Translations under genes and position numbers: made by a program | Part shown: positions 1 to 64,000 of the stretch, in pieces | Layout: each line of letters starts with the position of its first letter | Position numbering within the stretch: position 1 is the stretch's first letter | The notes under the pieces: generated by a model | Databases searched by the model: none | The model's input: the letters and a program-made list of their open reading frames with translations, nothing else | What the model was told of the DNA's origin: nothing | DNA from: Candidatus Shapirobacteria bacterium | GTDB lineage: Bacteria > Patescibacteriota > Microgenomatia > UBA12405 | Length of the DNA stretch: 64,000 nt | Reading direction: 5' to 3' | Assembly (NCBI GenBank): GCA_030698565.1 | Contig: JAUYJS010000008.1 | Span: 289,275 to 353,274, forward strand

Positions 1-101
1 AACTATTATCTGGTTTATATCAAGAGGAATAGTCTTTCCTGTACCTTTAATAAATTTGGCTAAATCAGCCTTTGATTTAGTATTTTTTATACACTAACAA
101 C

Positions 102-2216
102 ATGTTTGCCGATCTTAAATTTATTATATTTTGGTGGCTAAACATTTTCTTTTTAAGTACATTATCTTGGCCATTCGTATTCACATTTTTCAATAAACTT
201 TGGGACAAAGGCTATGTTTTTAGCAAAATTATATCCATTTCTATCTTAACTTACGTTTTATTTGTTTTTGGAATTTTAAAAGTCCTGCCTTTTACCACCT
301 CATCTATCTGCTTACTTATATTTGCCTTTATTATTTTTGACTTTTGGCTTCTCAAGAAACAAGGATTTGAAAAATTTTTATCAATTTTAAAACAAAAATA
401 TCCGGTTTTTATTTTCGAAGAAATATTATTTTTATTGATTTTAGTAGCTTGGTCGTTTGTCAGGGGATTTGCACCCGACATTGAAGGTTTGGAAAAATTT
501 ATGGACTGGGGATTTGTTAACTCTATACTTCGAAGTACTTACATGCCGCCAATCGATATATGGTTTGCTGGGCAACCAATTAATTATTATTATTTTGGTC
601 AACTAATATTCGCTTTTATTACCAAAATGTCCGGTATTTCTTCTGCTATTACTTACAATCTTTCTATTGCCACAGTTTGCGCCTTAACTTTTGTCAGCTC
701 GTTTTCTATTTCATCAAATTTAGTTTACTTAACTTTAAAAAAGATCAATTGGCGTTTTGTCCTAACAGCTGGTCTAGTCTCGTCTTTATTATTAACCTTT
801 GGTGGCAATCTTCATCCTTTATATAAGATATCCAAAATAAATTACCAGCAAAACAATAATCATTTTGATTTGAATTATTCTGCCATCAACAAGGCTATTG
901 AGTCTTACTGGTATCCCGATGCTACCAGATTTATTGGTTTTGATCCCGATATCAAAGACAAAACTATCCATGAATTCCCAGTTTACAGTTTTGTTGTTGC
1001 CGATCTTCATGGCCACATGAACGATATTCCTATTGTTCTTTTGTTTATCGCCTTTATTTTTACTTGGGGTTTGGGATTAAAAAATAAAAATAATAAAAAT
1101 TTCTATTGGGATTTAATTATTCCATCGGCATTTATTTTCAGTCTAAATTTTATGACGAACGCCTGGGATTTTGCCGTCTACGGAATTCTATTTGCTGTTT
1201 TCCTTTTTCTGTCATTACTTAAGGAAAACAATTTAACCGTAGCTTTTTCCAAAACAGTTTTCAATGGAGCCTTAACTATTATTTTATGGTATTTATTTAC
1301 CTTACCTTTTTCTTTAAATTTTGTTCCCATGGCTCAAGGTATTCGTCTATCCGATAGTCATTCACCCTTTTATCAGCTCTTTATTTTATATGGCGGTTTC
1401 TGGTTAATCTGTTTACCTTTTGTACTTTATATAATTTATACAGTTTTTCAAAAAAATAAATCAAAAAAAACAGCCATTACTGGCTCTGATATTTTAGTTA
1501 TTTCTCTGGTCATAACCGCTACTCTTTTAGTTATTTTTCCCGAATTATTTTATATAAAAGATATTTATATTTACGAACATCGCCGTGCCAACACTATGTT
1601 TAAATTAGTCTACGAAGCTTTTATTATGTATTCTTTAGTTTCTGGGTATATTCTCATTAGATTAGCCAAGTCATCCTTTTATAAATTAATTTTTGTAGTT
1701 GTTTTAGCCATTCATCTTTCTTATCCATATTTTGCTATTAAATCTTATTACGGACTAAAAGATTACAAAGGCTTGTGGGGTCTAAATTTTCTCAAAACAA
1801 CTTACCCCGATAATTTAAAGGCGATTGAATGGATCAATGAAAATATAAAAGGTCAGCCAGTTATATTAGAAGCAGCTGGTGATAGTTATACAACTTTTAA
1901 CCAAGTTTCTTCTGCTACCGGATTACCGACTGTACAAGGATGGATTGTCCACGAATGGTTGTGGCGGGGAAGTTATGATTTGCCAGCTGCTCGCCAAACC
2001 GATGTCCAAAAAGTTTATAATTTATTAAGTCAAAAGAATCCTAAAAAACCAGAAATAGATGAAGCAATTTCTATTTTACAAAAATATAATGTTAAATATA
2101 TTTTTGTTGGAGACAAAGAATATGAAAAGTTCCCCGATATACAGCAAAACAATTTTTTTTTAATAAATAGCAAATTAGTTGTAGCTTTTGGTAAAACAAA
2201 AATTTATAGTTTTTAA
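102..2216 (+). CDS. Large polytopic membrane protein (many TM helices, C-terminal soluble domain); possibly a GT-C-type (ArnT/PMT-like) glycosyltransferase
   Basis: 704-aa ORF with more than 10 hydrophobic segments followed by a roughly 170-aa hydrophilic tail. No recognised catalytic motif; the family call is inference. Confidence 0.5.
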   Translation: MFADLKFIIFWWLNIFFLSTLSWPFVFTFFNKLWDKGYVFSKIISISILTYVLFVFGILKVLPFTTSSICLLIFAFIIFDFWLLKKQGFEKFLSILKQKYPVFIFEEILFLLILVAWSFVRGFAPDIEGLEKFMDWGFVNSILRSTYMPPIDIWFAGQPINYYYFGQLIFAFITKMSGISSAITYNLSIATVCALTFVSSFSISSNLVYLTLKKINWRFVLTAGLVSSLLLTFGGNLHPLYKISKINYQQNNNHFDLNYSAINKAIESYWYPDATRFIGFDPDIKDKTIHEFPVYSFVVADLHGHMNDIPIVLLFIAFIFTWGLGLKNKNNKNFYWDLIIPSAFIFSLNFMTNAWDFAVYGILFAVFLFLSLLKENNLTVAFSKTVFNGALTIILWYLFTLPFSLNFVPMAQGIRLSDSHSPFYQLFILYGGFWLICLPFVLYIIYTVFQKNKSKKTAITGSDILVISLVITATLLVIFPELFYIKDIYIYEHRRANTMFKLVYEAFIMYSLVSGYILIRLAKSSFYKLIFVVVLAIHLSYPYFAIKSYYGLKDYKGLWGLNFLKTTYPDNLKAIEWINENIKGQPVILEAAGDSYTTFNQVSSATGLPTVQGWIVHEWLWRGSYDLPAARQTDVQKVYNLLSQKNPKKPEIDEAISILQKYNVKYIFVGDKEYEKFPDIQQNNFFLINSKLVVAFGKTKIYSF

Positions 2217-2230
2217 TATTTAATTTACTC

Positions 2231-4135
2231 ATGAACGACATCCTCAATGGACTTAATCCCAAACAAAAAGAAGCCGTCACTCACATAGGCACTCCCCTTT
2301 TACTTTTAGCCGGAGCCGGTTCGGGCAAAACTCGGGTATTAACTCACCGGGCAGCCTATTTCATTAAAAACGGATTAGCCAAATCGGGAGAAGTTTTACT
2401 TTTAACTTTTACCAACAAGGCCGCCAGCGAAATGAAAGACAGGATGGAAAAACTTTTGGATCAAAAAATAACCAAAAACGACAAGAATAATCAAAACATA
2501 TTTGCGGGTACTTTTCATTCTTTTTGCTGCAAAACATTGAGAACCGATGGTGGATTTTTAGATATTCCTTCTAATTTTTCTATTTACGATACTGATGATC
2601 AGGAAAATTTAATCAAAATAATTTTACATGAAATGGATTTAACTCCAAAAGAATTTAAGCCAAGTAGTGTTCTTTATTTTATTGAAGCCGCCAAAAATAG
2701 TTTCCAAACACCCAAAGAGATGGAACCTCAAAGTAGCGGTTTTTGGCAATCAACTGCTGTCAAAATTTATCACCGCTATGAACAAAAAATAAAAGAATTT
2801 CATTCGTTAGATTTTAATGATCTTTTGTTTAAAACCGTCGAGCTTTTTATTAAAGAACCAGCCGTCTTGGAAAAATATCAGGAAATCTACAAACATATTC
2901 TTATTGATGAATATCAGGACACCAATCAAATTCAATACCTTTTAACCAAACTTTTAGCTAAAAAATACCAACAAATTACTGCTGTCGGCGATGCCTCTCA
3001 GGCAATTTATGGTTGGCGTGGGGCTGACTTTCGCAACCTAATTAGTTTTACCAAGGATTTTAATGGCTCTAAAACCATAAATTTAGAGGAAAATTATCGT
3101 TCCACTCAAATAATTTTAGATGCCGCCAACGCCGTTATTTCCAAAAATAATTCACATCCGGTTTTAAAGCTTTTTACAAAAAAAATGTCAACAGACAAAA
3201 TCATAATAATGGAAGCCGAATCGGAAGTAGCCGAGGCGGATTTTGTAGCCGAAAAAATTAAATTTATTTACGATAATTTAAAGGTTCCTCTTAAAAATAT
3301 TGCTATCCTTTATCGCATGAATGCCCAATCCCGTGCGCTGGAAGAAGCCATGTTGCGCCAGGGAATTCCATATGTTCTACTGGGCGGCACCAGATTTTAT
3401 GAGCGGGCGGAAATCAAAGATATTTTGGCCATGCTCCGCTTTACCAACGACCAGGCCGACAAGATTTCCGAAGATAGGGTCGAAAAAGCTTTGGGTAAAA
3501 GAAAAAAAGTCACTTTTGATAATTTGATAACTACCTTAAACATCAAAGAATTAAGCTCGTTAGAAATTTTGGAATCAATAGTTGTTGATTCTGGATATTT
3601 AGACAAGTACGACCCCAAAGACGAAGAAGATCAAAAGCGAATCGAAAACATTAAAGAACTAAAATCAGTCGCCGCCTCGCATCCGGATTTAATTGAGTTT
3701 TTGGAAAACATAACTCTAGTTCAGCACGAATATTCTCTCCAGGAGAAAAATAAAAAGAAAGAAAACAAAGAAGGTGTCAGATTAATGACTCTTCATGGTT
3801 CCAAAGGCCTAGAATTTGACGCGGTCTTTTTGGTGGGTTTTGAAGAAGGAATTTTGCCCCATTCTCGGTGTTTTGTAAATGAATCCGAAGTCGAAGAAGA
3901 AAGAAGATTGTGTTATGTTGGTATCACCCGAGCCAGGGATTTACTTTATATTACCTATGCCAGTCGTCGTCTTTATTTTGGCAAAAGTAGTCTCAATGAA
4001 CCAAGTCGATTTTTAGTCGAAATACCCGCCCAATTGGTTGAATACGAAGAATATAAAAGTAGTGTTCGGGATTATCGCCATAAACCCAAAAACAACGAAG
4101 CGGATGATTTTATATATGATGCTGATATATACTAA
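2231..4135 (+). CDS. pcrA: ATP-dependent DNA helicase PcrA/UvrD (SF1)
   Basis: Walker A GAGSGKTRVLTHR, helicase motif DEYQDTN, the LHGSKGLEFD and YVGITRA motifs, and typical length. Confidence 0.9.
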   Translation: MNDILNGLNPKQKEAVTHIGTPLLLLAGAGSGKTRVLTHRAAYFIKNGLAKSGEVLLLTFTNKAASEMKDRMEKLLDQKITKNDKNNQNIFAGTFHSFCCKTLRTDGGFLDIPSNFSIYDTDDQENLIKIILHEMDLTPKEFKPSSVLYFIEAAKNSFQTPKEMEPQSSGFWQSTAVKIYHRYEQKIKEFHSLDFNDLLFKTVELFIKEPAVLEKYQEIYKHILIDEYQDTNQIQYLLTKLLAKKYQQITAVGDASQAIYGWRGADFRNLISFTKDFNGSKTINLEENYRSTQIILDAANAVISKNNSHPVLKLFTKKMSTDKIIIMEAESEVAEADFVAEKIKFIYDNLKVPLKNIAILYRMNAQSRALEEAMLRQGIPYVLLGGTRFYERAEIKDILAMLRFTNDQADKISEDRVEKALGKRKKVTFDNLITTLNIKELSSLEILESIVVDSGYLDKYDPKDEEDQKRIENIKELKSVAASHPDLIEFLENITLVQHEYSLQEKNKKKENKEGVRLMTLHGSKGLEFDAVFLVGFEEGILPHSRCFVNESEVEEERRLCYVGITRARDLLYITYASRRLYFGKSSLNEPSRFLVEIPAQLVEYEEYKSSVRDYRHKPKNNEADDFIYDADIY

Positions 4136-4139
4136 GTGA

Positions 4140-5180
4140 ATGATTACCCGTATTCTCGATAAAAAAGAGAAAGCTATTTATAATTCAGCCATAAAACACC
4201 CCATCCAAACTTGGGAATGGGGCGATTTTCAAATTTCCCAGGGCCATCAAATTTATCGTCTAGGTGTTTTTGATGATAAAAAAATAAAGTCAGCATACAG
4301 CGTAAGTTTTCATAAAATCCCCAAAACTAATTATTCGATTGGTACTATTCTTCGCGGTCCATCGGTCGATATCGATATGATTGAAAGTATCAAAAAAATT
4401 GCTAATGATCAAAAAGCAGTTTTTGTAAAATTTGAACCGGATGTATATCAAAAAACATATGATGAATTTAAAAACCCCACACTTTTGCAGACAGACATGC
4501 AGTTTCCCAAAATGGTAGTTTCTCCTAAGGTTGCTTTTTATCCATTCTCATACATTGTTAATTTAAATAAAACCGAAGAGGAGTTACTTTCTGCCATGCA
4601 CTCAAAGACTCGTTACAATATCAAAATCGCCAATCGTTATGGAGTTAAAGTTGAGGAAAGAACCGATGACGAAGGTTTTGAAATTTATCTTAAATTGATT
4701 TTTGATACAACCAAGCGCCAAGGTTTTTATCTTCATACCCCAAAGTATCATCGAGATTTATGGAAAACTCTAAAAAATACCGGCATGGTTCATATTATTT
4801 TAGCCTCTTACCAAAATCAAGTTATCTCCGCTTTTATGTTGTTTACTCTAAATGGCAAACTTTTTTATCCTTATGGTGCGTCATTAGATGTTTATCGCGA
4901 AGTCATGGCCCCTACACTTTTAATGTGGGAATCAATCAAATTTGGCAAAAGTCATGACTGTCACACTTTTGATATGTGGGGTTCTCTCGGACCTGATGCC
5001 AAAGAAGGGGATCCAGGCTTCGGTTTCCATCGGTTTAAACAAGGTTACGGTGGTCAAATGGTTCAATTTGTCGGTACTTATGATTTGGTCATCAATGAAT
5101 CCTTATACAAAATTTACAACACAGCCGATAAATATCGCTGGCAACTCTTGCGTCTCAAAGCCAAATTACTCCGAAGATAA
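4140..5180 (+). CDS. FemAB-family aminoacyl-tRNA-dependent aminoacyltransferase (peptidoglycan interpeptide bridge formation-like)
   Basis: Length about 346 aa and overall FemAB/FemX-like resemblance, recalled from memory. The position next to gatCAB fits an aa-tRNA-using enzyme. Confidence 0.5.
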   Translation: MITRILDKKEKAIYNSAIKHPIQTWEWGDFQISQGHQIYRLGVFDDKKIKSAYSVSFHKIPKTNYSIGTILRGPSVDIDMIESIKKIANDQKAVFVKFEPDVYQKTYDEFKNPTLLQTDMQFPKMVVSPKVAFYPFSYIVNLNKTEEELLSAMHSKTRYNIKIANRYGVKVEERTDDEGFEIYLKLIFDTTKRQGFYLHTPKYHRDLWKTLKNTGMVHIILASYQNQVISAFMLFTLNGKLFYPYGASLDVYREVMAPTLLMWESIKFGKSHDCHTFDMWGSLGPDAKEGDPGFGFHRFKQGYGGQMVQFVGTYDLVINESLYKIYNTADKYRWQLLRLKAKLLRR

Positions 5181-5206
5181 ATTAAAAAATACATTAAAAT
5201 ATACCC

Positions 5207-5512
5207 ATGTCAAACAATGGAAAAATTACTTTAGAAGAACTGCAGCACATTGCCCAGCTTTCTCGTCTAGAAGTGAACGGTGAAGAAGAACAAAAACTAG
5301 CTGATCAACTTTCCCAAACAGCCGAATATATTGATGTTTTAAATGAATTAAATACCGACGATGTTTTGCCCACTGCCCAAGTAAATCAAAATAAAAGTAT
5401 TTTTCGAGAAGACGTAATTAATCCTTCGTTTACCCAAAAAGAAGCCTTGTCTCAAGCCATCGACACTTACGACGGTTATTTTAAAACCAAAGCTACTATC
5501 AATAAAAAATAA
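5207..5512 (+). CDS. gatC: Asp/Glu-tRNA amidotransferase subunit C
   Basis: 101-aa protein starting LEELQHIAQLSRLEV, a typical GatC N-terminus. It lies immediately upstream of gatA. Confidence 0.85.
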   Translation: MSNNGKITLEELQHIAQLSRLEVNGEEEQKLADQLSQTAEYIDVLNELNTDDVLPTAQVNQNKSIFREDVINPSFTQKEALSQAIDTYDGYFKTKATINKK

Positions 5513-5513
5513 T

Positions 5514-6950
5514 ATGTCAGACCTAAACAAATTAACATTAACTCAAGCCATAGATGGTATTAAAACTAAAAAATTTTCTGCCAAAGAATTAGTTTCCGAT
5601 TGTCTAACTCAAATTCAAAAGCTCGAACCAACTTTAAATTCTTTTGTTACTTTAAATGAAAATGCCCTCAACGAATCTGAAAATATTAATTTTTCAAAAC
5701 CCTTAGCTGGTATTCCAATTGCTGTTAAGGATAACTTTTGTACTCAAGATTTGCGAACCACAGCCTCTTCAAAATTATTAGAAAATTTTATTCCCCAGTA
5801 TTCTGCCTATGTTGTGGAAAAATTAAAAGATGCTGGCGCCATTATTATTGGCAAAACCAACATGGACTCCTGGGCTCATGGTTCTTCCACTGAAACTTCT
5901 GATTTTGGACCAAGCAAAAATCCTTGGAACCCCAAACATTTACCTGGTGGATCTTCGGGCGGATCAGCCGCAACCATGGCTGCCGACGAGGCCATCGTCT
6001 CCATTGGTTCTGAAACTGCCGGCTCAATTCGTCAGCCTTCTGCTTGGTGTGGTGTTGTTGGTCTAAAACCAACTTATGGTCGGGTTAGTCGTTGTGGAGT
6101 TGTTGCCATGGGTTCATCAATGGATTCTCCTGGCCCTATTGCTAAAACCGTCGACGACGCCGCTCTAATTCTATCTTTAATTTCTGGCCACGATCCAGCA
6201 GACGCTACTAGTTTAAATAAAAAACCTTGGCAAATACCCGAAGCTTTAACATCACTAAAAGGCCTAAAAATAGGTTTACCCAAAGCTTATTTTCCAAAAA
6301 AAATTAAGCCAGAAGTCAAACAATCAATTTTAAATGCTGCTGAAAAATTGAAGGAATTGGGCGCCGAAATAATTGAATTGGACGTAATGGATCCAAAATA
6401 CGCCATTGCCGTTTATACTATTTTGCAGCGTTCCGAAGTGTCTTCAAATTTAGGCCGATATACCGGCATTCGTTATGGTCATGACCGCACTTTTTTTGGT
6501 GACGAAGCCAAACGGCGCATTATGCTGGGCACCTACGCTCTTTCCAGTGGTTACTATGATGCTTATTATCTCAAAGCCCAAAAAGTCAGAACATTAATTA
6601 TTCAAGATTTTGAAAAACAATTTCAAAAAGTTGATGCTATTATTGGCCCGACTTCTCCTACAACTGCACTCCCTATTGGTGCTTCGGCCGGCCAAGCCAT
6701 GTTCGGTGAACTCGAGGACATATTGGTTGAACCATCAACCTTAGCTGGTTTACCCGGAATTTCCGTCCCTTGCGGTTTTGCAGATGGATTACCAATTGGT
6801 CTCCAAATAATTACTCCGCAACTTAGGGAAGATTTGTCGGTCAACATCGCCAGGCTTTTTGAATCCAACACTGATTATCATTTGCAAAAACCAAATTTAA
6901 ATTGTCATCCTGAGCAGAGCGAAGGATCTAGGCCGGAGGCCGTAAAATAA
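5514..6950 (+). CDS. gatA: Glutamyl-tRNA(Gln) amidotransferase subunit A (amidase family)
   Basis: Amidase signature GGSSGGSAA and the IPIAVKDNFCT motif. Operon order is gatC-gatA-gatB. Confidence 0.92.
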   Translation: MSDLNKLTLTQAIDGIKTKKFSAKELVSDCLTQIQKLEPTLNSFVTLNENALNESENINFSKPLAGIPIAVKDNFCTQDLRTTASSKLLENFIPQYSAYVVEKLKDAGAIIIGKTNMDSWAHGSSTETSDFGPSKNPWNPKHLPGGSSGGSAATMAADEAIVSIGSETAGSIRQPSAWCGVVGLKPTYGRVSRCGVVAMGSSMDSPGPIAKTVDDAALILSLISGHDPADATSLNKKPWQIPEALTSLKGLKIGLPKAYFPKKIKPEVKQSILNAAEKLKELGAEIIELDVMDPKYAIAVYTILQRSEVSSNLGRYTGIRYGHDRTFFGDEAKRRIMLGTYALSSGYYDAYYLKAQKVRTLIIQDFEKQFQKVDAIIGPTSPTTALPIGASAGQAMFGELEDILVEPSTLAGLPGISVPCGFADGLPIGLQIITPQLREDLSVNIARLFESNTDYHLQKPNLNCHPEQSEGSRPEAVK

Positions 6951-6951
6951 T

Positions 6952-8433
6952 ATGAAAATTACACCCATAATCGGTCTCGAAGTTCATGTCGAATTAAAAA
7001 CAGATTCTAAAATGTTTTGTGGTTGTAACGCCGAGCATTTTCATGCAAAGCCCAATACCCACACTTGTCCTGTTTGTTTAGGTATGCCTGGTGCCCTGCC
7101 AGTTCCCAATAAAAAAGCGTGTCAGTGGTGTGTCAAATTAGGTTTGGCTTTGGGTTGTACTGTAAATGAATATTCTTTTTTTGAAAGAAAAAATTATTTT
7201 TATCCCGATTTATCCAAAAGTTATCAGATTACTCAGTATCAAAAACCTTTTACGGTCAACGGCAAAATAACTGTTCAAGGTCAAGAAATTCGAATTAATC
7301 GGGCCCACATGGAAGAGGACACAGGCAAATCTGTTCACATGGTTATTAACGGCGAAGAATCTACTCTTTTAGATTTTAATCGTTCCGGTGTGCCATTAGT
7401 AGAAATTGTGTCTGAACCCGATATTGTTTTATCTATCCAAGCCAAAGAATATCTTTTAAAAATTCAACAACTTATCCGATATTTAGGCATTTCTAATGCT
7501 GACATCGAAAAAGGTAGTATGCGCTGTGAACCGACAGTCAACTTAAAAATTGAAGACAATGGCAAAACTTTTTATACACCCTTGTCTGAAATTAAAAATG
7601 TTGCTTCTTTGACCGGTGTCCAAAACGCCATTGATTTTGAAATCGAACGTCAAACCCAAGCTTTTAAGGAAACTAAGGAAGTCAAAAATTCCAAAAACAA
7701 AACTACTCGAGGTTGGGATGCCGACAAAGCCAGGACATTTTTACAAAGGGAAAAAGAAGGTTCGGCCGATTATCGCTATTTTCCCGAACCAGACATTCCA
7801 CCTATCGAATTCACACCTGCTGAAATTGAAGAAATTAGAATGACTTTGCCCGAAATGTCCGAACAAAAAATTGAAAAATATCAGACGATCTATGGACTCT
7901 CAGACTATGACGCCAAGCTTTTAGCCGAAGATCAAAATTTTGCCGCAGCGTATGAAGCGTTATTTGACACAGAATTTGTCAGTAAAGATCAAGACACTCT
8001 AAAAGTATTTGCCAAATTTGCCGCCAATTTATTTTTAGGATCTATCAAAACTTATCTCAACGAAACTCAGGAAAATATCGATTCATCAAAAATTGTAGCC
8101 AAATATTTTTGGGATTTGTTTAATTCAGTTCAGAATAAAGAATTATCCAGTAGCGTCGCCAAGCAAGTAACTACCGAATCATACAAGACCGGCAAACATC
8201 CGGTCGAAATTGCCAAAGAAATGGGATTAATTCAGGTTTCTGATTCTAACCAAATTGAAAAAATAGCCAAAGAGGTGGTTGTTGCTAATCCCAAAGCTGT
8301 CCAGGATTATCAAAAAAACCCAATGTCCATTGGTTTTTTGATCGGTCAATTAATGCGCGCTTCCGGTGGCTCCGCCAATCCCCAAGTAGCCAAGGAAATT
8401 TTGGAAAAATTATTGAAAAATCCAACACTATGA
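6952..8433 (+). CDS. gatB: Asp/Glu-tRNA amidotransferase subunit B
   Basis: N-terminus IGLEVHVELKTDSKMFCGC...CPVCLGMPGALPV is canonical GatB. The gene ends with TGA. Confidence 0.92.
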   Translation: MKITPIIGLEVHVELKTDSKMFCGCNAEHFHAKPNTHTCPVCLGMPGALPVPNKKACQWCVKLGLALGCTVNEYSFFERKNYFYPDLSKSYQITQYQKPFTVNGKITVQGQEIRINRAHMEEDTGKSVHMVINGEESTLLDFNRSGVPLVEIVSEPDIVLSIQAKEYLLKIQQLIRYLGISNADIEKGSMRCEPTVNLKIEDNGKTFYTPLSEIKNVASLTGVQNAIDFEIERQTQAFKETKEVKNSKNKTTRGWDADKARTFLQREKEGSADYRYFPEPDIPPIEFTPAEIEEIRMTLPEMSEQKIEKYQTIYGLSDYDAKLLAEDQNFAAAYEALFDTEFVSKDQDTLKVFAKFAANLFLGSIKTYLNETQENIDSSKIVAKYFWDLFNSVQNKELSSSVAKQVTTESYKTGKHPVEIAKEMGLIQVSDSNQIEKIAKEVVVANPKAVQDYQKNPMSIGFLIGQLMRASGGSANPQVAKEILEKLLKNPTL

Positions 8434-8963
8434 GTGTTGAAACAAGAGATCTGGTTCCCAAAGAAGTCCCATTTTCATCAGAGGTGCTTCCTACTGTCGC
8501 TTTTTTAGAAGGAATCATTGATTGTGATGGGTCTACTAATTGGGAATGGTCCGGCGTTGCCGAAAATGAATCTGAAATTAGAATTACTCACTTAAATGAA
8601 TCAACAACATTCGATCTTACATTTAAAGACGGTCAAAAAGAATCTTGGGCCTTAGAAGAGGACTGTGAGGCGAATCGTATTAAATTTTACATAAAGGAGA
8701 TTACTGCAATATCTAGATTAGGTAGTAAAAAGAAAATTTCTAGAGATTATTTTATTGACAACGGTCCTGTACTTAATTTTTTCATTAAAAGAAATTTTCC
8801 TCTGTCACAACCTATTTTAGTTGATAATATTTATTCTTGGAGTAAGCAAGGAGAGGTCGAAATGGATCAAAATTTTATCAAGGAAATTGAACAATTAATT
8901 AAATTAAGAAAATTGGTTGTAAGTGCAGTAAATAACTCCACTCGTGTTTCACTGACGGATTAA
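8430..8963 (+). CDS. Hypothetical protein (paralog of the 9056..9547 product)
   Basis: 177-aa ORF whose start overlaps the gatB stop (ATGA). It shares an NWEWSGVAENESEIRITHLNE-like segment with the next ORF (SWRWSQEANEAYQIPGITLKE). Confidence 0.5.
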   Translation: MSVETRDLVPKEVPFSSEVLPTVAFLEGIIDCDGSTNWEWSGVAENESEIRITHLNESTTFDLTFKDGQKESWALEEDCEANRIKFYIKEITAISRLGSKKKISRDYFIDNGPVLNFFIKRNFPLSQPILVDNIYSWSKQGEVEMDQNFIKEIEQLIKLRKLVVSAVNNSTRVSLTD

Positions 8964-9019
8964 TAATTTTTGTTAATTGATTTTTTACGAAGTCTAATTC
9001 TAAATAAACAACAAACCCC

Positions 9020-9050
9020 TTGACACAATAGTATGATATCGTCATACTAT
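9020..9050 (+). promoter_or_regulatory. Sigma70-like promoter (TTGACA at 9020-9025) with an overlapping 7-5-7 palindrome AGTATGA-TATCG-TCATACT (9030-9048), a candidate operator
   Basis: Read directly from the sequence. It sits 30 bp upstream of the 9056 start. The motif ccccTTGACAc is shared with the hrcA promoter. Confidence 0.4.
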
Positions 9051-9055
9051 GTAAT

Positions 9056-9547
9056 ATGTCAGCAACAATAGAATCAAGACAATCTTATCAACCAGAAGAA
9101 GACCGATCGCCAACAATAAAACCGATCAAAATATTTACTGGTCAAATACTACAAATGAGTCCAGGCGATGACGGACAATCTTGGAGATGGTCTCAAGAGG
9201 CGAATGAGGCCTATCAAATTCCTGGGATAACTTTAAAAGAATATGTGGATAATGGGTTAACTGTTACCGAAGTTAATATTACCCATCCTACAAAGATAGT
9301 GATCAACGAAACTTGGATAATACAAAACGGTTCAGATGGTGCGAGTGCTACGCTAAAAGAATTTAATAAGAATCCTGACAAACCTTTTATAACAATTTGT
9401 GGTATTCCAGTTCTTTGGAGTAACAGTGAGTACTTCCCCGCCGCTAAAGGATCAGAAATTATTGAAAATTTGAGTAGTGTTATCTTGCCTGACCAAAATT
9501 TACATATTGCTGGAATTAATGAGATTGTGACACGGAGAGTTAACTAA
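9056..9547 (+). CDS. Hypothetical protein (paralog of the 8430..8963 product)
   Basis: 163-aa ORF with its own promoter-like signal. It carries a short motif conserved with the preceding ORF. Confidence 0.5.
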   Translation: MSATIESRQSYQPEEDRSPTIKPIKIFTGQILQMSPGDDGQSWRWSQEANEAYQIPGITLKEYVDNGLTVTEVNITHPTKIVINETWIIQNGSDGASATLKEFNKNPDKPFITICGIPVLWSNSEYFPAAKGSEIIENLSSVILPDQNLHIAGINEIVTRRVN

Positions 9548-9589
9548 CTTCAATAAAGACTTTTTTTTCTATCAAATTGCTAAAATATA

Positions 9590-12500
9590 GTGGTGGCGAC
9601 AATAATTAGCTCCGACAAATTTTACGCAGAATACAACAAATTAAACCCTGAACAAAAACAGGCAGCCGATACCATTGAAGGTCCGGTCATGGTAATTGCC
9701 GGTGCTGGCACTGGCAAGACTCAAACTATCGCTCTAAGAATTGCCAACATTCTTCTAAAAACTCAAACTCCGGCCTACGCCATTTTATGTTTAACCTTTA
9801 CCGAAACCGGAGCCGCTGCCATGCGCCAGCGTCTTTTGGATATTATTGGTCTCCCTGCTTACGGCGTTAAAATCCACACCTTTCACTCCTTTTGCAATGA
9901 AATTATCAAAACTAATCCGGAATATTTTATCTTCGCCAAAAACATCGATAGCTTAGAAGAACTAGAAAGAATTGAAATTATTCAATCTTTGATTGAAAAA
10001 TTACCCGACGGAGCAATTCTTAAACCCTGGGGCGACCACTTTTATTATCAGCGCGAAATTATTAGTAAAATTCAAACCTTAAAACGGGAAAATATTACCC
10101 CCGATATTTTTTTGGATTTAATTCAAGAACAAAAAGAATTTTTAAAAGAATCAGAAGACTTATTTCTAAAGTTAAAAACACTTCGGGCCAACAAAGAATT
10201 AGAAACGGAAGTTTTGAATATCGTCGATTCTGTAATTAAAGTAGCAGGGGGTAAAAAATCAGTTTTAGCCAGGATTAACTATAATCTAGAAGCCTACAAA
10301 AAAGGAGTTTTTGATATTGGCGCAGCCAAAAGTCCAGCCGTTAATTTCAAAAACGCTCTCCTAAAAATATTTGATAATTTAATTAAAGATATTCCGAAGC
10401 AGGAAGAATTTTATAAAATTTATCTAAAATACCAAGAAGAACTAAAAAAACGCGGCCGTTATGATTTTGAAGACATGATTCTTTTTGTCTTAAATCAATT
10501 TAAAACTAACGAGGATCTTTTATTAACTTATCAGGAAAAATTCCAATATATTTTAGTTGATGAATATCAAGACACTAATACCGCTCAAAACGAAATTGTC
10601 CAGCTTTTAGGTTCTTATTTTGATGTCCCCAATATTTTTGTCGTCGGTGACGACGATCAATCAATTTTCCGTTTTCAAGGCGCTGCTATCGAAAATATAT
10701 ATAATTTTTATCAGACATATCGATCTCAAACAAAACTTATCGCCCTAAAAAATAATTATCGCAGTCACCAATTAATTTTGGATTCTTCTCAATCAGTTAT
10801 CAGCAACAACCAAAACCGAATTGCCAACTATATTAAAGAAATCGATAAATCTCTTGTTTCTGTCAAAACTTTTGACCCCGATCCGATTAATTTTTTTATG
10901 GCCGATTCTTGCGACGAGGAAAATTATTTTGTCGCCGAAAAAATTAAAAGCCTAATCAAAAAAGGCACCGACCCCGCAGAAATCGCGGTTCTTTTTCGCA
11001 ATAACAATGACGTAAATAACTTAATTGGCTATCTGGATAGCAACGAAATTAAATATCATTTGGGGTTAGGTGACAATGTTTTAGAAGACATTCGGGTTCA
11101 ACAAATTATAAAACTTTTATCATTTATCAATGATCCTTCTGTTGACGAACTTTTATTCCAAATCCTTTATTTTGATTTCCTAAAAATTAATTCTTACGAT
11201 CTTCTTCGAATTCTCAGATACAGTCGATCCGAGCATATTACTTTATCAAATTTAATCGCCGACAAATCCAAGCTTGAAAGTATTGATCCGTGTCTACGAA
11301 AAAATACTATTATTAAGCTAACTAATTTTTCCATTAGGGTGGCCAAGGCCCGAAAATGGCTCCAAAACTATTCCCTTGACCGTTTTTATAATAAATTTAT
11401 CAGGCGTTTTGGTTATTTAAAATATATATTGTCCCTTGACGATGTTTTTGTCGTCAATCATTTAAATATTTTTTACTCAGAATTAAAAAGACTCGCCCTT
11501 ACCAAAGGCCTTACTTTATCCCAATTCTTAGCCCGAATTGATTTATTCAAGGAAAATAGATTATCCCTATCTGCTCCTGAATTAAAATTAGACACCAACG
11601 GTTCCATAAATTTGATGACTGTTCACAAAGCCAAAGGATTGGAATTTGAACACGTTTTTTTGATTAAATGTAGCGATGGCAAATGGGGAAACAATAGTCA
11701 AAGTAGTTCTCTTAGGCTGCCTTTTGGTATTTTAAAAACAGAAATTTCCGTGTTAGCCGCCGACGAAAACGAAGAAGAAAGAAGACTCTTTTATGTGGCT
11801 TTAACCCGTGCCAAAAATCAAATATACATGTCCTATTCTGTAAAGAGTGAAACCGGTCGGAATCAATTTCCTTCAATTTTTACCAACGAAATTGACCCTA
11901 AATTAATTCAAATCATAAAACCAGACAGTGATTTTCATAAAAAAGCAATTCTCTCGGTATTACCTCAAGAAAGCAAAGTATTAATTTCAAATAAACAAGT
12001 CAAAAGTTACCTAAAAAATTATTTAACTCATGATTATAAATTCAATGTTACCCATCTCAATTCTTATCTAAAATGTCCTCTCTGTTTTTATTATAAAACC
12101 ATTTTACGAATACCGGCTGTCAAAAATAAACATGCCGCCTTGGGAACTGCAGTTCATGGCTCACTATCGTTTCTTTTTGAAACTTTAAAAGAAAAAAATA
12201 GCTTAATCGCCGAGGAAGAATTTTTATCCATATTTTATAAATATTTAATTAGAGAAAATTTAGATAATTTACAATTTTCTGAAGCCCTAAATCGAGGGAA
12301 CGAAATTTTGACGGATTATTATAATAATTATAAAAATACATTTTCTAATAACTGTCTAACTGAATATGATTTTTCCCACGATCACGTATTTTTGGACGAT
12401 ATTCCTCTAAGTGGAAAAATCGATAAAGTTGAAATTCTACCAACAAAACACAACGGCGAATTTGACGTTAATGTCATCGATTTTAAAACCGGCAACCCCG

Positions 12501-12805
12501 ACAACAAGTCCAAAGAATTAAAAGAAGACGGTGATTATTTTAGACAATTGGTTTTCTACAAAATTCTAGCCGACAACGATCCTAATTTTAAATATCACGT
12601 TAAGTCGGGCACTGTTGATTTTGTTGAAAAAAGTAAACGGAACAATAAATATGTTCAAAAGACTATAAATATCACCGACGATCATATAAATTTAGTTAAA
12701 ACTCAAATAAAAGAAATTTATCAAAAGATTTTAAACCTTGATTTTAATCGTGTCGGCGAGGACTGCAAAGACGAGCAAGATCTCCACAACCTGATAAAAT
12801 ATTGA
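9590..12805 (+). CDS. AddA/RecB-like fusion of a UvrD-type SF1 helicase with a C-terminal PD-(D/E)XK nuclease domain (GTG start)
   Basis: N-terminal Walker A GAGTGKTQT plus DEYQDTN and the VHKAKGLEFEHVF and YVALTRA motifs. The C-terminal about 250 aa contain DFKTGNPDN...QLVFYKIL (a RecB-nuclease-like D/K and QxxxY) and cysteines CPLC...C. Confidence 0.75.
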   Translation: MVATIISSDKFYAEYNKLNPEQKQAADTIEGPVMVIAGAGTGKTQTIALRIANILLKTQTPAYAILCLTFTETGAAAMRQRLLDIIGLPAYGVKIHTFHSFCNEIIKTNPEYFIFAKNIDSLEELERIEIIQSLIEKLPDGAILKPWGDHFYYQREIISKIQTLKRENITPDIFLDLIQEQKEFLKESEDLFLKLKTLRANKELETEVLNIVDSVIKVAGGKKSVLARINYNLEAYKKGVFDIGAAKSPAVNFKNALLKIFDNLIKDIPKQEEFYKIYLKYQEELKKRGRYDFEDMILFVLNQFKTNEDLLLTYQEKFQYILVDEYQDTNTAQNEIVQLLGSYFDVPNIFVVGDDDQSIFRFQGAAIENIYNFYQTYRSQTKLIALKNNYRSHQLILDSSQSVISNNQNRIANYIKEIDKSLVSVKTFDPDPINFFMADSCDEENYFVAEKIKSLIKKGTDPAEIAVLFRNNNDVNNLIGYLDSNEIKYHLGLGDNVLEDIRVQQIIKLLSFINDPSVDELLFQILYFDFLKINSYDLLRILRYSRSEHITLSNLIADKSKLESIDPCLRKNTIIKLTNFSIRVAKARKWLQNYSLDRFYNKFIRRFGYLKYILSLDDVFVVNHLNIFYSELKRLALTKGLTLSQFLARIDLFKENRLSLSAPELKLDTNGSINLMTVHKAKGLEFEHVFLIKCSDGKWGNNSQSSSLRLPFGILKTEISVLAADENEEERRLFYVALTRAKNQIYMSYSVKSETGRNQFPSIFTNEIDPKLIQIIKPDSDFHKKAILSVLPQESKVLISNKQVKSYLKNYLTHDYKFNVTHLNSYLKCPLCFYYKTILRIPAVKNKHAALGTAVHGSLSFLFETLKEKNSLIAEEEFLSIFYKYLIRENLDNLQFSEALNRGNEILTDYYNNYKNTFSNNCLTEYDFSHDHVFLDDIPLSGKIDKVEILPTKHNGEFDVNVIDFKTGNPDNKSKELKEDGDYFRQLVFYKILADNDPNFKYHVKSGTVDFVEKSKRNNKYVQKTINITDDHINLVKTQIKEIYQKILNLDFNRVGEDCKDEQDLHNLIKY

Positions 12806-12806
12806 C

Positions 12807-13238
12807 ATGAAAGTAAGCATCAAACGCTTTGATAAAAGTTTGCCTTTGCCTGTTTATAAAACTGCTGGCGCCGCCTGTGTCGATCTTTGTTCCCGTATCG
12901 ATATTACGATTCCCTCACACCAAATTGCTTACATACCCCTAAATGTAGCTCTAAAAATCCCCCAAGGTTATTGGTCTATGATGGTCCCCCGCAGTTCTAC
13001 CCACAAAATGGGTATTATGCAGGCCAACCACATGGGAGTTTTGGATAGCGATTATTGCGGCGACAATGATGAATATATTTTTACCGCTTACAATTTTACC
13101 GATAAAGAAGTCACTATCGAAAAAGGCACTCGGATTGCCCAGTTAATGGTCCAAAAATACGAATCAATAGAATTTGAAGAATCGGATCACCTAGATTGCA
13201 ATGATCGCGGCGGCTTTGGCACTACCGGCAATCGTTAA
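12807..13238 (+). CDS. dut: dUTP diphosphatase (dUTPase)
   Basis: Collinear with E. coli Dut (AGAACVDL, VLDSDYCGD, RIAQL, DRGGFG motifs). Confidence 0.9.
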   Translation: MKVSIKRFDKSLPLPVYKTAGAACVDLCSRIDITIPSHQIAYIPLNVALKIPQGYWSMMVPRSSTHKMGIMQANHMGVLDSDYCGDNDEYIFTAYNFTDKEVTIEKGTRIAQLMVQKYESIEFEESDHLDCNDRGGFGTTGNR

Positions 13239-13263
13239 TGAGTTGATTAGTGTAAAATAAATA

Positions 13264-14385
13264 ATGGTTGTGGTTTACCTTATTTTAGGAATTTTTGTTG
13301 GCATTGTAGTTGGCATGATTGCGATTACGGTTCTTTCCAGAAAAAATAACCCTGACAAATTATCCCAAGATTTTTTTAACCGTTTCAATGAAAAATTTCC
13401 CGAAATTTTAAATCAAGCCAACACCAGTTTAATTACTTTAGCCAATCAAAAACTAACAGCCGAAAAACAGGAAATAAGCAGTGATTTGGCCAACAAAAAG
13501 GCTGCCATCGAAGATCTTATCAAAAGAGTGCTGGAAGAAATGAAAATCAATTCTCAAAAATTAGAACAGGCCGAGTCCAACAGGGTTGGTAGTTTCAACA
13601 GCCTCCGCGAGGCCATCGACAATAATCGGAAAATTACAGAACAATTATCGGTTACAGCCGAAGCCCTCAAAAAAGTTTTGTCCAACAATCAACTTCGGGG
13701 TGCCTTCGGGGAAAAGGTTGCCGAAGATCTTTTGAAAATGTCCGGATTTGTAAAAGGCATTGATTACGAGTTCAATAAAGAACAAGCAACTACGGAAACT
13801 CGCCCGGATTTTTGTATATTTTTACCCGATGGTGCCAAAATAAACGTCGATGCCAAATTCCCATATGCTAATTTGCAAAAAATGACGGAAGCTGAGAGTG
13901 CAGAATCCAAAAATGAATATCTAAAATTATTCGAGCGTGACGTCAAAGACAAAATCCGCCAAGTCTGCACTCGTGATTATATTGATCCAGAAAATAAAAC
14001 AGTTGATTTTTGTATTTTATTTATCCCCAACGAAATGATTTTCTCCTTTATTTACGACAAATTGCCCCAAGTTTGGGAAGAAGCCCTAATGAAAAAAGTG
14101 GTTTTTGCCGGACCTTTCAGCTTTACAGCTATTTTAAGAATGGTTCGCCAGGCCTATGATAATTTTTCTTATCAAAAAAATGTTCAAACCATTATTGGCC
14201 ACATTCATTTGTTCGAAAAAGAATTTGGTAAATACAATGATGAATTTCTCAAGATTGGAGTGAAGATTGATTCATTATCCCGTCAATACAATGAAGTTAG
14301 TTCAACTCGTACCAGTAAATTACTTCGGGTTATCGATAAAATAAATATTGAAGATACTGCTTCCAAAAAACAATTACTAGACTAG
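13264..14385 (+). CDS. rmuC: DNA recombination protein RmuC
   Basis: N-terminal TM segment, a coiled-coil region, and a C-terminal block PDFCIFLPDGAKINVDAKFP...FIPNE that aligns with E. coli RmuC PDVIVRLPQGKDVVIDAKM...FIPVE. Confidence 0.85.
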   Translation: MVVVYLILGIFVGIVVGMIAITVLSRKNNPDKLSQDFFNRFNEKFPEILNQANTSLITLANQKLTAEKQEISSDLANKKAAIEDLIKRVLEEMKINSQKLEQAESNRVGSFNSLREAIDNNRKITEQLSVTAEALKKVLSNNQLRGAFGEKVAEDLLKMSGFVKGIDYEFNKEQATTETRPDFCIFLPDGAKINVDAKFPYANLQKMTEAESAESKNEYLKLFERDVKDKIRQVCTRDYIDPENKTVDFCILFIPNEMIFSFIYDKLPQVWEEALMKKVVFAGPFSFTAILRMVRQAYDNFSYQKNVQTIIGHIHLFEKEFGKYNDEFLKIGVKIDSLSRQYNEVSSTRTSKLLRVIDKINIEDTASKKQLLD

Positions 14386-14386
14386 C

Positions 14387-14593
14387 ATGAAACTAAATAT
14401 ATTTTTCTGTCTTATTCTGTATTTATATATTAGTACGGTTTATCCGAACACTCTTTTGAATAAATTTATATTTTTTGTTTTAGTATTTTGCAGTCTATTC
14501 TCTCTTTTTTATATCGTTATCAAAAATATTAAATTGAATCTAATTCTTAGTCTTTTTCTAATATTCGTTTTACTCTTGGCGATTTTTAGGTAA
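14387..14593 (+). CDS. Small hydrophobic ORF (68 aa) in an AT-rich intergenic region; may be spurious
   Basis: Only the ORF and its hydrophobicity; no homology recognised. Confidence 0.2.
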   Translation: MKLNIFFCLILYLYISTVYPNTLLNKFIFFVLVFCSLFSLFYIVIKNIKLNLILSLFLIFVLLLAIFR

Positions 14594-14607
14594 TTCAATT
14601 ATCCCCC

Positions 14608-14644
14608 TTGACACCCCTTAGCAGTCGACATATTATATTGCTAA
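14608..14644 (+). promoter_or_regulatory. hrcA promoter (TTGACA 14608-14613, 17-nt spacer, TATTAT 14631-14636) overlapping a degenerate CIRCE inverted repeat TTAGCAGTC-N9-TATTGCTAA (14618-14644)
   Basis: Canonical CIRCE is TTAGCACTC-N9-GAGTGCTAA. The left arm matches 8/9, the right arm 7/9, and the total length is 27 bp. It lies directly upstream of hrcA. Confidence 0.5.
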
Positions 14645-14645
14645 T

Positions 14646-15380
14646 ATGTCTGACTTAACCCAGCGCCAAATCAAGATTCTTAAATGTATTACTGAGGAAT
14701 TTATTGAAACAGCCGAACCTGTCGGTTCAGAAACTTTGGAGAGAAAATTTAATTTAGGCATTTCATCGGCCACAATTCGCAACGAAATGGCCTCCCTGAC
14801 TCAATTGGGATTTTTAAAGAAAAGTCATTTGTCGGCCGGACGATGTCCCACATCTATGGGTTTGAAATATTACGTCAGAAATTTAATGACCCCAAAGAAC
14901 ATGTCAGTCAGTGACGAAATCGGAGTCAAAGAAAAGATTTGGGATTATCGAAATGAGTTTGAAAGATTAATCAAAGAAACCACCAAAGAATTGGCCCTCA
15001 GAACCAGGTCTCTGGCTATGGCCACAACCGACCAAGGCTCGCTTTACTCTTATGGTGCTTCGAATTTATTGGAAGAACCCGAATTTTACAATATTGATGT
15101 CACTAAAACTATTTTATCTTTAATGGACAATTCCAATTTTTGGTTTGAAATTATTAATAAAGCCGGTGTTACCAACAAATCAGAAGAAGTAATTCATTTA
15201 CTTATTGGTGAAGATTTGGGCATGGAACACTTAGAACCATGTGGTTTTGTGTATCAAACCTACGAAGCCGGTCCTCATCGGGGGATTTTGGGTATCATTG
15301 GTCCAGCCAGATTTAGATATCAAAGCGTCGTCCCGGTAGTTGATTATTTTGCCCAACTGTTGTCTACTATTACACGTTAA
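14646..15380 (+). CDS. hrcA: Heat-inducible transcription repressor HrcA
   Basis: N-terminus RQIKILKCITEEFIETAEPVGSETL is typical of HrcA. It is the first gene of the hrcA-grpE-dnaK-dnaJ operon. Confidence 0.9.
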   Translation: MSDLTQRQIKILKCITEEFIETAEPVGSETLERKFNLGISSATIRNEMASLTQLGFLKKSHLSAGRCPTSMGLKYYVRNLMTPKNMSVSDEIGVKEKIWDYRNEFERLIKETTKELALRTRSLAMATTDQGSLYSYGASNLLEEPEFYNIDVTKTILSLMDNSNFWFEIINKAGVTNKSEEVIHLLIGEDLGMEHLEPCGFVYQTYEAGPHRGILGIIGPARFRYQSVVPVVDYFAQLLSTITR

Positions 15381-15389
15381 TATTTTTTT

Positions 15390-15845
15390 ATGAAAAACAA
15401 AAAAACAGAAAAAATATCTAAAAATGAAACCGGTTCAGACTCAATTGAAAAATTGTTGGAACTGGAAAATAAATTAGCCCGATCATTAGCTGATTATTCT
15501 AACTTAGAAAAGAGAATTGAAAATCAAAGGCAGATGTTTGTCACACTAGCTACTACTGCCATATTATCTAGAATGGTGGAAGTACTGGATGATTTATATC
15601 TCGCCCAAAATCATCTAAAAGATCAGGGTCTACAAATGGCCATCGACAAATTTACCAATGTTCTAAAATCAGAAGGACTAGAAGAAATTAAAACCGAGGG
15701 TGAATTTAATCCAGAAACCATGGACTGCGTCCAAGCAGTTCCAGGTGAAGATAACCAGGTTGTCGAAGTCAAAAAGAAAGGTTATAAATTAAACGGACAA
15801 GTTATTCGTCCCGCCCAAGTAACTGTCGGAAAACAAAATAATTAA
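15390..15845 (+). CDS. grpE: Nucleotide exchange factor GrpE
   Basis: Position between hrcA and dnaK; a coiled-coil N-terminal region and a GrpE-like C-terminal beta domain. Confidence 0.8.
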   Translation: MKNKKTEKISKNETGSDSIEKLLELENKLARSLADYSNLEKRIENQRQMFVTLATTAILSRMVEVLDDLYLAQNHLKDQGLQMAIDKFTNVLKSEGLEEIKTEGEFNPETMDCVQAVPGEDNQVVEVKKKGYKLNGQVIRPAQVTVGKQNN

Positions 15846-15868
15846 TATTAATTAAAAATTAAAAAAAT

Positions 15869-17782
15869 ATGGCAAACAAAATCATCGGAATCGATTTAGG
15901 AACAACCAACTCCTGCGTTGCTGTTATGGAGGCAGGTCATCCTAAGGTTATTATCACCTCTGAAGGACGAAATGTTATTCCTTCAGTTGTTGAACCAGTC
16001 AAAAAAATAGTTGGCGATTTGGCCAAAAGACAAATGGTTCTCAATCCTCAAAATACGGTTTATAGTGTTAAGCGTTTAATGGGTAGAAGAATTGACGATC
16101 CAGAAGTTAAAAAAACTCAAACCAACGTTCCCTACAAAATAGTTGCCGGCAAGGACAATACTGCTTCTGTTGAAATTAACGGTAAAGCGTATACACCTCA
16201 AGAAATTTCCGCCATGATTTTGCAAAAAGCCAAGGCCGATGCCGAAAAATATTTAGGTGAAAAAGTAACCGATGCCGTCATTACTGTTCCAGCTTATTTT
16301 GATGATTCTCAACGCCAAGCAACTAAGCAAGCCGGTGAAATTGCCGGTCTCAATGTCAAAAGAATTGTCAACGAGCCAACTGCAGCTGCTTTGGCCTATG
16401 GTATGGACAAAAAGAAAAGTGGAATAATCGCTGTTTATGATTTAGGCGGCGGTACTTTTGATATTTCTATTTTAGAAATTGGTGGCGGTATTTTTGAAGT
16501 TAAATCAACCAATGGCAACACATTTTTAGGTGGTGACGATTTTGATCACAAAATTATTGCCTGGCTTTTGGAAAATTTCCAAAAAGAAAATGGTGTCGAT
16601 TTAGCCAAAGATCCTCAAGCTCTTCAAAGAGTCCGCGAGGCTGCTGAAAAAGCCAAAATTGAATTGTCTTCCACGTATGAAGCCGAAATTAATTTGCCTT
16701 TCATTACTCAAAAAGACGGTCAACCTTTGCATTTGACCACCAAACTAACTCTTTCTGAGCTAGAAAAATTAGTTGATGATCTTATTCAAAAAACTCTCGA
16801 ACCAGTAGAGAAAGCGCTAAAAGATGCCGGTGTTAGCAAGTCAGACGTTGGCGACATTATCATGGTGGGCGGTATGACCAGAATGCCCAAAGTCCAACAG
16901 GTCGTCAAAGACTTTTTTGGTAAAGACCTAAACAATACTGTTAACCCAGATGAAGTTGTTGCTATTGGTGCTGCTATTCAAGGCGCAGTTTTAACCGGAG
17001 AAGTTAAAGATATAGTTTTACTCGATGTTACCCCATTAACTTTAGGTATTGAAACCGCTGGTGGTGTTCGGACACCTTTAATTGAAAGGAATACAACTAT
17101 CCCAACTAAAAAATCACAAGTGTTTACCACATATGCTGATAATCAACCTCAAGTAGAAATAAATGTTTTGCAGGGTGAAAGGCCAATGGCCACCGACAAC
17201 AAAACTTTGGGTCGATTCGTTTTAGATGGTATTGCTCCAGCACCTCGTGGTACTCCTCAAGTCGAAGTTACCTTCGATATTGATAGTAACGGAATTCTAA
17301 GCGTCAGTGCCAAGGATAAGGGCACCAATAAAGAGCAAAAGATTACCATTCAAAATGCTACCAATCTTTCTGAAGAAGAAATTGAAACCATGAAAAAAGA
17401 TGCCGAGGTTCATGCCAGGGAAGACGAAGACAGAAGATTATCTGCCGAGTCCAAAAACAAACTTGACAGCACTATTTTTTCAGCTGAAAAATCCTTAAAG
17501 GAATTTGGTGATAAAGTTAAGCCCGAAGACAAGGCTAAAATCGAAGAAAAACTCAAGGCAGCCCAGGAATTAGTGGGTAAACCCGATGCCAAAAAAGACG
17601 ACTTCGACAAGGCCAATGAAGAATTAAGTCAAATTCTCCAAACAATTGGTGCCGCTGTTTATCAGCAACAACAACCCAGTCAGCCAAGTCCCGAAGGTAA
17701 AGGCCCAGAAGAACCACCAAAAGAAGAGCCTAAAAAAGCTGACGATAAAAAAGAAGCTGAAGAAGGCGAGGTTGTTCAATAA
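15869..17782 (+). CDS. dnaK: Molecular chaperone DnaK (Hsp70)
   Basis: [22 protein letters not shown] and the other Hsp70 signatures. Confidence 0.97.
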
Positions 17783-17795
17783 TATTTATTATCTT

Positions 17796-17822
17796 GTAGA
17801 GACGCCCCGCTGGGCGTCTCTA
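17796..17822. repeat. REP-type palindromic hairpin GTAGAGACGCC-CCGCTG-GGCGTCTCTA in the dnaK-dnaJ spacer (REP family A copy; possible attenuator or mRNA stabiliser)
   Basis: Perfect 10-bp stem. The stem sequence is identical to the REP copies clustered at 45107-45227, and it starts with 5' GTAG. Confidence 0.6.
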
Positions 17823-17852
17823 TTTGATTGTTGGTGATGTTAAAATAGACCC

Positions 17853-18713
17853 ATGAAACGCGATTTTTATGAAGTACTAGGTGTCAACAAAGGTTCTGGT
17901 AAGGACGAAGTAAAAAGTGCCTATCGCAAGATGGCCATGAAATTTCATCCGGATCAAAACAAAGAACCCGATGCTGAGGAAAAATTCAAGGAAATTAACG
18001 AAGCCTATGAAGTCCTAAGCAACGAACAAAAGCGATCAGCTTATGATCAATATGGTCATGCGGCATTCGATCCTAGCTCAGCTGGTGGCTTTGGCGGTCA
18101 TACTTATACCAATCAAAACGGTCCATTTAATTACACTTACACCAGCTCTGGTGGCAATCCATTCGGCGGCAATGCCGATTTTGATTTTGGTGGATTCAGT
18201 AACCCCTTTGATATTTTCGAACAATTTTTTGGCACCTCTTTTTCTCAAAATCGCGGGCCCAAAATAACTACTTATCGAGTCCAATTAACTTTTTTAGAAG
18301 CTGCCAATGGTGTGGAAAAAGATTTTGTTATTGATGGTCAAAAAAGAAAAGTAAAAATCCCAGCTGGTGTCGACGATGGTCAAAGAGTTAGGTTCAAAGA
18401 ATTTATTTTATATATTGACGTCTTACCAGACAAGGTTTTTAAAAGGGAAGGCAATGACGCCTTTGTTAACTTCAATATTACCCTAACACAGGCCATTTTG
18501 GGCGACACCATCGAAGTTCCCACACTCCAAAAGCCACTCAAGATAAAAATCAAACCGGGCACTCAACCAAATACTTTAATCAGACTAAAAGACAAAGGTA
18601 TCCATGATATCAATGGCTATGGTTACGGCGATTTATATATTCGATTAACAATCGAAATCCCAAGCCGCCTTTCCTCTCACCAAAAAAATCTGCTAAAACA
18701 GTTAGATTTATAA
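17853..18713 (+). CDS. dnaJ: J-domain co-chaperone, DnaJ/CbpA-like, lacking the CxxCxGxG zinc-finger domain
   Basis: J-domain [13 protein letters not shown] and a G/F-rich region, but no cysteines at all, followed by C-terminal substrate-binding-like domains. Confidence 0.8.
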
Positions 18714-18765
18714 CTTTTATTCAACAGGCTCAAAAATTTTAAGGTATAATTTTCTCATATTAATT

Positions 18766-19794
18766 ATGACCAAAACTATTACAAAAAACATCCAATCTCA
18801 ATCGCAAATAATTATCTATAAAACAGAAACAGGCGAGACTAAAATTGATGTTCGTTTTGAAAATGAAAATGTATGGCTTACTCAAAACGCATTAGCGGAT
18901 CTCTTTCAAACAACAAAGCAAAACATAAGTCAGCACATCAAAAATATTTTTGAAGAAAAAGAGTTATTAGAAAATTCAACTGTAAAGAAACTCTTTACAG
19001 TTCAAAAAGAAGGTAACCGCGAAATAAAACGAGAAATAGATTATTACAACCTTGATCTGATTATTTCCGTTGGCTATCGTATCAAAAGCTCTATTGCCAC
19101 CGCATTTCGTCAGTGGGCTACTCTTCAACTTCGCGAATATATTGTTAAGGGTTTTGTTATGGACGACGAAAGATTAAAAAATCCCGATTTACCATTTGAT
19201 TATTTTGAAGAATTAACTCGTCGTATTACAGATATTCGTACATCTGAAAAACGATTTTATAGAAAAATTACCGATATTTATGCTACCAGCGTTGATTATG
19301 ATCCAACCGACGAAATAAGTATTCTCTTTTTTAAAACTGTCCAAAACAAAGTTCATTATGCCATTACCGGGAGTACTGCGGCGGAGATAATTGTCAGTAG
19401 GGTAGATAGTAAAAAACCAAATGTAGGTCTGACAAATTTTCGTGGTAGTAAACCAACCAAAGAAGAAGTTGTGATTGCTAAAAATTATTTGAGTGAGCAG
19501 GAGCTCTTGGTGTTAAATAATCTTGTTGAGCAATATTTAGTATTTGCCCAAGGACAGGCAATACAGAGAGTACCAATGTATATGGACGACTGGATAAATA
19601 AACTCAATGCTTTTTTGCAGATTAATAATAAAGATATTTTAAAAGATGCCGGTAAAGTCTCTCATGAATTGGCCATAGAAATAGCTGAAAAGAATTTTGA
19701 TGAATATAAAAAAAGTGAAGCAAAAAATATTAATAATGATTTTGATTCAGTCGCTCTGCACGCACTTGAAATAACCAAGAAAAAAAGAAGATAA
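18766..19794 (+). CDS. RhuM-family (virulence/Bro-N-like) protein
   Basis: N-terminus IIIYKTETGETKIDVRFENENVWLTQNALADLFQTTKQNISQHIKNIFEE matches the conserved RhuM-family start. Confidence 0.75.
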   Translation: MTKTITKNIQSQSQIIIYKTETGETKIDVRFENENVWLTQNALADLFQTTKQNISQHIKNIFEEKELLENSTVKKLFTVQKEGNREIKREIDYYNLDLIISVGYRIKSSIATAFRQWATLQLREYIVKGFVMDDERLKNPDLPFDYFEELTRRITDIRTSEKRFYRKITDIYATSVDYDPTDEISILFFKTVQNKVHYAITGSTAAEIIVSRVDSKKPNVGLTNFRGSKPTKEEVVIAKNYLSEQELLVLNNLVEQYLVFAQGQAIQRVPMYMDDWINKLNAFLQINNKDILKDAGKVSHELAIEIAEKNFDEYKKSEAKNINNDFDSVALHALEITKKKRR

Positions 19795-19847
19795 AAAATC
19801 CCTTTTATAATTTAGACGTAATAAATTCTGCTCTTCAGAACCAAAAA

Positions 19848-19873
19848 ATACCCCGCCGCAGCGGGGTATTTTA
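19848..19873. terminator. Bidirectional rho-independent terminator ATACCCCGC-CGCA-GCGGGGTAT, with an A-run on one side and a T-run on the other, between convergent genes
   Basis: 9-bp GC-rich perfect stem with a 4-nt loop and flanking AAAAA / TTTT. Confidence 0.7.
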
Positions 19874-19887
19874 ATTTCAATTCTTAT

Positions 19888-20571
19888 TTAGAATAATTTC
19901 TTAAAGAAATTCAATAATTTATTAAAGAATCCACCATCTTCCTGAGTAGCTACTGGAGTTGGAGTTGCTGGTTTTACTGGAGCAACTGTTACATTGGCTT
20001 TTTGTTGTGGAGCCACAGTCACATTTGCGTTTTTAGGAGCAGCTGGATTAACTTTTTCACTTGGCTTTACTGTATTTGGAGTGGTAACAGTTTTAGCTAC
20101 GACCGGTACTGCTCTATTAGCTGCAGCAACCACTCTTCCATTTCCACCAACAGTTACTGGCCATTCATTTGAAAAAGCACCTGGCATACAACCACTATTT
20201 GCTTTTACGGCAAAATAATATTTACCGGCAGGTAAACTTCTAATATCTACACTTCGGGAATTGCTGTCTCCAAAATTAGAAAGACCATAAATGTACTTTC
20301 CTGGTTGATTACCATAAGCAACTGTCCATGACGATGCCGAATCAACCTTATCCCATTTAAGTTCTACTTCACCAGTTTTAATATTTCTGGCAGAGTACAA
20401 CCAAGCCTTAGCTGGAGCAGTGTCATGACACTCACGATCTGGACCGGCTGGGGTAGAACCGTAAGCCAGGACAGAGGAAGCGTTGTTGGTTAACAACACA
20501 GCCGAAGCTACGCTCACCATTACTAAATAGGCAATACTTTTTACACATTTACTTTTGTTCATATTTTTCAA
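19888..20571 (-). CDS. Secreted protein with signal peptide, a beta-rich (FN3/Ig-like) domain, a tandem NVTVAP repeat and an amphipathic C-terminal tail
   Basis: N-terminal hydrophobic signal, tandem ANVTVAPQQK/ANVTVAPVKP repeats, and a PT-rich tail. The only long minus-strand gene in this part of the window. Confidence 0.6.
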   Translation of the reverse strand: MKNMNKSKCVKSIAYLVMVSVASAVLLTNNASSVLAYGSTPAGPDRECHDTAPAKAWLYSARNIKTGEVELKWDKVDSASSWTVAYGNQPGKYIYGLSNFGDSNSRSVDIRSLPAGKYYFAVKANSGCMPGAFSNEWPVTVGGNGRVVAAANRAVPVVAKTVTTPNTVKPSEKVNPAAPKNANVTVAPQQKANVTVAPVKPATPTPVATQEDGGFFNKLLNFFKKLF

Positions 20572-20668
20572 TAAATTATATTACTAATCGTATACATTAA
20601 AATTAAATTAAATTATAATCGATGTCAACAAGCAAATCCATGCTTTAATCCGTTTAAACTTAATAAAT

Positions 20669-21400
20669 ATGAAAGAAGAAAAAATAGGTATTTTGGGTTA
20701 TGGTCAAGTTGGCCAAGCCATAGCCAAATTTTACAAAGATCCAAAGGTAAAAGATATTAATCGCGACGATGGATTAATCGATGTAGACATTTTACATGTT
20801 TGCATTCCCTTTTCCGATCAATTTATTAGTCTTGTCCAAGAAGAAATAAAAAATTCTCACGCTAAATTAACTTTTATTCATTCTTCTGTCGCACCGGGCA
20901 CAACCCAGCAAATAGGGAAGACTGCTGTTCACAGTCCCATCCGTGGTGTCCATCCCAACTTATATGAAGGTATTCAGACTTTCACCAAATTTATTGGCGC
21001 TGACTCCAAAAAAATAGGTAAATTAGCCAAAAAACATTTAAAAAGTTTGGGTATAAAAAAAGTAAAAATTGCCTATCCCTCTGTAGCTACAGAATTAGGA
21101 AAACTTTTTGATACTACTTACTATGGTCTTTGTATTGCCTGGCATGCGGAAATGAAAAAAATTTGTGACCAATTCAAAGTAAGTTTTGACGATGCTGTCA
21201 CAGATTTTAATAAAACATACAATCAGGGTTACAAAAAATTAGGTAAAAAAAATGTTATCAGACCCGTTCTATTTTACCCTCAAGACAATGTAATTGGTGG
21301 TCATTGTATTATTCCCAACGCACATATGATCGACAAGTTTTTCAAAAGCAAAGCCATAGATTTAATTTTAAGTTACTCCAAAAAAGATGACAAAAAATAA
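20669..21400 (+). CDS. Short NAD-binding protein of the UDP-glucose/GDP-mannose dehydrogenase family (N-terminal and central parts only)
   Basis: Rossmann motif GILGYGQVGQAIA and a GGHCIIPN segment resembling the catalytic-Cys region GGxCxxKD. Only 243 aa. Confidence 0.4.
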   Translation: MKEEKIGILGYGQVGQAIAKFYKDPKVKDINRDDGLIDVDILHVCIPFSDQFISLVQEEIKNSHAKLTFIHSSVAPGTTQQIGKTAVHSPIRGVHPNLYEGIQTFTKFIGADSKKIGKLAKKHLKSLGIKKVKIAYPSVATELGKLFDTTYYGLCIAWHAEMKKICDQFKVSFDDAVTDFNKTYNQGYKKLGKKNVIRPVLFYPQDNVIGGHCIIPNAHMIDKFFKSKAIDLILSYSKKDDKK

Positions 21401-22352
21401 AATATTGGTTGTCATGATCCCTTGTTTCAACGAGGAAAAAACCTTAGCTACTGTCATAAATGCTATTCCCAAAAAAATCCCCCGTATTTCCAAAGTAAAA
21501 ATACTGGTAATCAACGACGGCTCGTCCGACGATTCAGTCAAAATCGCCAAGAAGTTAAAGGTCCATATTTTTTCCCACCCCATCAATCGTGGCTTAGGCC
21601 AAACATTTAGAGATGGAATTGAAAAATCTCTCAGACTCGGTGCCGATATTATCGTCAATATTGATGGCGACATGCAATTCAACCCCAAAGACATTACAAA
21701 ATTAATTAAACCAATCATTGAGGATAAATATAATTTCGTCACAGCTACTAGATACAAGAAATATTTAAAATACAATTTAAATGGGCGGGGAATAAAGAAT
21801 TTTGGTAATAAATTCTTTGCCTGGTTAATCAACAAAATTACAGGAAGTAATTACACCGATGTTTCTTGTGGATTTAGAGCTTATTCCCGCAAAGCCGCCA
21901 TGAAATTGCAATTGTTTGGTCATTTTACCTATACCCATGAGACGTTTTTAGATCTAATTCACAAGGGTTTTATAGCAATAGAGGTTCCTATAAAAGTCAG
22001 GCCCAAACGACAAAGTGGAGAATCGAGAATATCAAAAAATTTATATAAGTATGGCTATAGTGCCATAAAAATAATTGTTCGCGGTTTTCGGGACCATCAA
22101 CCACTCAGATTTTTTGGTATGCTTTCTGTCATCATCACATCAATCGGAGTTTTATTCGGATCGTTTTTAACGATCCACTGGATAATTACCGAATCACTTA
22201 CACCTTATAAAAGCTTTGGATTTATTGGTGGTTTTATGGTTGGAGTAGGTTTTTTGATGTTTATTCTCGCACTTTTAGCCGACATGCTAGGAAGAATCAA
22301 AGACACCCAGGAAGAAGTGTTGTATCAGTTGCGCAAAAATAATTTTAAATAA
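21387..22352 (+). CDS. GT2 glycosyltransferase, polyprenyl-phosphate sugar synthase type (DPM1/GtrB-like) with two C-terminal TM helices
   Basis: ILVVMIPCFNEE...INDGSSDDS and a DxD-containing GT-A fold, with a C-terminal hydrophobic pair. Confidence 0.8.
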   Translation: MTKNKILVVMIPCFNEEKTLATVINAIPKKIPRISKVKILVINDGSSDDSVKIAKKLKVHIFSHPINRGLGQTFRDGIEKSLRLGADIIVNIDGDMQFNPKDITKLIKPIIEDKYNFVTATRYKKYLKYNLNGRGIKNFGNKFFAWLINKITGSNYTDVSCGFRAYSRKAAMKLQLFGHFTYTHETFLDLIHKGFIAIEVPIKVRPKRQSGESRISKNLYKYGYSAIKIIVRGFRDHQPLRFFGMLSVIITSIGVLFGSFLTIHWIITESLTPYKSFGFIGGFMVGVGFLMFILALLADMLGRIKDTQEEVLYQLRKNNFK

Positions 22353-22355
22353 ATT

Positions 22356-23591
22356 ATGTCACTTAGTTCGCTATTATTTCGCAATCAATCCACCCGCCAA
22401 ACTCTAATCAAAAACACCTTTTGGCTCGGACTTATCGAATTTTTTTCCAAGATAATAATGTTTTTTGTCACCATTCTTATAGTCCGCTCTTTTGGCCCAA
22501 ATGAGTTTGGTAAGCTCAATCTAGCCATGTCCTATGCAGCCATGATTATGGTTTTTTCTGATCTTGGATTAAATACTATTACCGCCCGAGAAATTGCCAG
22601 GCACAAAGAAGAAAAAGACAAATATCTATCCAATATTTTTACGATTAGATTATTGGTTTCTGTTGTAATCTGGCTTGGTACTTTTTTATTTTCAGCCAAC
22701 AAATTGGTTTTATTAGTAGTAACTTTCAATTTGGTTCAAAATTTCTCTTCTCTTCTTTGTGCTGCCTTTTCTGGTTTAGAAGCCATGCAATACAATTTTA
22801 TTTCGCGGTTTATTTATTATTTCGGTATTTTGGCATCAGTTATTGCTGTTACTCGAGTACAAGGTAGTCCGGAGAAACTAATCACCTTTTATATCATTGC
22901 TTCGTTTATTACTTTTATTCTAACTTTCTCGATGCTTAAGTTTAAAAAAATAAATTTAAAACTTACTATCGACCTTTTATTTTGGAAAAAAATATTAAAA
23001 GAAACACTTCCACTTCTGGGTATGACCATAACCGGAGTTATCTATTTAAATATCGATTCTATTTTGATTGGTCGCTATTTTGGACCGGAGCAAGTTGGTC
23101 TCTACCAATCCGCCTACAAAATACTTTTTGCTTTTCAAAGCATAAATATTATTAATAGTTCTTTGTTTCCACGAATTTCTTCTTTAATCGCCGAAAAAAA
23201 ATATATTATTTTAAATAAACTAAATTTCATTGTCGTTGCCGTTTCACTTTTCGTTTTAATTCCTCTTGGTATTTTTATCTCCATTTTTGCCAGTCAAATA
23301 ATGAAAATTATTTACGGAACAGTTTATGTTTCCGCCAGTCCAGCGCTAATTTTCCTTATTTGGAGCGGCATAATTTTTTATTTTAGAAATTTTATAAATA
23401 ATTTACTAATTGCCAATAATAAACAAAAACAAGTTTTTTATTCCATCCTCCTCGGGACTACAATAAATGTAATGTTCAATCTTTTTATTACACCTAGATT
23501 CAATTATATTTACGCTTCGATGGCAATGGTTCTTTCTGAAATAATTATTCTTACTTATTCGACTTTATTGTATGTCAAAAATAAAAAGTAA
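22356..23591 (+). CDS. Wzx-type oligosaccharide flippase (MOP superfamily polysaccharide biosynthesis protein)
   Basis: 411 aa with about 12 predicted TM segments, placed inside a glycan locus. Confidence 0.7.
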   Translation: MSLSSLLFRNQSTRQTLIKNTFWLGLIEFFSKIIMFFVTILIVRSFGPNEFGKLNLAMSYAAMIMVFSDLGLNTITAREIARHKEEKDKYLSNIFTIRLLVSVVIWLGTFLFSANKLVLLVVTFNLVQNFSSLLCAAFSGLEAMQYNFISRFIYYFGILASVIAVTRVQGSPEKLITFYIIASFITFILTFSMLKFKKINLKLTIDLLFWKKILKETLPLLGMTITGVIYLNIDSILIGRYFGPEQVGLYQSAYKILFAFQSINIINSSLFPRISSLIAEKKYIILNKLNFIVVAVSLFVLIPLGIFISIFASQIMKIIYGTVYVSASPALIFLIWSGIIFYFRNFINNLLIANNKQKQVFYSILLGTTINVMFNLFITPRFNYIYASMAMVLSEIIILTYSTLLYVKNKK

Positions 23592-24666
23592 ATTATACAT
23601 AATTATTGGCACCAAGGCTCAACTAATAAAGATGGCCCCAATAATGATTGAACTAAAAAAAAGGAAAATAGACTACACTTATATTTCTACAGGCCAGCAC
23701 CAAGAAACAATAAAGGATTTAATTTCTACATTTCAAATAAAAAAACCAGACCATACTCTTTATCAAGGCAGAGACATAACAAAGATATGGCAAATGTTGA
23801 TTTGGTCCATTGGTTGTATTAAAAATGTTTTGATTAATAGAAAAAAATATTTTCCCAAAAAAAATGGTATTGTGCTCGTTCATGGCGATACTTATTCAAC
23901 AGTTCTCGGGGCTATAATCGGAAAAATATGTCAACAAAAAGTAGCTTATGTCGAAGCTGGTCTTCGCTCTTTTGATATATTTAACCCTTTCCCGGAAGAA
24001 ATTTTTCGTCTTATCACATCTCAACTTGCAGACATTCATTTTTGTCCCGGTGACTTCGCTTACAAAAATTCACAAAGATATAAGGGTATTAAAATTAATA
24101 CTCAAATAAACACTCTTTATGATTCACTAAAATTAGTCATAAAGAATTTAAATAAAATTGAAGTCGATATACCACAGGAAAGTTATTGTATTGTATCGAT
24201 TCATAGATTTGAAAACATTTTTAATAAAAAAGTTTTTTCAAAAATTATTGGACAAATAGAATTTATATCAAAATCAAAGAAAGTACTGTTTATTCTTCAC
24301 AAACCAACAAAAGAGAAATTAATTGAGTATGGATTATTAGTAAAGCTTGAAGACAATCAAAATATTGAATTAAGACCCCGGTATGATTATTTTAGGTTTA
24401 TTAAATTACTTAACAGTGCCGATTTTATAGTTACCGACGGAGGGAGTAATCAAGAAGAGTGCTATTATTTAGGCAAACCCTGTCTATTAATGAGAAAAAC
24501 TACAGAAAGGAAAGAGGGTATTGGGAGTAATGTCTTGGTTTCTAATTATAGAAATAAAATAATAAAAAAGTTTATATTAAATATATATAGTAAGCAAAAT
24601 AAATTTATTAAACACAAATCATCTCCAAGCGAGGTTATTGTTAACAGTATTCATCAAAAACATTAA
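23572..24666 (+). CDS. UDP-N-acetylglucosamine 2-epimerase-like (WecB family)
   Basis: IIGTKAQLIKMAPI, STGQHQE, VLVHGDTYSTVLGA and YVEAGLRSFD align with WecB motifs. Confidence 0.75.
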   Translation: MSKIKSKLYIIIGTKAQLIKMAPIMIELKKRKIDYTYISTGQHQETIKDLISTFQIKKPDHTLYQGRDITKIWQMLIWSIGCIKNVLINRKKYFPKKNGIVLVHGDTYSTVLGAIIGKICQQKVAYVEAGLRSFDIFNPFPEEIFRLITSQLADIHFCPGDFAYKNSQRYKGIKINTQINTLYDSLKLVIKNLNKIEVDIPQESYCIVSIHRFENIFNKKVFSKIIGQIEFISKSKKVLFILHKPTKEKLIEYGLLVKLEDNQNIELRPRYDYFRFIKLLNSADFIVTDGGSNQEECYYLGKPCLLMRKTTERKEGIGSNVLVSNYRNKIIKKFILNIYSKQNKFIKHKSSPSEVIVNSIHQKH

Positions 24667-24681
24667 TTATTAATAAAAAAA

Positions 24682-25419
24682 ATGAAACTAAAAGAAATAA
24701 AAAAATTTTATGAATGGTTCCATTCAAACAAAATTTTAAATCCAAAAGCCGATCTGATGCAGGCCCAAAGATGTGATTATCTTCGATTCCTAATTAAAAA
24801 TATCACGGGTAAATTTCTGGTTATTGGTTGTGGATCAGAAGAAGAAATGGGTATTCTAAATAAAAATTGCGACGGAATCGGGATTGATATTTCCGAAGAA
24901 GCTGTAAAAAAATCAAAGGCAAAATATCCTCAATTTGAATATTATGTAGCTAATGCAACCAACTTACATTTTGAAAAAAACAGTTTTGATTGTGTAATTT
25001 GTAGCGAGGTAATTGAGCATATTCCGGATGATGAAAAATTTCTTTCTGAGGTAAAAAGAGTTCTAAAAAATAACGGTATTTTTATTGTTACTACACCCAA
25101 CTGGTTGAGTTGGTATGGATTAGCGAGAAAGATAGCAGAGGGATTATTCAAAAAACCGGTTACTTCAGACGATCAACCAATAGATAATTGGTCGACTCCA
25201 TCTAGTCTAAAAAGAAAGTTGAAAAAATATGGTTTTGAAATCAATTTTTTAAGAGGACTTTGGTATTTTCCACCTACTGGAAAAGGAAAAAATCAAATAC
25301 CATGGAGAATAACTTTACCAATAGCCAAATTATTTTATCCATTTGAAGTTTTGTTCAGAAGAATCCTCCCTTGGTATGGTCATATGATTTTATTTAAAAC
25401 CAGGCTAATTAAAAGTTAA
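24682..25419 (+). CDS. Class I SAM-dependent methyltransferase
   Basis: VIGCGSEEE (motif I), DCVICSEVIEH and NNGIFIVTTPN. Confidence 0.75.
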   Translation: MKLKEIKKFYEWFHSNKILNPKADLMQAQRCDYLRFLIKNITGKFLVIGCGSEEEMGILNKNCDGIGIDISEEAVKKSKAKYPQFEYYVANATNLHFEKNSFDCVICSEVIEHIPDDEKFLSEVKRVLKNNGIFIVTTPNWLSWYGLARKIAEGLFKKPVTSDDQPIDNWSTPSSLKRKLKKYGFEINFLRGLWYFPPTGKGKNQIPWRITLPIAKLFYPFEVLFRRILPWYGHMILFKTRLIKS

Positions 25420-25458
25420 AAAACATTAAAAAATATTTTTAAAATTGATTTATGAAAT

Positions 25459-27036
25459 ATGAAGAAAATTGATACGTTTGGAAAATACATAATCTTCTTC
25501 TATATTATGTTTTTACTCTCCATTCTAACATTAATAAATATTTCATATATAAATCTATACGCAAGTTCCCCAGACGAGGTAGGAGAGAAAATTACTATAA
25601 GTAATTTAGCCAAGAATCATTTTTTACCAATCGAAAAGTTCTCAGAGCTCAATCAAAAATATAAAAATGTTTTTTCCACAAGGGGTACAGTGGTAAATAA
25701 TGACGGTCTTCTTGTTCCTTATAAATCACTTGGCAATACTTACATTCTATCAAGTTATTTAACTTTAATAGATGAACTTATAAACGTTGAAAAAATATTT
25801 ATTATATTTCATGCCATATCAATTCTTATATTTTTAATATATTTAATACAAGCAGTTCAATTATTTACAAGAAAAGTTAATATTATAGATAAATTGTTTC
25901 TAATTACATTATTCTTTGCTTTAAATCTATACTTAGATAGAATAATAAATTTTTATAGTCTTTCAATCTTTATAAGCTTTTACTACTTATTAAAATGGAT
26001 AAAAAACAATACAAGAGGCTATGATGTAAATCTTTTTTGTTCATCTTTAGCTATCAGCACGGCAGTCTTTATTAGATACGAATTTATTGTAAATTTGATA
26101 ATTATATTTCTAATTTTTTGTTACCTTATAATTTATAAGAAAAAAAGTCCGAACATATTATTATTTTTTTTAGTCCCATCTGTAATAGCTTTGTGTATTT
26201 TAGTTTCTAATAATAAATTTTATGACGGCTATTTAAATTTTAGCTATAGTATGGGACACAAGAAAGCGGGGCCATTTATAAGCAATATCAGTATTTACGA
26301 GAGAATATATAAATTTTTATTTTTAGTTGGTATTAAACCCATTAATGCAATTAGAAATACTTACTACTACATAATCGCACTATTCCCCATAATTTTTATT
26401 CCGGCATTAATTAATATTAAATCCATTAAAAAATACCCCATTTTTTCAATTACAGTTTTTGCAATTTGTATATACTTAATCACGTATTATGGGAGTAATC
26501 CAACATTTTACGGGTTTCAAGAAATCACCATTATTTCTTCTTATGTTCGTTATTTTTCACCAATATATTTATTTTTATTTATGTTTGCATCCCCACTGTA
26601 TATAAAAATATTTAAAAACATTCCATATCTATTCAAACTGATGATTATTATGTTATTTACTAGCCTTTTTATAATTTCATTCACTACTCAAAAAATAAAT
26701 GATTATCAAAATAATCAAAAATACACTTATTATCTAAAAAATAATATCAAAAAAACAATTCCATTAAATTCAACTATTTTTTCAAATTATTGGGACAAGT
26801 TGCTTTATAACGATTACACCGTTGCAACTTTAAGTAATAAAATCAATTCCCTTTATGAATATTTTTATATAATGAAGCAATACTATCTAGATGATACAAA
26901 TAGGATGGTGTATTATCTTCCAAAAGACGATACGGAAAAAAGTGAATTCAATAAATTTTTAAACAATAACTCAGACATTGCATGCACAGAAATTAATATG
27001 CTAAATGCATGTCAGCTAAAAGAAAATGAAAAATGA
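25459..27036 (+). CDS. AT-rich polytopic membrane protein (candidate glycan polymerase or GT-C-type transferase)
   Basis: 525 aa, highly hydrophobic. Local GC is clearly lower than its neighbours. It lies inside the glycopolymer locus. Confidence 0.55.
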   Translation: MKKIDTFGKYIIFFYIMFLLSILTLINISYINLYASSPDEVGEKITISNLAKNHFLPIEKFSELNQKYKNVFSTRGTVVNNDGLLVPYKSLGNTYILSSYLTLIDELINVEKIFIIFHAISILIFLIYLIQAVQLFTRKVNIIDKLFLITLFFALNLYLDRIINFYSLSIFISFYYLLKWIKNNTRGYDVNLFCSSLAISTAVFIRYEFIVNLIIIFLIFCYLIIYKKKSPNILLFFLVPSVIALCILVSNNKFYDGYLNFSYSMGHKKAGPFISNISIYERIYKFLFLVGIKPINAIRNTYYYIIALFPIIFIPALINIKSIKKYPIFSITVFAICIYLITYYGSNPTFYGFQEITIISSYVRYFSPIYLFLFMFASPLYIKIFKNIPYLFKLMIIMLFTSLFIISFTTQKINDYQNNQKYTYYLKNNIKKTIPLNSTIFSNYWDKLLYNDYTVATLSNKINSLYEYFYIMKQYYLDDTNRMVYYLPKDDTEKSEFNKFLNNNSDIACTEINMLNACQLKENEK

Positions 27037-27322
27037 AATAATCATAATTTTATTATTTTTTATTAATATATTTATTCCTGGATTCTCGATTTCTTTTGCA
27101 CTATTCGATAAAAACATGGACATCTTGGAAAGAATTGGATTCTCGATATTCGTTTCAATATCAATCGTATCAATGATCGGGTTCATTATTAATATAATAT
27201 ATAATTTAAAAATTAATTTTATCAATATAACGTTAATTTCTGTATCCATTGTCATAATAAGTATATTCACAATTTTAGGAAAAAAAATAAAACAGTCATT
27301 TATAAAAAATAAACCAATATAA
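27026..27322 (+). CDS. Small 3-TM membrane protein (GtrA-like?)
   Basis: 98-aa hydrophobic ORF overlapping the end of the previous gene. Confidence 0.3.
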   Translation: MKNEIIIILLFFINIFIPGFSISFALFDKNMDILERIGFSIFVSISIVSMIGFIINIIYNLKINFINITLISVSIVIISIFTILGKKIKQSFIKNKPI

Positions 27323-27324
27323 AT

Positions 27325-28473
27325 ATGATAGAGTTATTCATTTTTTTAAATAAATTATTAGTAAAAATAATCCCAAGCATATTTATTTGGTATCCTGTTA
27401 ATTACAAAAAAGTATCATTCGTAAACAAACATTATTCAGACAGCAATCTTTTACTCACGGCTAAAATGCTATTAAAGCAAAATCCTGAAATAAAGATTCA
27501 ATATATTACAAACAACCCACGAAAATCTACAATTGCAAAACAAATCATATTTTATTTCAAATTATTAAACAGCAGGGTTATAGTTACGACACACGGTCCT
27601 GTAATTAAAACTAAAAAAAATATCTCTCTTGAATTATGGCATGGTATGCCAATAAAAGGGATGAACTTAATGGATAACTTAAAAGAAAAACATACTTCAT
27701 TTTCAAACATTGATCATTTAAATAGTTACTCTCAATTTTTTAATACTGTAATGAATGCTTGTTTTGGTGTGGAAGGAAAAAAATACATCATTCTCGGTAG
27801 CCCTCAAAACGATTTATTGTTCGATTCTAAAAATAAAGAAAAAATATTTCGCTTATTTAGAATTAAAAAAAACCAGAAATATGTAATTTATATGCCGACT
27901 TTTCGAGATAATATAAAAAATTACCAAAATTATCAAAATTTTGTTAAAAATTTAGGATTTTATAAATTTGATCTTCAAATTTTTAATAAATTTTTAATTA
28001 AAAATAACTTAAAACTTATTTTGAAGCCCCATCCAAACGATAATAATTTATGGAAGGAATTCTTTGAAGAACTAAAACTCTCAAATATACTCTTACTTAC
28101 AGAAGAATATTTAATAAAAAACAACCTAGAATTATACGAAATATTAGGTTTGTCCGACCTACTAATTACAGATTATTCCTCAGTCTATGTTGATTATTTG
28201 TTAATAGATAAACCAGTAATTTTTGTTCCAACAGATATTGATCAATATCGAAAAATCAGAACCTTACTTCTTGAACCATATGACTTTTGGGCTCCTGGGC
28301 CTAAAGTATATGATCAAAAAAAACTTGAAGAAGAAATAGTTAAATCTTTAAAAGATGTTAAATATTATCAAGAAGAACGTAATATTCTTAAAAATATTTT
28401 TCATAAATATCAAGATAATAAGTCAACAGAAAGGGTTGTTAATCATATAAATCTTTTATTAAGATCAAAATGA
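27325..28473 (+). CDS. CDP-glycerol glycerophosphotransferase family protein (TagB/TagF-like)
   Basis: C-terminal catalytic-domain motifs ELWHGMPIKG and ITDYSSVYVDYLLIDKPVIFVPTDIDQY. Confidence 0.7.
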   Translation: MIELFIFLNKLLVKIIPSIFIWYPVNYKKVSFVNKHYSDSNLLLTAKMLLKQNPEIKIQYITNNPRKSTIAKQIIFYFKLLNSRVIVTTHGPVIKTKKNISLELWHGMPIKGMNLMDNLKEKHTSFSNIDHLNSYSQFFNTVMNACFGVEGKKYIILGSPQNDLLFDSKNKEKIFRLFRIKKNQKYVIYMPTFRDNIKNYQNYQNFVKNLGFYKFDLQIFNKFLIKNNLKLILKPHPNDNNLWKEFFEELKLSNILLLTEEYLIKNNLELYEILGLSDLLITDYSSVYVDYLLIDKPVIFVPTDIDQYRKIRTLLLEPYDFWAPGPKVYDQKKLEEEIVKSLKDVKYYQEERNILKNIFHKYQDNKSTERVVNHINLLLRSK

Positions 28474-28541
28474 AAAAAACAATAATAAAATATCAAACAC
28501 ATATAGAAATAAAACATATAATTTTAAGTAAAATTTAGTAT

Positions 28542-30362
28542 ATGTGTGGAATATCCGGTATTATTTCTAATAAAGAAATTTATAGGTTGAATGAACGAAT
28601 AATTGCCATGGTTAGTTCGCAACACCATAGAGGTCCAGACAATCAAGGTTACATCACACTTAATAGGGGATGTGTTTTTGGTCACAATAGGTTAAAAATT
28701 ATCGATTTATCAAATTCAGCAAACCAACCATTTACTTCAAATTCTGGAAATATAATAATCGTATTCAATGGAGAAATTTATAATTATCAAGCCATAAAAA
28801 AAGAACTGATTTTAGAATATGAATTTCACACCAAATCAGATACCGAGGTTATGGCTGCGGCCATAGAAACTAAAGGTTTGGATTGGTTTTTAAAAATGTC
28901 AAATGGAATTTTTTCTATAGCTATATATGACAAGTCTAAAAGAAATATTACCTTAGTTAGAGATAGAAGTGGAATCAAGCCCCTTTTTTATTGTGTTGTA
29001 GATAATATTCTTATTTTTGCCTCAGAAATAAAAGCCATACTTGCAAGTGGTTTAGTGAATGGAGAAATGGAATATTGTGCTATTGATGATTATTTTGCTT
29101 TTAGACACGTTAGGGAACCATACACTTTTTTCAAAAATATATATTGCGTTGAAAGTGCAACAAAAATTATTTTTCCAATCGATAATATTAGTAATTATTG
29201 TAAATCTCGATATTGGGAGATACCTCAGCTAAATTTTCAAAAAAAATACAACGAGTTGGATTGCATCGAGGAGTTAAATAGAAAATTATCCAATACTGTA
29301 AAGATGCAAATGGTGGCTGATGTTCCAGTTGGGACATTATTATCAGGAGGATTGGATTCAAGCCTAATTACCGCCCTTGCTTCTTATAAAACGAACACGT
29401 TAGACACTTTTTCTATTGGATTTAAAGAAAAGGAATACAACGAATTTGAGTATTCCAGACTGGTCGCTAAGAATTTTAAAACCAACCACTCAGAATACAT
29501 CTTATCAGAGCAAGATTATTTTAAACAATTAACCGTATTAACTAAAAGTAAAGATGCTCCATTAGGGGTACCCAACGAAATTCCACTATATGAACTTAGT
29601 AAAAAAATTTCGGGTTTCGACAAAGTAATTCTTTCTGGCGAAGGAGCGGATGAAATATTTTTTGGATATGGACGCATATTTAGGTCACCTTATGTGTTTG
29701 AAAATTCCGAAAATAAAATAAAAACATCATTTTATGATTATTTCTCTAAAAGATATGAATATATACCAAGGGACTTGAGAGATAGATTTTTATCTGTGCC
29801 GCTAGATTTACGAAAAAAATTTGATAAAAATTTAAAAAAAGAATTTATAAATTATAAAAATGAAGAAAATGTTTTTAGATTTTTTTTAAATTATCACATA
29901 AAAGAATTACTTATTAGATTGGACTACACCACTATGCAAAGTTCTTTGGAGAGTAGGGTACCATTTCTTGATCACACTCTAATTGATTTCGTAAGTAAAA
30001 ACATACCTAATGAATTGAAGCTTAAATTTAATTTAAATAAAAATAAGTTTAAATGTAAAAATTTATCAGAAGAAGAAATTAGTGAAGTATATGATACTCC
30101 GAAGTACATACTAAAGAAGGTCGCAGAAAGATATTTGCCCCACGACATAATATATCGAAAAAAAATTGGTTTCCCTGTCCCCTTACAATGGTGGGACAAG
30201 TCTCTCCAAAAAACTGCACAAATTTTAAAAAATAGAAATTGGCTTAATGTGGATATTTCTGTAGAGGAGATAGTAAATAATATGTCAGGTCAAGCTTTAT
30301 GGATGTTTATTTGTCTAGCTATTTTCGAAGATAATTATTTTAATAAAAATTACAGGTGGTAA
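28542..30362 (+). CDS. asnB: Asparagine synthetase B-family glutamine amidotransferase
   Basis: N-terminal MCGISGII nucleophile-Cys Ntn domain and a PP-loop SGGLDSS. Confidence 0.85.
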   Translation: MCGISGIISNKEIYRLNERIIAMVSSQHHRGPDNQGYITLNRGCVFGHNRLKIIDLSNSANQPFTSNSGNIIIVFNGEIYNYQAIKKELILEYEFHTKSDTEVMAAAIETKGLDWFLKMSNGIFSIAIYDKSKRNITLVRDRSGIKPLFYCVVDNILIFASEIKAILASGLVNGEMEYCAIDDYFAFRHVREPYTFFKNIYCVESATKIIFPIDNISNYCKSRYWEIPQLNFQKKYNELDCIEELNRKLSNTVKMQMVADVPVGTLLSGGLDSSLITALASYKTNTLDTFSIGFKEKEYNEFEYSRLVAKNFKTNHSEYILSEQDYFKQLTVLTKSKDAPLGVPNEIPLYELSKKISGFDKVILSGEGADEIFFGYGRIFRSPYVFENSENKIKTSFYDYFSKRYEYIPRDLRDRFLSVPLDLRKKFDKNLKKEFINYKNEENVFRFFLNYHIKELLIRLDYTTMQSSLESRVPFLDHTLIDFVSKNIPNELKLKFNLNKNKFKCKNLSEEEISEVYDTPKYILKKVAERYLPHDIIYRKKIGFPVPLQWWDKSLQKTAQILKNRNWLNVDISVEEIVNNMSGQALWMFICLAIFEDNYFNKNYRW

Positions 30363-30371
30363 TATAAAAAT

Positions 30372-30797
30372 ATGAAAAAAATAATAGGATACACTGCTGG
30401 TGTTTATGACTTATTTCATATAGGACACCTTAATCTTTTGCGTAATGCAAAAGGTTTGTGTGATTATTTAATTGTTGGAGTATCTTCGGACATATTAGTT
30501 TCATATAAAAATAAAAAAGCAGTAATTCCATTCAGTGAAAGAATCGAAATTGTCAGGGCGATTAAATATGTAGATTCGGTAGTACCTCAGGAAAATATGG
30601 ATAAATTTGAAATGTGGAAAAAAGTAAAGTTTGACGTAATGTTTGTAGGAGACGATTGGTATAACACAGACAAATGGAAAGACATCGAGGAACAGTTTGA
30701 AAAAGTTGGAGTAAAAATTGTATATTTTCCTTATACGAAAGGTACTAGCTCTACATTAATAAACAAGACATTAGAGGATTTAAGAAGTAAAAAGTGA
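30372..30797 (+). CDS. tagD: Glycerol-3-phosphate cytidylyltransferase (TagD-like)
   Basis: GYTAGVYDLFHIGHLNLL (HxGH cytidylyltransferase motif), about 140 aa. Confidence 0.85.
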   Translation: MKKIIGYTAGVYDLFHIGHLNLLRNAKGLCDYLIVGVSSDILVSYKNKKAVIPFSERIEIVRAIKYVDSVVPQENMDKFEMWKKVKFDVMFVGDDWYNTDKWKDIEEQFEKVGVKIVYFPYTKGTSSTLINKTLEDLRSKK

Positions 30798-30810
30798 CAA
30801 TCTTTCTCTT

Positions 30811-32793
30811 TTGTGTCACATTAATATTATAATTATCAAACATATGAAAGAAACCCAAACTAAAACAATAAAAATAATTTTAATTGCTTCCGGAATTCTA
30901 CTTATTTTTGGAGTAGTCGGGTTTTTAACATATCAATATTGGTCTCCTTTAGGTAAAAAAATAACAACTTCAATGAAGCTTCCTGGGGCCAAAGAAGTGG
31001 CTAACATCGACACCACTAGCCCTACGGGTGGTTTCAAACTTCCTAGTCAAGTCATTACCTCTCAAGCCGCTCGTTTTCCCCTCGACATTAAATCTTCCAA
31101 TATTGAAAATATTCATGCCATTATCAAATTCAAAAAAGGGCCAAAGGAAATCAGATTGGGTATTCGGGGTGATGAAAAAGATAAGTATGTCTACAAACCC
31201 TTTTATCAAACATTTATCCAAGATGCCCAAAAATGGGAACAAATCAAGGGAACTAGTAATATTTTGTATCAAAGAAATAAAAAATATGATTCTATCGTTG
31301 ATTTAATCAACACTCCTCCAGACAAAGAAAAAATTGGCGCCTATTTTGTCAATGCCGAAACTTTAGTAAAAAATACTCCTACAAAAATCGAACCCAATAC
31401 TATTATTAACACTTATCTCCGGGGTACCCATACTTTTTATGTTTGGGTCGATTCCGCTCCGTTTACTTTAAAGGTTAGTAAACAAGACATAAATATGTAT
31501 GATGGAGAAGATAAATTGAAAATAGCTGTTTATAAAGAAAATAAAAAAATAACTGAAAAAGAAATTCCTGATGATGGCATGGCAGGCAAGACTTTACTTA
31601 AAAGAGACTCTCAAACCGAAAAGGTTGAATTGACCGATATTACCCCTGGGATTTATCGGGTAGATATTGTTTCAGACAGTAAAGGTGGTGACACTCTTAT
31701 TACCCGTATCGAGACAAATCAACAAAAAATTATTGCCAAAAGGCTGTTTATTTTAGACAAGAAACCGAGCAATATATACACCGACGCCACCAATCTTACT
31801 GCTCAAATTGCCCACAAAGGATATTTGGATTCCATCAAAATCAATGATAAATATGAAATTAAAATTCTCGAAGTCGGCAAAAAAGTAACTACTGATGTAG
31901 AAGCCCTAACTAAATCAAACTATAATAGTAAAAATCTCTACAAAATAAGTTCGGCCAAAAACGATATCGTCTATACAAGCGACAGTTATTTTGCCTTTTC
32001 ACCAGACCAGTTTTTTAATCCGGAAATAATCAAGAAAACAGAACTAAATACCGTTGAAAGTTTGGATGATATTGATTATATCCTCACTACTTTGACACCT
32101 GCTCGTCAGGAAGGGGATTGGCTTGTGTCTGAAATTAATTTCGACCCAAAAGATTTAAATATTACTGGCAACAAATTATATTTTTCCCTGGAAAGTCCTG
32201 AATTAGCTAAATTCGGTGGAGAACTAGAAATAGAAAGCTTCGAAGTTAATATCGATTACACCGGCGCTTTAGAAAAATTTGTCAAAGCACCAATTATTAA
32301 TCCCACACCAGAAAAGAGAGGTTTTGTTGATAAAATAATGGATTTTTTTAAAAATATACTTAAAAAGAACCAGCCAATTACTTCGACAAATACCCCGACT
32401 CCCACAACCACCCTTGCACTAAAAATAACACCAACAGCCATAGCCACACCCAGCACAAAAATTACCCCCACAATTACCGCCACACCAAGTTCCAAATTAA
32501 CACCAACCTCCACCACCAATAAATCCGTAAAAATTAAAGTTCTAAACGCCGGGGCGTCCGCTGGCGCCGCCGCTCGTTATGCCACACTATTGAAGACTGC
32601 TGGTTACTCGAACACCGAAGCCGGAAATTATGATGGCAGCGATATAAAAAATTGCACAATCACTTATCCGGAAAAATATATTTCAACAGCTACTGATATT
32701 GAAAAAATTTTAAAAACCGAATACAAAACCGTAAACCGGGCGATTAATTATAAGGACGATCAAATTACTATCAATATCGGCGCCATTAATTAA
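30811..32793 (+). CDS. Membrane-anchored extracellular protein with a Thr/Pro-rich linker and a C-terminal LytR_C-like domain
   Basis: N-terminal TM, large ectodomain, TPTPTTT...TPTITATP linker, and C-terminal VKIKVLNAGASAGAAARYATLLKTAGY (LytR_C-like). Confidence 0.55.
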   Translation: MCHINIIIIKHMKETQTKTIKIILIASGILLIFGVVGFLTYQYWSPLGKKITTSMKLPGAKEVANIDTTSPTGGFKLPSQVITSQAARFPLDIKSSNIENIHAIIKFKKGPKEIRLGIRGDEKDKYVYKPFYQTFIQDAQKWEQIKGTSNILYQRNKKYDSIVDLINTPPDKEKIGAYFVNAETLVKNTPTKIEPNTIINTYLRGTHTFYVWVDSAPFTLKVSKQDINMYDGEDKLKIAVYKENKKITEKEIPDDGMAGKTLLKRDSQTEKVELTDITPGIYRVDIVSDSKGGDTLITRIETNQQKIIAKRLFILDKKPSNIYTDATNLTAQIAHKGYLDSIKINDKYEIKILEVGKKVTTDVEALTKSNYNSKNLYKISSAKNDIVYTSDSYFAFSPDQFFNPEIIKKTELNTVESLDDIDYILTTLTPARQEGDWLVSEINFDPKDLNITGNKLYFSLESPELAKFGGELEIESFEVNIDYTGALEKFVKAPIINPTPEKRGFVDKIMDFFKNILKKNQPITSTNTPTPTTTLALKITPTAIATPSTKITPTITATPSSKLTPTSTTNKSVKIKVLNAGASAGAAARYATLLKTAGYSNTEAGNYDGSDIKNCTITYPEKYISTATDIEKILKTEYKTVNRAINYKDDQITINIGAIN

Positions 32794-32801
32794 TAGGAAA
32801 A

Positions 32802-33773
32802 ATGAAAATTGTTATCATTCTGCTAAAGCAATTATTTACATTTTCACTGGTTTTTTATTTGATTCTTTTTCTTTTGGAAACACTTTTTCCCGGTTTTGTC
32901 TCTGATGTTTTTTCATTGAATTGGGTTCTGGGAGGCGTACTGATATTGGGGATAATCTCGGCTTTTTTACCCGAAGATGAAGATCAAACCGAACAAGACA
33001 ATCAAAACAATAAGCCAGCCATTTTTGATTATGTTTTTGCAGTTGCTTTGGGAATAATTGGCGCCACTTTGATTTTCTGGAAAGTTAAATTAGACAATGA
33101 ATATCTTCACTGGTTAATCAGTGCCTTATCGGGTCTTTTAATTATGTTTATGGGAGTAATCGTTTTAATAATGCCCGACCAAGACGAAGAAGCTGAAATA
33201 ATAGTTGAAAGCGAAGCTGATTGGAAATATCAAATTAAAAATTTAAATTTTAAAAAATTATTAGTTTCCAAGATTCAATTGCCAGTCAGTTTTGTAGTTA
33301 TTTTTATTCTTCTGACCAGTTTGTTTATTATCCAAAAACCAAAAACCAAATTGGTGGTTCAAAATATTAACCCAGTTACACCCATACCCAATGTTTCCGA
33401 AACCCCAACTCCTACTCAAAAAGAATTACCTCCGGTTGACCCTGCACTGAAAATATTTGTTATCAATGGCGGCGCCGAAAAAGGCGAGGCCAAAAGAATA
33501 GCTTCAATTTTTACCAAAAAAGGTTATAAAAACGTCGAGGCGAAAGACAGCCCAAAGCAAGACTATAAAGATACTATAATTGAATTTACCGCCGCAGAAT
33601 CTGCCCAAGCCGATATTGTCGAAGATGTTATGATGGAACAATATTTTATTGTTAATAGGTCGCCACTAGCTACCGACTCAGCCCAAATAAATGTCATACT
33701 TGGTGCTCAAGCCATGCCCGAAGACGATTCTTTGCCCAATCCCGACGAAAATTTCGATTTCTTTTTCAACTAA
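32802..33773 (+). CDS. Polytopic membrane protein with a Thr/Pro linker and a C-terminal LytR_C-like domain
   Basis: Four N-terminal TM segments, a TPTPTQKELPP linker, and C-terminal LKIFVINGGAEKGEAKRIASIFTKKGY. Confidence 0.55.
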   Translation: MKIVIILLKQLFTFSLVFYLILFLLETLFPGFVSDVFSLNWVLGGVLILGIISAFLPEDEDQTEQDNQNNKPAIFDYVFAVALGIIGATLIFWKVKLDNEYLHWLISALSGLLIMFMGVIVLIMPDQDEEAEIIVESEADWKYQIKNLNFKKLLVSKIQLPVSFVVIFILLTSLFIIQKPKTKLVVQNINPVTPIPNVSETPTPTQKELPPVDPALKIFVINGGAEKGEAKRIASIFTKKGYKNVEAKDSPKQDYKDTIIEFTAAESAQADIVEDVMMEQYFIVNRSPLATDSAQINVILGAQAMPEDDSLPNPDENFDFFFN

Positions 33774-33780
33774 AAAATAA

Positions 33781-33854
33781 CGCCCTCTACAACCTGTCAA
33801 TTTTTTTAAAAAATCACATCCACATTGTAGGGGCGATTCATGAATCGCCCCTAC
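33781..33854. repeat. REP family B cluster: degenerate half-site CGCCCTCTACAACC (33781-33794) plus a perfect 28-bp palindrome GTAGGGGCG-ATTCATGAAT-CGCCCCTAC (33827-33854)
   Basis: Same 9+10+9 architecture and 5' GTAG as the family A REPs. A CGCCCCTACAATG half-site recurs at 45025-45037 beside the RAYT gene. Confidence 0.5.
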
Positions 33855-34601
33855 CTGTTTGTTACCTGTAATCTGAAAAATGCAATTTGTTTTTACACAG
33901 ACGGGTCGCGACCTGTAAAACAAATTCGTCGTTTTTGGGATGAAAATCAACCGTACGATAAAATCGTACGGTTAAAATTAATTGCATCCGATGGCAAAAT
34001 ACGTTTTACTGACTGTGCTGACACAGAAACAATTTTTCGTTTAATTCAATCAATTCCTTCACCTAAGGCCGAACCGTTTAAATTATGGTTGGCCAAAGTT
34101 GGCCACGAAAGGTTAAAAGAAATTGTAGATCCAGAAATTTCCCTAAACAGAGCTAGGGAAAATTGGAAATCAATGGGACATTCGACGAAATGGATTGAAC
34201 AAAGAATGCGAGGTCAAGAAATAAGAAATAAATTAACTGATTATTGGGCTAACCATAAAATTGAGGAGCAAGAAGAATTTGCCATTCTCACAAACATAAT
34301 TCACAAAGAATGGACTGGTCTAACAGTCAAAGAACATAAAAATTTAAAAAATCTCAAAGGTCATAATTTACGAGATAATATGACCGACGCTGAATTACTA
34401 TTTACTTCCCTGGCCGAACTGACTACACACAAAATAGCGGAGAATGAAAAAGCAATTGGTTTTAATAAAAATGCCATTTCTGCCCAAAAAGGTGGCCGTT
34501 ATACCAAAAAAGCTAAGGAAAATTTTGAAAAATTAACCAACAGTAAAGTAATAAATAAACAAAACTATTTACCATCAAAAAACATTAAAAAGATTAAATA
34601 A
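33840..34601 (+). CDS. DinD-like / Bro-N-family DNA-damage-inducible protein
   Basis: C-terminal half aligns with E. coli DinD (KNLKGHNLRDNMTDAELLFTSLAELTT vs KGLKKNQKILDHMGSTELAANLFRATQT). The ATG lies inside the REP-B loop. Confidence 0.5.
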   Translation: MNRPYLFVTCNLKNAICFYTDGSRPVKQIRRFWDENQPYDKIVRLKLIASDGKIRFTDCADTETIFRLIQSIPSPKAEPFKLWLAKVGHERLKEIVDPEISLNRARENWKSMGHSTKWIEQRMRGQEIRNKLTDYWANHKIEEQEEFAILTNIIHKEWTGLTVKEHKNLKNLKGHNLRDNMTDAELLFTSLAELTTHKIAENEKAIGFNKNAISAQKGGRYTKKAKENFEKLTNSKVINKQNYLPSKNIKKIK

Positions 34602-34680
34602 TCTCCAGTAAATCTAGAAATCAGACAAAATATAATCAAGGGCAATTAATAAAAATAACAGTATGTTATAGTGAAAAGTA

Positions 34681-36063
34681 ATGATATTTTGGATACTCAT
34701 TTTTTTTCTAGGTCTTAGACTCTATCCCTATTTTTTTTCCTCTCTTCCCCTCGGTTACGACGCTGGACTTTATTTATATTTGTTCAAAAAATTTTCATTG
34801 TTTTCTGTCTTTTCTTTTACCTCACTGCCCTCATGGCTAATCGAATCCTTTCAACCAGGCATAGCTTTTATTTCTCGTTTTTTGGATAATTTTATTTCTC
34901 CAGAAAAGCAATTAATCCCTTTAATTGTTTTTTTTAACGCTCTACTTTTATTTTCTATCTATTTATTTTCCAAAAAACTTTGGAACAATAAAACCGCTCT
35001 TTGGACAGCTTTAATCTTTACTTGTTCGGCCATTCAATATCGATTTTATTGGTATTTTTATCTAAAAAATATCGCCTCCCTATCCTTTCTGTTTTTTGCC
35101 TTCACTCTTTTTTTATCCCAATCATATTGGGCCTTAATTTTTACGATTTTAGTGGCTTATTTTCACCAGCAAACCGCCGTTTTTATGCTACTTATTATAT
35201 TATTTTTAGCAATTTTTCAAAAAAAACAACGCATTTATTATTCAACAATTTTTGTTGGTACCATAATAGCCGCTTTTCCCTATTATTTTAGTACCTTCAA
35301 CAATAGTCTTTTGCCTCTAATTCAACCAATTTTAAATGGATTTAAACCGCAAGCCCTGGGCGGTACCTTAGGTATTCCTTCTGGTACTTTTTATAATTTT
35401 TATACATCATTACTATTATCTCTGCCTTATTTAATTCCCGGAATTTATGGTTTTTTTGTTCTTATTCGACAACCCAAATATTATTTAATTACTATTCCTT
35501 TTTTAATCACATCAGCCATCGTTATTTTTAATTTATTTTTTGCCCGTCGCTTCATTCCTTTTTGGGATATATTTTTAATTATTTTAGCCGGTTATGGAAT
35601 CACTAAATTTTTTGATGATCGTAAATCCTTATTTTCAAAAAAAATATTTTCTTTTTTATATATAGCCGGTATATTAATTTTTATCTCTATTTTTATTTAC
35701 AAAACAGGCAAGCCATTAATTGATCCCGAGGAAATCACAGAGATAAGCCAATTAAACGAAACCGAAAACAATGCTTCCATTTTAGTCACCGATGAAAAAT
35801 ATACTTCTTGGGTTTATGGCTGGTCAAATCGCACCACAATTGCGCCTGGTTTTGGGGAGAATGATATATATTGGACCGAAAACGATTGGCAACAATTTTG
35901 GCTGAGTGATGATAGGCAAATTGAAAAAAATCTTTTATTAAAACTTCCCAAACCACTCTATATATATAATGGTGACCGCCGTCGTCAAATTAAAACCACA
36001 TTTGAAGGGGACTGTTTTGAAAGAATTAATTGGCGGACCTATAAATTCATTTGCGATAATTAG
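34681..36063 (+). CDS. Polytopic membrane protein (possible GT-C-type glycosyltransferase)
   Basis: 460 aa with more than 10 hydrophobic segments and a hydrophilic C-terminal roughly 100 aa. Confidence 0.55.
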   Translation: MIFWILIFFLGLRLYPYFFSSLPLGYDAGLYLYLFKKFSLFSVFSFTSLPSWLIESFQPGIAFISRFLDNFISPEKQLIPLIVFFNALLLFSIYLFSKKLWNNKTALWTALIFTCSAIQYRFYWYFYLKNIASLSFLFFAFTLFLSQSYWALIFTILVAYFHQQTAVFMLLIILFLAIFQKKQRIYYSTIFVGTIIAAFPYYFSTFNNSLLPLIQPILNGFKPQALGGTLGIPSGTFYNFYTSLLLSLPYLIPGIYGFFVLIRQPKYYLITIPFLITSAIVIFNLFFARRFIPFWDIFLIILAGYGITKFFDDRKSLFSKKIFSFLYIAGILIFISIFIYKTGKPLIDPEEITEISQLNETENNASILVTDEKYTSWVYGWSNRTTIAPGFGENDIYWTENDWQQFWLSDDRQIEKNLLLKLPKPLYIYNGDRRRQIKTTFEGDCFERINWRTYKFICDN

Positions 36064-36073
36064 CCGCTTATTC

Positions 36074-36082
36074 TGCTATAAT
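36074..36082 (+). promoter_or_regulatory. Extended -10 TGCTATAAT upstream of nusA
   Basis: Exact TGnTATAAT 32 bp upstream of the nusA ATG. The identical 9-mer recurs upstream of rpsO. Confidence 0.35.
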
Positions 36083-36113
36083 ATTCAAGTTTATTGAATA
36101 AAATTTAAATAAA

Positions 36114-37118
36114 ATGGATCTAAAAAAATTACCTAAAACTGAATTCGCAGTCGCAGTTGCTCAAATTGCCGGCGAGAGAAATATCGACGTCCAATCAATA
36201 TTGGATTCAATTGAAATGGGATTAATTTCTGCTTACAAACGCGATCAAAAAGAGCACGGTGTGATTATTGCTGAAGAAGAACAATTTACCGTAGAATTAG
36301 CTCCAGAAACTGGTTCTTTCAAAGTTTACAATATAAAAGAAGATGGTAAAAAAACAGATGTAACTCCTCCTGGCTTTGGTCGCATCGCCGCCCAAACTGC
36401 CAAACAGGTAATTGATCAAAGAATTCGCGAAGTTGAAAAGGAAGTAATTATTACTGAGTTTGAAAAGAAAGTCAGTAATTTAATTATTGGAGTTATCTTG
36501 CGCGCTGATCCTTATAAACTTACTGTTGGTATTGGTAAAACCGAAGGTATTTGTCCCAAAGACGAACAAATCAAAGGTGAAATGTTACCCCTCGGATCCA
36601 AAAAACTTTTCTTATTAAAAGGCATCGTCAAAGACGAAATGGAAAAAAGCGAAATAATTTTATCCAGAAGGGATCCTGAATTTGTTAAGCAATTATTTGT
36701 TCGCGAAGTTCCAGAAGTTGGTAGTGGCTCGGTAACTATTGAAAAAATTGCCCGATCTGCTGGCGAAAGAACTAAAGTTGCTGTGTCTTCGCAACAACCA
36801 GGAGTTGATCCTGTTGGTTCATGTATTGGTCAAAAAGGCAGTAGAATTCAATCAATTTTAAGCGAATTGCCTTCAGATGAAAAAGTCGACGTAGTTGCTT
36901 ATTCTCCAAATATCAATCAATTCATTATTCAATCTTTGTCTCCAGCTCAAAACGTAAAAGTAGAATCAATTAAAGACGGTGTTGCTATGGTTTCGGTTCC
37001 TGAAAATCAATTGGCATTAGCTATTGGTGGTGGTGGGGAAAATGTTCGGTTAGCTGGTTTGTTAACTGATTTGGAAATCAAAATTATTCAGGCCCAAGAA
37101 CCTGTTGCCAGCAAATAA
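36114..37118 (+). CDS. nusA: Transcription termination/antitermination factor NusA (short, no AR repeats)
   Basis: N-terminus KTEFAVAVAQIAGERNIDVQSILDSIEMGLISAYKR, S1 and KH regions, position before infB. Confidence 0.9.
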   Translation: MDLKKLPKTEFAVAVAQIAGERNIDVQSILDSIEMGLISAYKRDQKEHGVIIAEEEQFTVELAPETGSFKVYNIKEDGKKTDVTPPGFGRIAAQTAKQVIDQRIREVEKEVIITEFEKKVSNLIIGVILRADPYKLTVGIGKTEGICPKDEQIKGEMLPLGSKKLFLLKGIVKDEMEKSEIILSRRDPEFVKQLFVREVPEVGSGSVTIEKIARSAGERTKVAVSSQQPGVDPVGSCIGQKGSRIQSILSELPSDEKVDVVAYSPNINQFIIQSLSPAQNVKVESIKDGVAMVSVPENQLALAIGGGGENVRLAGLLTDLEIKIIQAQEPVASK

Positions 37119-37152
37119 CCTTTAAAACGACTGTTACTTTCAGCCGTCAGAA

Positions 37153-37172
37153 GACCCAGCCGCAGCTGGGTC
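37153..37172 (+). promoter_or_regulatory. Hairpin GACCCAGC-CGCA-GCTGGGTC in the nusA-infB spacer (possible attenuator or processing site)
   Basis: Perfect 8-bp stem with the same CGCA loop as the terminator at 19848. Followed by AATTTATTACTTT, only weakly U-rich. Confidence 0.35.
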
Positions 37173-37194
37173 AATTTATTACTTTAATTAAATT

Positions 37195-38643
37195 ATGGAA
37201 GTAAAAACGACTATTAAGCTTCGTCCGCCAATTGTAGCAGTCATGGGTCATATCGATCATGGTAAAACTTCACTTTTGGACAAAATCAGATCTACCAATA
37301 TTTGGCGAAAAGAAGCCGGTGGAATTACTCAGCACATCGGCGCCTATCAGGCCGTAGTCAAACAAAAAGACAATCAGGACAAACTAATTACTTTTATCGA
37401 TACTCCCGGCCATGCCGCTTTTATCAATATGCGCGCTCGCGGTGCCAAAGTTACCGATCTTGTAGTTTTGGTAATTGCTGCCACCGAAGGTGTCATGCCC
37501 CAAACTAAAGAATGTTTAGATCATATTAAAAGAGCTAATCTACCTTTCATCGTTGCTATGAATAAAATGGATCTCGACGGTGCTTTGCCCGATAAAGTAA
37601 AAGGTCAATTGGTTGAGTTGGGTTACACTCCCGAAGAATACGGTGGTCAAATTCCCATAATTCCAGTCTCGGCCAAAACAGGCAAAGGTATCGAAGAGCT
37701 TCTGGAACTAATCTTACTTCATGCCGAAATTATGGAATTAACATCAGAAGTTGAATCACCCATGGAAGCAGTTGTTATCGAATCCAGATTAGATAAAGCT
37801 AAAGGTCCGGTTGCCTCAGCTATTGTTAGAAAAGGAATTCTTCATTTAGGCGACATAGTTTATGCCGAAAATATCAGTGGCAAAGTCAAAGCATTGGTCG
37901 ATTTTACCGGCAAGAATATAAAAGAAGCCCCACCTAGCACTCCAGTAGAAATTTTGGGTTTTGAAAAGCCACCAGTTGTTGGTAGTGTTATCTCTTTAGA
38001 AAAAACAGAATATAAGCCGCCAGAAAACAAAGTTGAACCAATTAAAGTAGCTTCTAATTTAGAAGAAGAGCCTAAGCTTCGGGTTATTATCAAAGCCGAT
38101 GTCGAGGGTACTCTCGAGGCATTAATGAATAGTTTTAGTGATGATGTTCAGGTAATTTTGTCCGGTGTTGGCCCTGTCTTAGATAATGATATCTTTATTG
38201 CCGAAACTTCCAAGGCTGAAATTTTTGCCTTCAATGTTCAAGTGCCCAAATTTATTCAAAAACTAGCTGAAAATCAAAAAGTTAAAATCTTTGAGTCCAA
38301 AATAATCTATGAAATCATTGAAAATATTCAGACTCAAGTATTAAAACTCCTAGAGCCAACCATAGATGAAAACATTACTGGTGAAGGTGAAATTATCGCT
38401 GAATTTAAAATTGAAAAAGTTCGCATTGCTGGTATTCATTGCACCAAAGGTGAACTGAACAAAGGGGACATGATTCATTTAAAAAGAGACGGTAAAATTA
38501 TAAAAGATACTAAAATAGAAGGTATTCATCAAGCCAAACAAATCATCGAAAAGGTGAAGGTTGGTGCCGAATGTGGCATCACTTTTAAGCCTTATGTTGA
38601 TTTTAAACTAAACGATGTTATAATAGCCTATAACAAGTCTTAA
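37195..38643 (+). CDS. infB: Translation initiation factor IF-2 (G domain to C-terminus; N-terminal domains absent)
   Basis: [21 protein letters not shown] and NKMD GTPase motifs; 482 aa. Confidence 0.9.
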
Positions 38644-38682
38644 GTTATACAAAAGACTTTTTCTAATTGGAGCAGGCCAAAT

Positions 38683-39450
38683 ATGAAAAACTATAATGTT
38701 GATTCCATCAAAAACTTACTTACCAACGCTAAAACAGCATTAATTGCGGTTCCCCAGATGAACGTGGATAGTATCGGTGCTGCTTTGAGCTTAGCCCTAT
38801 CTCTCAAAAAATCTAAAAATATAAATGTTAAAGTTTTTTGTCCTCAAAAACCGGACGCTAATTATTCTAAATTAAGTGGCTTGGATCTTTTGACCGACAC
38901 TTTTCAAATTAACGACTTTGTAATTTCTTTAAATTATCCCTCGGAACAAGTTGAATTTGTAACTTATAACGATGATGGCGGTAAATTAAATTTTGTAATT
39001 AAAACCAAACCAGACGCTCCCAAAATTGAAAACGACAAAATCGTTCTCAACAACGAAAGTTCCGCCGACATTTCATTTATGCTCGGTGACGAAAGCTCAC
39101 TTAGTGCCAACAGTGGCATGGTCAACAAAGGTAATTGGGTATTTGTTTCTCCAATCAATGTGTCCAAGTCTTGGGCCAAAGCCTCAATTATCGATGCCGA
39201 CGCTCCTTTTTCTGAAATTTTCACTTTTTTAATTCCTATGTTGGATCTTAAGTTAGATACCGAATCCGCCAAGGATTTGTTGATCGGACTTAGAGTTGCT
39301 ACTCAATCTTTTTCTGTCAATGTTTCTCCTGAAACATTTGAAGCTGGAGCGGTTTGTCTCCGGGCTACCCAATCAAACGATATTACCAGTCAAATAAATA
39401 CTACTCCCATAGAAGCGGTTGAAAAGCCATCCTCTGTCTCCGCGATCTAA
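38683..39450 (+). CDS. Hypothetical protein, possibly a degenerate DHH-family (NrnA-like) domain
   Basis: N-terminus IAVPQMNVDSIGAALSLALSLKK resembles DHH motif I but lacks the catalytic Asp/His residues. It occupies the slot where rbfA/truB usually sit. Confidence 0.4.
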   Translation: MKNYNVDSIKNLLTNAKTALIAVPQMNVDSIGAALSLALSLKKSKNINVKVFCPQKPDANYSKLSGLDLLTDTFQINDFVISLNYPSEQVEFVTYNDDGGKLNFVIKTKPDAPKIENDKIVLNNESSADISFMLGDESSLSANSGMVNKGNWVFVSPINVSKSWAKASIIDADAPFSEIFTFLIPMLDLKLDTESAKDLLIGLRVATQSFSVNVSPETFEAGAVCLRATQSNDITSQINTTPIEAVEKPSSVSAI

Positions 39451-39455
39451 ATTCA

Positions 39456-39464
39456 TGCTATAAT
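39456..39464 (+). promoter_or_regulatory. Extended -10 TGCTATAAT upstream of rpsO
   Basis: Exact 9-mer match to the nusA promoter element, about 77 bp upstream of the rpsO ATG. Confidence 0.35.
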
Positions 39465-39540
39465 AACCACCGTAACTATTGACTGGTTAAGCAGTAGCCA
39501 TTCTGCTTTATTATTTTTTACCAGTTTATAGCTAAATTTT

Positions 39541-39810
39541 ATGGCATTAACCAAAGAAGAAAAACAGGAGATACTTAAAAAGTTTTCCCAAGCAAAAGAC
39601 GATACCGGTTCCCCGGAAATTCAAATTGCTATTTTAAGCAAGGAAGTCGAGAAATTACAACAGCATTTGACTGAAAATAAACACGATTCTCCCGCCAAAA
39701 GAGGAATTTTAACTAAAATTGCCAAAAGACGACGCTTATTGCGTTATCTTTCAATTCACACAGTCGACAGATATAATAAAGTTATAAAAGAATTAGGTCT
39801 TAAAAAATAA
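39541..39810 (+). CDS. rpsO: 30S ribosomal protein S15
   Basis: 89 aa, LTKEEKQEILKKF...RRLLRYL. Confidence 0.95.
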   Translation: MALTKEEKQEILKKFSQAKDDTGSPEIQIAILSKEVEKLQQHLTENKHDSPAKRGILTKIAKRRRLLRYLSIHTVDRYNKVIKELGLKK

Positions 39811-39819
39811 GGGATTTTT

Positions 39820-41952
39820 ATGGTTCAAGAAAAAAAACAGGAAATTTTAATTGGTAGCAAGAAAGTCATTTTATCAACTGGAAAATTAGCTCCACAAGCC
39901 AATGCTGCCGTCACTGCCCAATACGGCAATACTATTGTTTTGGCCACTGTTGTCATGGGAAAAGTTGATAGAACCAAAGATTATTTTCCTCTTTCACTTG
40001 AATTCATGGATAAATTTTATGCCGGTGGTATTGTTAAGGGCGGTAAGTGGGTAAAAAGAGAGACTAGTCCTTCGGACACAGCCGTTCTTTTTGGTCGAAT
40101 TATTGACCGATCTGTTCGTCCTCTTTTCCCAAATGGTTTTCAAAATGAAGTCCAAATTATCATCACTATTTTAAGTAACGACAAAGAAAACGACGTTATT
40201 ATACCTAGTTTCTTAGCCGCTTCAGCAGCCCTTTCCATTTCCAATATTCCTTTTAATGCTCCAGTTTCAGCTGTTCGAGTTGGATTAATTGACGGCCAAT
40301 TAGTCGTCAATCCTAGCTTAAGCGATCTAGAGAAATCCCAAGTCGACCTTTTGGTTTGTACTGGATCCGAGGGTATCAACATGATCGAAGCTGCCAGTAA
40401 TATCGTTGACAACGACACTATGATTAAAGCCATTGAATTGGCCAAAACCACAACTGATGATGTTAACAAACAATTAGTTGAATTTGCCAAAAGCTTTGCT
40501 TGTAAAAAAGTTGAATTTGAAATAGTATTGCCCTCAGAAGATTTACAAAACGAAGTCGAAAATTTAATCAAAGACGACGTCCTTAAATTTTTAGAAAATG
40601 GCGGCGAAGATAATCATAGTAGTGGTCAAGATGCCATTAAAGACAAGGTTAAAACAGCTTTTGAAGCCAAAATTAAATCTGAAGAAGTTTCTGAAAATAT
40701 TTTGGTTCAAGCCGCCGACAATGTTATCAAAAAATATTTCCGTACCAGAACTTTAGCGGGTACCAGATTTGACAAGCGTCAATACGACCAACTTAGAGAA
40801 TTAAATACAGAAGTTGGGATATTACCTTGCACTCACGGTTCAGCTATTTTTCAAAGAGGTTTAACTCAAGCTTTGACAGTCACCACTCTTGGTACTCTTG
40901 CTGACAAACAATACCTAGAAGATTCTTTAGGTGAAAGTTCCAAAAGATACATTCACTTTTACTCTGCTATGCCTTTTTCTACCGGTCAAACTGGTAGAGT
41001 CGGCCGACCGGGCAGAAGGGAAGTTGGACACGGTGCTTTGGCTGAAAAAGCCCTACTTCCAGTCATTCCTTCCGAAGATGAATTTCCATATACAATCGTA
41101 TTAACCTCTGAAGTTTTATCTCAAAACGGTTCCTCTTCAATGGCTTCCACTTGTGGTTCCACCCTGTCTCTTATGGACGCCGGTGTACCTATCAAGGACA
41201 AAGTTGCTGGAATTTCAGTAGGTATGGTTTCAGATGACACAAAATATATTTTGTTAACCGATATTGCTGGTATTGAAGACCACAACGGCGACATGGATTT
41301 CAAAATCACTGGTACTAGAACTGGAATTACTGCCATCCAATTGGACATCAAACGTCAAGGTTTGACCATGGATATGATCAAGGACACTTTTGTTGCCAGC
41401 ACCAAAGCCAGACTCCAAATCTTAGATAAGATTGACGAAACAATGACTGTCCCAAGAGATCACGTTTCCGCTTTTGCTCCAAAAATAAAAATAGTTAAAT
41501 TACCTGAAGATAAAATTGGTGAAGTTATCGGTAGCGGTGGTAAAACTATCAAGGGATTAATGGAGAAATACCAAGTTCAAATCGATATTGATGACTTCGG
41601 TAGTGCTTCTATTTCATCCTTAGATCAGGAAAGTATTGACAAAGCTGCTTATGAAATCGAATCAATGATCAAAGAAATTCAAATCGGTGAAGAATACGAT
41701 GGTGTTGTTACTCGAGTTGAAAACTACGGTGCCTTTGTTGAATTTTTACCAGGCAGAGAAGCTTTATTGCACGTATCTGAATTATCTGGCGGATTTTTAG
41801 CTAGCCCAGCTACCATAATTAAGGTTGGTGACAAGATTCACGTTCGTGTCTCTGGTTTCAACGATAATCATCAAATAAAATTAGCAGCTCCAGAATTCAA
41901 AGCTCTTCACCCAGGTGAAGCCAGACCTCAACAAGGTAACTATAATCGATAA
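39820..41952 (+). CDS. pnp: Polyribonucleotide nucleotidyltransferase (PNPase)
   Basis: Two RNase PH domains, KH and S1 C-terminus, 710 aa, following rpsO. Confidence 0.95.
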   Translation: MVQEKKQEILIGSKKVILSTGKLAPQANAAVTAQYGNTIVLATVVMGKVDRTKDYFPLSLEFMDKFYAGGIVKGGKWVKRETSPSDTAVLFGRIIDRSVRPLFPNGFQNEVQIIITILSNDKENDVIIPSFLAASAALSISNIPFNAPVSAVRVGLIDGQLVVNPSLSDLEKSQVDLLVCTGSEGINMIEAASNIVDNDTMIKAIELAKTTTDDVNKQLVEFAKSFACKKVEFEIVLPSEDLQNEVENLIKDDVLKFLENGGEDNHSSGQDAIKDKVKTAFEAKIKSEEVSENILVQAADNVIKKYFRTRTLAGTRFDKRQYDQLRELNTEVGILPCTHGSAIFQRGLTQALTVTTLGTLADKQYLEDSLGESSKRYIHFYSAMPFSTGQTGRVGRPGRREVGHGALAEKALLPVIPSEDEFPYTIVLTSEVLSQNGSSSMASTCGSTLSLMDAGVPIKDKVAGISVGMVSDDTKYILLTDIAGIEDHNGDMDFKITGTRTGITAIQLDIKRQGLTMDMIKDTFVASTKARLQILDKIDETMTVPRDHVSAFAPKIKIVKLPEDKIGEVIGSGGKTIKGLMEKYQVQIDIDDFGSASISSLDQESIDKAAYEIESMIKEIQIGEEYDGVVTRVENYGAFVEFLPGREALLHVSELSGGFLASPATIIKVGDKIHVRVSGFNDNHQIKLAAPEFKALHPGEARPQQGNYNR

Positions 41953-41971
41953 TTCAAGGTATACTTTTTAA

Positions 41972-43033
41972 ATGAGATCTAGTTTAGTCACGTCGGATCA
42001 GGCGATTGATAAGTTAATTGTCAAAACCGAAACGGCAAATTTACCCGCAGGTTTAGAGGAAAAAGTCGACGAAATTTATTCCCAATTAAAACTAAATTCC
42101 AAGGCCCCTGAAATATTTTGGGAAAGTTATGAAAGAGTCGCCAAATATATTGACTGGGTAGTTAAACTACCTTGGGAAAAATCCAGCAAAGATATTTTGG
42201 ATATAAATTACGCCAAAGAAAAACTAAACGAGGGTCATCATGGTTTGACCGATATCAAAGAAAGACTTTTGGAGTACATTTCAGTCTTAGCCTTGCAAAA
42301 AGCCCGTAATCCAGAAAAAGATATCCGGGCGCCTATTTTACTTTTTGTTGGCTTAGTTGGTACTGGCAAAACTACCATGGCTCAGTCTATTGCTCATGTA
42401 TTAAACCGCGAATTTGTCAGAATCCCATTTGGTGGACTAGGAGATCCGGCTTATTTAAGGGGTATCTCCAGAATTAACCCCGAATCAGAACCAGGCCAAA
42501 TAATTAAAGCCTTAATTTCAGCCAAAACAAAAAACCCAGTAATTCTTTTAGATGAAATTGATCGTGTGGCTGATGAAGCCCTAAACACAGTTATGGGTGT
42601 GTTGGTTGAGCTTTTAGATCCGGAACAAAATCATAAATTTACTGATAATTACATTGATTATCCTTTTGATTTATCCCAAGTTTTATTTTGCGCCACTTGC
42701 AACAACACGACTCGAATTGCTACCGCTGTTATGGACCGTCTCGAACCAATTCAAATGCCTTCTTATAATGACGAAGAAAAAATTGCCATTGGTCGTGATT
42801 ATATTTTGGGTAAGGCCATAACCGAAGCTGGTCTGACTTCTCAAGAGTTAAAAATTAGCGACAGTGTTTGGCCCCAAATAGTTCGTCCGCTTGGATTCGA
42901 TGCTGGCGTTCGTACTCTAAAGCGCAATATCGAAGGTCTGTGCCGCAAGGTTGCCAAAATGATTTTTGAAGGCCAAGTCACCCAAGTAGCCATTGATGAG
43001 ACCAATATTAAACAATATCTACCTCAATGGTAA
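41972..43033 (+). CDS. Lon-family AAA+ ATPase module without the N-terminal LAN and C-terminal protease domains
   Basis: Aligns with the Lon ATPase core (LLFVGLVGTGKTTMAQSIA...FVRIPFGGLGD...LLDEIDR...LDPEQN...F.D.Y...DLS.VLF.AT.N). The ORF ends after the alpha-helical subdomain, and the next gene is rnj. Confidence 0.7.
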   Translation: MRSSLVTSDQAIDKLIVKTETANLPAGLEEKVDEIYSQLKLNSKAPEIFWESYERVAKYIDWVVKLPWEKSSKDILDINYAKEKLNEGHHGLTDIKERLLEYISVLALQKARNPEKDIRAPILLFVGLVGTGKTTMAQSIAHVLNREFVRIPFGGLGDPAYLRGISRINPESEPGQIIKALISAKTKNPVILLDEIDRVADEALNTVMGVLVELLDPEQNHKFTDNYIDYPFDLSQVLFCATCNNTTRIATAVMDRLEPIQMPSYNDEEKIAIGRDYILGKAITEAGLTSQELKISDSVWPQIVRPLGFDAGVRTLKRNIEGLCRKVAKMIFEGQVTQVAIDETNIKQYLPQW

Positions 43034-43250
43034 AGTATGAAAATTAAATTAAATAAACACAATTTGCCTTTTTCAAAAGACTCTGCTAAACTTTCACATA
43101 AACTTTTGGACCCGGTAACTTTGAATAGGATCCTTGATAAAATTATTAGTCATACTCATAGACAGATTAATTTCAATCTCTACTGACCTAAAAAAACTGG
43201 TCCCTATTTTGGGCTAGTTAAAAGTTTTAAAAATTATTAAAAATTAAATT

Positions 43251-45014
43251 ATGAACAATCAAAATATTGATCAAAACAAAGTGCCTCAAAACTTTTCTAA
43301 AGCAAAGCCCCAAGTTAGGGAATTTAGAAAAAATTATGATTCAGTTAGAATTTCTGCCCTAGGAGGCTTTGGTGGTGTGACTCAAAACATGTACGCCTAC
43401 GAATATATACCCAACGGCGATACTAGTAAAAGCCAAATAATTATTGTCGACTGTGGCGTTGGCTTTCCCGAAGAAGATGCTTTTGGTGTCGATTTACAGA
43501 TTCCCGACACTCATTATCTTGAAGACAAAAAAGACCGAATCTTGGGTATATTTATTACTCACGGCCACGAAGACCACATTGGCGCAATCAGGTTCATCTT
43601 GCCTATTTTAGGCAAAGAAATTCCGATTTATGCGCCCAAATTGGCGGCTGCATTTATAGAATCCAGATTGAGCGAAATTAGCATGCAATCCAATCTTCAC
43701 GTTTATGAAGATAACACCCCTCCAATGGTCAAGGGCCATTTTACTGTTGATCCTATTCGCGTAACCCACTCAATTCCCGACACTTATCATTTTGCTATCA
43801 CTACACCGATTGGTATTATTTACCATGGTTCTGATTTTAAATTCGACCTTTTCCCATTAGATGGCAAAGGTGTCGATTATCGACATATTGCCCGCATTGG
43901 TGAAAAAAAAGTTCTAGTTTTATTATCAGATAGTTTAGGTTCCGATCACGAAGGTTATTCTCCTTCAGAAAGTTCCATTGCAGAACACTTTAAAAGAGAA
44001 ATTGTTGGAGCCAAAGGTAGGGTATTTGTTACCTCGATCTCCAGCAATATTGTTCGTTGGAGTCAAGCGATTGAATACGCCAAGGGTAGTGGTAAAAAAA
44101 TAGTAGTTGTTGGATTTTCAGTTGAAAAAGCAATTAGTATCGCCAAAGACTTAGGTTATCTAAAATTAAATGACAATGATATTATTCCGGTCGATAGAGC
44201 CAAAAATTTTCCTGATAGCAAATTACTTTTTTTAGTAGCCGGCTTTGCCGGTCAACCCGATTCGGCTTTAAGTAAAATGGTAATGGGTAAACATCGGATT
44301 AAAATAAAATCTGGCGACAAAGTTATCTTTTCTTCTCCTGATTATATTCCAGGTACAACTTCAAATATTTACAGCATGATCGATGTCTTATCTAAAATGG
44401 GTGCCGAGGTTTCTTATGGTGAAAAGGAAGAACTTCATGTGTCCGGTCATGGTTACCAAAAAGAACAGGCTCTCCTCATTAGCCTTTTAAGTCCTAAATA
44501 TTTACTCCCAATCGGCGGTAATTATCGTCATCAAAAAAGTTACCAAACAATGGCAAAATCTTTGGGTTATCCAGAAGAAGACGTAATTACTCCAGATTAT
44601 GGTACTTCGGTTACTTTTAATGGTAATGGTAGTTATGATACTTCTTTCCATATTCCATTAAGAAAGATATTGATTGACGGTTTGGGTGTAGGCGATGTTG
44701 GTACTACGGTTTTACGAGATCGTAAATTACTCGCTGGCGACGGTATGTTCTCAGTTGTCTTGCTCATAAACGGACAAACGGGTGAATTAACCAAAGATCC
44801 TGTAATTCTAAGTCGCGGATTCGTTTTTATGAAAGAAAATACCGAATTGATGAATTTTATAAAACAGGAAGTTGTTAATAAATTCAAAGAATCAACCAGT
44901 GCTCCGGCTAATTTTGATTTTATACGCGAACAAATTCAAGCTTATATCGAAAGCATAATTTACGAAAAAACCGGCCGCCAACCAATGGTTTTGCCGTTGG
45001 TAATTGAGGTATAA
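43251..45014 (+). CDS. rnj: Ribonuclease J (metallo-beta-lactamase/beta-CASP)
   Basis: RISALGGFGGVTQNMYAYEY, ITHGHEDHIGAI, 587 aa. Confidence 0.9.
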   Translation: MNNQNIDQNKVPQNFSKAKPQVREFRKNYDSVRISALGGFGGVTQNMYAYEYIPNGDTSKSQIIIVDCGVGFPEEDAFGVDLQIPDTHYLEDKKDRILGIFITHGHEDHIGAIRFILPILGKEIPIYAPKLAAAFIESRLSEISMQSNLHVYEDNTPPMVKGHFTVDPIRVTHSIPDTYHFAITTPIGIIYHGSDFKFDLFPLDGKGVDYRHIARIGEKKVLVLLSDSLGSDHEGYSPSESSIAEHFKREIVGAKGRVFVTSISSNIVRWSQAIEYAKGSGKKIVVVGFSVEKAISIAKDLGYLKLNDNDIIPVDRAKNFPDSKLLFLVAGFAGQPDSALSKMVMGKHRIKIKSGDKVIFSSPDYIPGTTSNIYSMIDVLSKMGAEVSYGEKEELHVSGHGYQKEQALLISLLSPKYLLPIGGNYRHQKSYQTMAKSLGYPEEDVITPDYGTSVTFNGNGSYDTSFHIPLRKILIDGLGVGDVGTTVLRDRKLLAGDGMFSVVLLINGQTGELTKDPVILSRGFVFMKENTELMNFIKQEVVNKFKESTSAPANFDFIREQIQAYIESIIYEKTGRQPMVLPLVIEV

Positions 45015-45106
45015 AAATATAATACGCCCCTACAATGGGTGTAATTTAATAAAAAATTTGACGACAGCACGTCATTTTACATACTTGCCCGCATTTTCTA
45101 TTCCGT

Positions 45107-45227
45107 GTAGAGACGCCAGATCTGGCGTCTCAATCAATGAATCAATATGATTTTGTAGAGACGCATTGTATGCGTCTCAAACATAAAATACGACACGTTG
45201 TAGAGACGCGATTAATCGCGTCTCTAC
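45107..45227. repeat. Cluster of three REP family A hairpins (45107-45132, 45155-45178, 45200-45227): GTAGAGACGC-loop-GCGTCTC(TAC), with 21-22-bp spacers, upstream of the RAYT gene
   Basis: Identical stems with three different palindromic loops (CAGATCTG, ATTGTAT, GATTAATC). All begin with the GTAG tetranucleotide characteristic of RAYT-associated REPs. Confidence 0.7.
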
Positions 45228-45266
45228 CTGTAACACATTAATGTAAATTACATTACAATTAAATTA

Positions 45267-45827
45267 ATGCCTGTTGATAATCCAGATTTATTTGCTGATA
45301 AATTTCGAGTCAAATCTGCAAGATTAGAAGGAAGGGATTATTCCTTGCCAGGGTTTTATTTTATAACCATTTGTACCCATAACAAAAATAAATTCTTCGG
45401 AAAAATTATTAATGGGAAAATAAAATTGTCCAAAGTGGGGAAAATTGTTGAAACGAATATGATTTTATTATCAAACCGTTTTAACAATATTGTAATTGAT
45501 ATATTTGTAATCATGCCAAATCATATTCATATTGTTTTTAAAATTAATAAATGCAGTAATGAATTTTTGGGTAGAGACGCGATTAATCGCGTCTCTACAA
45601 ACCAAATAAATATTATTCCAAACCCAATGAAACAATTCTCATTAGGAACGGTTATTCGATATTTTAAAGCAAAAGTAAAATTTGATACTAACCGCCAAAA
45701 ATTATTTTTCACCTGGCAATCCCGATATTATGATCGGATTATCCGGACAGAAAAGGAATATTGGGCGATTAAACAATATATTGATAATAATCCCAAAAAT
45801 TGGCAGAAAGATGTTTGTTATAAATAA
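45267..45827 (+). CDS. REP-associated tyrosine transposase (RAYT; IS200/IS605-like Y1 HuH transposase)
   Basis: Collinear with E. coli RayT/YafM (GFYFITICTHNKNKFF ~ WFFTVNLRNRR; HuH motif MPNHIHIVF ~ LPEHMHCIW; RYYDRIIRTEKEYWAIKQYIDNNP ~ RFWEHAIRNTKDYRHHVDYIYINP). Flanked upstream by REPs. Confidence 0.8.
   Translation: MPVDNPDLFADKFRVKSARLEGRDYSLPGFYFITICTHNKNKFFGKIINGKIKLSKVGKIVETNMILLSNRFNNIVIDIFVIMPNHIHIVFKINKCSNEFLGRDAINRVSTNQINIIPNPMKQFSLGTVIRYFKAKVKFDTNRQKLFFTWQSRYYDRIIRTEKEYWAIKQYIDNNPKNWQKDVCYK
45571..45598. repeat. REP family A copy inside the RAYT ORF, in frame (encodes GRDAINRVST); identical 28-mer to the 45200-45227 copy
   Basis: Exact repeat GTAGAGACGCGATTAATCGCGTCTCTAC. The reading frame is maintained across it. 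Confidence 0.65.
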
Positions 45828-46074
45828 ATTTAATTCTTACAACAACCTTTTTCCAGGATAATCAGGGTCGATATTATTCAAATTTGGACAATTTGACCTT
45901 CTAGCTTCAATTGTCGATTATGATCGTCAAACTGTTTTACTTCGTCAGCGATTGATTCAGCAATTATTCTGAATTGACACATCTTCTCTCTGTTGCAAAA
46001 TGGACATATTTTTTCCACAAGCGATTATATCAAATACGAAACCCACCAGAGGCTGTTTTAATGTAAAATAGGCT

Positions 46075-47490
46075 ATGAAAGAACTAGTTAAAAAATCAGC
46101 CGATTTATCAGAATGGTACAACAATATAGTTTTAAAAGCCGAACTTGCCGACTATGCCCCGGTCAAAGGTTGTATGGTAATTCGTCCTTATGGTTATGCT
46201 ATTTGGGAAGGCATCCAAAATTTCTTGGATAAGTTAATCAAAGATCGCGGTGTTAAAAATTCTTATTTTCCTTTATTTATTCCCGAAAGTTTTTTGAACA
46301 AAGAAAAGGAACATGTAAAAGGATTTTCTCCTGAATTAGCAGTAGTTACTATCGCTGGCGGCGAAAAATTAAAAGAAAACTTAATTGTCCGTCCGACTTC
46401 CGAAACCATTATGTATGATATGTTTAGAAAGTGGACTTCGTCATGGCGGGATTTACCAATTTTAATGAATCAATGGTGCAATGTTGTTCGTTGGGAACAG
46501 AGGACATATCTCTTTTTAAGAACCTCAGAATTTTTGTGGCAGGAAGGCCATTGTGCCCATCTTACTCACAAGGAAAGCTCAGACATGGTGTTGTGGGCTC
46601 TGGATACATATCAAAAAACTTATACCGATCTTTTGGCCATGTATGGTTATGCCGGAGTCAAAAGCGAATCGGAAAAATTTGCCGGTGCTGGTAAAACGTA
46701 TACCTTCGAATGTTTAATGCCCAATGGCAAAGCTCTCCAGGCCTGCACTTCTCATGATTTAGGTCAAAATTTTGCCAAATCTTTTGATTGGACGGTTCAA
46801 GATAAAAATGGAGATAAAATTAATCCTTGGCAAAATAGTTGGGGATTTTCTACTAGAAGCATTGGTGGATTAATTATGGTTCACGGCGATGATTCCGGAT
46901 TAGTATTTCCTCCTCAAATTGCACCAACTCAAATAGTTATAGTTCCTATACCTGCTCACGAATTAGCCAAAGAATTATCCGAATCAATATACAAAAATCT
47001 TAAAAATGAATTCAGAACAGAAATTGATTTGGTCGAGCAAGAATCCGCCGGTTTCAAATTTAATAAATGGGAAATGAAAGGTGTTCCTGTGAGGATAGAA
47101 ATTGGAGACAGGGAAGCCAAGGAAAATAAGGTCGTTTTATTTCGCCGTGATACTAGTGAAAAAATGATTATTGACGTTAAAGATTTAAATTCCAAAATAA
47201 CTGAAGTTTTAAAAGACATTCAAAATGAATTATTTCTAAAACATAAAAAATTCACTCTGGATAATACTTTTAAAGTTGACACTTATGAAGAATTTAAAAA
47301 AATTATGAATACAACTAAGGGTTTTATATCTGCCCTTTGGTGCGAAGATGCAGAATGCGAATCCAAGATTAAAGAAGAAACAAAAGCTACTACCAGGTGT
47401 TTACCTTTAGAAAATAAACCTGAAAAGGGAGTATGTGTTTGTTGTGGTCGGCCGGCTAATCATCGTTGGCTCTTTGCACAATCATATTAA
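46075..47490 (+). CDS. proS: Proline--tRNA ligase, archaeal/eukaryotic type with a C-terminal zinc-binding domain
   Basis: Collinear with archaeal-type ProRS (RPYGYAIWE, RPTSET, NQWCNVVRWE, FLRTSEFLWQEGH, C-terminal CVCCG...Y). Confidence 0.85.
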   Translation: MKELVKKSADLSEWYNNIVLKAELADYAPVKGCMVIRPYGYAIWEGIQNFLDKLIKDRGVKNSYFPLFIPESFLNKEKEHVKGFSPELAVVTIAGGEKLKENLIVRPTSETIMYDMFRKWTSSWRDLPILMNQWCNVVRWEQRTYLFLRTSEFLWQEGHCAHLTHKESSDMVLWALDTYQKTYTDLLAMYGYAGVKSESEKFAGAGKTYTFECLMPNGKALQACTSHDLGQNFAKSFDWTVQDKNGDKINPWQNSWGFSTRSIGGLIMVHGDDSGLVFPPQIAPTQIVIVPIPAHELAKELSESIYKNLKNEFRTEIDLVEQESAGFKFNKWEMKGVPVRIEIGDREAKENKVVLFRRDTSEKMIIDVKDLNSKITEVLKDIQNELFLKHKKFTLDNTFKVDTYEEFKKIMNTTKGFISALWCEDAECESKIKEETKATTRCLPLENKPEKGVCVCCGRPANHRWLFAQSY

Positions 47491-49637
47491 CCAGTTATAC
47501 TAATTTTATGGCTAAGCGTGGTCGCCGCAAAAAAAATAAACTTTTACCCAGTCTTCGGTTAAAACCAGAGACGGTCAAGTCTATATTTTTTATATTCTTT
47601 TTGATCTTGTCTCTCTTGTCTATTTTCTCGTTTCTTCAAACGGGTCCAATTCCCATCTCCTACAACCAACTTTTATCCCAATATTTTGGTTTCGGTGGAA
47701 TTTTAATACCATTTTTATTTATTTTAATTGCTTTTTTATTTACCAAAGTCAAAACCCCACTCAAAGATTTAAATGTATTTTTAGGCTTTTTAATAATGTT
47801 TGTGTCAATTATAAGTCTTTTTCAAACCGGATTAGCCGGTATTTTTTTATGGGATCAATTTTTGTCTTTATTTGGTCAAGTCTTTAGTTTTTTAATATTT
47901 TTCTTTTCCTTTATTGTCGGTTTTGTAATTCTTTTTGATACTTCAATTGCCCAGATATTTCGTTTTATTTCCGCCACTTTTGCTTTAATTAAAAAATATA
48001 CCTTTGGTAACTCCAAAATCAAAGGTGATAAAAAAACCAAAAATGATGTTTATATCCAATCCGATGCGAATTACAAAGATCACTCAAAAGACAAAGACGA
48101 TCCAGTTGTAGTCAATATTCCGCCAGTTCTAAAAGATATTCAAACCCAATTATCAGTTGATCCTATTAAGTCTTTTAACACCTTAAATTCAACGGAAAAT
48201 AGAATCTGGGAATATCCGCCAATCTCTCTTTTCGACGACGCTCCTGGTGCCAAGGCCGACCGTGGTGATGTGCGCAAAAACGCCCAAATTATCGAACAAA
48301 CTCTTGATTCGTTTGGTATTACCGCTCGTGTTGCCGAAGTAAACAATAGCCCGTCGGTTACCCAATATGCTCTGGAAGTTGCCCTTGGTACAAAATTAGC
48401 CAAAATTCTCAGTTTATCTAATGACTTAGCTATGGCACTGGCTGCTCCTGGTGGTCAAATTCGTGTAGAAGCACCAATTCCTAGTCGATCATTAGTTGGT
48501 ATCGAAGTGCCCAACCGGTCTTTAGAAGTAGTACCGATCAAAAGAATCCTAGATTCGGAACCAATGAAGAATGCTAAAAATAAAATTACAATTCCGCTTG
48601 GTCTCGATGTGGCCGGTAATCCTAAGGTCGGCGATATCACCAAAATGCCCCACGTCTTAATTGCCGGGCAAACTGGTTCCGGTAAATCTGTCTGTGTCAA
48701 TTCTTGGATTTGTAATATTTTATTTAGGGCATCCCCAGACGAAGTTAGAATGATTATGGTCGACCCCAAAAGAGTCGAATTGACACCATACAACGGTATT
48801 CCTCATCTTTTAACTCCTGTTATAGTCGAGCCAGAAAAAGTGGTTTCAGCCCTAAAATGGGCCGTTTCCGAAATGGAACGCCGCTACAAAATGTTTACCG
48901 AAGTCGGTACGAAAAATATAGAAGCTTACAATAATATGGCCGGGTTCCAGTCTATTCCGTATATTTTAATCTTTATAGATGAATTAGCCGAAATTATGCT
49001 TTTTTCACCGTCTGAAGTGGAAGACAATATTTGTCGGATTGCTCAGATGGCTCGAGCTGTCGGTATTCATTTAATCTTAGCCACCCAAAGACCTTCTGTA
49101 AACATCATTACCGGATTGATCAAAGCCAATATTCCTACCAGATTAGCTTTTGCTGTTTCTTCTATGACCGATTCACGGGTTATTTTGGACACTCCGGGCG
49201 CCGAAAAACTTTTGGGTCGCGGCGACATGCTCTATATTCCACCAGAGTTAGCCAAGCCAGTTAGAATTCAAGGCTGTTTTGTATCAGACAAAGAAATCAA
49301 TAATTTAATTAATTTTCTTAAAAAACAAAAAACTACTGATTATGATGACCAAATAACAAGCCAACCAGTAGCCAGTTCCACTTCATTAAGTAAAAATACT
49401 CTTTCGGTAAATGGCGAGGATAGGGATACTTTGTTCGAAAATGCTGTCAAATTAGTTCAAGAAACAGGCAAGGCATCAGCTTCAATGATGCAGCGTCGTC
49501 TCAAATTGGGTTATGCTCGGGCAGCCAGGGTTTTGGATCAGTTAGAAGCAGCTGGAATAGTTGGGCCGTCCAATGGCGCCAAACCACGGGAAATATTAAT
49601 TGCACACAACAGCCCCTCCAATAATTCTGAAATCTAA
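47466..49637 (+). CDS. ftsK: DNA translocase FtsK/SpoIIIE (true start probably the MAKRGRR methionine near 47508)
   Basis: N-terminal TM segments, Walker A AGQTGSGKS, FIDELAE, and a C-terminal gamma winged-helix domain. Confidence 0.9.
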   Translation: MALCTIILTSYTNFMAKRGRRKKNKLLPSLRLKPETVKSIFFIFFLILSLLSIFSFLQTGPIPISYNQLLSQYFGFGGILIPFLFILIAFLFTKVKTPLKDLNVFLGFLIMFVSIISLFQTGLAGIFLWDQFLSLFGQVFSFLIFFFSFIVGFVILFDTSIAQIFRFISATFALIKKYTFGNSKIKGDKKTKNDVYIQSDANYKDHSKDKDDPVVVNIPPVLKDIQTQLSVDPIKSFNTLNSTENRIWEYPPISLFDDAPGAKADRGDVRKNAQIIEQTLDSFGITARVAEVNNSPSVTQYALEVALGTKLAKILSLSNDLAMALAAPGGQIRVEAPIPSRSLVGIEVPNRSLEVVPIKRILDSEPMKNAKNKITIPLGLDVAGNPKVGDITKMPHVLIAGQTGSGKSVCVNSWICNILFRASPDEVRMIMVDPKRVELTPYNGIPHLLTPVIVEPEKVVSALKWAVSEMERRYKMFTEVGTKNIEAYNNMAGFQSIPYILIFIDELAEIMLFSPSEVEDNICRIAQMARAVGIHLILATQRPSVNIITGLIKANIPTRLAFAVSSMTDSRVILDTPGAEKLLGRGDMLYIPPELAKPVRIQGCFVSDKEINNLINFLKKQKTTDYDDQITSQPVASSTSLSKNTLSVNGEDRDTLFENAVKLVQETGKASASMMQRRLKLGYARAARVLDQLEAAGIVGPSNGAKPREILIAHNSPSNNSEI

Positions 49638-49643
49638 CGCTTT

Positions 49644-50255
49644 ATGTTTCGCGCTTCCACCTTACTCAACAATGCCCGTCTAGAAAAAGAACTTGATTTT
49701 AGTGAAGTCGCCAAAAGACTCAAGATTAACGTTAAATATTTGGAAGCCTTGGAACAAGAGAACACTCATTGCTTTCCTCAAGAACCATACTGTTCACTAA
49801 TTATCAAGGATTATGCCGATTTTCTGGGATTAAATGGCCAGGAAATTTTGCGTATTTTTCGCCGGGATTTTGCTCAAAAACATAAGCAAAAATTATCTAA
49901 AAAAACATTTTTTTCCTTCACCCCTCAATTTACTTTTACAATTTCTATTATTATTACTATTGTTTTCTTTTCCCTTTACTTAGTTTCAGAATATGTAAAA
50001 TTTAATCGTCCGCCAAAACTAAAAGTTGACTGGCCACCCGAGTCAGTTTTGGTTGACAACAATATTGATATAAACGGAGTCACAGACCCAGAATCAACAG
50101 TTAGGGTTAATCAAGATTTGGTTATTGTTGACCAAAACGGAAATTTTGAAAAAGAAATTAGTCTAGTTTCAGCAGAGACAAAAGTAGTGATCGAGTCCAA
50201 GGGAACCAATGGTAAATCTACTTTTAGTGAAAAGACTTTTAAGATTAATAAATGA
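49644..50255 (+). CDS. RodZ-like HTH (XRE-type) membrane protein
   Basis: N-terminal HTH-like segment, a single TM (TFTISIIITIVFFSLYLV) and a C-terminal beta domain. Confidence 0.4.
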   Translation: MFRASTLLNNARLEKELDFSEVAKRLKINVKYLEALEQENTHCFPQEPYCSLIIKDYADFLGLNGQEILRIFRRDFAQKHKQKLSKKTFFSFTPQFTFTISIIITIVFFSLYLVSEYVKFNRPPKLKVDWPPESVLVDNNIDINGVTDPESTVRVNQDLVIVDQNGNFEKEISLVSAETKVVIESKGTNGKSTFSEKTFKINK

Positions 50256-50286
50256 AAAAATTTTTTAGATAGTCTATACTAATTTT

Positions 50287-50550
50287 ATGGACTTAACACA
50301 GATAATAATAATTATTAGCGTTGTTTGTATTACTGCCGTTATTGTGGGTTGCGGTATATGGCTAATATTAATCTTAAAAGAATTAAGGACCACACTTACA
50401 AAAACCAATGGCATTCTAGATGACACCAAATTAATTACCTCTTCAGTTGCCCAGCCGGTTTCATCTATCTCCGAGTTTGTGGTTGGATTTAAAAATGGCA
50501 TGAATTTTTTCAATAGTCTTTTAACTAAAAAAAATAAAAGTTCATCCTAA
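50287..50550 (+). CDS. Small membrane protein (DUF948/YtxG-like)
   Basis: 87 aa, N-terminal TM then a hydrophilic coiled region. Paired with a YtxH-like ORF as in Firmicutes ytxGH. Confidence 0.4.
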   Translation: MDLTQIIIIISVVCITAVIVGCGIWLILILKELRTTLTKTNGILDDTKLITSSVAQPVSSISEFVVGFKNGMNFFNSLLTKKNKSSS

Positions 50551-50551
50551 A

Positions 50552-50860
50552 ATGGCTCACAAAGAATGCAATTGTTGTCACGAAGATAATTCATCAAGTG
50601 CCAGCTTCATGTTTGGCATTATCATCGGGGCTATTGCTGGAGCCATCATCGCCGTTCTAATTTATCGAAACAACAAAAACGAAGTTATAAAAACTTTAAA
50701 GAATAAAATCGAAAGCTTTTTTAAATCTTTTACGTCAGATACTCTAGTCACAACCTCTCCCAAAAAAAATAAAACTAAAATTAATATTGCGGATATTAGT
50801 ACCGAACCAGTTAAACCTCATAAATCAACACCAAAAGTTTTCATCCGCGCCCGTAAATAA
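50552..50860 (+). CDS. YtxH-like small membrane protein (glycine-zipper TM)
   Basis: GIIIGAIAGAIIAVLIY GxxxG-repeat TM helix; 102 aa. Confidence 0.4.
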   Translation: MAHKECNCCHEDNSSSASFMFGIIIGAIAGAIIAVLIYRNNKNEVIKTLKNKIESFFKSFTSDTLVTTSPKKNKTKINIADISTEPVKPHKSTPKVFIRARK

Positions 50861-50884
50861 GTTTTTGTTTGTTATAATTTCCCT

Positions 50885-52699
50885 ATGAACGCAGCGGAAT
50901 TAAAGCAAAAATTTGTCAATTTTTTTGTCTCACACGGACATGTGGAAATTCCCTCGGCTCCGATAGTTCCCGAAAACGATCCGACCACCCTTTTTATTTC
51001 TGCTGGCATGCACCCTTTAGTTTCATATCTTCTAGGTCAGCCCCATCCATTAGGCAAGAGATTGGTAAATGTTCAAAAATGCATTCGAACTGGTGATATT
51101 GATGATATTGGCGACAATCGTCATCATACATTTTTCGAAATGCTCGGCAATTGGTCTTTAGGCGATTATTTCAAAGACGACATGATTCCTTGGAGTTTTG
51201 AATTTTTAACTAAAATTTTAAATATTAATCCAAACGATTTACACATTACCTGCTTTGTCGGCGACGAAAATTCTCCCAAAGACGAAGAGAGTGCTGGTCT
51301 TTGGAAAATCACAGGCATCCCCTCAAACCATATTCATTTTATGCCCAAAGAAGATAATTGGTGGGGCCCCGCCGGGGTTACTGGTCCGTGTGGCCCGGAT
51401 ACGGAAATGTTTTTGGATACCAAGCCAGAATTACCCGAAGTCGAATTTGAAGAAGGCTGTAAGGCAGAACGCTATGTTGAAATCTGGAATGATGTCTTTA
51501 TGCAGTTCAATAAAGATTCAAACGGTAAATACGAACCACTTAAACAAACAAATGTGGATACAGGCATGGGTGTGGAAAGAACCACCGCAATTTTATCCGG
51601 ATTTTCGGATAATTATATGTCTTCAATTTGGCAACCAATCATCAAAAAAATTGAAGAAATATCAAATAAAAATTACGTAGGGGTGAATCACGATTCGCCC
51701 TCATTACAAGAAGAATCCGAAACAAAATCCATTCGCATCATCGCCGATCACATCCGTGCCTCGGTTTTTATGATTGCCGCTGGCGTCGAACCGAGCAACA
51801 AAGAAAGGGGGTATGTATTGCGTCGCCTTATCAGACGAAGCATTCGCGAGGGCAAGAAATTAGGAATCGAATCAAACTTTACGGTTATAATTGCCAATGC
51901 AGTTTTAGACAACCAGAACAATTTTGCTGGTAATTATCCCGAATTAAATCTAAACAAAGACAAACTATTAATCTCTCTAGAAACCGAAGAAAATAAATTT
52001 AGAAAAACCCTGGACAATGGTCTCAAAGAAATTCAAAAATTAATTGATAAAAATAAAAACGTCAGTGGTAAAGAAGCCTTTACACTTTATGAAAGTTTTG
52101 GCTTTCCTGTCGAGATGGTAGTAGAGGAATTAAAAAAATATAATCTTGCTTTAGATATCGAAGAATTTAATGCAGCCAAAGAAGAACACCAACAACAATC
52201 TCGCACTCTCTCTGCGGGCAAATTTAAATCAGGTCTCGCCGATCACTCAGAAATTGCGACCAAATATCATACTGCCACTCATCTTTTACACGCCGCTTTA
52301 CGTCAGGTTCTGGGAGAACATGTGCAACAATCTGGTTCTAATATCACCGAAGAGCGAATGCGTTTTGATTTTAGCCACGGTGATAAACTAACCGAATCGC
52401 AAATTAAAGAAATTGAAGATTTAGTAAACGCAAAAATTAATGAAAAATTACCCGTAATTTGTCAAACCATGAAATTTACCGAAGCACAAAAGGAAGGAGC
52501 TTTGGCATTTTTCGGAACCAAATACCCAAAGACTGTTACCGTTTATACAATAGGTGATATTGGTAATTATTTTTCTAAAGAAGTTTGCACTGGACCACAT
52601 ATATCCAATACTTCTGAATTGGGACACTTTAAAATTATTAAAGAAGAATCGGCCGCCTCAGGCAAAAGAAGAATTTACGCTATTTTTATAGTATTCTAG
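50885..52699 (+). CDS. alaS: Alanine--tRNA ligase (catalytic and editing domains; C-Ala domain absent)
   Basis: N-terminus FVSHGHVEIPSAPIVPENDPTTLFISAGM, HTATHLLHAALRQVLGEHV (HxxxH editing motif), 604 aa. Confidence 0.9.
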   Translation: MNAAELKQKFVNFFVSHGHVEIPSAPIVPENDPTTLFISAGMHPLVSYLLGQPHPLGKRLVNVQKCIRTGDIDDIGDNRHHTFFEMLGNWSLGDYFKDDMIPWSFEFLTKILNINPNDLHITCFVGDENSPKDEESAGLWKITGIPSNHIHFMPKEDNWWGPAGVTGPCGPDTEMFLDTKPELPEVEFEEGCKAERYVEIWNDVFMQFNKDSNGKYEPLKQTNVDTGMGVERTTAILSGFSDNYMSSIWQPIIKKIEEISNKNYVGVNHDSPSLQEESETKSIRIIADHIRASVFMIAAGVEPSNKERGYVLRRLIRRSIREGKKLGIESNFTVIIANAVLDNQNNFAGNYPELNLNKDKLLISLETEENKFRKTLDNGLKEIQKLIDKNKNVSGKEAFTLYESFGFPVEMVVEELKKYNLALDIEEFNAAKEEHQQQSRTLSAGKFKSGLADHSEIATKYHTATHLLHAALRQVLGEHVQQSGSNITEERMRFDFSHGDKLTESQIKEIEDLVNAKINEKLPVICQTMKFTEAQKEGALAFFGTKYPKTVTVYTIGDIGNYFSKEVCTGPHISNTSELGHFKIIKEESAASGKRRIYAIFIVF

Positions 52700-52703
52700 A
52701 GTA

Positions 52704-54842
52704 ATGAGCCAGACTAGTTTTTGGTTAGTTTCAATTGAAGATACACATGTTTCTGTAACCTTGGTATCCCATTTTAATAAAAGTTTTTCTGTCATGGCCA
52801 CCGGTCCTCAAATTTCTTGGTCGGCAGAAACAGAAGACTCTTTAAATATGGCTATCGACGAATCATTGTCATCTGCGGCCTCTCAAGCCCAAATTTCAGA
52901 GGATCAGGAACCAACAAAAGCCGCCTTCATTTTACCTCCGTTTTGGGTCGGGTCCGACAATAAAATTGTTGCAGGCAAATTAAAATTAATCGAAAATTTA
53001 TGCAGAAGTCTAAAATTAAAACCCACTGGTTTTATTGCCAATGACGAGGCTATTGCCGAGGAGACTAATTTAAAAGACGGTTTTCCTGCTAGTTTCATTC
53101 TTCTTAATTTAGGTAAATCTGAATTCACTCTATCTTTGGTGTACCTTGGTAAAGTTAAAGAACGAATCCGCAAAGCCTTTACGGATAACTTTAACCCCAC
53201 CCAAGTCGAATCTACTCTTTTAGAAATTAATTCTGAATCAACGCTTCCTCCGCAAATTATTGTCTTTGGACAAACTGACGACAGTATTATTTCTTCATTA
53301 AAAAATTATTCTTGGATAGGTAAAAAAAATGTTGAAACATTTCTTCATTTTCCCGATATAAAACAATATCTGACCGAAGAACTCATAAATATTTATACTC
53401 GAATTATTTCAGTTCAAATTCCCCAAGAAGAACCACAGCCAACAGAAATAGAACCAGTCGTCGAAGTTGAAAATGAAGAAAGTTCTCTTGATGAAGTTTC
53501 TTCCGAAGATTTAGGCTTTAGTGAAGATATGCCACTTCCAACTTTTATTCAAACACCAGCCGAATTTGAACCAGAGCCAGAAGTTGAAAATATAATACCA
53601 GTCATTATTCCAAAAAATGACTTTATAAAAAAAATAAATCTCAAAAACAAATTTAGGCTACCGCGGTTTAAAATTCATTTTGCTTTTAAATCAAAATTTA
53701 AACCACCCGTCATCTCACTAATTGCAATTTCACCTCTTTTGATTTTAATCCCATTTTATTTTTCTTCCGCTAAAATTACACTTTTTGTCACCCCATACGT
53801 AATTTCCAAAAAAATTCCTATTATTCTCGATTCCACAGTTGAATCTTTTAATAGTAATAAGGGTATTGTTCCAGTCAAAAAACAAACTTTTTCGATCAAT
53901 ACCACAGCCTCAGTCGAAACTACAGGCAAAAAAACAGTCGGGGACAAGGCCAAAGGCGAAATTGTAGTTTTTAATAAACAAGACAAAAGCCAAACTATTC
54001 CCAAGGGAACCGTTTTGGTCGATTCTTCTGGAAAAAAATTTCAATTAATTAATTCGGCGGTAATTGCCTCCAGTAGCTCGGATTTTGAAAAAGGAGTTAT
54101 AAATCTGGGTCAAACAAAAACAGTTGTCGAAGCTATGGATATTGGTCCCGAATACAATTTAAACAAAGACACTAAATTAATATTTAAGGATATTTCGGAA
54201 AATTTACTCGTCGGAAAAATAGCTGATTCGTTTTCCGGTGGCAGTAAACGCCAAATAAATGCTGTCAGTGCCAGCGACAAAACAACCCTGGAACAAAAAA
54301 TTAATCAGGCGACCAAAGACGCTGTCAGTGAAAAAATAAGTAAAGACGTTTCGGGTCTTATTGGTGCTATCAGTGAAAGCGTCCAAAGCAAACAGTCACA
54401 CATTGAATACAGCCGAGAGATTGATGAGGAGGCCGACGAATTAAGTGCCACATCAGAAGCTTCTGTCATAGTTTTTGTATTAGACCCAGAAGAAAAAAGC
54501 CAAATTATAGACAATTTTTTATCTTCCGAAGAGACTTATCGCCAATCCCAACACAGTTCCAATGGTATCGATATGAAATTTAAGTTGGATAAAATTGATG
54601 AAGACAAAGCTATTGGTACTTTGGATTTAGAAGGACAATTAATACCAAATATTGATATCTCTCAAATTAGAAAAAGAATAACTGGTAAAACTCAGTCAAG
54701 TGCAATTAGTTATCTCAAAAAAGGAATTGACCGTGTCTATAACTACCATATCGATTTTAATTTCAAATTGTTTGGCAGTTTAACCCCCATGCCTTTCCGA
54801 TCCCAAAACATAGTTATCGATATTAAAACCGAAAGTTTGTGA
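52704..54842 (+). CDS. Hypothetical bitopic protein: N-terminal actin-like (FtsA/PilM-like) region, acidic linker, one TM, large extracytoplasmic domain
   Basis: N-terminus FWLVSIEDTHVSVTLVS and ILLNLGKSEFTLSLV resemble the phosphate-1 and phosphate-2 motifs of the FtsA/PilM actin fold. An E/P-rich linker leads to TM ISLIAISPLLILIPFYF; the remaining about 350 aa have no recognised fold. Confidence 0.5.
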   Translation: MSQTSFWLVSIEDTHVSVTLVSHFNKSFSVMATGPQISWSAETEDSLNMAIDESLSSAASQAQISEDQEPTKAAFILPPFWVGSDNKIVAGKLKLIENLCRSLKLKPTGFIANDEAIAEETNLKDGFPASFILLNLGKSEFTLSLVYLGKVKERIRKAFTDNFNPTQVESTLLEINSESTLPPQIIVFGQTDDSIISSLKNYSWIGKKNVETFLHFPDIKQYLTEELINIYTRIISVQIPQEEPQPTEIEPVVEVENEESSLDEVSSEDLGFSEDMPLPTFIQTPAEFEPEPEVENIIPVIIPKNDFIKKINLKNKFRLPRFKIHFAFKSKFKPPVISLIAISPLLILIPFYFSSAKITLFVTPYVISKKIPIILDSTVESFNSNKGIVPVKKQTFSINTTASVETTGKKTVGDKAKGEIVVFNKQDKSQTIPKGTVLVDSSGKKFQLINSAVIASSSSDFEKGVINLGQTKTVVEAMDIGPEYNLNKDTKLIFKDISENLLVGKIADSFSGGSKRQINAVSASDKTTLEQKINQATKDAVSEKISKDVSGLIGAISESVQSKQSHIEYSREIDEEADELSATSEASVIVFVLDPEEKSQIIDNFLSSEETYRQSQHSSNGIDMKFKLDKIDEDKAIGTLDLEGQLIPNIDISQIRKRITGKTQSSAISYLKKGIDRVYNYHIDFNFKLFGSLTPMPFRSQNIVIDIKTESL

Positions 54843-55570
54843 TTTACTCCTACGTCAAAAAAACAGCCAATATTCCCAAAATTTCTCGGCCCAAAAAGAA
54901 GTATTTAGCTATAATCTTTTTTTCTTTTGGATTAATTTCTGTGATGTCTGCCGTCTTACCCATAATTCGGTATCAGCTGGAATATTCTATTAAATTTGGA
55001 CAAATGATAAGTCCACTATCCCCGAAGTTTTATAATCGTTCGCCGAGTGTGCTAGGGGACTTATCGACCGATTATACTCAACTCTCCAATTGGTTCGTCG
55101 AGGATTCTCAAAAACCCAACGGTGTCACTAAAATACTAAGCCCGGAAGGATTAATCTACTACACAATTTCCATTCCAAAATTAAAAATTAAAGACGCAAC
55201 AGTTGAAATTGGTAGTATGGATCTTAAAAAAAGCTTGATCCAGTATCCGCAAACCGCCCTACCTGGACAGTTAGGAAATTCTGTTATTTTCGGTCATTCT
55301 GTTTTGCCTCAATTTTTTAATCCCAAGTCATATTTGACAATTTTTTCTACTCTCTATCGTCTCAAACAAGGAGATGAAATTCTTGTTGATTTTGACAGTG
55401 TTAAATATAAATATCTTGTAGAAGAAATGTATGAAATTCAGCCAACCGATCTGTCAGTACTCGAACAAAGATTTGACGATCGATATATCACCATGATTAC
55501 TTGTACTCCACCAGGAACTTATCTTCGAAGGTTAGTAGTTAAAGCCCGGCTTCAAAGTGGTAAGAACTGA
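54839..55570 (+). CDS. Sortase-family transpeptidase
   Basis: N-terminal TM, catalytic-His region VIFGHSVLP, and an active-site ITMITCTPPG (TLxTC-like) motif. Confidence 0.75.
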   Translation: MIYSYVKKTANIPKISRPKKKYLAIIFFSFGLISVMSAVLPIIRYQLEYSIKFGQMISPLSPKFYNRSPSVLGDLSTDYTQLSNWFVEDSQKPNGVTKILSPEGLIYYTISIPKLKIKDATVEIGSMDLKKSLIQYPQTALPGQLGNSVIFGHSVLPQFFNPKSYLTIFSTLYRLKQGDEILVDFDSVKYKYLVEEMYEIQPTDLSVLEQRFDDRYITMITCTPPGTYLRRLVVKARLQSGKN

Positions 55571-55607
55571 TATAAAAGTTATAATTTAGCTATTATTAAT
55601 ATAATTT

Positions 55608-55982
55608 ATGAATATTTTAGCAATAGATTATGGAACAAAAAGAATTGGTCTAGCCGTTTCAATTATGGGCATAATATCGCCGATAGAATCGGTAAAAAAT
55701 AATAGTGATTTTATTACGATTTTAAAAAAAATTATTGAGGAAAATAGGATAGAAAAAATATATGTAGGAATTTCTGATGGTCCCATAGTTTCCAAGATAA
55801 AAGAGTTTGTTAAAGACCTTTCCTCTGTGCTACAATTACCAGTAGAAACGGTTGATGAGGCGGTATCTACCATTGAAGCCAACGAAATATTTGTACAAAA
55901 TAAGAAGAAAGATAAAAAGTTCAAGGCATCAATCGACTCAATCGCTGCCGCAGTTATTTTGCGAAGAGTGATAGAAAGTTAA
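55608..55982 (+). CDS. ruvX: Holliday-junction resolvase-like RuvX (YqgF)
   Basis: ILAIDYGTKRIGLAVS N-terminus, 124 aa, conserved alaS-ruvX-mltG neighbourhood. Confidence 0.85.
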   Translation: MNILAIDYGTKRIGLAVSIMGIISPIESVKNNSDFITILKKIIEENRIEKIYVGISDGPIVSKIKEFVKDLSSVLQLPVETVDEAVSTIEANEIFVQNKKKDKKFKASIDSIAAAVILRRVIES

Positions 55983-55997
55983 TTGTTAAAATAAAAT

Positions 55998-56195
55998 ATG
56001 TTTAAAAATCTAATTGCCCCAATCCAAGCCTGGTTATTGTCCCAAGGACGCTGTGTTGGTTGTAATGCCAAACTTTCTCTTGGCTTTAAAAAAGAAGTTA
56101 GGGGGAATACTACCGTGACATGTCGTTGCGGTCGAATTTTTATCTACGATCCAGAAAAAAAAATATACCGCCGAGCATTATTTGATGAAGTTTAA
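55998..56195 (+). CDS. Small zinc-ribbon protein
   Basis: CVGCN...CRCGRIF pair of CxxC motifs, 65 aa. Confidence 0.45.
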   Translation: MFKNLIAPIQAWLLSQGRCVGCNAKLSLGFKKEVRGNTTVTCRCGRIFIYDPEKKIYRRALFDEV

Positions 56196-57166
56196 TGAAA
56201 AAAGTTTTAGTCATTATTACTATTCTGGATTTAATCGCTGGAAGCGCTGGACTTTACTTAGTTTTAAGCAACAAACCCGTCTCACCTGTTTTTAAAAATC
56301 AAGTCTTTGTTATTAATCAGGGTGAAAGTGTCAATTTAATTGGCCAAAGATTAAAAACTAACCATCTAATTAAAAGCTCCCACACCTTCCTTTTTTATTC
56401 TTATGTTTTAGGATTAAACACCAAACTCCAAGCCGGCACCTTTAAACTTTCTCCATCCTTAACCACCCGGGAAACTTTGATCAAATTATCAAAAGGCGGT
56501 AGTCATGATTACTGGCTTAAAATAAAAGATGGTTCTCGGATCGAAGAGATATCTGCACTTTTTGAAGACAACGCCAGTATTACTCCAAAAGATTTTATAG
56601 ATAAAGCCAAAACCAAAGAAGGGTACCTTTTTCCTGACAGTTACCTCGTCCCTCAATACTTTACTGTCGATCAAATTTTAGATATTGTCAATAAAAATTT
56701 TTTTCAAAAGTTTGTAGAAGCCCAAAACAATAAAACTAATTTGCAACTTTCCGATAAAGAAATTATAATTTTAGCCTCTCTCTTAGAAAGAGAAGGCAAG
56801 AGTTTAGAATCAAAACAAATAATTGCTGGTATTTTATTAAACAGGCTGGATCTTGGTATGCCATTACAGTTGGACGCCACAGTTCAATTTGCTCGCGATT
56901 CTAAATTACCTCACCCTAAAACTTATTGGCTTCCTTTAGAAAAAAGTTTAATTAGTAATATTGACTCACCGTTTAATACTTACAAATATCCAAATTTACC
57001 ACCATCTCCAATTTGCAATCCTGGATATAACTCCCTCTTTGCTGCTTTTCATCCAACTACGTCCGACTACCTTTTTTACATAACCGGCACCGATGGTCAG
57101 ATGTACTATGCCAAGACCCTCCCCGAGCACAATCAAAATATCCAAAAATACTTGAGAGCTATTTGA
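56195..57166 (+). CDS. mltG: Endolytic murein transglycosylase MltG (YceG family)
   Basis: N-terminal TM and the YceG-like motifs LASLLEREGK, GILLNRL, LQLDATVQFA, NTYKYPNLPPSPICNPG. Confidence 0.8.
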   Translation: MKKVLVIITILDLIAGSAGLYLVLSNKPVSPVFKNQVFVINQGESVNLIGQRLKTNHLIKSSHTFLFYSYVLGLNTKLQAGTFKLSPSLTTRETLIKLSKGGSHDYWLKIKDGSRIEEISALFEDNASITPKDFIDKAKTKEGYLFPDSYLVPQYFTVDQILDIVNKNFFQKFVEAQNNKTNLQLSDKEIIILASLLEREGKSLESKQIIAGILLNRLDLGMPLQLDATVQFARDSKLPHPKTYWLPLEKSLISNIDSPFNTYKYPNLPPSPICNPGYNSLFAAFHPTTSDYLFYITGTDGQMYYAKTLPEHNQNIQKYLRAI

Positions 57167-57224
57167 CAATCCCTGCAAAATTTTCCACAATAGAGTGTTC
57201 TTTAATGTGCAAATAGTTTTATTA

Positions 57225-57410
57225 ACAAGAGCGTGTGGTCCTGCTTTGCAGGAATACGAGGAGGGAGTCCCTTGCTTTGCAAGGGAAATCGGACCTTCAC
57301 AATATATGTGAAGAGTTATCTGCGGAAACTCCCAGGTGGCAACTGCCACCTAAATGTCTTTTTTAAAACTTTGGAGTAATCCAAAACCTAAAGAGAAGAC
57401 AATCAGTTAC
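57225..57410 (+). ncRNA. Candidate glmS ribozyme (GlcN6P-responsive self-cleaving riboswitch) in the glmS leader
   Basis: 319-nt non-coding gap upstream of glmS. Its segments ACGAGGAGGGAG ... CUGCGGAAACUCCCAGG ... UAAAUGUCUUUUUUAAAACUUUGGAGUAAUCCAAAACCUAAAGAGAAGACAAUCA parallel B. subtilis glmS core segments (GACGAGGAUGGAGG, CGGCGGAUGCCUCCCGG, UAAGGAUUUCUUCAAACCAAGGGGGUGACUCCUUGAACAAAGAGAAAUCA). The comparison is recalled from memory. Confidence 0.55.
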
Positions 57411-57485
57411 TATTTTCACCCAAGAACATCAGTCTTTAGCTTTACTGTGTATTTAATTATTGTAAAACTAACGGACCAATGTCAT

Positions 57486-59258
57486 ATGTGTGGAATTTTT
57501 GCTTATAAAGGCTCCAGCTTAAACGCAGCCGATGTTATTTCTTCTGGTTTAAAACGATTGGAATATCGAGGATATGATTCGTGGGGTGTAGCTGTAATTA
57601 ATAACGGTTCTATTTTATTGAAGAAAGATATCGGAAAAATAGGGGATATAAATAAATTAGATCTACCAGTCAGTAAATTAGGTATCGGTCATACCCGCTG
57701 GGCTACCACCGGCGCCGTTACCCAAATTAATGCTCACCCGCACCTTTCTTCCGACCACTCTTTTGCCTTGGTCCAAAACGGTATTGTAGAAAACTTTGAA
57801 GAATTAAAAGAAGATTTAAAAAATAAAGGTTATAAATTTATTAGTCAAACCGACACCGAGGTAATCGTTCGCCTAATCGAAGAAGAAAAAAAAATCCACC
57901 CCGATTTAGTTGATGCAATTAAATCCGCATTTCTTAAATTAAAAGGCAGAAATACAATTGCTGTTTTAGACTCTAAAACAGAACAAATATTGGCTGTTCG
58001 CAATGGTTCTCCGTTAATTATTGGATTAAGTAAAAACAAAGACATATTTTTATCGTCCGATGCTCTATCCCTATCTTCTTTTGTTGATAAGATTATAGTT
58101 TTAGACAACGGCGAATTAGTAAAGATCGGATCTAAAATAGAAATTAAAAATATAAAAACTGGCAAAATAGTCCATAAAGACTGGGAAAAATTAACCTTTA
58201 AGGATGCAAATATAGACAAAGGTAAATATGATAATTATATGATTAAAGAAATTTGCGACACACCAGAAACAATCAACCAAGTAATTGTACAGGATGAAAA
58301 AAATATTCAAAATTTAGCCAAAGCCATTAAAGCTGCTCGTTATGTTTTTACAATTGGTTCCGGCACTGCTGGCAATGCCGCTGGCCAAATCGCTTTTTAT
58401 CTTCGCGAAATTGCCAAAATTCCGGCCATAAGTTTAATTGGTGCTGACGCCAAGGAATATTATGATTTATTTTCAGAAAAAGATCTTCTTATCGCTCCAT
58501 CTCAAAGCGGAGAAACAGCCGATGTTGTCGAGGTATTGGATATAGCCAAAGCCAAAGGATGTAAAATTGCCACTTATGTAAATATGCCTGGGAGTATGAT
58601 GAACCGTATGTCTGATTTTAAATTTTTAGCCAACGCCGGTCCGGAAATCTGTGTCATGTCGACCAAAATTTTTGTCTCGCAAGTCGCCTGGGGTTATTTA
58701 CTGGCCAAGACAACAGTTGGTCTGTACGAAGATGGAATTAATAATCTTTCGAAATTAGCGGCAGACATTAAAACTTATTTAGAAGAAGACACTTCTCACC
58801 AAGCCGCAAAAAAACTGGCTCAAAATTTAATAGAAATTAAAGACCTTTTTATATTAGGTAAATCCCAAAATTTTTATATTGCCAAAGAGGGCATGGTCAA
58901 AATAATTGAGGGCACATATAAACACGCCCACGCTATTCCCGCTGGCGATTTAAAACATTATGCTATTACATTAATAGAAAGAGGAGTGTATGCTTTAGCA
59001 CTTGTTTCCAACGACAGTTCCTTCTCTGAGATGTTTAATGTTGTCAATGAAATTAAATCTCGTGGTGGCAGTATTATTGGAATTTATCCAGAAAAATTAC
59101 CTGCTTTCGATTATTATTTAAAATCCCCATCTATTGGCGAAACCAGCGCCATCGGCAATATAATTCCTCTTCAACTTTTAGCCTATTATTTGGCTGTATT
59201 GTTGGGGAACAACGTCGACAAACCCAGAAACATCGCCAAATCAGTAACAGTGAAATAA
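57486..59258 (+). CDS. glmS: Glutamine--fructose-6-phosphate aminotransferase (true start at MCGIF; the ORF-track start at 57354 lies inside the leader RNA)
   Basis: MCGIFAYKG N-terminal nucleophile Cys, two SIS domains, C-terminal ...VDKPRNIAKSVTVK. Confidence 0.93.
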   Translation: MCGIFAYKGSSLNAADVISSGLKRLEYRGYDSWGVAVINNGSILLKKDIGKIGDINKLDLPVSKLGIGHTRWATTGAVTQINAHPHLSSDHSFALVQNGIVENFEELKEDLKNKGYKFISQTDTEVIVRLIEEEKKIHPDLVDAIKSAFLKLKGRNTIAVLDSKTEQILAVRNGSPLIIGLSKNKDIFLSSDALSLSSFVDKIIVLDNGELVKIGSKIEIKNIKTGKIVHKDWEKLTFKDANIDKGKYDNYMIKEICDTPETINQVIVQDEKNIQNLAKAIKAARYVFTIGSGTAGNAAGQIAFYLREIAKIPAISLIGADAKEYYDLFSEKDLLIAPSQSGETADVVEVLDIAKAKGCKIATYVNMPGSMMNRMSDFKFLANAGPEICVMSTKIFVSQVAWGYLLAKTTVGLYEDGINNLSKLAADIKTYLEEDTSHQAAKKLAQNLIEIKDLFILGKSQNFYIAKEGMVKIIEGTYKHAHAIPAGDLKHYAITLIERGVYALALVSNDSSFSEMFNVVNEIKSRGGSIIGIYPEKLPAFDYYLKSPSIGETSAIGNIIPLQLLAYYLAVLLGNNVDKPRNIAKSVTVK

Positions 59259-59261
59259 TAT

Positions 59262-60437
59262 TTAATTAATCAATTCATTCAATACTCTCCACCTTCGTTT
59301 CTTTTCTGCCTGAGGAATATCGTTGGGGTACATCTTTGCCGAAACAGTTCCTTTCCGTGGCGAGTATTTATTCAGGTAAGCAATTTCAAAATTGGCTTTT
59401 TTACAGACTTCAACCGTATTGTTAAATGCCTCTTCGTCTTCGCCTGGAAAACCAATTATTATATCAGTGCTAAACCGCACGTCCTTAACCTTGGCTCTAA
59501 TTTTTTTAATTAAATCCAAATATTCCTCTGCTGTATAACCCCGGTTCATTTTTTCCAAAATCTTATCGTCACCTGCTTGAAGTGGCAAATGCAGTAACTT
59601 ATTTATATTGGCATATTTGGCAATTACATCGATTAATTCGTCAGAAAAATCCCAAGGATTACTGCTCACAAAAGATATATTTTCCAAACCTTTTTTAGCC
59701 ACCTCTTCCAAAAGTACATGAAATAAACTTCTAATTCTCTTTTTTCCCATATGTACCCAACTTGAAGTTTTGTCATCAAAAGAGTGGTTTAAATCAGATC
59801 CATACGAATTGACATTTTGGCCAATCAACATTACTTTTTTAAACCCTTTTTTAATCACCCCGTCGACTTCTTTCAATATTTCTTCAAAACTTCTTGAAAC
59901 TTCCGGTCCTCGGGCAAAAGGAACAATGCAAAACGAGCAAAAATTACTGCATCCCGAACTAATTGGAATCAAGGCTGTTTCTTTACTATTCCTTAAAGGA
60001 TCAATTTGAAAACTAATTTTATCGATTGGCAAAAACTGATCGACTTCCGGAAAATTAATTTGTAGTTGTTTTAATTTCTTTCCCGTCTTATCTCTGTAAG
60101 CCGTTCCTGCCAAACACCCAGTTACAATGATCTTTATTTTTTTAACACCATGTTTAAAATTGCCCTTTTCAAGGGAAATGTCGCGAAGCGACAAAGGGTT
60201 TATTCTTTTATTCCATTTATTCACTTCATTTATCAACCCATACGCCCTATTTTCGGCAGATTCTCGCACAATACACGTATTGATAATAACCATATCAGAA
60301 TCCTTCCAATTGTCTGTTTCCGAAAACCCTTTTTCCCAATAATATGCTTTAACCCTTTCTGAATCAGCCGTATTTTGAATACAACCAAAAGTTCTTATAA
60401 ATATTTTTCCTTTTTTTTGCATTGACAATTTTATCAA
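59262..60437 (-). CDS. Radical-SAM methylthiotransferase (MiaB/RimO family), apparently without a TRAM domain
   Basis: MTTase N-terminal domain (FGCIQN, NTCIVRE) and a radical-SAM CSNFCSFC motif; 391 aa. It is convergent with glmS, with only 3 bp between the stop codons. Confidence 0.75.
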   Translation of the reverse strand: MIKLSMQKKGKIFIRTFGCIQNTADSERVKAYYWEKGFSETDNWKDSDMVIINTCIVRESAENRAYGLINEVNKWNKRINPLSLRDISLEKGNFKHGVKKIKIIVTGCLAGTAYRDKTGKKLKQLQINFPEVDQFLPIDKISFQIDPLRNSKETALIPISSGCSNFCSFCIVPFARGPEVSRSFEEILKEVDGVIKKGFKKVMLIGQNVNSYGSDLNHSFDDKTSSWVHMGKKRIRSLFHVLLEEVAKKGLENISFVSSNPWDFSDELIDVIAKYANINKLLHLPLQAGDDKILEKMNRGYTAEEYLDLIKKIRAKVKDVRFSTDIIIGFPGEDEEAFNNTVEVCKKANFEIAYLNKYSPRKGTVSAKMYPNDIPQAEKKRRWRVLNELIN

Positions 60438-60446
60438 ATCAAAACA

Positions 60447-61019
60447 GTGCTCACATCTTGGAGATATTTGACACCAATTTCCAATAATGAGATATTAAAT
60501 GTTATGGATACTCAACCGAACGATAATAATCAAAACAAAGACAATTATTCTGAATATAAAAACTTGTTGGATCAATATGCCTCTAATACTGACACCCAAG
60601 AACCTACCAGAGCACCACCCGCGCCACCATTTCCACCTACTCCAAATTATCCTCAAAAAACCCCAGATTCTACCAATATTTTTAAATATATATTTTTTGC
60701 TTCTTTAATAATATTTTTAGCCATCTACTCATTTATCGCTTTTACGTTAATTAAAAAACCTTCGACTACTAGCACTACTACTAATGCAACTCTCCCAACA
60801 TCGCCCGCCACACCTTCTCCCACGTCCATTCCTACCCAAGTATGTGCTCTGAATGATAAAAACTATGAAGTTGGGGAATCTTTTACTGCTGCTGACGGCT
60901 GCAACACTTGTACTTGTTCTGAAGATTTATCTATAAGTTGTACTGAAAAAGTCTGTCCGACAGCCAAACCAACTATCAAAACATCCACTCAATCAGCCGA
61001 AAAATCAGGCAACCTGTAG
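60447..61019 (+). CDS. Membrane-anchored PT-rich protein with a C-terminal cysteine-rich VWC-like module (true start probably MDTQPN near 60507)
   Basis: One TM (IFFASLIIFLAIYSFIAFTLI), a TTSTTTNATLPTSPATPSPT linker, then CALNDKNYEVGESFTAADGCNTCTCSEDLSISCTEKVC (the C..Y.VGE.F...DGC.TC.C....SC....C pattern). Confidence 0.5.
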   Translation: MLTSWRYLTPISNNEILNVMDTQPNDNNQNKDNYSEYKNLLDQYASNTDTQEPTRAPPAPPFPPTPNYPQKTPDSTNIFKYIFFASLIIFLAIYSFIAFTLIKKPSTTSTTTNATLPTSPATPSPTSIPTQVCALNDKNYEVGESFTAADGCNTCTCSEDLSISCTEKVCPTAKPTIKTSTQSAEKSGNL

Positions 61020-61065
61020 AAAATAAATTACAAAAAATTCCACAGTTTTACTTTAAAATTAACTG

Positions 61066-61094
61066 TTGACCTAATATTATCCTAGATATATAAT
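61066..61094 (+). promoter_or_regulatory. Sigma70-like promoter for rpoB (TTGACC, 17 nt, TATAAT) with a roughly 65-nt leader
   Basis: TTGACC at 61066-61071 and TATAAT at 61089-61094, read directly from the sequence. Confidence 0.4.
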
Positions 61095-61159
61095 ACCCAC
61101 ATTCGGTCGAGCAGTTGGAACATAACTCGCCCCTTTGCTTTAATAATTAAATTTGTTTA

Positions 61160-64000
61160 ATGCCTTCTGCAAAAAGAACCAATTGGGGTGAAAAATACCC
61201 AAACCTTCCTAAGTTAGACCTTATTCAAATTCAAAAAGAATCATGGCAAGAATTCCTAAAAAAAGAACTCATCGAAACTATTAAATCAATTTCTCCAATC
61301 AATGATTACACTGGAAACAATTGGGAACTCGAGCTTGGAGAAATTACCTACGAACCTATTAGCATAATTCCAGATATAGCCAAAAGAAAGGGCTTAAATT
61401 ATACAATCCCCGTCAAAATTAAAACTAAGTTAACCAACAAAAGAACCGGCGACATCAAAGAAGAAGAAGTATTTTTCCTAAATTTACCCACAATGACCGA
61501 AGAGGGTACCTTTATTATTAATGGTATCGAAAGAGGAGTCATTAACCAATTAGTCAGATCACCAGGTGTTTATTTTACTGGAGAAAGCGACCCGTCCACC
61601 GGTAAAACTCTTTACAATGCTGAAGTTAGACCAATTCGAGGTTCATGGCTCGAATTCTTCATCGGTAAAAAAGATGTAGTTTTTGCCCGAATCGATCGCA
61701 AAAAGAAGTTTCCTGCCACCGTAATTTTAAAAGCTGCTTGTCAAATGACCGACAAACAACTAATCGGCGAATTTTCTGATTTTATAAATCCTACAATTCA
61801 AGCTGATATTTCTAAAACCCCCGAAGAAGCAATATTGGAATTTTATCGTAAATTAAGACCAGGCGAACCTGTCGTTTTGGATAATGCTGAAAAGTTTTTT
61901 AACGAAAGATTTTTTGATTTAAGAACCTATGAAATCGGAAATGTTGGTCGTTACAAAATGAACAAAAAATTCGGTTTTAAATTTGATGACAGTAACAAAG
62001 AAAACTGGATTTTAAGAAAAGAAGATTTAATTGCTACCGTCAAATATTTAATTCAATTGCAAAAAGGCGAGAATACTCGTCTTGATGACATTGATAGCTT
62101 GGCAAATCGACGTTTACGTCGCTGTGGCGAAATCATTTCTCAAATCGCCATTCGTCCAGCTTTAGCTAGATTTGAAAGAATGGTTAAAGAGAGAATGAGT
62201 TTGATTTCTACCAAAGAAAAACCAACCCCAAGCCAAATGATCAATCCTCAACCGTTAATTTCGGCTCTAAACACTTTCTTTAGATCTAATCAATTATCGG
62301 CTATTTTGGATCAAACCAATCCTTTATCCGAACTTGATTTATTAAGAAGAGTTACTGTTGTCGGTATTGGTGGTTTAACTCGAGAGAGAGCCGCTTTCTC
62401 TATCCGCGACGTTCACAGTTCTCAATACGGTCGTATTTGTACTGTCCGTTCTCCAGAAGGTCCAAATATCGGCTTAGTTACTTACTTGGCTCTTTACGCT
62501 CAAGTAAATAAATATAGTTTCCTCGAAGCTCCTTTAAGAAAATTAGAAAAAGTCAAAGGTGGTTATAAACCATCTGATGATTATATTTATTTAGATGCTG
62601 ATGATGAATATGACCACAAAGTCACTCATTTGGGTGTAAAAAAAGATGCAAACGGTGTTATTACCCAAGAATGGGTTCCAATTCGTTATCGCGGTGAATT
62701 TGTTGAAGGTCCTATTGATTCGGTTGAATATATTGACTTAGTTCCCAATGAAATTGTCGGCGCCTCTGCTTCTTTAATTCCTTTCGTTGATCATGACGAT
62801 GCCACTAGAGCCCTAATGGGTTCCCACATGCAGACGCAAGCAGTCCCCTTAATTTCTCCAGAAGAACCAATTATTGGTACTGGCATGGAATCAACTATTG
62901 CCACATCTATGGGTAGAACTGTTCTAGCTAATCGTGATGGAAAAGTGGCCCATGTTGAAGGTGAAAAAATAATCATTACTTTAGATAAAAAAGCCGAAGC
63001 CGGTATCACTGAAAATAGTGTTATTAGCGATGACGGTAAAACTGAAACTTATTTTGTAACTAAATTTGAAAGAACTTCTCCTTATGGTACTTGCTACAAC
63101 CAAAAAGTAGTGGCCAACGTCGGCGACGTTATCAAAAAAGGTGATCTTTTAATTGACGGACCCTCTACTAGTAAGGGCGAACTATCTATTGGTCGAAACC
63201 TTTTGGTTGCTTATGCCTCTATTGACGGCTTATCTTACGAAGATTCATTTTTAATTTCCGACAGAATCGTCAAAGAAGATGTCCTAACAAATATTCAGAT
63301 TTATGAATATGCTGCCCCAGTAGTCGAAACCAAACTTGGTAGTGAAGAATTAACCAAAGATATTCCTAATGTTTCTGAAAATGAATTAAGTAAATTAACC
63401 GATGATGGTATCGTTATGATTGGCGCCACCGTTGGACCTAATGATATTCTGGTCGGAAAAGTTGAACCTAGGGGCGAAAAGGAATTATCAGCCGAAGAAA
63501 GACTATTGCGGGCCATTTTTGGAGAGAAAGCTCGTGAAGTCAAAGATACTTCGCTTCGTATTCCCAACGGAGAGGGCGGAGTTGTTATAAAAGTTGATAC
63601 TCTCGACAAAGACAAGGGTGACGAACTTGATCCTGGTGTTAATAAAGTAGTCAAAGTCTATGTTGCCCAAATTAGGCGAATTCAGGAAGGCGACAAAATT
63701 GCTGGACGCCATGGAAATAAAGGTGTAATCTGCCGTATTATGCCTCAATATGACATGCCGCGGTTAGCCGATGGTACCCCGATTGATTTAGTCATGTCCC
63801 CTTTATCTGTCATTGCCCGTATGAACTTGGGTCAAATTTTGGAAGCTACTTTGGCTTATGCTGGATATAAATTAAACAAAAAGTTTTCTGCTCCGGTATT
63901 TGAAAAATACCAAGAAGAAAGGTTTGAAACTGAATTAAAATCGGCTGGAATTAATCCGACTGGTAAAGCTCAATTATACGATGGTCGAACCGGTGAGCCT
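61160..64000 (+). CDS. rpoB: DNA-directed RNA polymerase subunit beta (5' partial; runs off the window end)
   Basis: Open frame of 947 codons to the window edge. It carries GGLTRERAAFSIRDVHSSQYGRICTVRSPEGPNIGLV and GDKIAGRHGNKGVI rpoB signatures. It is absent from the ORF track only because there is no stop in the window. Confidence 0.95.
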   Translation, partial: MPSAKRTNWGEKYPNLPKLDLIQIQKESWQEFLKKELIETIKSISPINDYTGNNWELELGEITYEPISIIPDIAKRKGLNYTIPVKIKTKLTNKRTGDIKEEEVFFLNLPTMTEEGTFIINGIERGVINQLVRSPGVYFTGESDPSTGKTLYNAEVRPIRGSWLEFFIGKKDVVFARIDRKKKFPATVILKAACQMTDKQLIGEFSDFINPTIQADISKTPEEAILEFYRKLRPGEPVVLDNAEKFFNERFFDLRTYEIGNVGRYKMNKKFGFKFDDSNKENWILRKEDLIATVKYLIQLQKGENTRLDDIDSLANRRLRRCGEIISQIAIRPALARFERMVKERMSLISTKEKPTPSQMINPQPLISALNTFFRSNQLSAILDQTNPLSELDLLRRVTVVGIGGLTRERAAFSIRDVHSSQYGRICTVRSPEGPNIGLVTYLALYAQVNKYSFLEAPLRKLEKVKGGYKPSDDYIYLDADDEYDHKVTHLGVKKDANGVITQEWVPIRYRGEFVEGPIDSVEYIDLVPNEIVGASASLIPFVDHDDATRALMGSHMQTQAVPLISPEEPIIGTGMESTIATSMGRTVLANRDGKVAHVEGEKIIITLDKKAEAGITENSVISDDGKTETYFVTKFERTSPYGTCYNQKVVANVGDVIKKGDLLIDGPSTSKGELSIGRNLLVAYASIDGLSYEDSFLISDRIVKEDVLTNIQIYEYAAPVVETKLGSEELTKDIPNVSENELSKLTDDGIVMIGATVGPNDILVGKVEPRGEKELSAEERLLRAIFGEKAREVKDTSLRIPNGEGGVVIKVDTLDKDKGDELDPGVNKVVKVYVAQIRRIQEGDKIAGRHGNKGVICRIMPQYDMPRLADGTPIDLVMSPLSVIARMNLGQILEATLAYAGYKLNKKFSAPVFEKYQEERFETELKSAGINPTGKAQLYDGRTGEP

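Follow-up and report, generated by a model that had tools for sequence, protein, structure and literature searches.

The wall teichoic acids of Bacillus subtilis and Staphylococcus aureus are products of the canonical TagO/A/B/F/GH pathway, one of the systems closest to the locus described below. Other arrangements have also been described. For example, the decorations of Enterococcus faecalis EPA are a precedent for Wzx-dependent teichoic acids (PMC7188991), and the extracellular glycosylation of teichoic acids by sets made up of a GT2, a flippase and a GT-C is established in Firmicutes (PMC8035078). One paper assumes that the CPR/Patescibacteria use rhamnose polymers instead of teichoic acids (PMC11809585). 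No chemically characterised CPR envelope polymer was described in the papers found. Because their way of life is attachment to other cells, the cell surface is central to the biology of these bacteria.

The locus described here lies in a 64-kb stretch of DNA, which is called the window below. Its source is a MAG of an uncultivated, ultra-small bacterium (Candidatus Shapirobacteria), whose NCBI entries are 100% identical to the GT-C and TagF-like proteins of the window. On balance, the region is best predicted to be a conserved envelope-glycan operon of a CPR/Patescibacteria genome, in which two known kinds of machinery are joined. Direct support comes from the domains identified, from the fold of the GT-C, from catalytic motifs that are kept, and from a relative in which the locus is conserved. 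The functional assignments throughout are predictions made by homology.

Gene content of the locus

The ORFs listed in the original prediction are all present at the positions given, on the + strand, packed tightly or overlapping and bracketed by two hairpins (Table 1). At the right-hand hairpin, the main transcription unit probably ends. The best promoter-like site is a consensus match and weak evidence, since such sites are not more numerous in the region than the shuffled expectation. Domain searches (Pfam, NCBIfam) confirmed the GT2, Wzx, WecB-like, methyltransferase, TagF-like, AsnB-like and two LytR_C genes.

Table 1. Features of the envelope-glycan locus, in window coordinates
Feature	Position	Strand	Evidence or remark
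Terminator-like hairpin, bidirectional	19845..19872		12-bp stem; left edge of cluster region
Secreted protein, 227 aa	19888..20571	-	Signal peptide, Pro/Thr-rich tail; divergent orientation; no Pfam match
Best promoter-like site	20591..20619	+	TATACA-17-TATAAT, upstream of first + strand gene
NDP-sugar-dehydrogenase-like protein, truncated, 243 aa	20669..21400	+	Rossmann GxGxxG, central domain, GGHC motif
GT2, membrane-anchored, polyprenyl-phosphate sugar synthase type	21387..22352	+	PF00535 94.7 bits
Wzx/MOP-family flippase	22356..23591	+	PF01943 118 bits; PF13440 70.7 bits
WecB/MnaA-type UDP-GlcNAc 2-epimerase	23572..24666	+	PF02350 181 bits
SAM-dependent methyltransferase	24682..25419	+	PF08241 (Methyltransf_11)
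GT-C-fold glycosyltransferase, 525 aa	25459..27036	+	GC 0.243; formerly "hypothetical"
Small membrane protein, 98 aa	27026..27322	+	Three hydrophobic helices; weak DUF1616 resemblance
TagF/TagB-family CDP-alcohol phosphotransferase, single module, 382 aa	27325..28473	+	PF04464 198.4 bits
AsnB-type glutamine-dependent amidotransferase	28542..30362	+	TIGR01536 405 bits; N-terminal Cys2 present
TagD-related cytidylyltransferase, distinct clade (TagD')	30372..30797	+	PF01467; HxGH and KxK motifs kept
LytR_C envelope protein	30811..32793	+	N-terminal hydrophobic anchor stretch, large external region, Pro/Thr-rich linker, C-terminal LytR_C domain
Second LytR_C membrane protein	32802..33773	+	Pro/Thr-rich linker
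Strong hairpin	33827..33854	+	12-bp stem, 7 GC pairs
Phage-type gene, inserted	33840..34601	+	phrog_15286; weak Bro-N match
Second multi-pass membrane protein, 460 aa	34681..36063	+	PLGYDxGLY motif

The first gene of the cluster had been described as UDP-sugar dehydrogenase-like. The ORF is real, and its protein is 62% identical to a counterpart in a sister Shapirobacteria locus (L002), but its similarity to the family is weak (24.8 bits in TIGR03026, where the cut-off is 189.8; E 0.0045 in PF00984) and the C-terminal domain is missing. The protein may be non-functional. The best NCBIfam matches of the GT2 are AglJ, PpgS, ArnC and PgfS, none of which reaches the equivalog cut-off, and its C-terminus has two hydrophobic stretches in the sequence. 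The flippase could act on a polyprenyl-P-sugar or, alternatively, on a polyprenyl-PP-repeat unit. The epimerase scores 201 against TIGR00236 (cut-off 210). A methyltransferase gene also adjoins GT-C homologues in L002, in L004 and in the P0003 contig.

For both LytR_C proteins the sole Pfam match is the accessory LytR_C domain (PF13399), with no LCP catalytic domain (PF03816). The true start of the first is probably the ATG at 30844, and a scan of genome contigs with this 660-aa protein as query gave no relative. The divergently oriented secreted protein, which could be a substrate of glycosylation or a part of the envelope, has a counterpart (42% identity) at the equivalent place in the sister locus. 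The phage-type gene has no counterpart there and is outside the pathway. A RhuM gene lies close to the cluster, at 18766-19794. The RhuM gene and the Bro-N-like gene were considered as paired island borders and rejected, as they are mutually unrelated and the latter lies inside the conserved cluster.

The phosphotransferase, the cytidylyltransferase and the GT-C enzymes

The enzyme of the PF04464 family carries the catalytic-histidine motifs WHGMPIK and KPHP, which align with those of TagF (3l7i/3l7m) and TarL (8va1), and H106 and H236 are invariant across the 14 closest homologues. Judged by these motifs, it is a genuine TagF-family phosphotransferase. The NCBIfam scores (TarL 78, TarF 67 and TarB 48 bits) fall below cut-offs of 500-1000, so no equivalog can be assigned.

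One could read the region as a classical wall teichoic acid locus. In that case, TagD would make CDP-glycerol, and the TagF-like enzyme would build poly(glycerol phosphate) on a linkage unit of GlcNAc and ManNAc, for which WecB would supply UDP-ManNAc. After export, the polymer would be joined to peptidoglycan, and the GT2 and GT-C would serve only to decorate it. We regard this reading as quite improbable. The histidine motifs, the WecB/MnaA-type epimerase, and the true TagD and adjacent LCP gene of the sister locus all speak for such a pathway, as does the known glycosylation of teichoic acids by GT2/flippase/GT-C sets in Firmicutes (PMC8035078). However, much of the required machinery is missing from the window. 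TagO (PF00953) and TagA (PF03808) are absent among the 48 main ORFs of the 64-kb window scanned with Pfam. No ABC2_membrane or ABC_tran protein that could represent TagGH occurs in the window, a Wzx/MOP flippase being present in its place, and the window likewise holds no LCP (PF03816) ligase domain and no Bac_transf or Glycos_transf_4 protein as an initiating phosphoglycosyltransferase. The 382-aa single module resembles the primases TagB and TarF and does not have the extra N-terminal region of the TagF/TarL polymerases, whose chains run to 583-729 residues among those compared. Also, the same TagF clade is found in a Wzx-type heteropolysaccharide locus (L011) and in an ABC/Wzt-type locus (L089). 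An envelope glycopolymer locus, as originally predicted, is supported by this gene set, and the textbook teichoic-acid pathway is unlikely.

The cytidylyltransferase is a further argument against the classical reading. It had been called TagD, but it belongs to a separate clade: it is 35-42% identical to canonical TagDs (42% to that of B. subtilis) and scores 96.5 bits against the TagD equivalog TIGR01518, under the cut-off of 165.4. In the sister locus, the corresponding enzyme is a true TagD (169.2 bits against the same cut-off; 63% identical to B. subtilis TagD). With a bona fide TagD as the partner there, the predicted glycan most likely has a phosphodiester component derived from CDP-glycerol. 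The proposal that TagD and TagF together mean CDP-glycerol polymers is therefore upheld for the TagF family and for a nearby cytidylyltransferase, and not for the TagD identity of the window's own enzyme. The CDP-glucitol cytidylyltransferase of C. jejuni was also considered and rejected; it belongs to a different family (PF01128).

The AsnB-type gene, which is missing from the sister locus, forms a triad with the TagF-like and TagD' genes. The triad recurs in Bacteroidales and Paenibacillus, at low GC relative to the surroundings, a distribution that fits an old transfer; in Paenibacillus, the triad and a canonical TagD occur together in one locus. It is possible, if improbable, that a single undescribed TagF/GT-C pathway exists in CPR and DPANN, with a phospho-alcohol-bearing sugar assembled on a polyprenyl carrier in the cytoplasm, flipped, and transferred in one piece by the GT-C to envelope proteins or the wall, and, in the version of the window, with an AsnB+TagD' donor other than CDP-glycerol. 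Such a donor would be, for example, an amidated acid-alcohol such as glyceramide phosphate. A literature search for glyceramide-phosphate gene clusters yielded nothing usable.

The gene preceding the small membrane protein had been described as a very AT-rich membrane protein, which is correct as far as it goes, but its identity as a GT-C glycosyltransferase was missed. A profile search with the 525-aa protein gave 532 related cluster representatives, and 39 of the 53 aligned family members match Pfam PMT_2, the others matching Glyco_transf_22, STT3 or PMT. The AlphaFold model, built from 53 sequences (a four-sequence version was unusable, with pLDDT 45), has pLDDT 89 and pTM 0.88, and its best Foldseek matches in the PDB are STT3, ArnT (TM 0.55), DPY19, PglB, AftA and AglB. 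Pro38-Asp39 is invariant and lies in the first extracytoplasmic loop, just past the first transmembrane helix; Arg206 and Arg364 are likewise invariant. The protein is thus a very divergent, previously unannotated GT-C subfamily, and it points to extracytoplasmic glycosylation by a GT2/Wzx/GT-C set rather than to poly(glycerol phosphate) exported in the classical way by an ABC transporter. Orphan membrane genes of high AT content in glycan loci usually encode a Wzy polymerase, but this identity was rejected for the protein on fold and profiles. No Wzy polymerase was found elsewhere in the window, where both large membrane proteins are GT-C or GT-C-like. The second of these, the 460-aa protein, is probably in the GT-C superfamily (hhalign probability 97.3%, E 2.5e-11); its PLGYDxGLY motif is conserved right after the first hydrophobic stretch. 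In the sister locus, its gene directly follows the LytR_C genes (49% identity).

The 98-aa gene is translationally coupled both to the GT-C gene upstream and to the TagF-like gene downstream. Its sister-locus counterpart also encodes 98 aa, with 63% identity. The gene had not been listed in the original prediction.

The GT-C also raises the question of protein O-glycosylation, in which the GT2 would make a polyprenyl-P-sugar, PMT_2-like GT-Cs would modify Pro/Thr/Ser-rich linkers of the three envelope proteins of the cluster and the TagF-like enzyme would add a phospho-alcohol cap. This is unlikely. In its favour, the family of the GT-C resembles PMT_2, the GT2 scores best in NCBIfam with AglJ of archaeal S-layer glycosylation (TIGR04182, 122.8 bits, cut-off 325), and three adjacent envelope proteins have Pro/Thr-rich stretches, all three being present in the sister locus as well. 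Related sets of TagF, GT2, Wzx and GT-C also occur in L075, a DPANN archaeon MAG that should have no peptidoglycan. However, Pro/Thr-rich linkers are frequent in envelope proteins, PMT_2-type GT-Cs also act on teichoic acids and wall polysaccharides (Table 2, PMC8035078), and taxonomic labels derived from MAGs are open to mis-binning.

Base composition and the sister locus

The compositional dip reported at about 25.4-28.5 kb is borne out by sliding-window GC and GC3, with GC of 0.23-0.25 at 25.5-28.5 kb compared to ~0.36 elsewhere. All 1-kb windows with GC below 0.28 fall within 23.75-28.5 kb (minimum 0.224), so the dip is unique in the window, and it is seen at codon positions 1, 2 and 3 alike. 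GC and GC3 are lower in the seven genes from WecB, which opens the low-GC block, to TagD' than anywhere else in the window (GC z-scores -1.6 to -5.3; Mann-Whitney p ~1e-6), and the TagF-like gene has the lowest GC3 of all (0.198; mean 0.302). The dip is not merely a membrane-protein effect, since the GC of the GT-C gene is below the 0.307-0.313 of three other multi-pass membrane proteins of the window.

The sister locus has the gene order of the window and the same dip (0.24-0.26 compared to 0.30-0.34). Between the two, identity is 71% for the GT-C, 76% for TagF, 65% for WecB and 66% for the methyltransferase, compared to 51% for GT2 and Wzx and 39% for the LytR_C proteins. The core is thus the best conserved part (63-76%, against 39-51% for most others) in a ranking that compares the genes of the cluster with each other, not with the genome average, and that draws on the one relative available. 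The sister locus also has an adjoining LCP gene and a Bac_transf gene ~5 kb upstream of the cluster. Where the window has AsnB and TagD', the sister has TagD and a TylF methyltransferase, and this is the only demonstrable module exchange.

These data bear on the view that the AT-rich core was acquired recently as a genomic island or forms a strain-private, hypervariable, serotype-like cassette, which we consider very improbable. The lowest GC and GC3 of the window coincide with the core, the mobile-type RhuM and phrog_15286 genes are close by, the two Shapirobacteria have different chromosomal flanks, and the AsnB+TagD' module has been swapped. Against this, the relative shares the genes, their order and the dip, and the core genes are more conserved than the rest of the cluster. 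Also, searches for repeats and tRNAs gave no tRNA gene or long flanking repeat bordering the low-GC block, and no integrase or transposase domain occurs among the ORFs scanned. The suggestion of a hypervariable core is contradicted by this comparison, and that of horizontal acquisition finds support in one segment alone, AsnB+TagD', which has been exchanged relative to the sister locus and whose low-GC triad with TagF crosses phyla. Low GC in the core is best read as an old trait that these glycan-specific genes have in common.

Proposed pathway and known systems

In the conserved envelope-glycan operon that we favour, the membrane-anchored GT2 would load a sugar onto polyprenyl phosphate. This sugar would probably be an N-acetyl-hexosamine that comes from the WecB epimerase, and it may be methylated. 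In the cytoplasmic branch, the TagD-related cytidylyltransferase would make a CDP-activated alcohol, most likely CDP-glycerol, from which the single TagF/TagB-family module would add a phospho-alcohol to the lipid-linked glycan, and the AsnB-type enzyme would amidate some carboxyl group. The Wzx-type flippase would carry the lipid-linked unit across the membrane, and outside the cell, the 525-aa GT-C with its 98-aa partner would transfer it to an envelope acceptor. The second GT-C-like protein would belong with this flippase/GT-C branch. In support of this reading, TagF-like genes of the same clade adjoin or neighbour PMT_2/GT-C genes in independent contigs, namely L006/L007, L008, L009 (Patescibacteria) and L075. 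We infer the order of the steps, as well as the sugar, the donor of the TagF-like enzyme and the acceptor, which could be peptidoglycan, the Pro/Thr-rich envelope proteins or a lipid. The product would be a phosphodiester-containing glycan of teichoic-acid-like chemistry, made without the canonical pathway.

The locus offers a concrete, testable gene set for such a surface glycan in CPR/Patescibacteria. For a family of ~530 cluster representatives that was "hypothetical" until now, it also provides a fold and a likely function, and it sets apart a second, uncharacterised clade of TagD-like cytidylyltransferases that is tied to AsnB-type amidotransferases. As every component family is already known, the gain stays incremental as long as neither the TagF/GT-C coupling nor a new CDP-donor has been demonstrated.

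With the wall teichoic acid systems of B. subtilis and S. aureus, the locus shares a PF04464 enzyme with both histidine motifs, an adjacent TagD-related cytidylyltransferase and a MnaA/WecB-type epimerase; the sister locus additionally has a true TagD and, next to the cluster, an LCP gene. It differs in having Wzx instead of an ABC exporter, a single-module transferase, the TagD' clade and a CPR host, and in the absence of TagO, TagA, TagGH and LCP from the window. TagF-like capsule polymerases and the capsule or O-antigen loci with glycerol phosphate (for example Cps3D, PDB 8qoy; Bacteroidales and Paenibacillus, L011 and L031) share the TagF clade at 39-45% identity, and the latter two have the TagF-AsnB-TagD' triad in the same order at low relative GC. 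Unlike the window, these loci have multi-domain polymerases of the GT4/TPR kind or else the usual gene sets for Wzx heteropolysaccharides, with no adjacent GT-C.

The E. faecalis EPA and pneumococcal teichoic acid systems have lipid-carried polyol-phosphate units and Wzx-type flipping in common with the locus (PMC7188991). EPA differs in its use of LicD-type ribitol-phosphate transferases and TarI, and the locus is without a Wzy-like polymerase or initiating transferase, its large membrane proteins being GT-C-like. Transmembrane glycosylation systems, namely GacI/GacJ/GacK/GacL of Streptococcus pyogenes, CsbB/GtcA/YfhO, GtrA/B/C and ArnC/ArnT, were also compared. In the Gac-type systems, as here, a GT2 synthase, a Wzx-type flippase (GacK), a GT-C and a small three-helix protein (GacJ) are clustered, and a glycerol-phosphate-type modification (GacH) belongs to the same glycan system. 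The 98-aa protein is like GacJ in its small size and three helices rather than by demonstrated homology to GacJ or GtrA. Compared to these systems, the GT-C is very divergent and the GT2 carries its own membrane anchor. GacH is an extracellular LtaS-type enzyme, whereas the phospho-alcohol of this locus would derive from a cytoplasmic CDP-alcohol by way of a TagF-family enzyme.

Genes and borders of the glycan cluster

The genes named in the original prediction of a teichoic-acid-like locus are all present on the plus strand, where they had been placed (see table). The UDP-sugar dehydrogenase-like protein is a relative of the NDP-sugar dehydrogenases, but a weak and truncated one (243 aa; 24.8 bits vs. 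a TIGR03026 cut-off of 189.8), with a UDP-ManNAcA dehydrogenase as its top PDB match (E 0.02). A conserved 98-aa membrane gene, translationally coupled to its upstream and downstream neighbours, had been overlooked. The public gene call for an identical Logan contig has a 79-aa minus-strand gene opposite it; the conserved ORF is the plus-strand one, since the copy in L002, a sister Shapirobacteria locus, has equal length and is called on that strand.

Features of the window and of homologous contigs (domains from the Pfam/NCBIfam scan; identities are amino-acid, window vs. L002)
Feature	Position	Strand	Match	Identity to L002
DUF2298 membrane protein, FemAB-family peptidyltransferase, sortase with the 712-aa protein before it	102-2216, 4140-5180, 52704-55570	+
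RhuM-family gene	18766-19794	+	PF13310, E 5.6e-106
Bidirectional hairpin	19845-19872
Secreted protein, 227 aa	19888-20571	-		42%
Dehydrogenase-like		+		62%
GT2		+	PF00535	51%
Wzx/MOP flippase		+	PF01943	51%
WecB-type 2-epimerase		+	PF02350, 181 bits	65%
SAM methyltransferase		+		66%
GT-C, 525 aa	25459-27036	+		71%
79-aa public call	27016-27270	-
98-aa protein	27026-27322	+		63%
TagF-like, 382 aa	27325-28473	+	PF04464, 198 bits	76%
AsnB-type amidotransferase		+	TIGR01536, 405 bits
Small cytidylyltransferase (TagD')	30372-30797	+	PF01467	47%
LytR_C protein, 660 aa	30811-32793	+	PF13399, sole recognisable domain	39%
Other LytR_C protein		+	PF13399, sole recognisable domain	39%
Strong hairpin	33827-33854
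Phage-type gene	33840-34601	+	phrog_15286, E 7.7e-69; weak Bro-N
Second GT-C-like, 460 aa	34681-36063			49%
glmS ribozyme/riboswitch	57219-57411	+	RF00234, 60.9 bits, E 1.4e-11
ORF overlapped by ribozyme	57354-59258
190-aa protein	60447-61019	+	Pacifastin_I, E 2.3e-7; VWC, E 2e-5
TagF-AsnB-TagD' triad	27325-30797
Triad, L011	9968-13470
Triad, L031	851-6322
TagF-like + PMT_2/GT-C, L006 (L006/L007)	10001-12957
TagF-like + PMT_2/GT-C, L008	305-3288
TagF-like + PMT_2/GT-C, L009	1353-3533
TagF-like + PMT_2/GT-C, L075	3543-11300

The cluster is tightly packed and bounded by the two hairpins. Its flanks are housekeeping genes, with hrcA-grpE-dnaK-dnaJ upstream and short nusA and infB, pnp, RNase J, several aminoacyl-tRNA synthetases, ftsK, sortase, yceG and glmS downstream. 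The RhuM-family gene separates dnaJ from the cluster and has no relation to the Bro-N-like phage-type gene. The latter is inserted between the second LytR_C and second GT-C-like genes, is missing from L002 and has its ATG in the loop of the strong hairpin.

The secreted 227-aa protein ends in an amphipathic motif, GFFNKLLNFFKKLF; in the 660-aa LytR_C protein a similar copy, FVDKIMDFFKNILKK, directly precedes the Pro/Thr-rich linker, and the pair may be a common anchoring or sorting element. Additional envelope genes, for the DUF2298 protein (a family that we take to be GT-C-like), the FemAB-family peptidyltransferase and the sortase, which follows a 712-aa protein lacking Pfam matches, are consistent with a Gram-positive-like envelope. 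The glmS ribozyme lies just 5' of the GlmS coding region, overlapping the 5' start of an ORF. The matches of the 190-aa protein, in its Cys-rich region, are to domains typical of animals.

Composition and conservation of the AT-rich core

The predicted compositional dip was borne out by sliding-window GC: 1-kb windows fall to 0.224-0.25 at 25.25-28 kb vs. a mean of 0.348, which is unique in the window. Among 48 ORFs, GC and GC3 are lowest in the seven genes from WecB through the cytidylyltransferase (Mann-Whitney p about 1e-6), and the dip is seen at all three codon positions. In the 525-aa gene it is much deeper (GC of 0.243) than in three of the window's other multi-pass membrane proteins (0.307-0.313).

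The dip had been read as a sign of horizontal acquisition or hypervariability. L002, on a 318-kb contig, has this cluster with its gene order unchanged but in a different chromosomal neighbourhood, with an LCP gene adjoining, and shows a matching dip (0.24-0.26 vs. 0.30-0.34). The AT-rich core is thus not private to this genome and, by the identities in the table, is the best conserved part of the cluster, so hypervariability does not hold. A recently acquired island would also bring a change in composition, but is very improbable here: no tRNA gene or long repeat was found flanking the low-GC block, and no integrase or transposase domain among the scanned ORFs. The whole 64 kb contains no tRNA gene. 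NCBI has entries identical to the 525-aa and TagF-like proteins, which come from a 353.7-kb contig in a Candidatus Shapirobacteria MAG.

The true difference lies 3' of TagF, where the window has AsnB and TagD', and L002 has TagD and a TylF-type methyltransferase, as does the unrelated contig L005. The order TagF-AsnB-TagD' is found again in a Wzx-type polysaccharide locus of a Bacteroidales MAG (L011; 45, 48 and 65% identity to the window) and in Paenibacillus (L025, L031), in which the TagF domain sits within a TPR-GT4-TagF polymerase. In all three hosts the GC of the triad is below that of its surroundings, as expected of an old, laterally moving module.

A predicted GT-C enzyme and its TagF-like neighbour

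The 525-aa protein had only three homologues by word-based search and 532 by profile search of 1.84 billion representatives. PMT_2 is matched by 39 of 53 aligned family members, the remainder including Glyco_transf_22, STT3 and PMT matches. A model predicted by AlphaFold from this alignment (pLDDT 89, pTM 0.88) has top PDB matches that are all GT-C enzymes (STT3, ArnT with a TM of 0.55, DPY19, PglB, AftA and AglB), and the gene is assigned on this modelled fold to the GT-C glycosyltransferases. Pro38-Asp39, right after the first transmembrane helix, Arg206 and Arg364 are invariant across the family, and Asp39 presumably occupies the catalytic acidic site. In GT-C enzymes, the catalytic acidic residue is placed just past the first transmembrane helix (PMC8035078). 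The 460-aa membrane protein probably belongs to the same superfamily (hhalign 97.3%, E 2.5e-11).

The TagF-like protein, already named by NCBI, is a single module. Its WHG and second histidine motifs line up with their counterparts in TagF (3l7i/3l7m) and TarL (8va1), and its closest homologues all keep both histidines, making it a credible active CDP-alcohol phosphotransferase, with single or repeated addition alike compatible with the sequence. A Woesearchaeota MAG protein (L088) is 54% identical to it over 78% of its length.

In several independent contigs, among them one from a MAG of Patescibacteria and one from a DPANN (Ca. ainarchaeum) MAG, PMT_2/GT-C genes adjoin or neighbour TagF-like genes that belong to the same clade as the window's (47-54% identity); none was found beside TagF-like genes in about 65 Bacillota loci. 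A PMT_2-type enzyme could also serve to O-glycosylate the Pro/Thr-rich envelope proteins that the cluster itself encodes, but this is unlikely.

TagD' and the predicted glycan

The gene predicted as TagD is not canonical, scoring 96.5 bits vs. a TIGR01518 cut-off of 165.4 and having 42% identity to B. subtilis TagD. Its clade includes proteins of a Dojkabacteria MAG (55%), a Bacteroidales MAG (65%) and a Paenibacillaceae genome (74%), which have two insertions in common and all fall below the cut-off (84.7-97.4 bits). Its identity is 65-74% across Bacteroidales, Paenibacillaceae and CPR vs. 47% to the sister Shapirobacteria TagD. The L002 counterpart is a true TagD (169.2 bits, 63% identity to B. 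subtilis TagD) and the two TagF-like proteins are closely similar, so CDP-glycerol is most likely the donor in the window too. In Paenibacillaceae, TagD' and canonical TagD genes coexist about 10 kb apart, a hint that one clade may not simply duplicate the other.

Of the polymer originally predicted from TagF plus TagD, the TagF half is credible, but the cytidylyltransferase is not canonical, and a scan of the window's 48 main ORFs found no TagO, TagA, ABC-exporter, Wzy, initiating-transferase or LCP domain. The reading as a classical wall teichoic acid locus, with the remaining genes elsewhere in the genome, is improbable. We lean instead towards a composite envelope-glycan operon, in which a GT2/Wzx/GT-C system would carry out extracytoplasmic glycosylation, CDP-alcohol and TagF would form a cytoplasmic branch, and the epimerase, methyltransferase and amidotransferase would tailor the product. 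This would be a phosphodiester-containing glycan of teichoic-acid-like chemistry, made outside the canonical pathway.

The EPA decorations of E. faecalis provide a precedent for Wzx-dependent teichoic acids (PMC7188991). No description of teichoic-acid-type polymers in CPR bacteria was found in the literature on the topic, and one paper assumes that these bacteria use rhamnose polymers instead (PMC11809585). The enzyme families are all previously known; what is new is the fold assignment for the 525-aa family, the recurring TagF/GT-C neighbourhood in CPR-type contigs and a TagD' clade that is separate from TagD and linked to AsnB.

Follow-up and report, generated by a model that had tools for sequence, protein, structure and literature searches.

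The stretch of DNA that was analysed, a 64-kb window from a metagenome-assembled genome (MAG) of a Shapirobacteria bacterium (CPR/Patescibacteria), contains one RAYT (TnpA_REP) gene, located on the + strand at 45267..45827, with GC-rich palindromes beside and inside it. No further RAYT copy is present in the window or in the 10 kb upstream of it. The gene starts with ATG and encodes a protein of 186 aa, identical to the NCBI protein 'MAG: transposase [Candidatus Shapirobacteria bacterium]' on a 353.7-kb contig; databases already name such CPR proteins 'transposase' or 'RayT'. The characteristic motifs all lie within the ORF on the + strand, and comprise the HuH motif H86-I-H88 (45522-45530), the pair W150-Q151 (45714-45719) and the YIDNNP motif (Y171 to P176; 45777-45794), which includes the presumed catalytic residue Y171 (45777-45779). 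Together, NHIH (N85-H86-I87-H88), WQ and YIDNNP fit the signature NH[IFV]H / WQ / YIxNNP of TnpA_REP subclass 2.4 (PMC6006769, Table 1), as defined by Quentin, Siguier, Chandler and Fichant (2018, PMC6006769) and equivalent to RAYT group 4 of Bertels, Gallie and Rainey (2017, PMC5581495). In an alignment of 42 homologs residues H86, H88, W150-Q151, Y171 and N175 are invariant, and each of these is present in the ORF, which is intact.

The only sequence match in the PDB that is obtained with a profile of the RAYT family is E. coli TnpA_REP (PDB entry 4ER8; E 8.9e-8), with the HuH region and the WQ...Y region both aligned, such that W150-Q151 corresponds to W94-Q95 and Y171 to Y115. The AlphaFold model of the protein (pLDDT 84.9) likewise finds its best Foldseek match in 4er8_A (TM 0.56/0.62), the TnpA proteins of IS608 and ISDra2 ranking lower. 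The HMM search that the earlier note had proposed as a check on the ORF gave scores below the cut-offs. As a single sequence the protein scores 13.9 bits against Pfam PF01797 (Y1_Tnp), for which the gathering threshold is 23 and to which many of the homologs have precomputed matches, and 50.2 bits (E 2.3e-13, residues 25-176) against the NCBIfam equivalog NF047646 (REP_Tyr_transpos), for which the curated cut-off is 80. The protein is related to the E. coli-type NF047646 model, yet is not a member of that equivalog. In view of these low single-sequence scores, the assignment rests on the motifs, the profile search and the fold, which identify the protein, in agreement with the RAYT identity given to it in the earlier note, as a Y1 HuH nuclease of TnpA_REP subclass 2.4 (RAYT group 4).

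Three palindromes that start with GTAG precede the gene. REP1 (45107..45131, + strand; full sequence GTAGAGACGCCAGATCTGGCGTCTC) consists of GTAGAGACGC-CAGATCTG-GCGTCTC and lies 136 bp upstream of the RAYT start codon, while REP2 (45155..45178, + strand; full sequence GTAGAGACGCATTGTATGCGTCTC) consists of GTAGAGACGC-ATTGTAT-GCGTCTC; both are single-foot elements, carrying in REP1 the 5' GTAG foot only. REP3 (45200..45227; GTAGAGACGCGATTAATCGCGTCTCTAC) is a perfect 28-nt 'double-foot' palindrome, which ends 39 bp before the ATG. Further upstream are found a half REP (CGCCCCTAC; 45025..45033, + strand), which is the 3' remnant of a REP that is intact right after the rnj stop codon in the sister strains L206 and L207, and a small hairpin (TGACGACAGCACGTCA, followed by TTTT; 45059..45074, + strand) that is not a REP and is, by consensus match only, a candidate rnj terminator. 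No hairpin is observed downstream of the RAYT stop codon, the REPs at this locus being confined to the upstream region and the gene itself.

The intragenic element, REP4 (45571..45598), is identical to REP3 in 28/28 positions and encodes in frame residues 102-111, the peptide GRDAINRVST (G-RDAINRVST). These residues belong to the loop that joins the HuH strand to the following helix, where the model is of low confidence (pLDDT 52-58 over residues about 101-120, a segment that contains the decapeptide); apart from residues 94-125, no internal stretch of the model has a low pLDDT. The alignment of RAYT homologs is gappy and variable at exactly this insert, between the β3 HuH strand and helix αC. 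The ORF thus possesses the insert of variable length and sequence between β3 and αC that is found in subclass 2.4. Transposition, gene conversion from REP3 and ancient retention are candidate origins of REP4.

Two more elements, both intergenic, lie 11 and 27 kb away from the locus, at which the remaining four of the six REPs are packed within 500 bp. The REP at 17796..17823 (+ strand; GTAGAGACGCCCCGCTGGGCGTCTCTAT) occupies the dnaK-dnaJ spacer and fits the intrinsic-terminator pattern, with a 12-bp stem and a T-rich tail. The variant at 33827..33854 (GTAGGGGCGATTCATGAATCGCCCCTAC), a 28-nt double-foot element in the spacer before a Bro-N-domain ORF, represents a second stem class, GTAGGGGCG...CGCCCCTAC. 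All six are GC-rich perfect palindromes in a window of 35% GC, and the centre is different in each extragenic REP. When folded as single-stranded DNA they form hairpins of -10.6 to -15.2 kcal/mol (z = -4.9 to -7.5), a fold quality that no shuffle reached. Five belong to the class GTAGAGACGC...GCGTCTC (at 17796, 45107, 45155, 45200 and 45571). The pattern AGAGACGC-N(2-14)-GCGTCTC occurs at 17798, 45109, 45157, 45202 and 45573, against a mean of 0.00 in 100 dinucleotide-preserving shuffles, and GTAGAGACGC with at most one mismatch gives 8 strand-specific matches, where 0.67 are expected, all of them inside the five elements. The three upstream palindromes and the additional copies at 17796, 33827 (variant) and 45571 that the earlier note had listed are thereby confirmed; its dispersed family is limited in that four of the six elements lie at the RAYT locus and only two are distant. 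The 10 kb that precede the window (L205, Logan contig) add no further REP, so that the count over 74 kb remains at six, with two away from the gene, which points to weak REP proliferation in this genome; dispersal is sparse. A replication direction, needed for a strand-bias test of the single-foot REPs, could not be derived from GC skew, and three such REPs would be too few for statistical power.

Comparison with closely related strains shows that the region between rnj and ftsK (45017..47495), comprising the REP cluster, the RAYT gene, a small-ORF remnant and an archaeal-type proS, is a variable block. In sister strain L206 the flanks are 96-97% identical and enclose a different block, and a sister strain with 96% identical flanks lacks RAYT and carries another proS. 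In strain L207 the same REP1 element is present at the same place, and the 5' flank of REP3, AAATACGACAcGTT, recurs beside the one REP located after rnj in L206 and L207. Which REPs follow rnj varies among strains of 90-96% identity, a sign that REPs turn over within short periods. More distant Shapirobacteria (RNase J identity 75-79%) have neither RAYT nor REPs at this locus.

To place the intragenic REP in a wider context, 80 metagenomic homolog loci were collected with HuH and WQ peptide patterns, without reference to REPs. An intragenic GC-rich hairpin is present in 60/80 of these loci, and in most cases it agrees with the hairpins that flank the gene or are dispersed in that locus. Where both motifs could be located, 43/63 genes contain one to three hairpins between HuH and WQ, and the reading of the GT[AG]G foot is GTA-GAG in 19 cases and xGT-AGA in 12, the TAG-stop frame being used in none. 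About a quarter to a third of the homologs have no intragenic REP. The number of such REPs (0 to 3 per homolog) and their position (5 to 58 residues past the HuH motif) vary, the inter-motif loop of some homologs is filled with degenerate REP fragments, and REP-coded peptides are also found at N- and C-termini in the 42-sequence alignment. The frequency of 'RDAINRVST' in the first 120 protein matches was set aside as biased, because the protein search was seeded by shared 5-residue words, and prevalence was re-measured on the loci retrieved with the HuH/WQ patterns.

Homologs in many phyla share the same layout, with hairpins inside and beside the gene and a REP variant of their own in each. 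The contigs of other genomes were scanned with the pattern GTAGAGACGC-N(4-12)-GCGTCTC (at least 120 stretches); among the matches listed, 136/143 REP copies are unaccompanied by a RAYT within the stretch retrieved (at most 8 kb), the REP family being widely dispersed in these genomes. The identical 28-mer of REP4 is located inside RAYT genes of one Bacteroidota and one Calditrichota genome, and a copy with one mismatch occurs in a homolog in another frame, where it encodes VETRLIASLQ. A recent transfer of the system across phyla was considered from the occurrence of the 28-mer in at least five phyla and was rejected, since the RAYTs that bear the 28-mer have a core identity of 43-46%, no closer than others; once the 10-nt outer stem is fixed, the self-complementary 8-nt centre has only 256 forms, and the outer stems have already been catalogued (PMC6006769, supplement 2). 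In IMG/VR the 28-mer is present in 14 viral contigs and RAYT homologs in 4, but never together on one viral contig in the fetched stretches; a phage vector is thus not evidenced.

The locus is very probably a 'REPtron', i.e. a putatively single-copy, domesticated Y1 HuH nuclease gene of subclass 2.4 with its cognate REP hairpins, and the reading of the earlier note, a RAYT with cognate GTAG-initiated REP hairpins, is supported. No assay of a subclass 2.4 enzyme was found in the literature examined, the enzymes tested being those of groups 2 and 3. Where the present RAYT cuts, by which chemistry, and whether it is active at all are therefore inferred from the 4ER8 co-crystal, from IS608 and from in-vitro experiments with enzymes of groups 2 and 3 (PMC8266576). 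By analogy with these, the protein would bind the folded, single-stranded REP hairpin, and the 5' GTAG foot would be read by W150, Q151 and R160, the equivalents of W94, Q95 and R104 of the E. coli protein. Cutting at a nearby dinucleotide, via a 5'-phosphotyrosine link to Y171, would be followed by strand rejoining. Excision and copying of REPs may thus take place on single-stranded DNA, with replication forks as the probable site, and most new copies would insert nearby, accounting for the cluster beside the gene as well as for REP4 within it. This intragenic element may survive because the loop tolerates any peptide, provided that GTAG is not read as xxG-TAG. Dispersed REPs may in addition serve the host, the dnaK-dnaJ copy having the appearance of a terminator or attenuator hairpin.

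The palindromes might alternatively be ordinary rho-independent terminators or operators that lie near the ORF by coincidence. The copy at 17796 does fit a terminator pattern, and palindromes can bind dimeric regulators; REP1-REP4, however, have no T tract and are not among the + strand terminator candidates, one copy lies within coding sequence, none is expected by chance, and the same stem, catalogued as REP, recurs inside and beside homologous RAYTs in many phyla, so that this already disfavoured explanation is hardly tenable. An autonomous insertion sequence of the IS200/IS605 family (TnpA only), with the hairpins as its subterminal left and right ends, is also very improbable. Its appeal lies in the Y1 HuH fold, which matches the IS608, ISDra2 and IS200 TnpA structures as well, and in the position of the hairpins immediately upstream of the gene. 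Yet TnpA_REP (4ER8) is both the sole PDB sequence match and the best fold match, the motifs are those of subclass 2.4 and not of subclass 1.1 (TnpA_IS200), a hairpin past the stop codon and a tnpB are lacking, the window holds one copy, and single hairpins occur at distant sites without the gene, here as in other genomes.

Other alternatives concern not the kind of element but its state. The RAYT might be a relic or have another role, and the REPs might act only as structural DNA or RNA hairpins, such as terminators or mRNA stabilisers. The small number of REPs (six in 74 kb, four of these at the RAYT locus), the different centres of all extragenic REPs, the reduction of one REP to a half-site, the terminator-like score of the dnaK-dnaJ copy and the lack of RAYT and REPs at this locus in Shapirobacteria with 75-79% RNase J identity are in line with such inactivity. 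We nevertheless consider it unlikely, given that the intact ORF retains all family-invariant residues, that REP3 and REP4 agree in 28/28 positions whereas other copies differ, and that the REP content after rnj is unlike among strains 90-96% identical. The same two observations, on REP3 and REP4 and on the close strains, lend indirect support to the suggestion of the earlier note that the system is 'active or recently active', though dispersal is sparse. It is a still less likely proposition that the in-gene REP is selected, rather than a tolerated passenger, and serves as a built-in copy, an autoregulatory binding site or a transcription-attenuating hairpin. Its presence in 60/80 homolog loci, in the same inter-motif region and matched to the local REP family, speaks for selection, as does the retention of the DNA palindrome while the encoded peptide shifts with the frame. 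Its absence from roughly one quarter to one third of homologs, the variation from 0 to 3 copies at 5 to 58 residues after HuH, and the degenerate fragments in some loops and REP-coded N- and C-termini argue against it; they are in line with REPs that repeatedly insert into, and decay in, a loop that is permissive and modelled with low confidence, as was suggested for the intragenic REPs of subclass 2.4 (PMC6006769). More speculative, and in our view improbable, is the combined proposal that the in-gene REP is an 'on-board' substrate copy, maintained at the DNA level in a frame that avoids the TAG stop, keeping enzyme and hairpin together and possibly acting in cis as a regulatory element, and that the REPtron and proS have moved between close CPR strains by recombination at REP-bearing spacers. 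If this were true, REP clusters would be recombination hot spots that drive the replacement of a housekeeping gene in reduced genomes.

Among known systems, the TnpA proteins of the IS200/IS605 family (IS608, ISDra2) resemble the present RAYT in their catalytic fold and in the principle of combining a hairpin with a guide tetranucleotide on single-stranded DNA. These elements are mobile units that occur in multiple copies, are bounded by defined left and right ends and often include tnpB; of these features none is seen at the locus described here. In the REPtrons of group 3, known from Stenotrophomonas maltophilia and Marinomonas MWYL1 (Corneloup et al. 2021, PMC8266576), perfect-palindrome REPs directly follow GTAG. 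The Marinomonas REPs are concentrated beside the gene, which its authors ascribe to recent arrival and local multiplication (PMC8266576), and this resembles the clustering observed here. Group 3 differs, however, in belonging to subclass 2.5, with a DH[LF]H motif, shorter stems, no double foot and no intragenic REP, and cleavage at CT or CA has been shown for its enzymes (PMC8266576). With E. coli TnpA_REP (RayT/YafM, subclass 2.2 / group 2; 4ER8) there is agreement in the Y1 HuH fold, the aligned HuH, WQ and Tyr motifs, the GTAG at the 5' foot of the hairpin and a gene adjoining REPs, here with one copy in the window. The identity in the structural alignment is 17%, and three of the residues that contact GTAG in the E. 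coli protein are replaced (W99 by Y155, E100 by D156 and H101 by R157). In addition, the REPs of E. coli, which number in the hundreds, are single-foot, imperfect palindromes that contain a bulge, and the E. coli gene contains no intragenic REP.

The closest counterparts are the other members of subclass 2.4, which are frequent among Cyanobacteria and Bacteroidetes and occur sporadically in many other phyla (PMC6006769, PMC5581495); the novelty that the earlier note had seen in a REP/RAYT system outside the Proteobacteria needs correction in this light. A literature search for RAYT or REPIN in Patescibacteria, and a text search for the REP-coded peptide and the stem sequence, each returned no relevant paper. 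The hallmarks of the subclass are double-foot REPs (5' GTAG, 3' CTAC) and in-frame intragenic REPs between the HuH and Tyr motifs (PMC6006769), and REPs of the forms GTAGAGACGC...GCGTCTCTAC and GTAGGGGCG...CGCCCCTAC are listed for Chloroflexus and Caldilinea (PMC6006769, supplement 2). The present locus agrees with these in the NH[IFV]H, WQ and YIxNNP motifs, the length of about 190 aa, the variable insert that separates the HuH strand from the following helix, the 28-nt double-foot REPs with GTAGAGAC or GTAGGGGC stems, the long perfect hairpins with 5' GT[AG]G and 3' C[TC]AC feet (here REP3, REP4 and the copy at 33827), the flanking and in-frame intragenic REPs, and the wide, patchy spread over phyla. 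A new kind of system is thus not revealed by this locus. As the layout of flanking and intragenic REPs has already been described for subclass 2.4, the only new point is the host, a Shapirobacteria (CPR) bacterium with a tiny genome. The weight of this is modest: the range of subclass 2.4 REPtrons is extended to CPR bacteria with reduced, repeat-poor genomes. Being compact and polymorphic between close strains (present, absent, or with differing REPs after rnj), the locus could be a natural test case for REP turnover, and it could help to decide whether the in-gene REP typical of subclass 2.4 has a function. Compared with the other members of the subclass, it is distinguished by its CPR/Patescibacteria host of about 35% GC, by a REP population that looks very small and by the location of its REPs at the locus, none of which lies downstream of the gene.

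The RAYT ORF (45267-45827, + strand) encodes a 186-aa product that is identical to an NCBI protein of Candidatus Shapirobacteria. As a single sequence it stays below the curated thresholds of the profiles against which the earlier note proposed to check it, with 13.9 bits for Pfam Y1_Tnp (threshold 23) and 50.2 bits, E 2e-13, for NCBIfam REP_Tyr_transpos (threshold 80). A protein database search yields 1,683 relatives, many of which are labelled RayT or transposase, and among 42 aligned relatives residues H86, H88, W150, Q151, Y171 and N175 are invariant. The family profile derived from this 42-sequence alignment matches only one solved structure, that of E. coli TnpA_REP (4ER8, E 8.9e-8). This alignment spans the HuH strand as well as the WQ...Y region, makes Y171 equivalent to E. 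coli Y115, and bears out the likeness to E. coli RayT that had been noticed before. The best Foldseek match of the AlphaFold model (mean pLDDT 84.9) is 4er8_A, followed by the TnpA structures of IS608, ISDra2 and IS200. The invariant residues, the profile match to 4ER8 and the fold match together place the ORF in the RAYT/TnpA_REP branch of the Y1 HuH nucleases, and its catalytic residues are intact.

Within the AT-rich window (34.8% GC), which belongs to a Candidatus Shapirobacteria MAG, three GC-rich hairpins beginning with GTAGAGACGC lie at 45107, 45155 and 45200, in the 252 bp that separate the RNase J gene rnj (43251-45014) from the RAYT ORF. A fourth hairpin lies within the ORF at 45571, a fifth in the dnaK-dnaJ spacer at 17796 and a sixth, with the different stem GTAGGGGCG...CGCCCCTAC, at 33827. 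The hairpins described in the earlier note are all real features: six were located, the pattern AGAGACGC-N(2-14)-GCGTCTC has 0 occurrences in 100 shuffles of the window, and all six elements fold into stable single-stranded DNA hairpins (z -4.9 to -7.5). The copies at 45200 and 45571 are identical and form the perfect 28-nt palindrome GTAGAGACGCGATTAATCGCGTCTCTAC.

Both distant REPs are near a gene of a kind often linked to mobile elements, i.e., a RhuM-family gene (18766-19794, +) directly after dnaJ, ~1 kb downstream of the dnaK-dnaJ REP, and an ORF (33840-34601, +) with a sub-threshold Bro-N domain match (22.8 bits vs 25.6), of which the first listed ATG falls within the REP at 33827. In addition, two unrelated genes have a half-REP remnant directly 3' of their stop codon, AATAACGCCCTCTACAA at 33776-33792 and ATACGCCCCTACAA at 45020-45036; in both places ~45 nt of similar A/T-rich sequence separate the remnant from a full REP. 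Elsewhere in the window, a glmS ribozyme/riboswitch (Rfam RF00234, 60.9 bits; 57219-57411, +) overlaps the start of a 634-aa ORF (57354-59258) that is presumably glmS. GC drops markedly, to 0.278, in the stretch 24001-32000 (0.35-0.37 outside it), which makes this stretch a possible foreign or island-like segment, and the last 3 kb (61020-64000) contain no listed ORF of at least 120 aa, which most likely reflects a long gene running past the window end, as such genes are unlisted by the ORF tool.

A first protein search, seeded by shared words, over-represents proteins with the peptide RDAINRVST, and loci were therefore collected through conserved HuH and WQ peptide patterns, giving a set of 80 metagenomic loci. 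At least one GC-rich perfect hairpin is present inside the gene in 60 of these 80, mostly identical or nearly identical to REPs that flank the gene or are dispersed in the same locus. Both motifs could be placed in 63 genes, of which 43 carry one to three hairpins between HuH and WQ, with hairpin starts 5-58 residues (median 14) past the HuH motif. Translation of the GT[AG]G foot follows GTA-GAG in 19 cases and xGT-AGA in 12, with 0 cases in the TAG-stop frame. A Bacteroidota MAG and a Calditrichota genome have the exact 28-mer of the window within their RAYT genes, translated as RDAINRVST; another metagenomic gene has a one-mismatch copy whose translation, in the other frame, is VETRLIASLQ. 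It is thus the palindrome that recurs, rather than the peptide. The decapeptide encoded by the intragenic REP of the window comprises residues 102-111, in the sole internal low-confidence stretch of the AlphaFold model, a predicted location that agrees with the published peripheral, permissive loop. REP-coded peptides are also observed outside the usual loop, in the N-terminal extension of homolog P0114 (RDATFWVS, twice), at the C-terminus of P0104 (RRDAQFGRLYK) and directly before the WQ motif of P0068 and P0118 (NAMNRVS / NAINRVST).

A strain comparison was built on relatives of the neighbouring RNase J. The Logan contig L206, from a sister strain, matches the window at 95.7% identity over 5.5 kb that end two bases 3' of the rnj stop, and at 96.7% identity once ftsK begins. 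Between rnj and ftsK, L206 has no RAYT; rnj is followed immediately by a single double-foot REP, GTAGAGACGTAGCGCACTACGTCTCTAC, and the interval further contains a minus-strand ORF for a Cys-rich product of 75 aa and a proS of the bacterial type, with editing domain (5950-7680, 576 aa). The window has the REP cluster, RAYT, a small-ORF remnant and a proS of the archaeal/eukaryote-like type (46075-47490, 471 aa, ProRS-C_1 domain). The replaced block, REPtron included, starts just past the rnj stop (45016/45017) and ends shortly ahead of the ftsK start (~47495-47507). Directly after rnj the window has a 3' half-REP alone, CGCCCCTAC (45025-45033), whereas a third strain, L207 (90% identical), has the intact REP GTAGAGACGTCCCGGCGGGGCGTCTCTAC, followed by the window's REP at 45107, where the contig ends; comparison with L206 and L207 explains the half-REP as a REP that has decayed. 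In more distant Shapirobacteria, with RNase J identities of 75-79%, the rnj locus contains no RAYT and no REPs. Since L206, L207 and the window differ between rnj and ftsK, the REPtron lies within a cassette that varies, and closely related strains do not share the same set of REPs in the spacer. These differences are indirect evidence of recent REP turnover; that the window enzyme is the cause is a separate claim.

The window and L206 have different kinds of prolyl-tRNA synthetase despite flanking genes that are 96-97% identical in DNA. A feature conserved among related Shapirobacteria is the 74-75-aa Cys-rich ORF, which lies 3' of rnj in the opposite orientation (L206 5554-5781, -; L209 5833-6057, -) and has no Pfam match. 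Its tblastn match in the window (~45837-46018, -) is in two pieces overlapping at ~45908-45911, with residues 38-51 unmatched, so that the window copy is probably a remnant altered by a frameshift or an internal deletion.

When one genome per species was scanned for the stem pattern GTAGAGACGC-N(4-12)-GCGTCTC, at least 120 stretches matched. The matches listed include Chloroflexota, Bacteroidota, Cyanobacteria, Acidobacteriota, Spirochaetota, Planctomycetota, Desulfobacterota, Gammaproteobacteria, Actinomycetota, Omnitrophota, Cloacimonadota, Zixibacteria and Gemmatimonadota, among others, and two further Patescibacteria genomes. Among these listed matches are 143 REP copies, and for 136 of them the fetched stretch of up to 8 kb lacks a RAYT gene, which is what dispersed REPs would be expected to show. 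At least five phyla have the complete 28-mer, including its centre GATTAATC. Recent transfer as the cause of this sharing was rejected, as RAYTs with the full 28-mer have only 43-46% core identity to the window RAYT, a level of similarity that RAYTs with other REPs also reach. In the sample as a whole, core identity rises only from 0.42 to 0.46 when the REP class is shared, a difference reached in 0 of 500 permutations. We read the recurrence of the 28-mer as a combination of a conserved 10-nt outer stem, few possible self-complementary centres and weak co-evolution. The exact 28-mer is also present on 14 putative viral contigs of IMG/VR (L210-L223), with a maximum of three copies per contig and no RAYT gene beside it in the fetched stretches; RAYT homologs are encoded on a separate group of four viral contigs (L224-L227).

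The locus is unlikely to be an autonomous IS200/IS605 element, as neither a downstream end nor tnpB is present and the window contains one copy only; moreover, the protein motifs are those of TnpA_REP subclass 2.4 and the hairpins stand alone elsewhere. The dnaK-dnaJ REP does match an intrinsic-terminator pattern, in line with secondary host roles reported for REPs. As a general reading, however, ordinary terminators are excluded for most copies, which are without a T tract, while one hairpin lies within a gene and the stem is common to RAYT loci of other phyla. The intragenic REP may be functional, but its number and position vary, it is absent from a quarter to a third of the homologs and decayed fragments are found in some loops, and for these reasons repeated insertion into a permissive loop fits better. 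The REP/RAYT system may now be inactive, as its REP population appears small and heterogeneous.

The analysis establishes the intact catalytic motifs and the fold, the hairpins with their arrangement, the in-frame copy within the gene, a layout that recurs throughout the family and the strain differences; the action of the protein on DNA we infer from 4ER8, the in-vitro work available for group 2 and group 3 enzymes (PMC8266576) and IS608. The RAYT would bind folded single-stranded REPs, the GTAG foot serving for recognition and choice of the cleavage site, and would cleave via a phosphotyrosine intermediate before rejoining. Binding, cutting and rejoining would in this way lead to REP multiplication, mostly local.

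Quentin et al. 2018 sort TnpA_REP proteins into subclasses, of which subclass 2.4, corresponding to RAYT group 4 of Bertels et al. 2017, has a length of ~194 aa, the motifs NH[IFV]H, WQ and YIxNNP, an insert after the HuH strand that is variable in length and sequence, and double-foot REPs with 5' GT[AG]G and 3' C[TC]AC (PMC6006769). The window ORF contains NHIH, WQ and YIDNNP and every other listed feature. The locus of this CPR bacterium is a REPtron of TnpA_REP subclass 2.4/RAYT group 4 that includes double-foot REPs and an intragenic one, and the earlier reading as a RAYT with cognate GTAG REPs holds on motifs, profile match, fold and subclass features alike. A literature search found no paper describing RAYTs in Patescibacteria, where public annotation already names such proteins, and the RAYT literature searched contains in-vitro work on groups 2 and 3 and no enzyme assays of subclass 2.4. 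This gap and the strain-level presence/absence polymorphism of the REPtron are the most useful leads. Of the six residues that contact GTAG in E. coli TnpA_REP, three are kept in the window RAYT (W150, Q151 and R160) according to the profile alignment and the other three are conservatively replaced (Y155, D156 and R157). The subclass 2.4 REPs tabulated in the supplement, GTAGAGACGCACGGCCGTGCGTCTCTAC from Chloroflexus aggregans and GTAGGGGCGAAAAATTTTTCGCCCCTAC from Caldilinea aerophila (PMC6006769), represent both stem classes of the window.

Follow-up and report, generated by a model that had tools for sequence, protein, structure and literature searches.

An in-frame REP palindrome of the gene's own family within a subclass 2.4 RAYT gene from Candidatus Shapirobacteria

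The RAYT gene found in a 64-kb window from Candidatus Shapirobacteria (the window being the whole 64,000-nucleotide stretch of DNA that was analysed) contains a complete double-foot GTAG-type REP, GTAGAGACGCGATTAATCGCGTCTCTAC, which is translated in frame within the loop connecting the HuH strand (β3) to helix αC; a second, identical copy lies upstream of the gene. A likely account of the in-gene copy is that a REP from the family of this enzyme lodged in a permissive β3–αC loop, has been tolerated there and is renewed by local copying or conversion. The presence of a REP within its own RAYT gene is already known for subclass 2.4 of the TnpA(Y1) family, as described in 2018; what is new is an example in Candidatus Shapirobacteria, a CPR bacterium.

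REPs in the window

The first-pass annotation had placed a 28-mer at 45200–45227 and again at 45571–45598, the second within the RAYT ORF. Both are exact matches with 0 mismatches, and GTAGAGACGCGATTAATCGCGTCTCTAC occurs in the window only at these two positions; a search allowing up to 3 mismatches returned no further match in the window (0 expected from 100 shuffles). Each copy is a perfect 28-nt palindrome with GTAG at one end and CTAC at the other, so that the earlier description of the 28-mer as a REP holds and can be narrowed to the GTAG type. The two copies are spaced 371 bp start to start, and their 28/28 identity stops exactly at the ends of the 28-mer, the 45200 copy being flanked by ..cgtt and ctgt.. 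and the in-gene copy by ..ttgg and aaac... The stem GAGACGC/GCGTCTC behind a GTAG foot is common to three further elements (45107–45131, 45155–45178 and 17796–17823), and the features discussed here are as follows.

17796..17823, + strand: a dispersed member of this REP family (GTAGAGACGCCCCGCTGGGCGTCTCTAT), lying between the genes for Hsp70/DnaK and DnaJ
45107..45131, + strand: extragenic single-foot REP, GTAG + GAGACGCCAGATCTGGCGTCTC
45155..45178, + strand: extragenic single-foot REP, GTAG + GAGACGCAT TGT ATGCGTCTC
45200..45227, no strand assigned: double-foot REP outside the gene; it matches the in-gene copy at 28/28 positions and ends 39 nt before the RAYT start codon
45267..45827, + strand: gene of the RAYT / TnpA(REP) type (putative Y1 HUH enzyme), subclass 2.4, 186 aa; N85-H-I-H88, W150-Q151, Y171-IDNNP
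45571..45598, no strand assigned: in-gene double-foot REP, a perfect 28-nt palindrome, encoding residues 102–111 (GRDAINRVST) in the β3–αC loop

The 64-kb window therefore holds five copies of this GTAG-type REP family, a GTAG-type REP being a short (20–40 nt) palindrome with a 5′ GT[AG]G that is dispersed in several copies, and a 10-mer of the family is found five times against 0.67 expected. Three of them (45107, 45155 and 45200) lie 40–160 nt upstream of the RAYT gene, which places GT[AG]G REPs within about 1 kb of the gene. The copy at 17796–17823 begins 14 nt past the Hsp70/DnaK stop codon and ends 30 nt ahead of the DnaJ start, a placement typical of REPs between co-directional genes.

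A second double-foot REP type, GTAGGGGCGATTCATGAATCGCCCCTAC, is present as a single intergenic copy at 33827–33854; its 28 nt form a perfect palindrome, the stem differs from that of the first type, the 3′ flank CTGT is the same as that of the 45200 copy, and ORF 33840..34601, a mechanical call with no Pfam match, has its ATG in the loop. A possible half-remnant, ACGCCCTCTACAACCTGT, lies close to it at about 33771–33790. A second RAYT in the window was considered as a source for this REP type and rejected, since the only other motif match falls within alanyl-tRNA synthetase. An Rfam scan of 44800–46100 gave nothing but sub-threshold eukaryotic snoRNA noise. The RNA hairpin region of the in-gene copy is predicted to fold with −28.2 kcal/mol (z = −7.1).

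The RAYT gene product belongs to subclass 2.4

The gene is flanked by those for RNase J and prolyl-tRNA synthetase (ProRS), and its product is identical to P0001, recorded as 'transposase, Candidatus Shapirobacteria', with a MAG as the source. Pfam, including PF01797 (Y1_Tnp), gave no match to the protein at E ≤ 0.01, and the NCBIfam equivalog model NF047646 (REP_Tyr_transpos) matches it at E 2.3e-13 with 50.2 bits, under the cutoff of 80; many of its homologs carry a precomputed PF01797 match. The missed curated models reflect a divergent subfamily, and the shortfall lies in the reach of the models, not in the fold or the motifs. A profile made from 42 homologs and compared with all PDB sequences has a single relative, 4ER8 (E. 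coli TnpArep). The AlphaFold model of the protein (pLDDT 82.4) likewise finds 4ER8 as its best Foldseek match in the PDB (E 2e-6, TM 0.55/0.61), followed by the IS608, ISDra2 and IS200 transposases. Taken together, the profile match and the Foldseek ranking identify the protein as a predicted Y1 HUH enzyme of the RAYT kind; the name RAYT, assigned to the gene on first reading, is thus upheld by the sub-cutoff NCBIfam match, the sole PDB relative and the top structural match alike. Sequence-specific binding and cleavage of ssDNA hairpins is a trait of the superfamily and is putative for the window protein; the literature searched yielded no demonstration of enzymatic activity for any subclass 2.4 protein.

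In the division of the TnpA(Y1) family by Quentin, Siguier, Chandler & Fichant (2018; PMC6006769), subclass 2.4, which corresponds to RAYT Group 4 of Bertels et al. 2017, is characterised by the motifs NH[IFV]H, WQ and YIxNNP and by a median length of 194 aa (their Table 1). Its β3–αC insertion is very variable in length and sequence and holds short DNA repeats; it is associated with both canonical and 'double foot' REPs, the latter defined in that work, and a REP inserted inside the tnpA(REP) gene is its hallmark (PMC6006769). Every signature tested is present in the window protein: the HuH motif is N85-H-I-H88, the W motif is W150-Q151, invariant in the alignment of homologs, and the Y motif is Y171-I-D-N-N-P176. 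The length of 186 aa agrees with the expected size (~194 aa, with no conserved C-terminal tail domain), the 83 residues from H88 to Y171 agree with the enlarged HuH–Y distance of the subclass (median 88), and 45571–45598 provides both a double foot and an insertion of a REP in frame between HuH and Y. On these signatures the protein belongs to TnpA(Y1) subclass 2.4, that is, to RAYT Group 4.

The in-gene 28-mer is read GGT AGA GAC GCG ATT AAT CGC GTC TCT ACA, giving G102-R-D-A-I-N-R-V-S-T111; the in-frame reading GRDAINRVST proposed for it is thus correct and corresponds to residues 102–111 of ORF 45267..45827. The protein had also been described as about 25 aa longer than E. coli RayT between the HuH and Tyr motifs, which is right as to the stretch and close as to the size, the actual difference being 29 residues (83 from HuH to Tyr in the window RAYT, against 54 from H61 to Y115 in 4ER8). 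The whole of this excess falls between HuH and WQ, and the REP encodes only 10 of the 29 residues. In the AlphaFold model, residues 100–111 and 113–121 have pLDDT < 50 and lie between the strand bearing HuH (86–93) and helix 126–143. The REP-encoded insert is thus predicted to lie in a loop whose placement in the model is of low confidence, which fits a flexible surface loop.

The in-gene site across homologs

In all, 120 homologs were retrieved; 42 were aligned, and 80 genomic loci from many phyla, 74 of them with a recognisable gene, were scanned for hairpins. For close relatives, the DNA of P0002 and P0005 was compared, in place of that of P0003. The consensus at this site in the alignment is RDAINRVST, and most of the 120 homologs carry this string or a variant of it, with centres such as RDAMHCVST and RDVACYVST or with other-frame readings (VETPRGASL, VETHHDASL, VETRLIASL and VETHCVRL); 2–4 copies or degenerate fragments are present in many.

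At the DNA level, a hairpin whose stem has 8 bp or more lies between HuH and WQ in 53 of the 74 genes (72%), from Bacteroidota, Cyanobacteria, Chloroflexota, Planctomycetota, CPR and other taxa; 21 of the 74 have no such hairpin. Hairpins are denser between HuH and WQ (3.98 per kb) than in the remainder of the gene (1.10 per kb). A GT[AG]G or C[CT]AC foot is present in 44 of the 53 hairpins, 27 of which are double-footed. Of the possible readings of the GTAG foot, frame 0 accounts for 23 cases and frame 1 for 15, and the one giving a TAG stop for none. An alignment of homologs had been suggested as a check on whether the segment is an insertion, with a non-palindromic equivalent in the homologs as the contrary outcome; the homologs do have the segment, and they have it as palindromic DNA. 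The description of the arrangement as unusual is not sustained, given that RDAINRVST is the family consensus, that the palindrome is found in 53 of 74 genes and that it was named as a hallmark in 2018 (PMC6006769), nor does it call for a one-off explanation, the site holding a palindrome in most of the family.

The stems vary by lineage (GAGACG, GGGGC, GGGAC, GGAACGG, GGGCGAA and others) and agree with the REPs that flank the same gene. An exact word of at least 16 nt is common to the in-gene hairpin and its own flanks at 19 of 53 loci (36%), as against 0.87% for the flanks of other loci (p = 6e-26). The closest relatives, P0002 and P0003 (54% identity), have other alleles and frames; the allele at 45155–45178 (CATTGTATG), extragenic in the window, is in-gene in P0003, where it is read VETHCMRL. 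The CCAGATCTGG centre of 45107–45131 is also found beside a RAYT homolog at locus L082 (5917–5944). Five loci (L001, L004, L006, L007 and L013) have a perfect in-gene palindrome with no same-family hairpin within ~4 kb. The supplementary REP table of Quentin et al., in the part compared, includes 28-nt GTAGAGACG...CGTCTCTAC REPs for subclass 2.4 genes (PMC6006769); one of its entries, GTAGAGACGTTGCATGCAACGTCTCTAC, is the in-gene REP of L005, L007, L013 and L074, and the exact centre CGATTAATCG was not found in that part.

The identical 28-mer occupies the same loop of RAYTs that are 32–50% identical in protein to that of the window, namely those of L082 (50%) and of the Bacteroidales loci L002, L003 and L027. 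Its eight fully specified codons allow, by our own arithmetic, 41,472 synonymous spellings, and the identity of the 28-mer despite this choice argues that the DNA, and not the peptide, is conserved (or of common origin) at the site. The matter is settled at the level of DNA because the identical 28-mer is read RDAINRVST in some RAYT genes and VETRLIASL in others.

Two further observations were made among the homologs. Proteins P0068, P0107, P0118 and P0120 have a second in-gene REP site just ahead of WQ (for example ..KNAINRVSTDIDFAWQ), in the αC–β4 region, with copies that are for the most part degenerate. In the Cyclobacteriaceae RAYT of L001, the in-gene REP is nested, in frame, in a 56-nt perfect palindrome at 4276–4331 (CCGTTTCCATTTCC-GTAGAGACGCGGTTAACCGCGTCTCTAC-GGAAATGGAAACGG).

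The 28-mer outside RAYT genes

The exact 28-mer is present in at least 130 copies on at least 120 metagenome contigs. Among the matches listed, 8 of 130 copies lie within RAYT ORFs, and for 121 no RAYT ORF was recognised at the copy or within 1.5 kb of it (30 of these 121 are within 300 nt of a contig end). The idea that the 28-mer lives mainly in RAYT genes was rejected on these counts. Stop-free frames of at least 150 aa span 57 copies among the matches listed, and these are always read VETRLIASL(Q/H/R/P/L) or (C/G/R/S)RDAINRVST. Pfam confirmed the host genes of in-frame copies as TatD, a HATPase_c kinase, the GyrA C-terminal domain, RecG, Vsr and DegT, TatD being host twice, at independent sites and in different frames. 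Residence in frame thus characterises this palindrome generally and is not peculiar to RAYT genes. The contigs concerned are L084, L087, L090, L123, L127, L144, L187 and L085, the last with one 616-aa ORF that contains four copies. Several of the host genes act in DNA metabolism, echoing the report by Di Nocera et al. (2013; PMC3733652) of GTAG REPs within unrelated genes, notably those of replication and repair.

Among the matches listed, the base at −1 is T in 69 of 130 copies and that at +1 is A in 69 of 130 (p = 5e-8), which often extends the element to a palindrome of 30 nt, or exactly 10 codons (TGT AGA ... ACA, read CRDAINRVST). A flanking 2–4-bp target duplication, which had been put forward as a mark of insertion, was found neither at the two window copies (45200 and 45571) nor across the 130 listed metagenomic copies, where 2-nt direct repeats number 14 against 8 expected and 3-nt repeats 3 against 2.

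Origin and retention of the in-gene copy

The reading we prefer is that of a REP tolerated in a permissive loop. The 28-mer, with its 5′ GTAG ... CTAC 3′ feet, would belong to the ssDNA hairpin family associated with this Y1 HUH enzyme, and one copy sits in the hypervariable, probably surface-exposed loop between β3 and αC, where extra residues can presumably be accommodated. The frame may be preserved because a stop (TAG) arises in only one of the three frames and because the element often forms a 30-nt unit of 10 codons (T + 28-mer + A); the palindrome in addition reads alike in both orientations, and retained insertions would be only those which are stop-free and have a net length that is a multiple of three. 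The in-gene copy of the window has G at −1 and is not a full 30-nt palindrome, so that for this copy the 10-codon argument is statistical and not demonstrated. The process that brings copies into the loop, and replaces them in it, would be the one by which REPs spread around the gene: the enzyme could cleave and ligate ssDNA, or gene conversion could act between REPs. We infer that the in-gene copy is a passenger with no required function. Signs of turnover include the other alleles and frames in P0002 and P0003, multi-copy arrays, degenerate remnants, and loop alleles common to in-gene and extragenic positions in different genomes. Against the passenger reading counts the 72% occupancy of one loop across many phyla, which is high if purely neutral, and in-gene palindromes with no REP within ~4 kb could mean upkeep for their own sake.

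In the main rival reading the in-gene hairpin would be a selected cis-element, an ssDNA or mRNA stem-loop that is bound or cut by RAYT, slows ribosomes or attracts RNases; its effect would be negative feedback on RAYT expression, or the enzyme gene would stay linked to a master copy of its own substrate. A hairpin does recur at this loop in 53 of 74 members of the family, perfect palindromes persist at loci lacking a same-family REP within ~4 kb, the predicted RNA hairpin region of the window copy is very stable (−28.2 kcal/mol, z = −7.1), and Di Nocera et al. have suggested that REP hairpins may down-regulate RAYT expression (PMC3733652). We nonetheless regard this reading as unlikely: 21 of 74 members have no such hairpin; copy number (0–4), distance from HuH, frame and centre vary even among close relatives, with degenerate remnants common; the loop is placed away from the DNA-binding and catalytic sites (PMC6006769); and the same 28-mer lies in frame in many unrelated genes, from which it follows that residence in coding DNA needs no function specific to RAYT. 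The literature searched yielded no later work on a function for in-gene REPs. A broader proposal, in which the in-gene REP is selected either as a self-target or mRNA hairpin that throttles RAYT and co-inherits enzyme with substrate, or as one half, with the palindrome 371 bp upstream, of a recombination switch (inversion or deletion) disabling the 5′ half of the gene, we hold to be distinctly improbable.

The first-pass annotation had raised a recent, self-targeting insertion. Recent local copying between 45200 and 45571 is indeed plausible: the two copies agree at 28/28 positions, whereas the centres of the other three REPs of the family in the window differ from theirs; different alleles and frames are carried by the closest relatives, P0002 and P0003, and in-gene hairpins share words with their own flanks at 36% of loci against 0.9% for other loci. 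A derivation of the whole arrangement from one recent event confined to this lineage, an insertion or gene conversion by the 45200 copy at a site with no deeper history, is nevertheless quite unlikely, as the same allele is found in the same loop of L082 (50% identity) and of the Bacteroidales loci L002, L003 and L027, RDAINRVST is the family consensus, target duplication is absent, and most members of the family have the site filled; recency could apply to the allele at most and does not extend to the arrangement. For the same reason, namely the presence of this allele in the same loop of relatives 32–50% identical, the identity of the two window copies does not by itself date a copying event. 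It might instead be supposed that GRDAINRVST is a functional peptide motif, from whose gene the extragenic copies derive, and RDAINRVST is the majority residue string in the alignment. This is very improbable, since all synonymous positions are identical across proteins of 32–50% identity, the peptide lies where pLDDT is < 50, 121 of the 130 listed metagenomic copies are outside a recognisable RAYT ORF, and the same DNA is read VETRLIASL in other RAYTs; conservation at the peptide level was rejected on this reading-frame evidence. Hardly credible, finally, is an assembly artefact in which a palindromic repeat has been collapsed or mis-joined. The source is a MAG, and identical palindromes 371 bp apart can confuse assemblers; the ORF, however, is intact with its catalytic motifs all in order, the predicted model folds as a Y1 HUH domain, and the same architecture is found in dozens of independent assemblies, isolate genomes included.

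The finding itself leaves current understanding unchanged. It adds a quantitative picture (72% loop occupancy in 74 homologs, use of two frames, agreement with each gene's own flanking REPs, and the same 28-mer in frame in unrelated genes). It also bears on annotation: odd 'RDAINRVST' and 'VETRLIASL' peptides in many predicted proteins are translated REP DNA, and in this CPR genome Pfam misses a divergent RAYT subclass, whose NCBIfam score stays under the cutoff, despite its fold and catalytic motifs.

Comparison with known systems

The window RAYT shares with the IS200/IS605 elements (TnpA subclass 1.1) the Y1 HUH transposase fold, the putative recognition of ssDNA hairpins and the absence of target duplication. 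Those autonomous elements combine a multi-copy gene with distinct end hairpins and often tnpB, a combination that is not present in the 64-kb window: there is a single RAYT gene, between the housekeeping genes for RNase J and ProRS, none of the ORFs flanking it looks like tnpB, the Y motif reads YIxNNP and not Y[IV]ENQ, and the hairpins are dispersed REPs in place of defined left and right ends.

Rickettsia palindromic elements (RPEs) are longer than the window REP and are, to our knowledge, restricted to Rickettsia. In common with RPEs and with the intragenic REPs already reported, the palindrome described here is short and lies in frame in unrelated genes, often those of replication and repair (PMC3733652); unlike RPEs, it is a 28–30-nt GTAG double-foot REP with a cognate RAYT.

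E. coli TnpA(REP)/RayT (YafM; PDB 4ER8; subclass 2.2, RAYT Group 2), the best structural match and sole PDB sequence match of the window RAYT, has the same predicted Y1 HUH fold, and both have the WQ..R region of GTAG recognition and GTAG-footed REP hairpins beside the gene. The two proteins are 19% identical; that of E. coli has 29 fewer residues between HuH and WQ and differs in its motifs, which are DHLH, WE and YIHYNP, and its REPs have bulged long stems, with no report of them inside the gene (PMC6006769).

The closest likeness is to subclass 2.4 itself, with which the window RAYT agrees in its HuH, W and Y signatures, its length, its variable β3–αC insertion, its flanking GTAG REPs and its double-foot 28-nt REP with a GTAGAGACG stem, in frame between HuH and Y. 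The hosts named for that subclass are Cyanobacteria, Bacteroidetes and 'various phyla' (PMC6006769); the host here, in contrast, is a CPR bacterium, and a documented oddity of subclass 2.4 is thereby extended to a Candidatus Shapirobacteria genome.

Follow-up and report, generated by a model that had tools for sequence, protein, structure and literature searches.

The glmS ribozyme is, to our knowledge, the only known self-cleaving riboswitch that depends on a cofactor. The paradigm for its action comes from Bacillus subtilis, in which GlcN6P acts as the cofactor for cleavage and the cleaved mRNA is lost by RNase J decay (PMC5473149, PMC6765202, PMC10810187), the role of the nuclease having been described in the same organism (PMC10810187, PMC5473149). 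The B. subtilis ribozyme has a double-pseudoknot core and, in addition, a pseudoknot of P3 with P3.1; its L4 loop, of the GNRA type, docks on G-C pairs of P1 (PMC11602151). Other forms of RNA feedback are found in the same pathway, and these include an HDV-like ribozyme located 5' of glmM in Faecalibacterium prausnitzii and the small RNAs GlmY and GlmZ, which act on glmS in Enterobacteria (PMC6765202). Their folds and mechanisms are unrelated to those of the RNA described here, which matches only RF00234, the Rfam family of the glmS ribozyme.

Bacteria of the candidate phyla radiation (CPR) have few known regulators. The window analyzed here is a 64,000-nucleotide stretch of DNA from a Candidatus Shapirobacteria bacterium, in which the initial annotation had proposed a glmS ribozyme within a long leader in front of glmS. 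The gap has the limits that were given for it: the upstream gene, which encodes MltG/YceG (TIGR00247), ends with a TGA at 57164-57166, and glmS opens with ATG-TGT (Met-Cys) at 57486-57491, leaving 319 nucleotides of non-coding sequence at 57167-57485. The encoded GlmS scores 502 bits against TIGR01135, for which the cut-off is 418. When the whole window was scanned against Rfam 15 with cmsearch, RF00234 was recovered within this gap at 60.9 bits, compared with a gathering score of 37, and this was the sole Rfam match above gathering score in the 64 kb. A local search returned the same family at E 1.8e-13, and a permissive local scan (E<=1) brought up no second Rfam family. The match ends 74 nucleotides 5' of the Met-Cys ATG and lies on the same strand as glmS. 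By every criterion that can be applied to sequence, the element is a member of RF00234, and it is very probable that the gap holds a genuine glmS ribozyme with the proposed mechanism of GlcN6P feedback.

The features of the locus are collected in Table 1. All of the helices of the family (P1, P2, P2.1, P3, P3.1, P4, and P4.1) are able to pair in the window, as verified by script. The AGAGCG motif that had been placed at about 57227 lies at 57228-57233 and contains the predicted scissile bond, A57230|G57231. The 5' half of the gap is the P1/P2 core, in which ACGAGGA, GGGAG, and GCGGAAACUCCCAGG (57322-57336) are all present, and the 3' half (57352-57404) is the P3-P4/P4.1 domain, much as the initial annotation had read them. 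The two extra hairpins that it had noticed are also real features of the predicted fold, both inserted in the P2 loop, with hairpin A placed between the 5' strand of P2 and the AAUCG segment. In the Rfam alignment they appear as a 49-nucleotide insertion where the model has 10 nucleotides, at a cost of about 25 bits relative to insert-free relatives; the P1 loop is very short in the same alignment.

Table 1. Features of the glmS leader and associated genes, in window coordinates; RNA helices and the cleavage site are predictions
Feature	Position	Strand	Description
RNase J family ribonuclease	43251-45014	+	TIGR00649; presumed degrader of the 5'-OH product
Putative sigma-70-type promoter	57163-57191	+	TTGACA 57163-57168, 17-nt spacer, CACAAT 57186-57191
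P0, 5' strand	57196-57217	+	P0a 57196-57202, P0b 57207-57217; leader 5' of the cleavage site
glmS ribozyme (RF00234)	57219-57411	+	E 1.4e-11; model positions 1-167 of 167; not truncated
Predicted self-cleavage site, A(-1)/G(+1)	57230-57231	+	AAGA|GCGUG 57227-57235; by homology to the invariant Rfam A|GCG
P2.1 pseudoknot	57232-57235 / 57321-57324	+	CGUG / UGCG; two G-C and two G.U pairs
P1 hairpin	57239-57253	+	UCCUGC-UUU-GCAGGA, 57239-57244 / 57248-57253; short relative to the Rfam consensus
Core segment ACGAGGA	57256-57262	+	Invariant in 19/19 subfamily members; upper case in the Rfam consensus
P2	57263-57267 / 57329-57333	+	GGGAG / CUCCC; encloses hairpin A, AAUCG, hairpin B, and AUCUGCGGAAAC
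Extra hairpin A	57268-57286	+	8 bp, UUU loop, -11.6 kcal/mol; absent from the Rfam model
AAUCG segment	57287-57291	+	Between hairpins A and B
Extra hairpin B	57293-57316	+	CUUCAC/GUGAAG and 2 basal pairs; extends P2a
Core segment AUCUGCGGAAAC	57318-57329	+	Includes the 3' strand of P2.1; invariant in the subfamily; aligned to gCGGaUGc
P3 hairpin	57334-57351	+	Loop AACU 57341-57344
P3.1 pseudoknot	57341-57344 / 57405-57408	+	AACU / AGUU; P3 loop with the 3' tail
In-frame ORF extension, non-coding	57354-57485	+	44 codons; overlaps P4, P3.1, P0, and P5
P4	57355-57361 / 57395-57401	+	Encloses P4.1
P4.1	57370-57375 / 57380-57385	+	L4 loop GUAA (GNRA) 57376-57379
P0, 3' strand	57409-57428	+	Directly after the 3' strand of P3.1
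Hairpin P5	57432-57476	+	Between ribozyme and start codon; predicted in uncleaved and cleaved folds
glmS coding sequence	57486-59258	+	590 aa, Met-Cys-Gly-Ile start; TIGR01135

The resemblance to the Firmicutes members of RF00234, such as those of B. subtilis, B. anthracis, and Thermoanaerobacter tengcongensis, extends from the location in the 5' UTR of glmS to the conserved A|GCG, ACGAGGA, and GCGGA motifs, the set of helices P1, P2, P2.1, P3/P3.1, and P4/P4.1, the GNRA L4 loop, and the presence of an RNase J gene in the genome. The GCGGA core, at 57322-57326, is invariant in 19 relatives. The L4 loop is GUAA, or GCAA in two relatives (L049 and L052), and P1 retains two invariant C-G pairs; on sequence, this combination would allow the L4-P1 receptor contact of the B. 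subtilis ribozyme (PMC11602151). The differences lie in several places. P2.1 is formed by CGUG and UGCG rather than by the CGCC and GGCG of the Firmicutes ribozymes, and in place of the first G in the consensus GACGAGGA the window has a U and the CPR family U, G, or A. P1 is very short, hairpins A and B are added in the P2 loop/P2a, and a further helix, which we name P0, is formed between the leader 13-35 nucleotides 5' of the cleavage site and the sequence after P3.1. The host also differs, in being a CPR bacterium nearly devoid of Shine-Dalgarno sequences. The predicted P5 hairpin follows the ribozyme and precedes the start codon; in the equivalent place relatives have a hairpin of other sequence (GCCGGnUUUUU...AAAAAnCCGGC). 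A terminator-like match at 57334-57351 is explained by the P3 hairpin and the U-rich P4 strand that comes next, and is not read as a terminator.

The nearest named GlmS proteins come from Candidatus Shapirobacteria, with 63-64% identity, and are followed by those of Daviesbacteria and Levybacteria, which assigns the genome to the Microgenomates (CPR/Patescibacteria). In 9 of 11 related loci (L042-L045 and L048-L052) there is an RF00234 match 5' of glmS, with scores of 52-88 bits that divide into 71-88 bits for those without the insertion and 52-59 bits for those with it. The gene order sortase-RuvX-small ORF-MltG-[intergenic region]-glmS-MiaB is complete in L043-L045 and is followed in L042 up to the end of the contig; it is partially kept in L049, L051, and L052, and the neighborhood is different in L048 and L050. 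The ribozymes without insertion (L043, L045, L048, L050, and L051) are of the Shapirobacteria type and share with the window the core segments GCGUGUGG, AAUCG, and AUCUGCGGAAAC, as well as P0, the P5 hairpin, and the promoter spacing, but they lack hairpins A and B, and their P3.1 is GAUUG/CAAUU where that of the window is AACU/AGUU. Three of these five (L043, L045, and L051) have the RuvX-small ORF-MltG-[ribozyme]-glmS-MiaB arrangement of the window, from which L048 and L050 differ. The nearest relative is L042, whose GlmS is 96% identical to that of the window. Its intergenic region carries seven point changes, and in addition P1 and hairpin A have been swapped for other sequences that also form hairpins. 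Those of the point changes that fall in P3, P3.1, and the outer P5 stem leave pairing intact; G57462 to A, in the inner P5 stem, breaks a pair.

Beyond this group, RF00234 was also found in a Daviesbacteria locus (L175, 47.7 bits) and in a genome labelled Parcubacteria (L176, 51.4 bits). A further Daviesbacteria locus, with an intergenic region of just 16 nucleotides, has no ribozyme, nor does a Levybacteria locus in which glmS is operonic, and the family is absent from 37 loci of the Peregrinibacteria/Gracilibacteria type and others (38-45% GlmS identity, with one genome per species), which serve as a negative control. The distribution of the glmS ribozyme within CPR bacteria is wide but patchy.

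Metagenome contigs were scanned for the lineage core, in the form ACGAGGA-N(6-36)-AATCG-N(4-34)-ATCTGCGGAAAC, and this gave at least 120 stretches with at least 110 unique sequences. About five of the scan matches listed are GC-rich false positives, and both matches to Firmicutes-type glmS ribozymes in viral contigs were likewise rejected as GC-rich coding sequence. At least about 100 of the metagenomic members have a cleavage motif of the GCGUG type on the 5' side, and nearly all have ATG-TGY-GG 82-280 nucleotides on the 3' side. The compact form accounts for only about 25 of the members listed, the remainder having hairpin A and usually hairpin B as well. At the site of hairpin A, 72 of the 73 distinct inserts listed are predicted to form one hairpin, with a median length of 8 bp and a median z of -4.3, and the same holds at the site of hairpin B for 67 of 68 (medians of 8 bp and z -2.9). 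Among the matches listed, the two extra hairpins of the window are the common architecture of the CPR glmS ribozyme family.

Covariation was assessed in an alignment of 19 subfamily sequences made with MAFFT. Standard pairs occupy 91.4% of the cells across these sequences, compared with 40-58% when the partners are slid by 1-3 columns, and changes on both sides are seen in 25 pairs against 10.5 in shuffles, a value reached by none of 500 shuffles. By helix, pairing is complete in P2 (100% of cells, with compensatory changes in 4 of 5 pairs) and in P4.1 (100%, 5 of 6 pairs), and nearly so in P3.1 (98.7%, 2 of 4), P4 (96%, 6 of 7), and P1 (92%, 3 of 5). Two sequences, L043 and L160, are mis-registered in the leader part of this alignment, which also becomes loose past column 250, so that the counts it gives for P0a and P5 understate their pairing. 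Unguided RNAalifold recovered the same helices, with 23 of 45 pairs compensatory. The P3 loops of 93 family members listed favor their own tails over those of others (z -7.7, equalled in 0 of 20000 permutations). For the last pair of P2.1, the Rfam consensus has C:G and the window G.U, whereas it is A:U in L059, L163, and L172 (GCGCA) and U:A in L176 (CGUU/AGCG). Sequence and comparison together show purifying and compensatory selection on a glmS-ribozyme fold in the glmS leader.

These data bear on three other explanations of the gap. That AT-rich intergenic sequence should resemble the glmS model by chance, an idea with nothing but general caution in its favor, has a negligible probability given the E-value of the RF00234 match (1.4e-11), the recurrence of matches at the equivalent genomic position in relatives, and the strong covariation. 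The element could instead be a decayed relic of a glmS ribozyme that has lost cleavage or regulation in a reduced genome. The core does depart from the Firmicutes consensus, with GCGUG for GCGCC and UACGAGGA in place of GACGAGGA, and the large insertion brings the score down to 60.9 bits, against 84-88 in some relatives. However, the departures are invariant in at least about 100 members listed and are compensated (CGUG/UGCG in P2.1, with A:U and U:A elsewhere), many compensatory changes are spread across the helices, and L042 retains pairing even though stems have been replaced wholesale. A relic is unlikely because constraint is visible even between near-identical strains.

The remaining explanation is that what looks like the 3' half of a ribozyme encodes an N-terminal extension of GlmS. 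In the mechanical list of open reading frames, the glmS frame is open back to an ATG at 57354, giving a protein of 634 amino acids, and a database protein (P0001, also 634 amino acids and 96% identical) carries the same over-long start call. The initial annotation had dismissed this start as an artefact, and the evidence bears it out. The ATG lies inside P4, and M1-C2-G3-I4 of Escherichia coli GlmS (PDB 4amv) aligns with residues 45-48 of the longer frame, M1-C2 being M45-C46; in alignment with solved GlmS structures the 44-residue extension has no counterpart. More than 100 GlmS homologues are only 585-593 amino acids long and have MCG at the N-terminus. Moreover, the compensatory changes in P4/P4.1 reflect constraint at the level of RNA rather than of codons. 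In the N-terminal-nucleophile (class II) amidotransferases the catalytic Cys must be N-terminal once Met is removed, a requirement with which an extension conflicts. That the longer frame is the real gene is thus scarcely credible, and judged by the structure alignment an N-terminal coding extension is excluded.

P0 lies outside the Rfam model. It consists of 7 bp between 57196-57202 and 57422-57428 and 11 bp, with one C.U mismatch, between 57207-57217 and 57409-57419, 18 bp in all, and when the full leader is folded it is part of the minimum-free-energy structure. Unguided RNAalifold found P0b with two compensatory pairs, the AAAUGGC/GCCAUUU of relatives, including the no-insert ribozymes, being AAAUAGU/ACUAUUU in the window. 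Other subfamilies have unlike sequences at this site, for example AAAGCGA/UCGCUUU and GAAGCUUA/UAAGCUUC. In an alignment-free comparison, leaders paired with their own tails at a mean of -16.3 kcal/mol and with the tails of others at -12.2 kcal/mol; the preference has a z of -8 to -11 among 35-62 non-redundant representatives listed, clustered at 70-80% identity, and was equalled in 0 of 20000 permutations. Composition-preserving controls were added because leaders and tails might vary together in GC content. With these controls the mean z is -1.45 (p 4e-9), with z<-2 in 19 of 57 members listed, and a leader's own tail outpairs its own reversed sequence (p 1e-5). P0 is also present in L175 and L176, both of which were located through the protein and not through the DNA pattern. 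It is not universal, as z is above 0 in 12 of the 57 non-redundant members listed. Statistically, the P0 helix is supported across the CPR ribozyme family.

The putative promoter matches the consensus at 10 of 12 positions, and a TTGACT or TTGACA box is found at the equivalent upstream distance in 8 of 9 relatives. The predicted transcription start, about 57197-57199, coincides with the beginning of P0, and with such a start the uncleaved mRNA would have a paired 5' end. P0 might in this way hide the very 5' end of the mRNA before cleavage and clamp the ends of the ribozyme together. A paired 5' end protects Gram-positive mRNAs from 5'-end-dependent decay, and 5'-terminal stem-loops and Shine-Dalgarno-like 5' stabilizers guard such mRNAs against RNase J, as in the ermC and aprE leaders and the STAB-SD of cryIIIA. 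P0 resembles these stabilizers in that it is predicted to begin at or near the transcription start with the 5' end paired; unlike them, it would be detachable by ribozyme cleavage. The analogy is functional only. Other CPR subfamilies have a GGAGG-like motif about 30 nucleotides 5' of the cleavage site.

The proposed course of regulation begins with transcription from the TTGACA/CACAAT promoter, which would start near 57197. The RNA would fold into the double-pseudoknot core of P1, P2, and P2.1, supported by P3/P3.1 and P4/P4.1, with the addition of the two hairpins and P0, a fold that is established at the level of sequence and covariation. When GlcN6P, the product of GlmS, is abundant, it would bind as the cofactor and bring about cleavage between A57230 and G57231. 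The downstream fragment, with its 5'-OH, would then be degraded in the 5'-to-3' direction by RNase J, and the decay of the cleaved mRNA would shut off GlmS synthesis in a negative feedback. We infer self-cleavage, the identity of the ligand, and the RNase J route by homology, the last two steps on the model of B. subtilis. The RNase J gene that had been pointed out at 43251 is indeed there, its product scoring 455 bits against TIGR00649 (cut-off 400). Shine-Dalgarno sequences are nearly absent from the genome (2 of 44 ORFs), and for this reason the competition between ribosome and RNase J that is described for B. subtilis may differ here. Cleavage might, in addition, detach the protective 5' structure, P0, from the message.

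A different outcome of cleavage can be envisaged, in which GlcN6P is sensed but acts mainly on translation, through a freed 3' strand of P0 that blocks the start region. The cleaved product, in its minimum-free-energy fold, does pair 57414-57419 with 57491-57496 (UUUCAC with GUGGAA), and without Shine-Dalgarno sequences structure at the start site could matter. Against this, the 3' strand of P0 is no more complementary to the start region than shuffled sequences are (mean z -0.21 for the subfamily, 0.04 for 83 members listed), and an 18-bp P0 would keep the 5' fragment attached after cleavage. Masking of the start codon was rejected on the first of these grounds, and a mainly translational action is very improbable. 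Within the preferred reading, of cleavage followed by RNase J decay, the peripheral features (the extra hairpins and P0) may amount to a variant subclass. It is possible, although we advance it only tentatively, that the CPR members form a subclass in which P0, contiguous with P3.1, encloses the ribozyme and buries the 5' end, the hairpins brace P2 in most members, and cleavage both produces the 5'-OH at which RNase J enters and frees the message from its protector, the protector being P0 here and the Shine-Dalgarno-like stabilizer motif in other subfamilies. Alternatively, P0 could hold the 5' product docked and so permit re-ligation.

As far as we have found, neither P0 nor a logic in which cleavage releases a protector has been described for glmS ribozymes in the literature searched, and no paper was found there that links the glmS ribozyme to CPR bacteria or Patescibacteria. 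The suggestion in the initial annotation that the ribozyme is hereby extended to a reduced lineage holds to that extent, but database annotation very probably lists such RF00234 matches already, because the standard Rfam model detects the element. It is best regarded as an ordinary, functional-looking member of RF00234 in a little-studied lineage. Even so, it would extend the reach of the glmS riboswitch to the control of amino-sugar synthesis in ultra-small, host-dependent CPR bacteria. A 2024 review of the Patescibacteria notes that inducible expression tools are lacking and names riboswitches as promising candidates, as prospective tools only (PMC11665869); the ribozyme would supply a candidate of this kind, natural and controlled by its ligand, that originates in the group itself. 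The family as a whole, with at least about 100 members, most of which combine both extra hairpins with a helix of leader and tail, offers a natural experiment on the peripheral support of the glmS core. A smaller consequence concerns gene annotation. GlmS is called 30-45 residues too long because the open reading frame runs into the ribozyme, and as this error in the gene start recurs, identification of the ribozyme corrects the N-terminus of GlmS.

The intergenic region upstream of glmS in the window differs by only a few point changes from that of L042, the relative with a 96% identical GlmS, except in two blocks. These correspond to helix P1 of the ribozyme and to hairpin A, one of the two extra hairpins; at both places L042 has an unrelated sequence that nevertheless folds as a hairpin. 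Judged from the sequences, these differences look like block replacement, perhaps by recombination, rather than stepwise compensatory change. The hairpin termed P5 ends 9 nt before the glmS ATG, and in subfamily relatives a hairpin is kept at this site with a differing sequence (GCCGGnUUUUU...AAAAAnCCGGC). In the window sequence, P5 has no terminator-like U-tract. The 3' domain of some family members, including L067, L068, L091, L136 and L146, appears reduced, in that P4 and P4.1 are apparently replaced by one short hairpin (e.g. GGCUCAUCUGAAAAGGAUGCGCC); P3.1 and the leader-tail helix are retained.

Features in and around the glmS leader and the RNase J locus
Feature	Window	L042	Strand	Remark
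P1 block	57239-57253	3881-3901
Hairpin A block	57268-57286	3914-3934
P5 hairpin	57432-57476			between ribozyme and start codon
117-aa GTG ORF	56996-57349		minus	antisense to mltG end and ribozyme 5' half
710-aa ORF	39820-41952			polynucleotide phosphorylase-like by eye
RNase J	43251-45014			checked against family library

Translation initiation in the genome represented by the window seems largely independent of Shine-Dalgarno (SD) sequences, since a GGAG/GAGG-type SD within 18 nt of the start was found for just 2 of the 44 ORFs in the whole window that reach 150 aa, and the regions upstream of its long ORFs are instead A/U-rich. The same 18-nt check found no such SD at the glmS start. In many other subfamilies, a GGAGG-like motif lies 28-33 nt 5' of the ribozyme cleavage site (L053, L055, L056, L057, L061, L063, L085, L132, L170 and others). 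It is observed in 24 of 93 family members, against 11.3 +/- 2.7 in shuffled sequences, and is enriched where the glmS start has an SD (13/19, compared with 11/74 of the remaining members). This motif, which is absent from the window leader, could be a 5' 'stabiliser' that is lost on cleavage.

Among the GlmS proteins of CPR genomes in the database, several have an N-terminus that is 25-45 residues too long (P0001, 634 aa; P0057, 637; P0067, 632; P0116, 632; P0095, 614), and the extension of P0001 runs into the ribozyme. At the Daviesbacteria locus L175, which encodes P0067, a TTG-TGT start lies around 400 nt 3' of the ribozyme, with an antisense ORF call placed between the two. The antisense 117-aa ORF in the window is very likely spurious.

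RNase J is encoded two genes downstream of the 710-aa ORF, which by eye looks like a candidate polynucleotide phosphorylase. If so, 39820-45014, where RNase J is the sole gene checked against the library, would constitute a small RNA-decay gene cluster.
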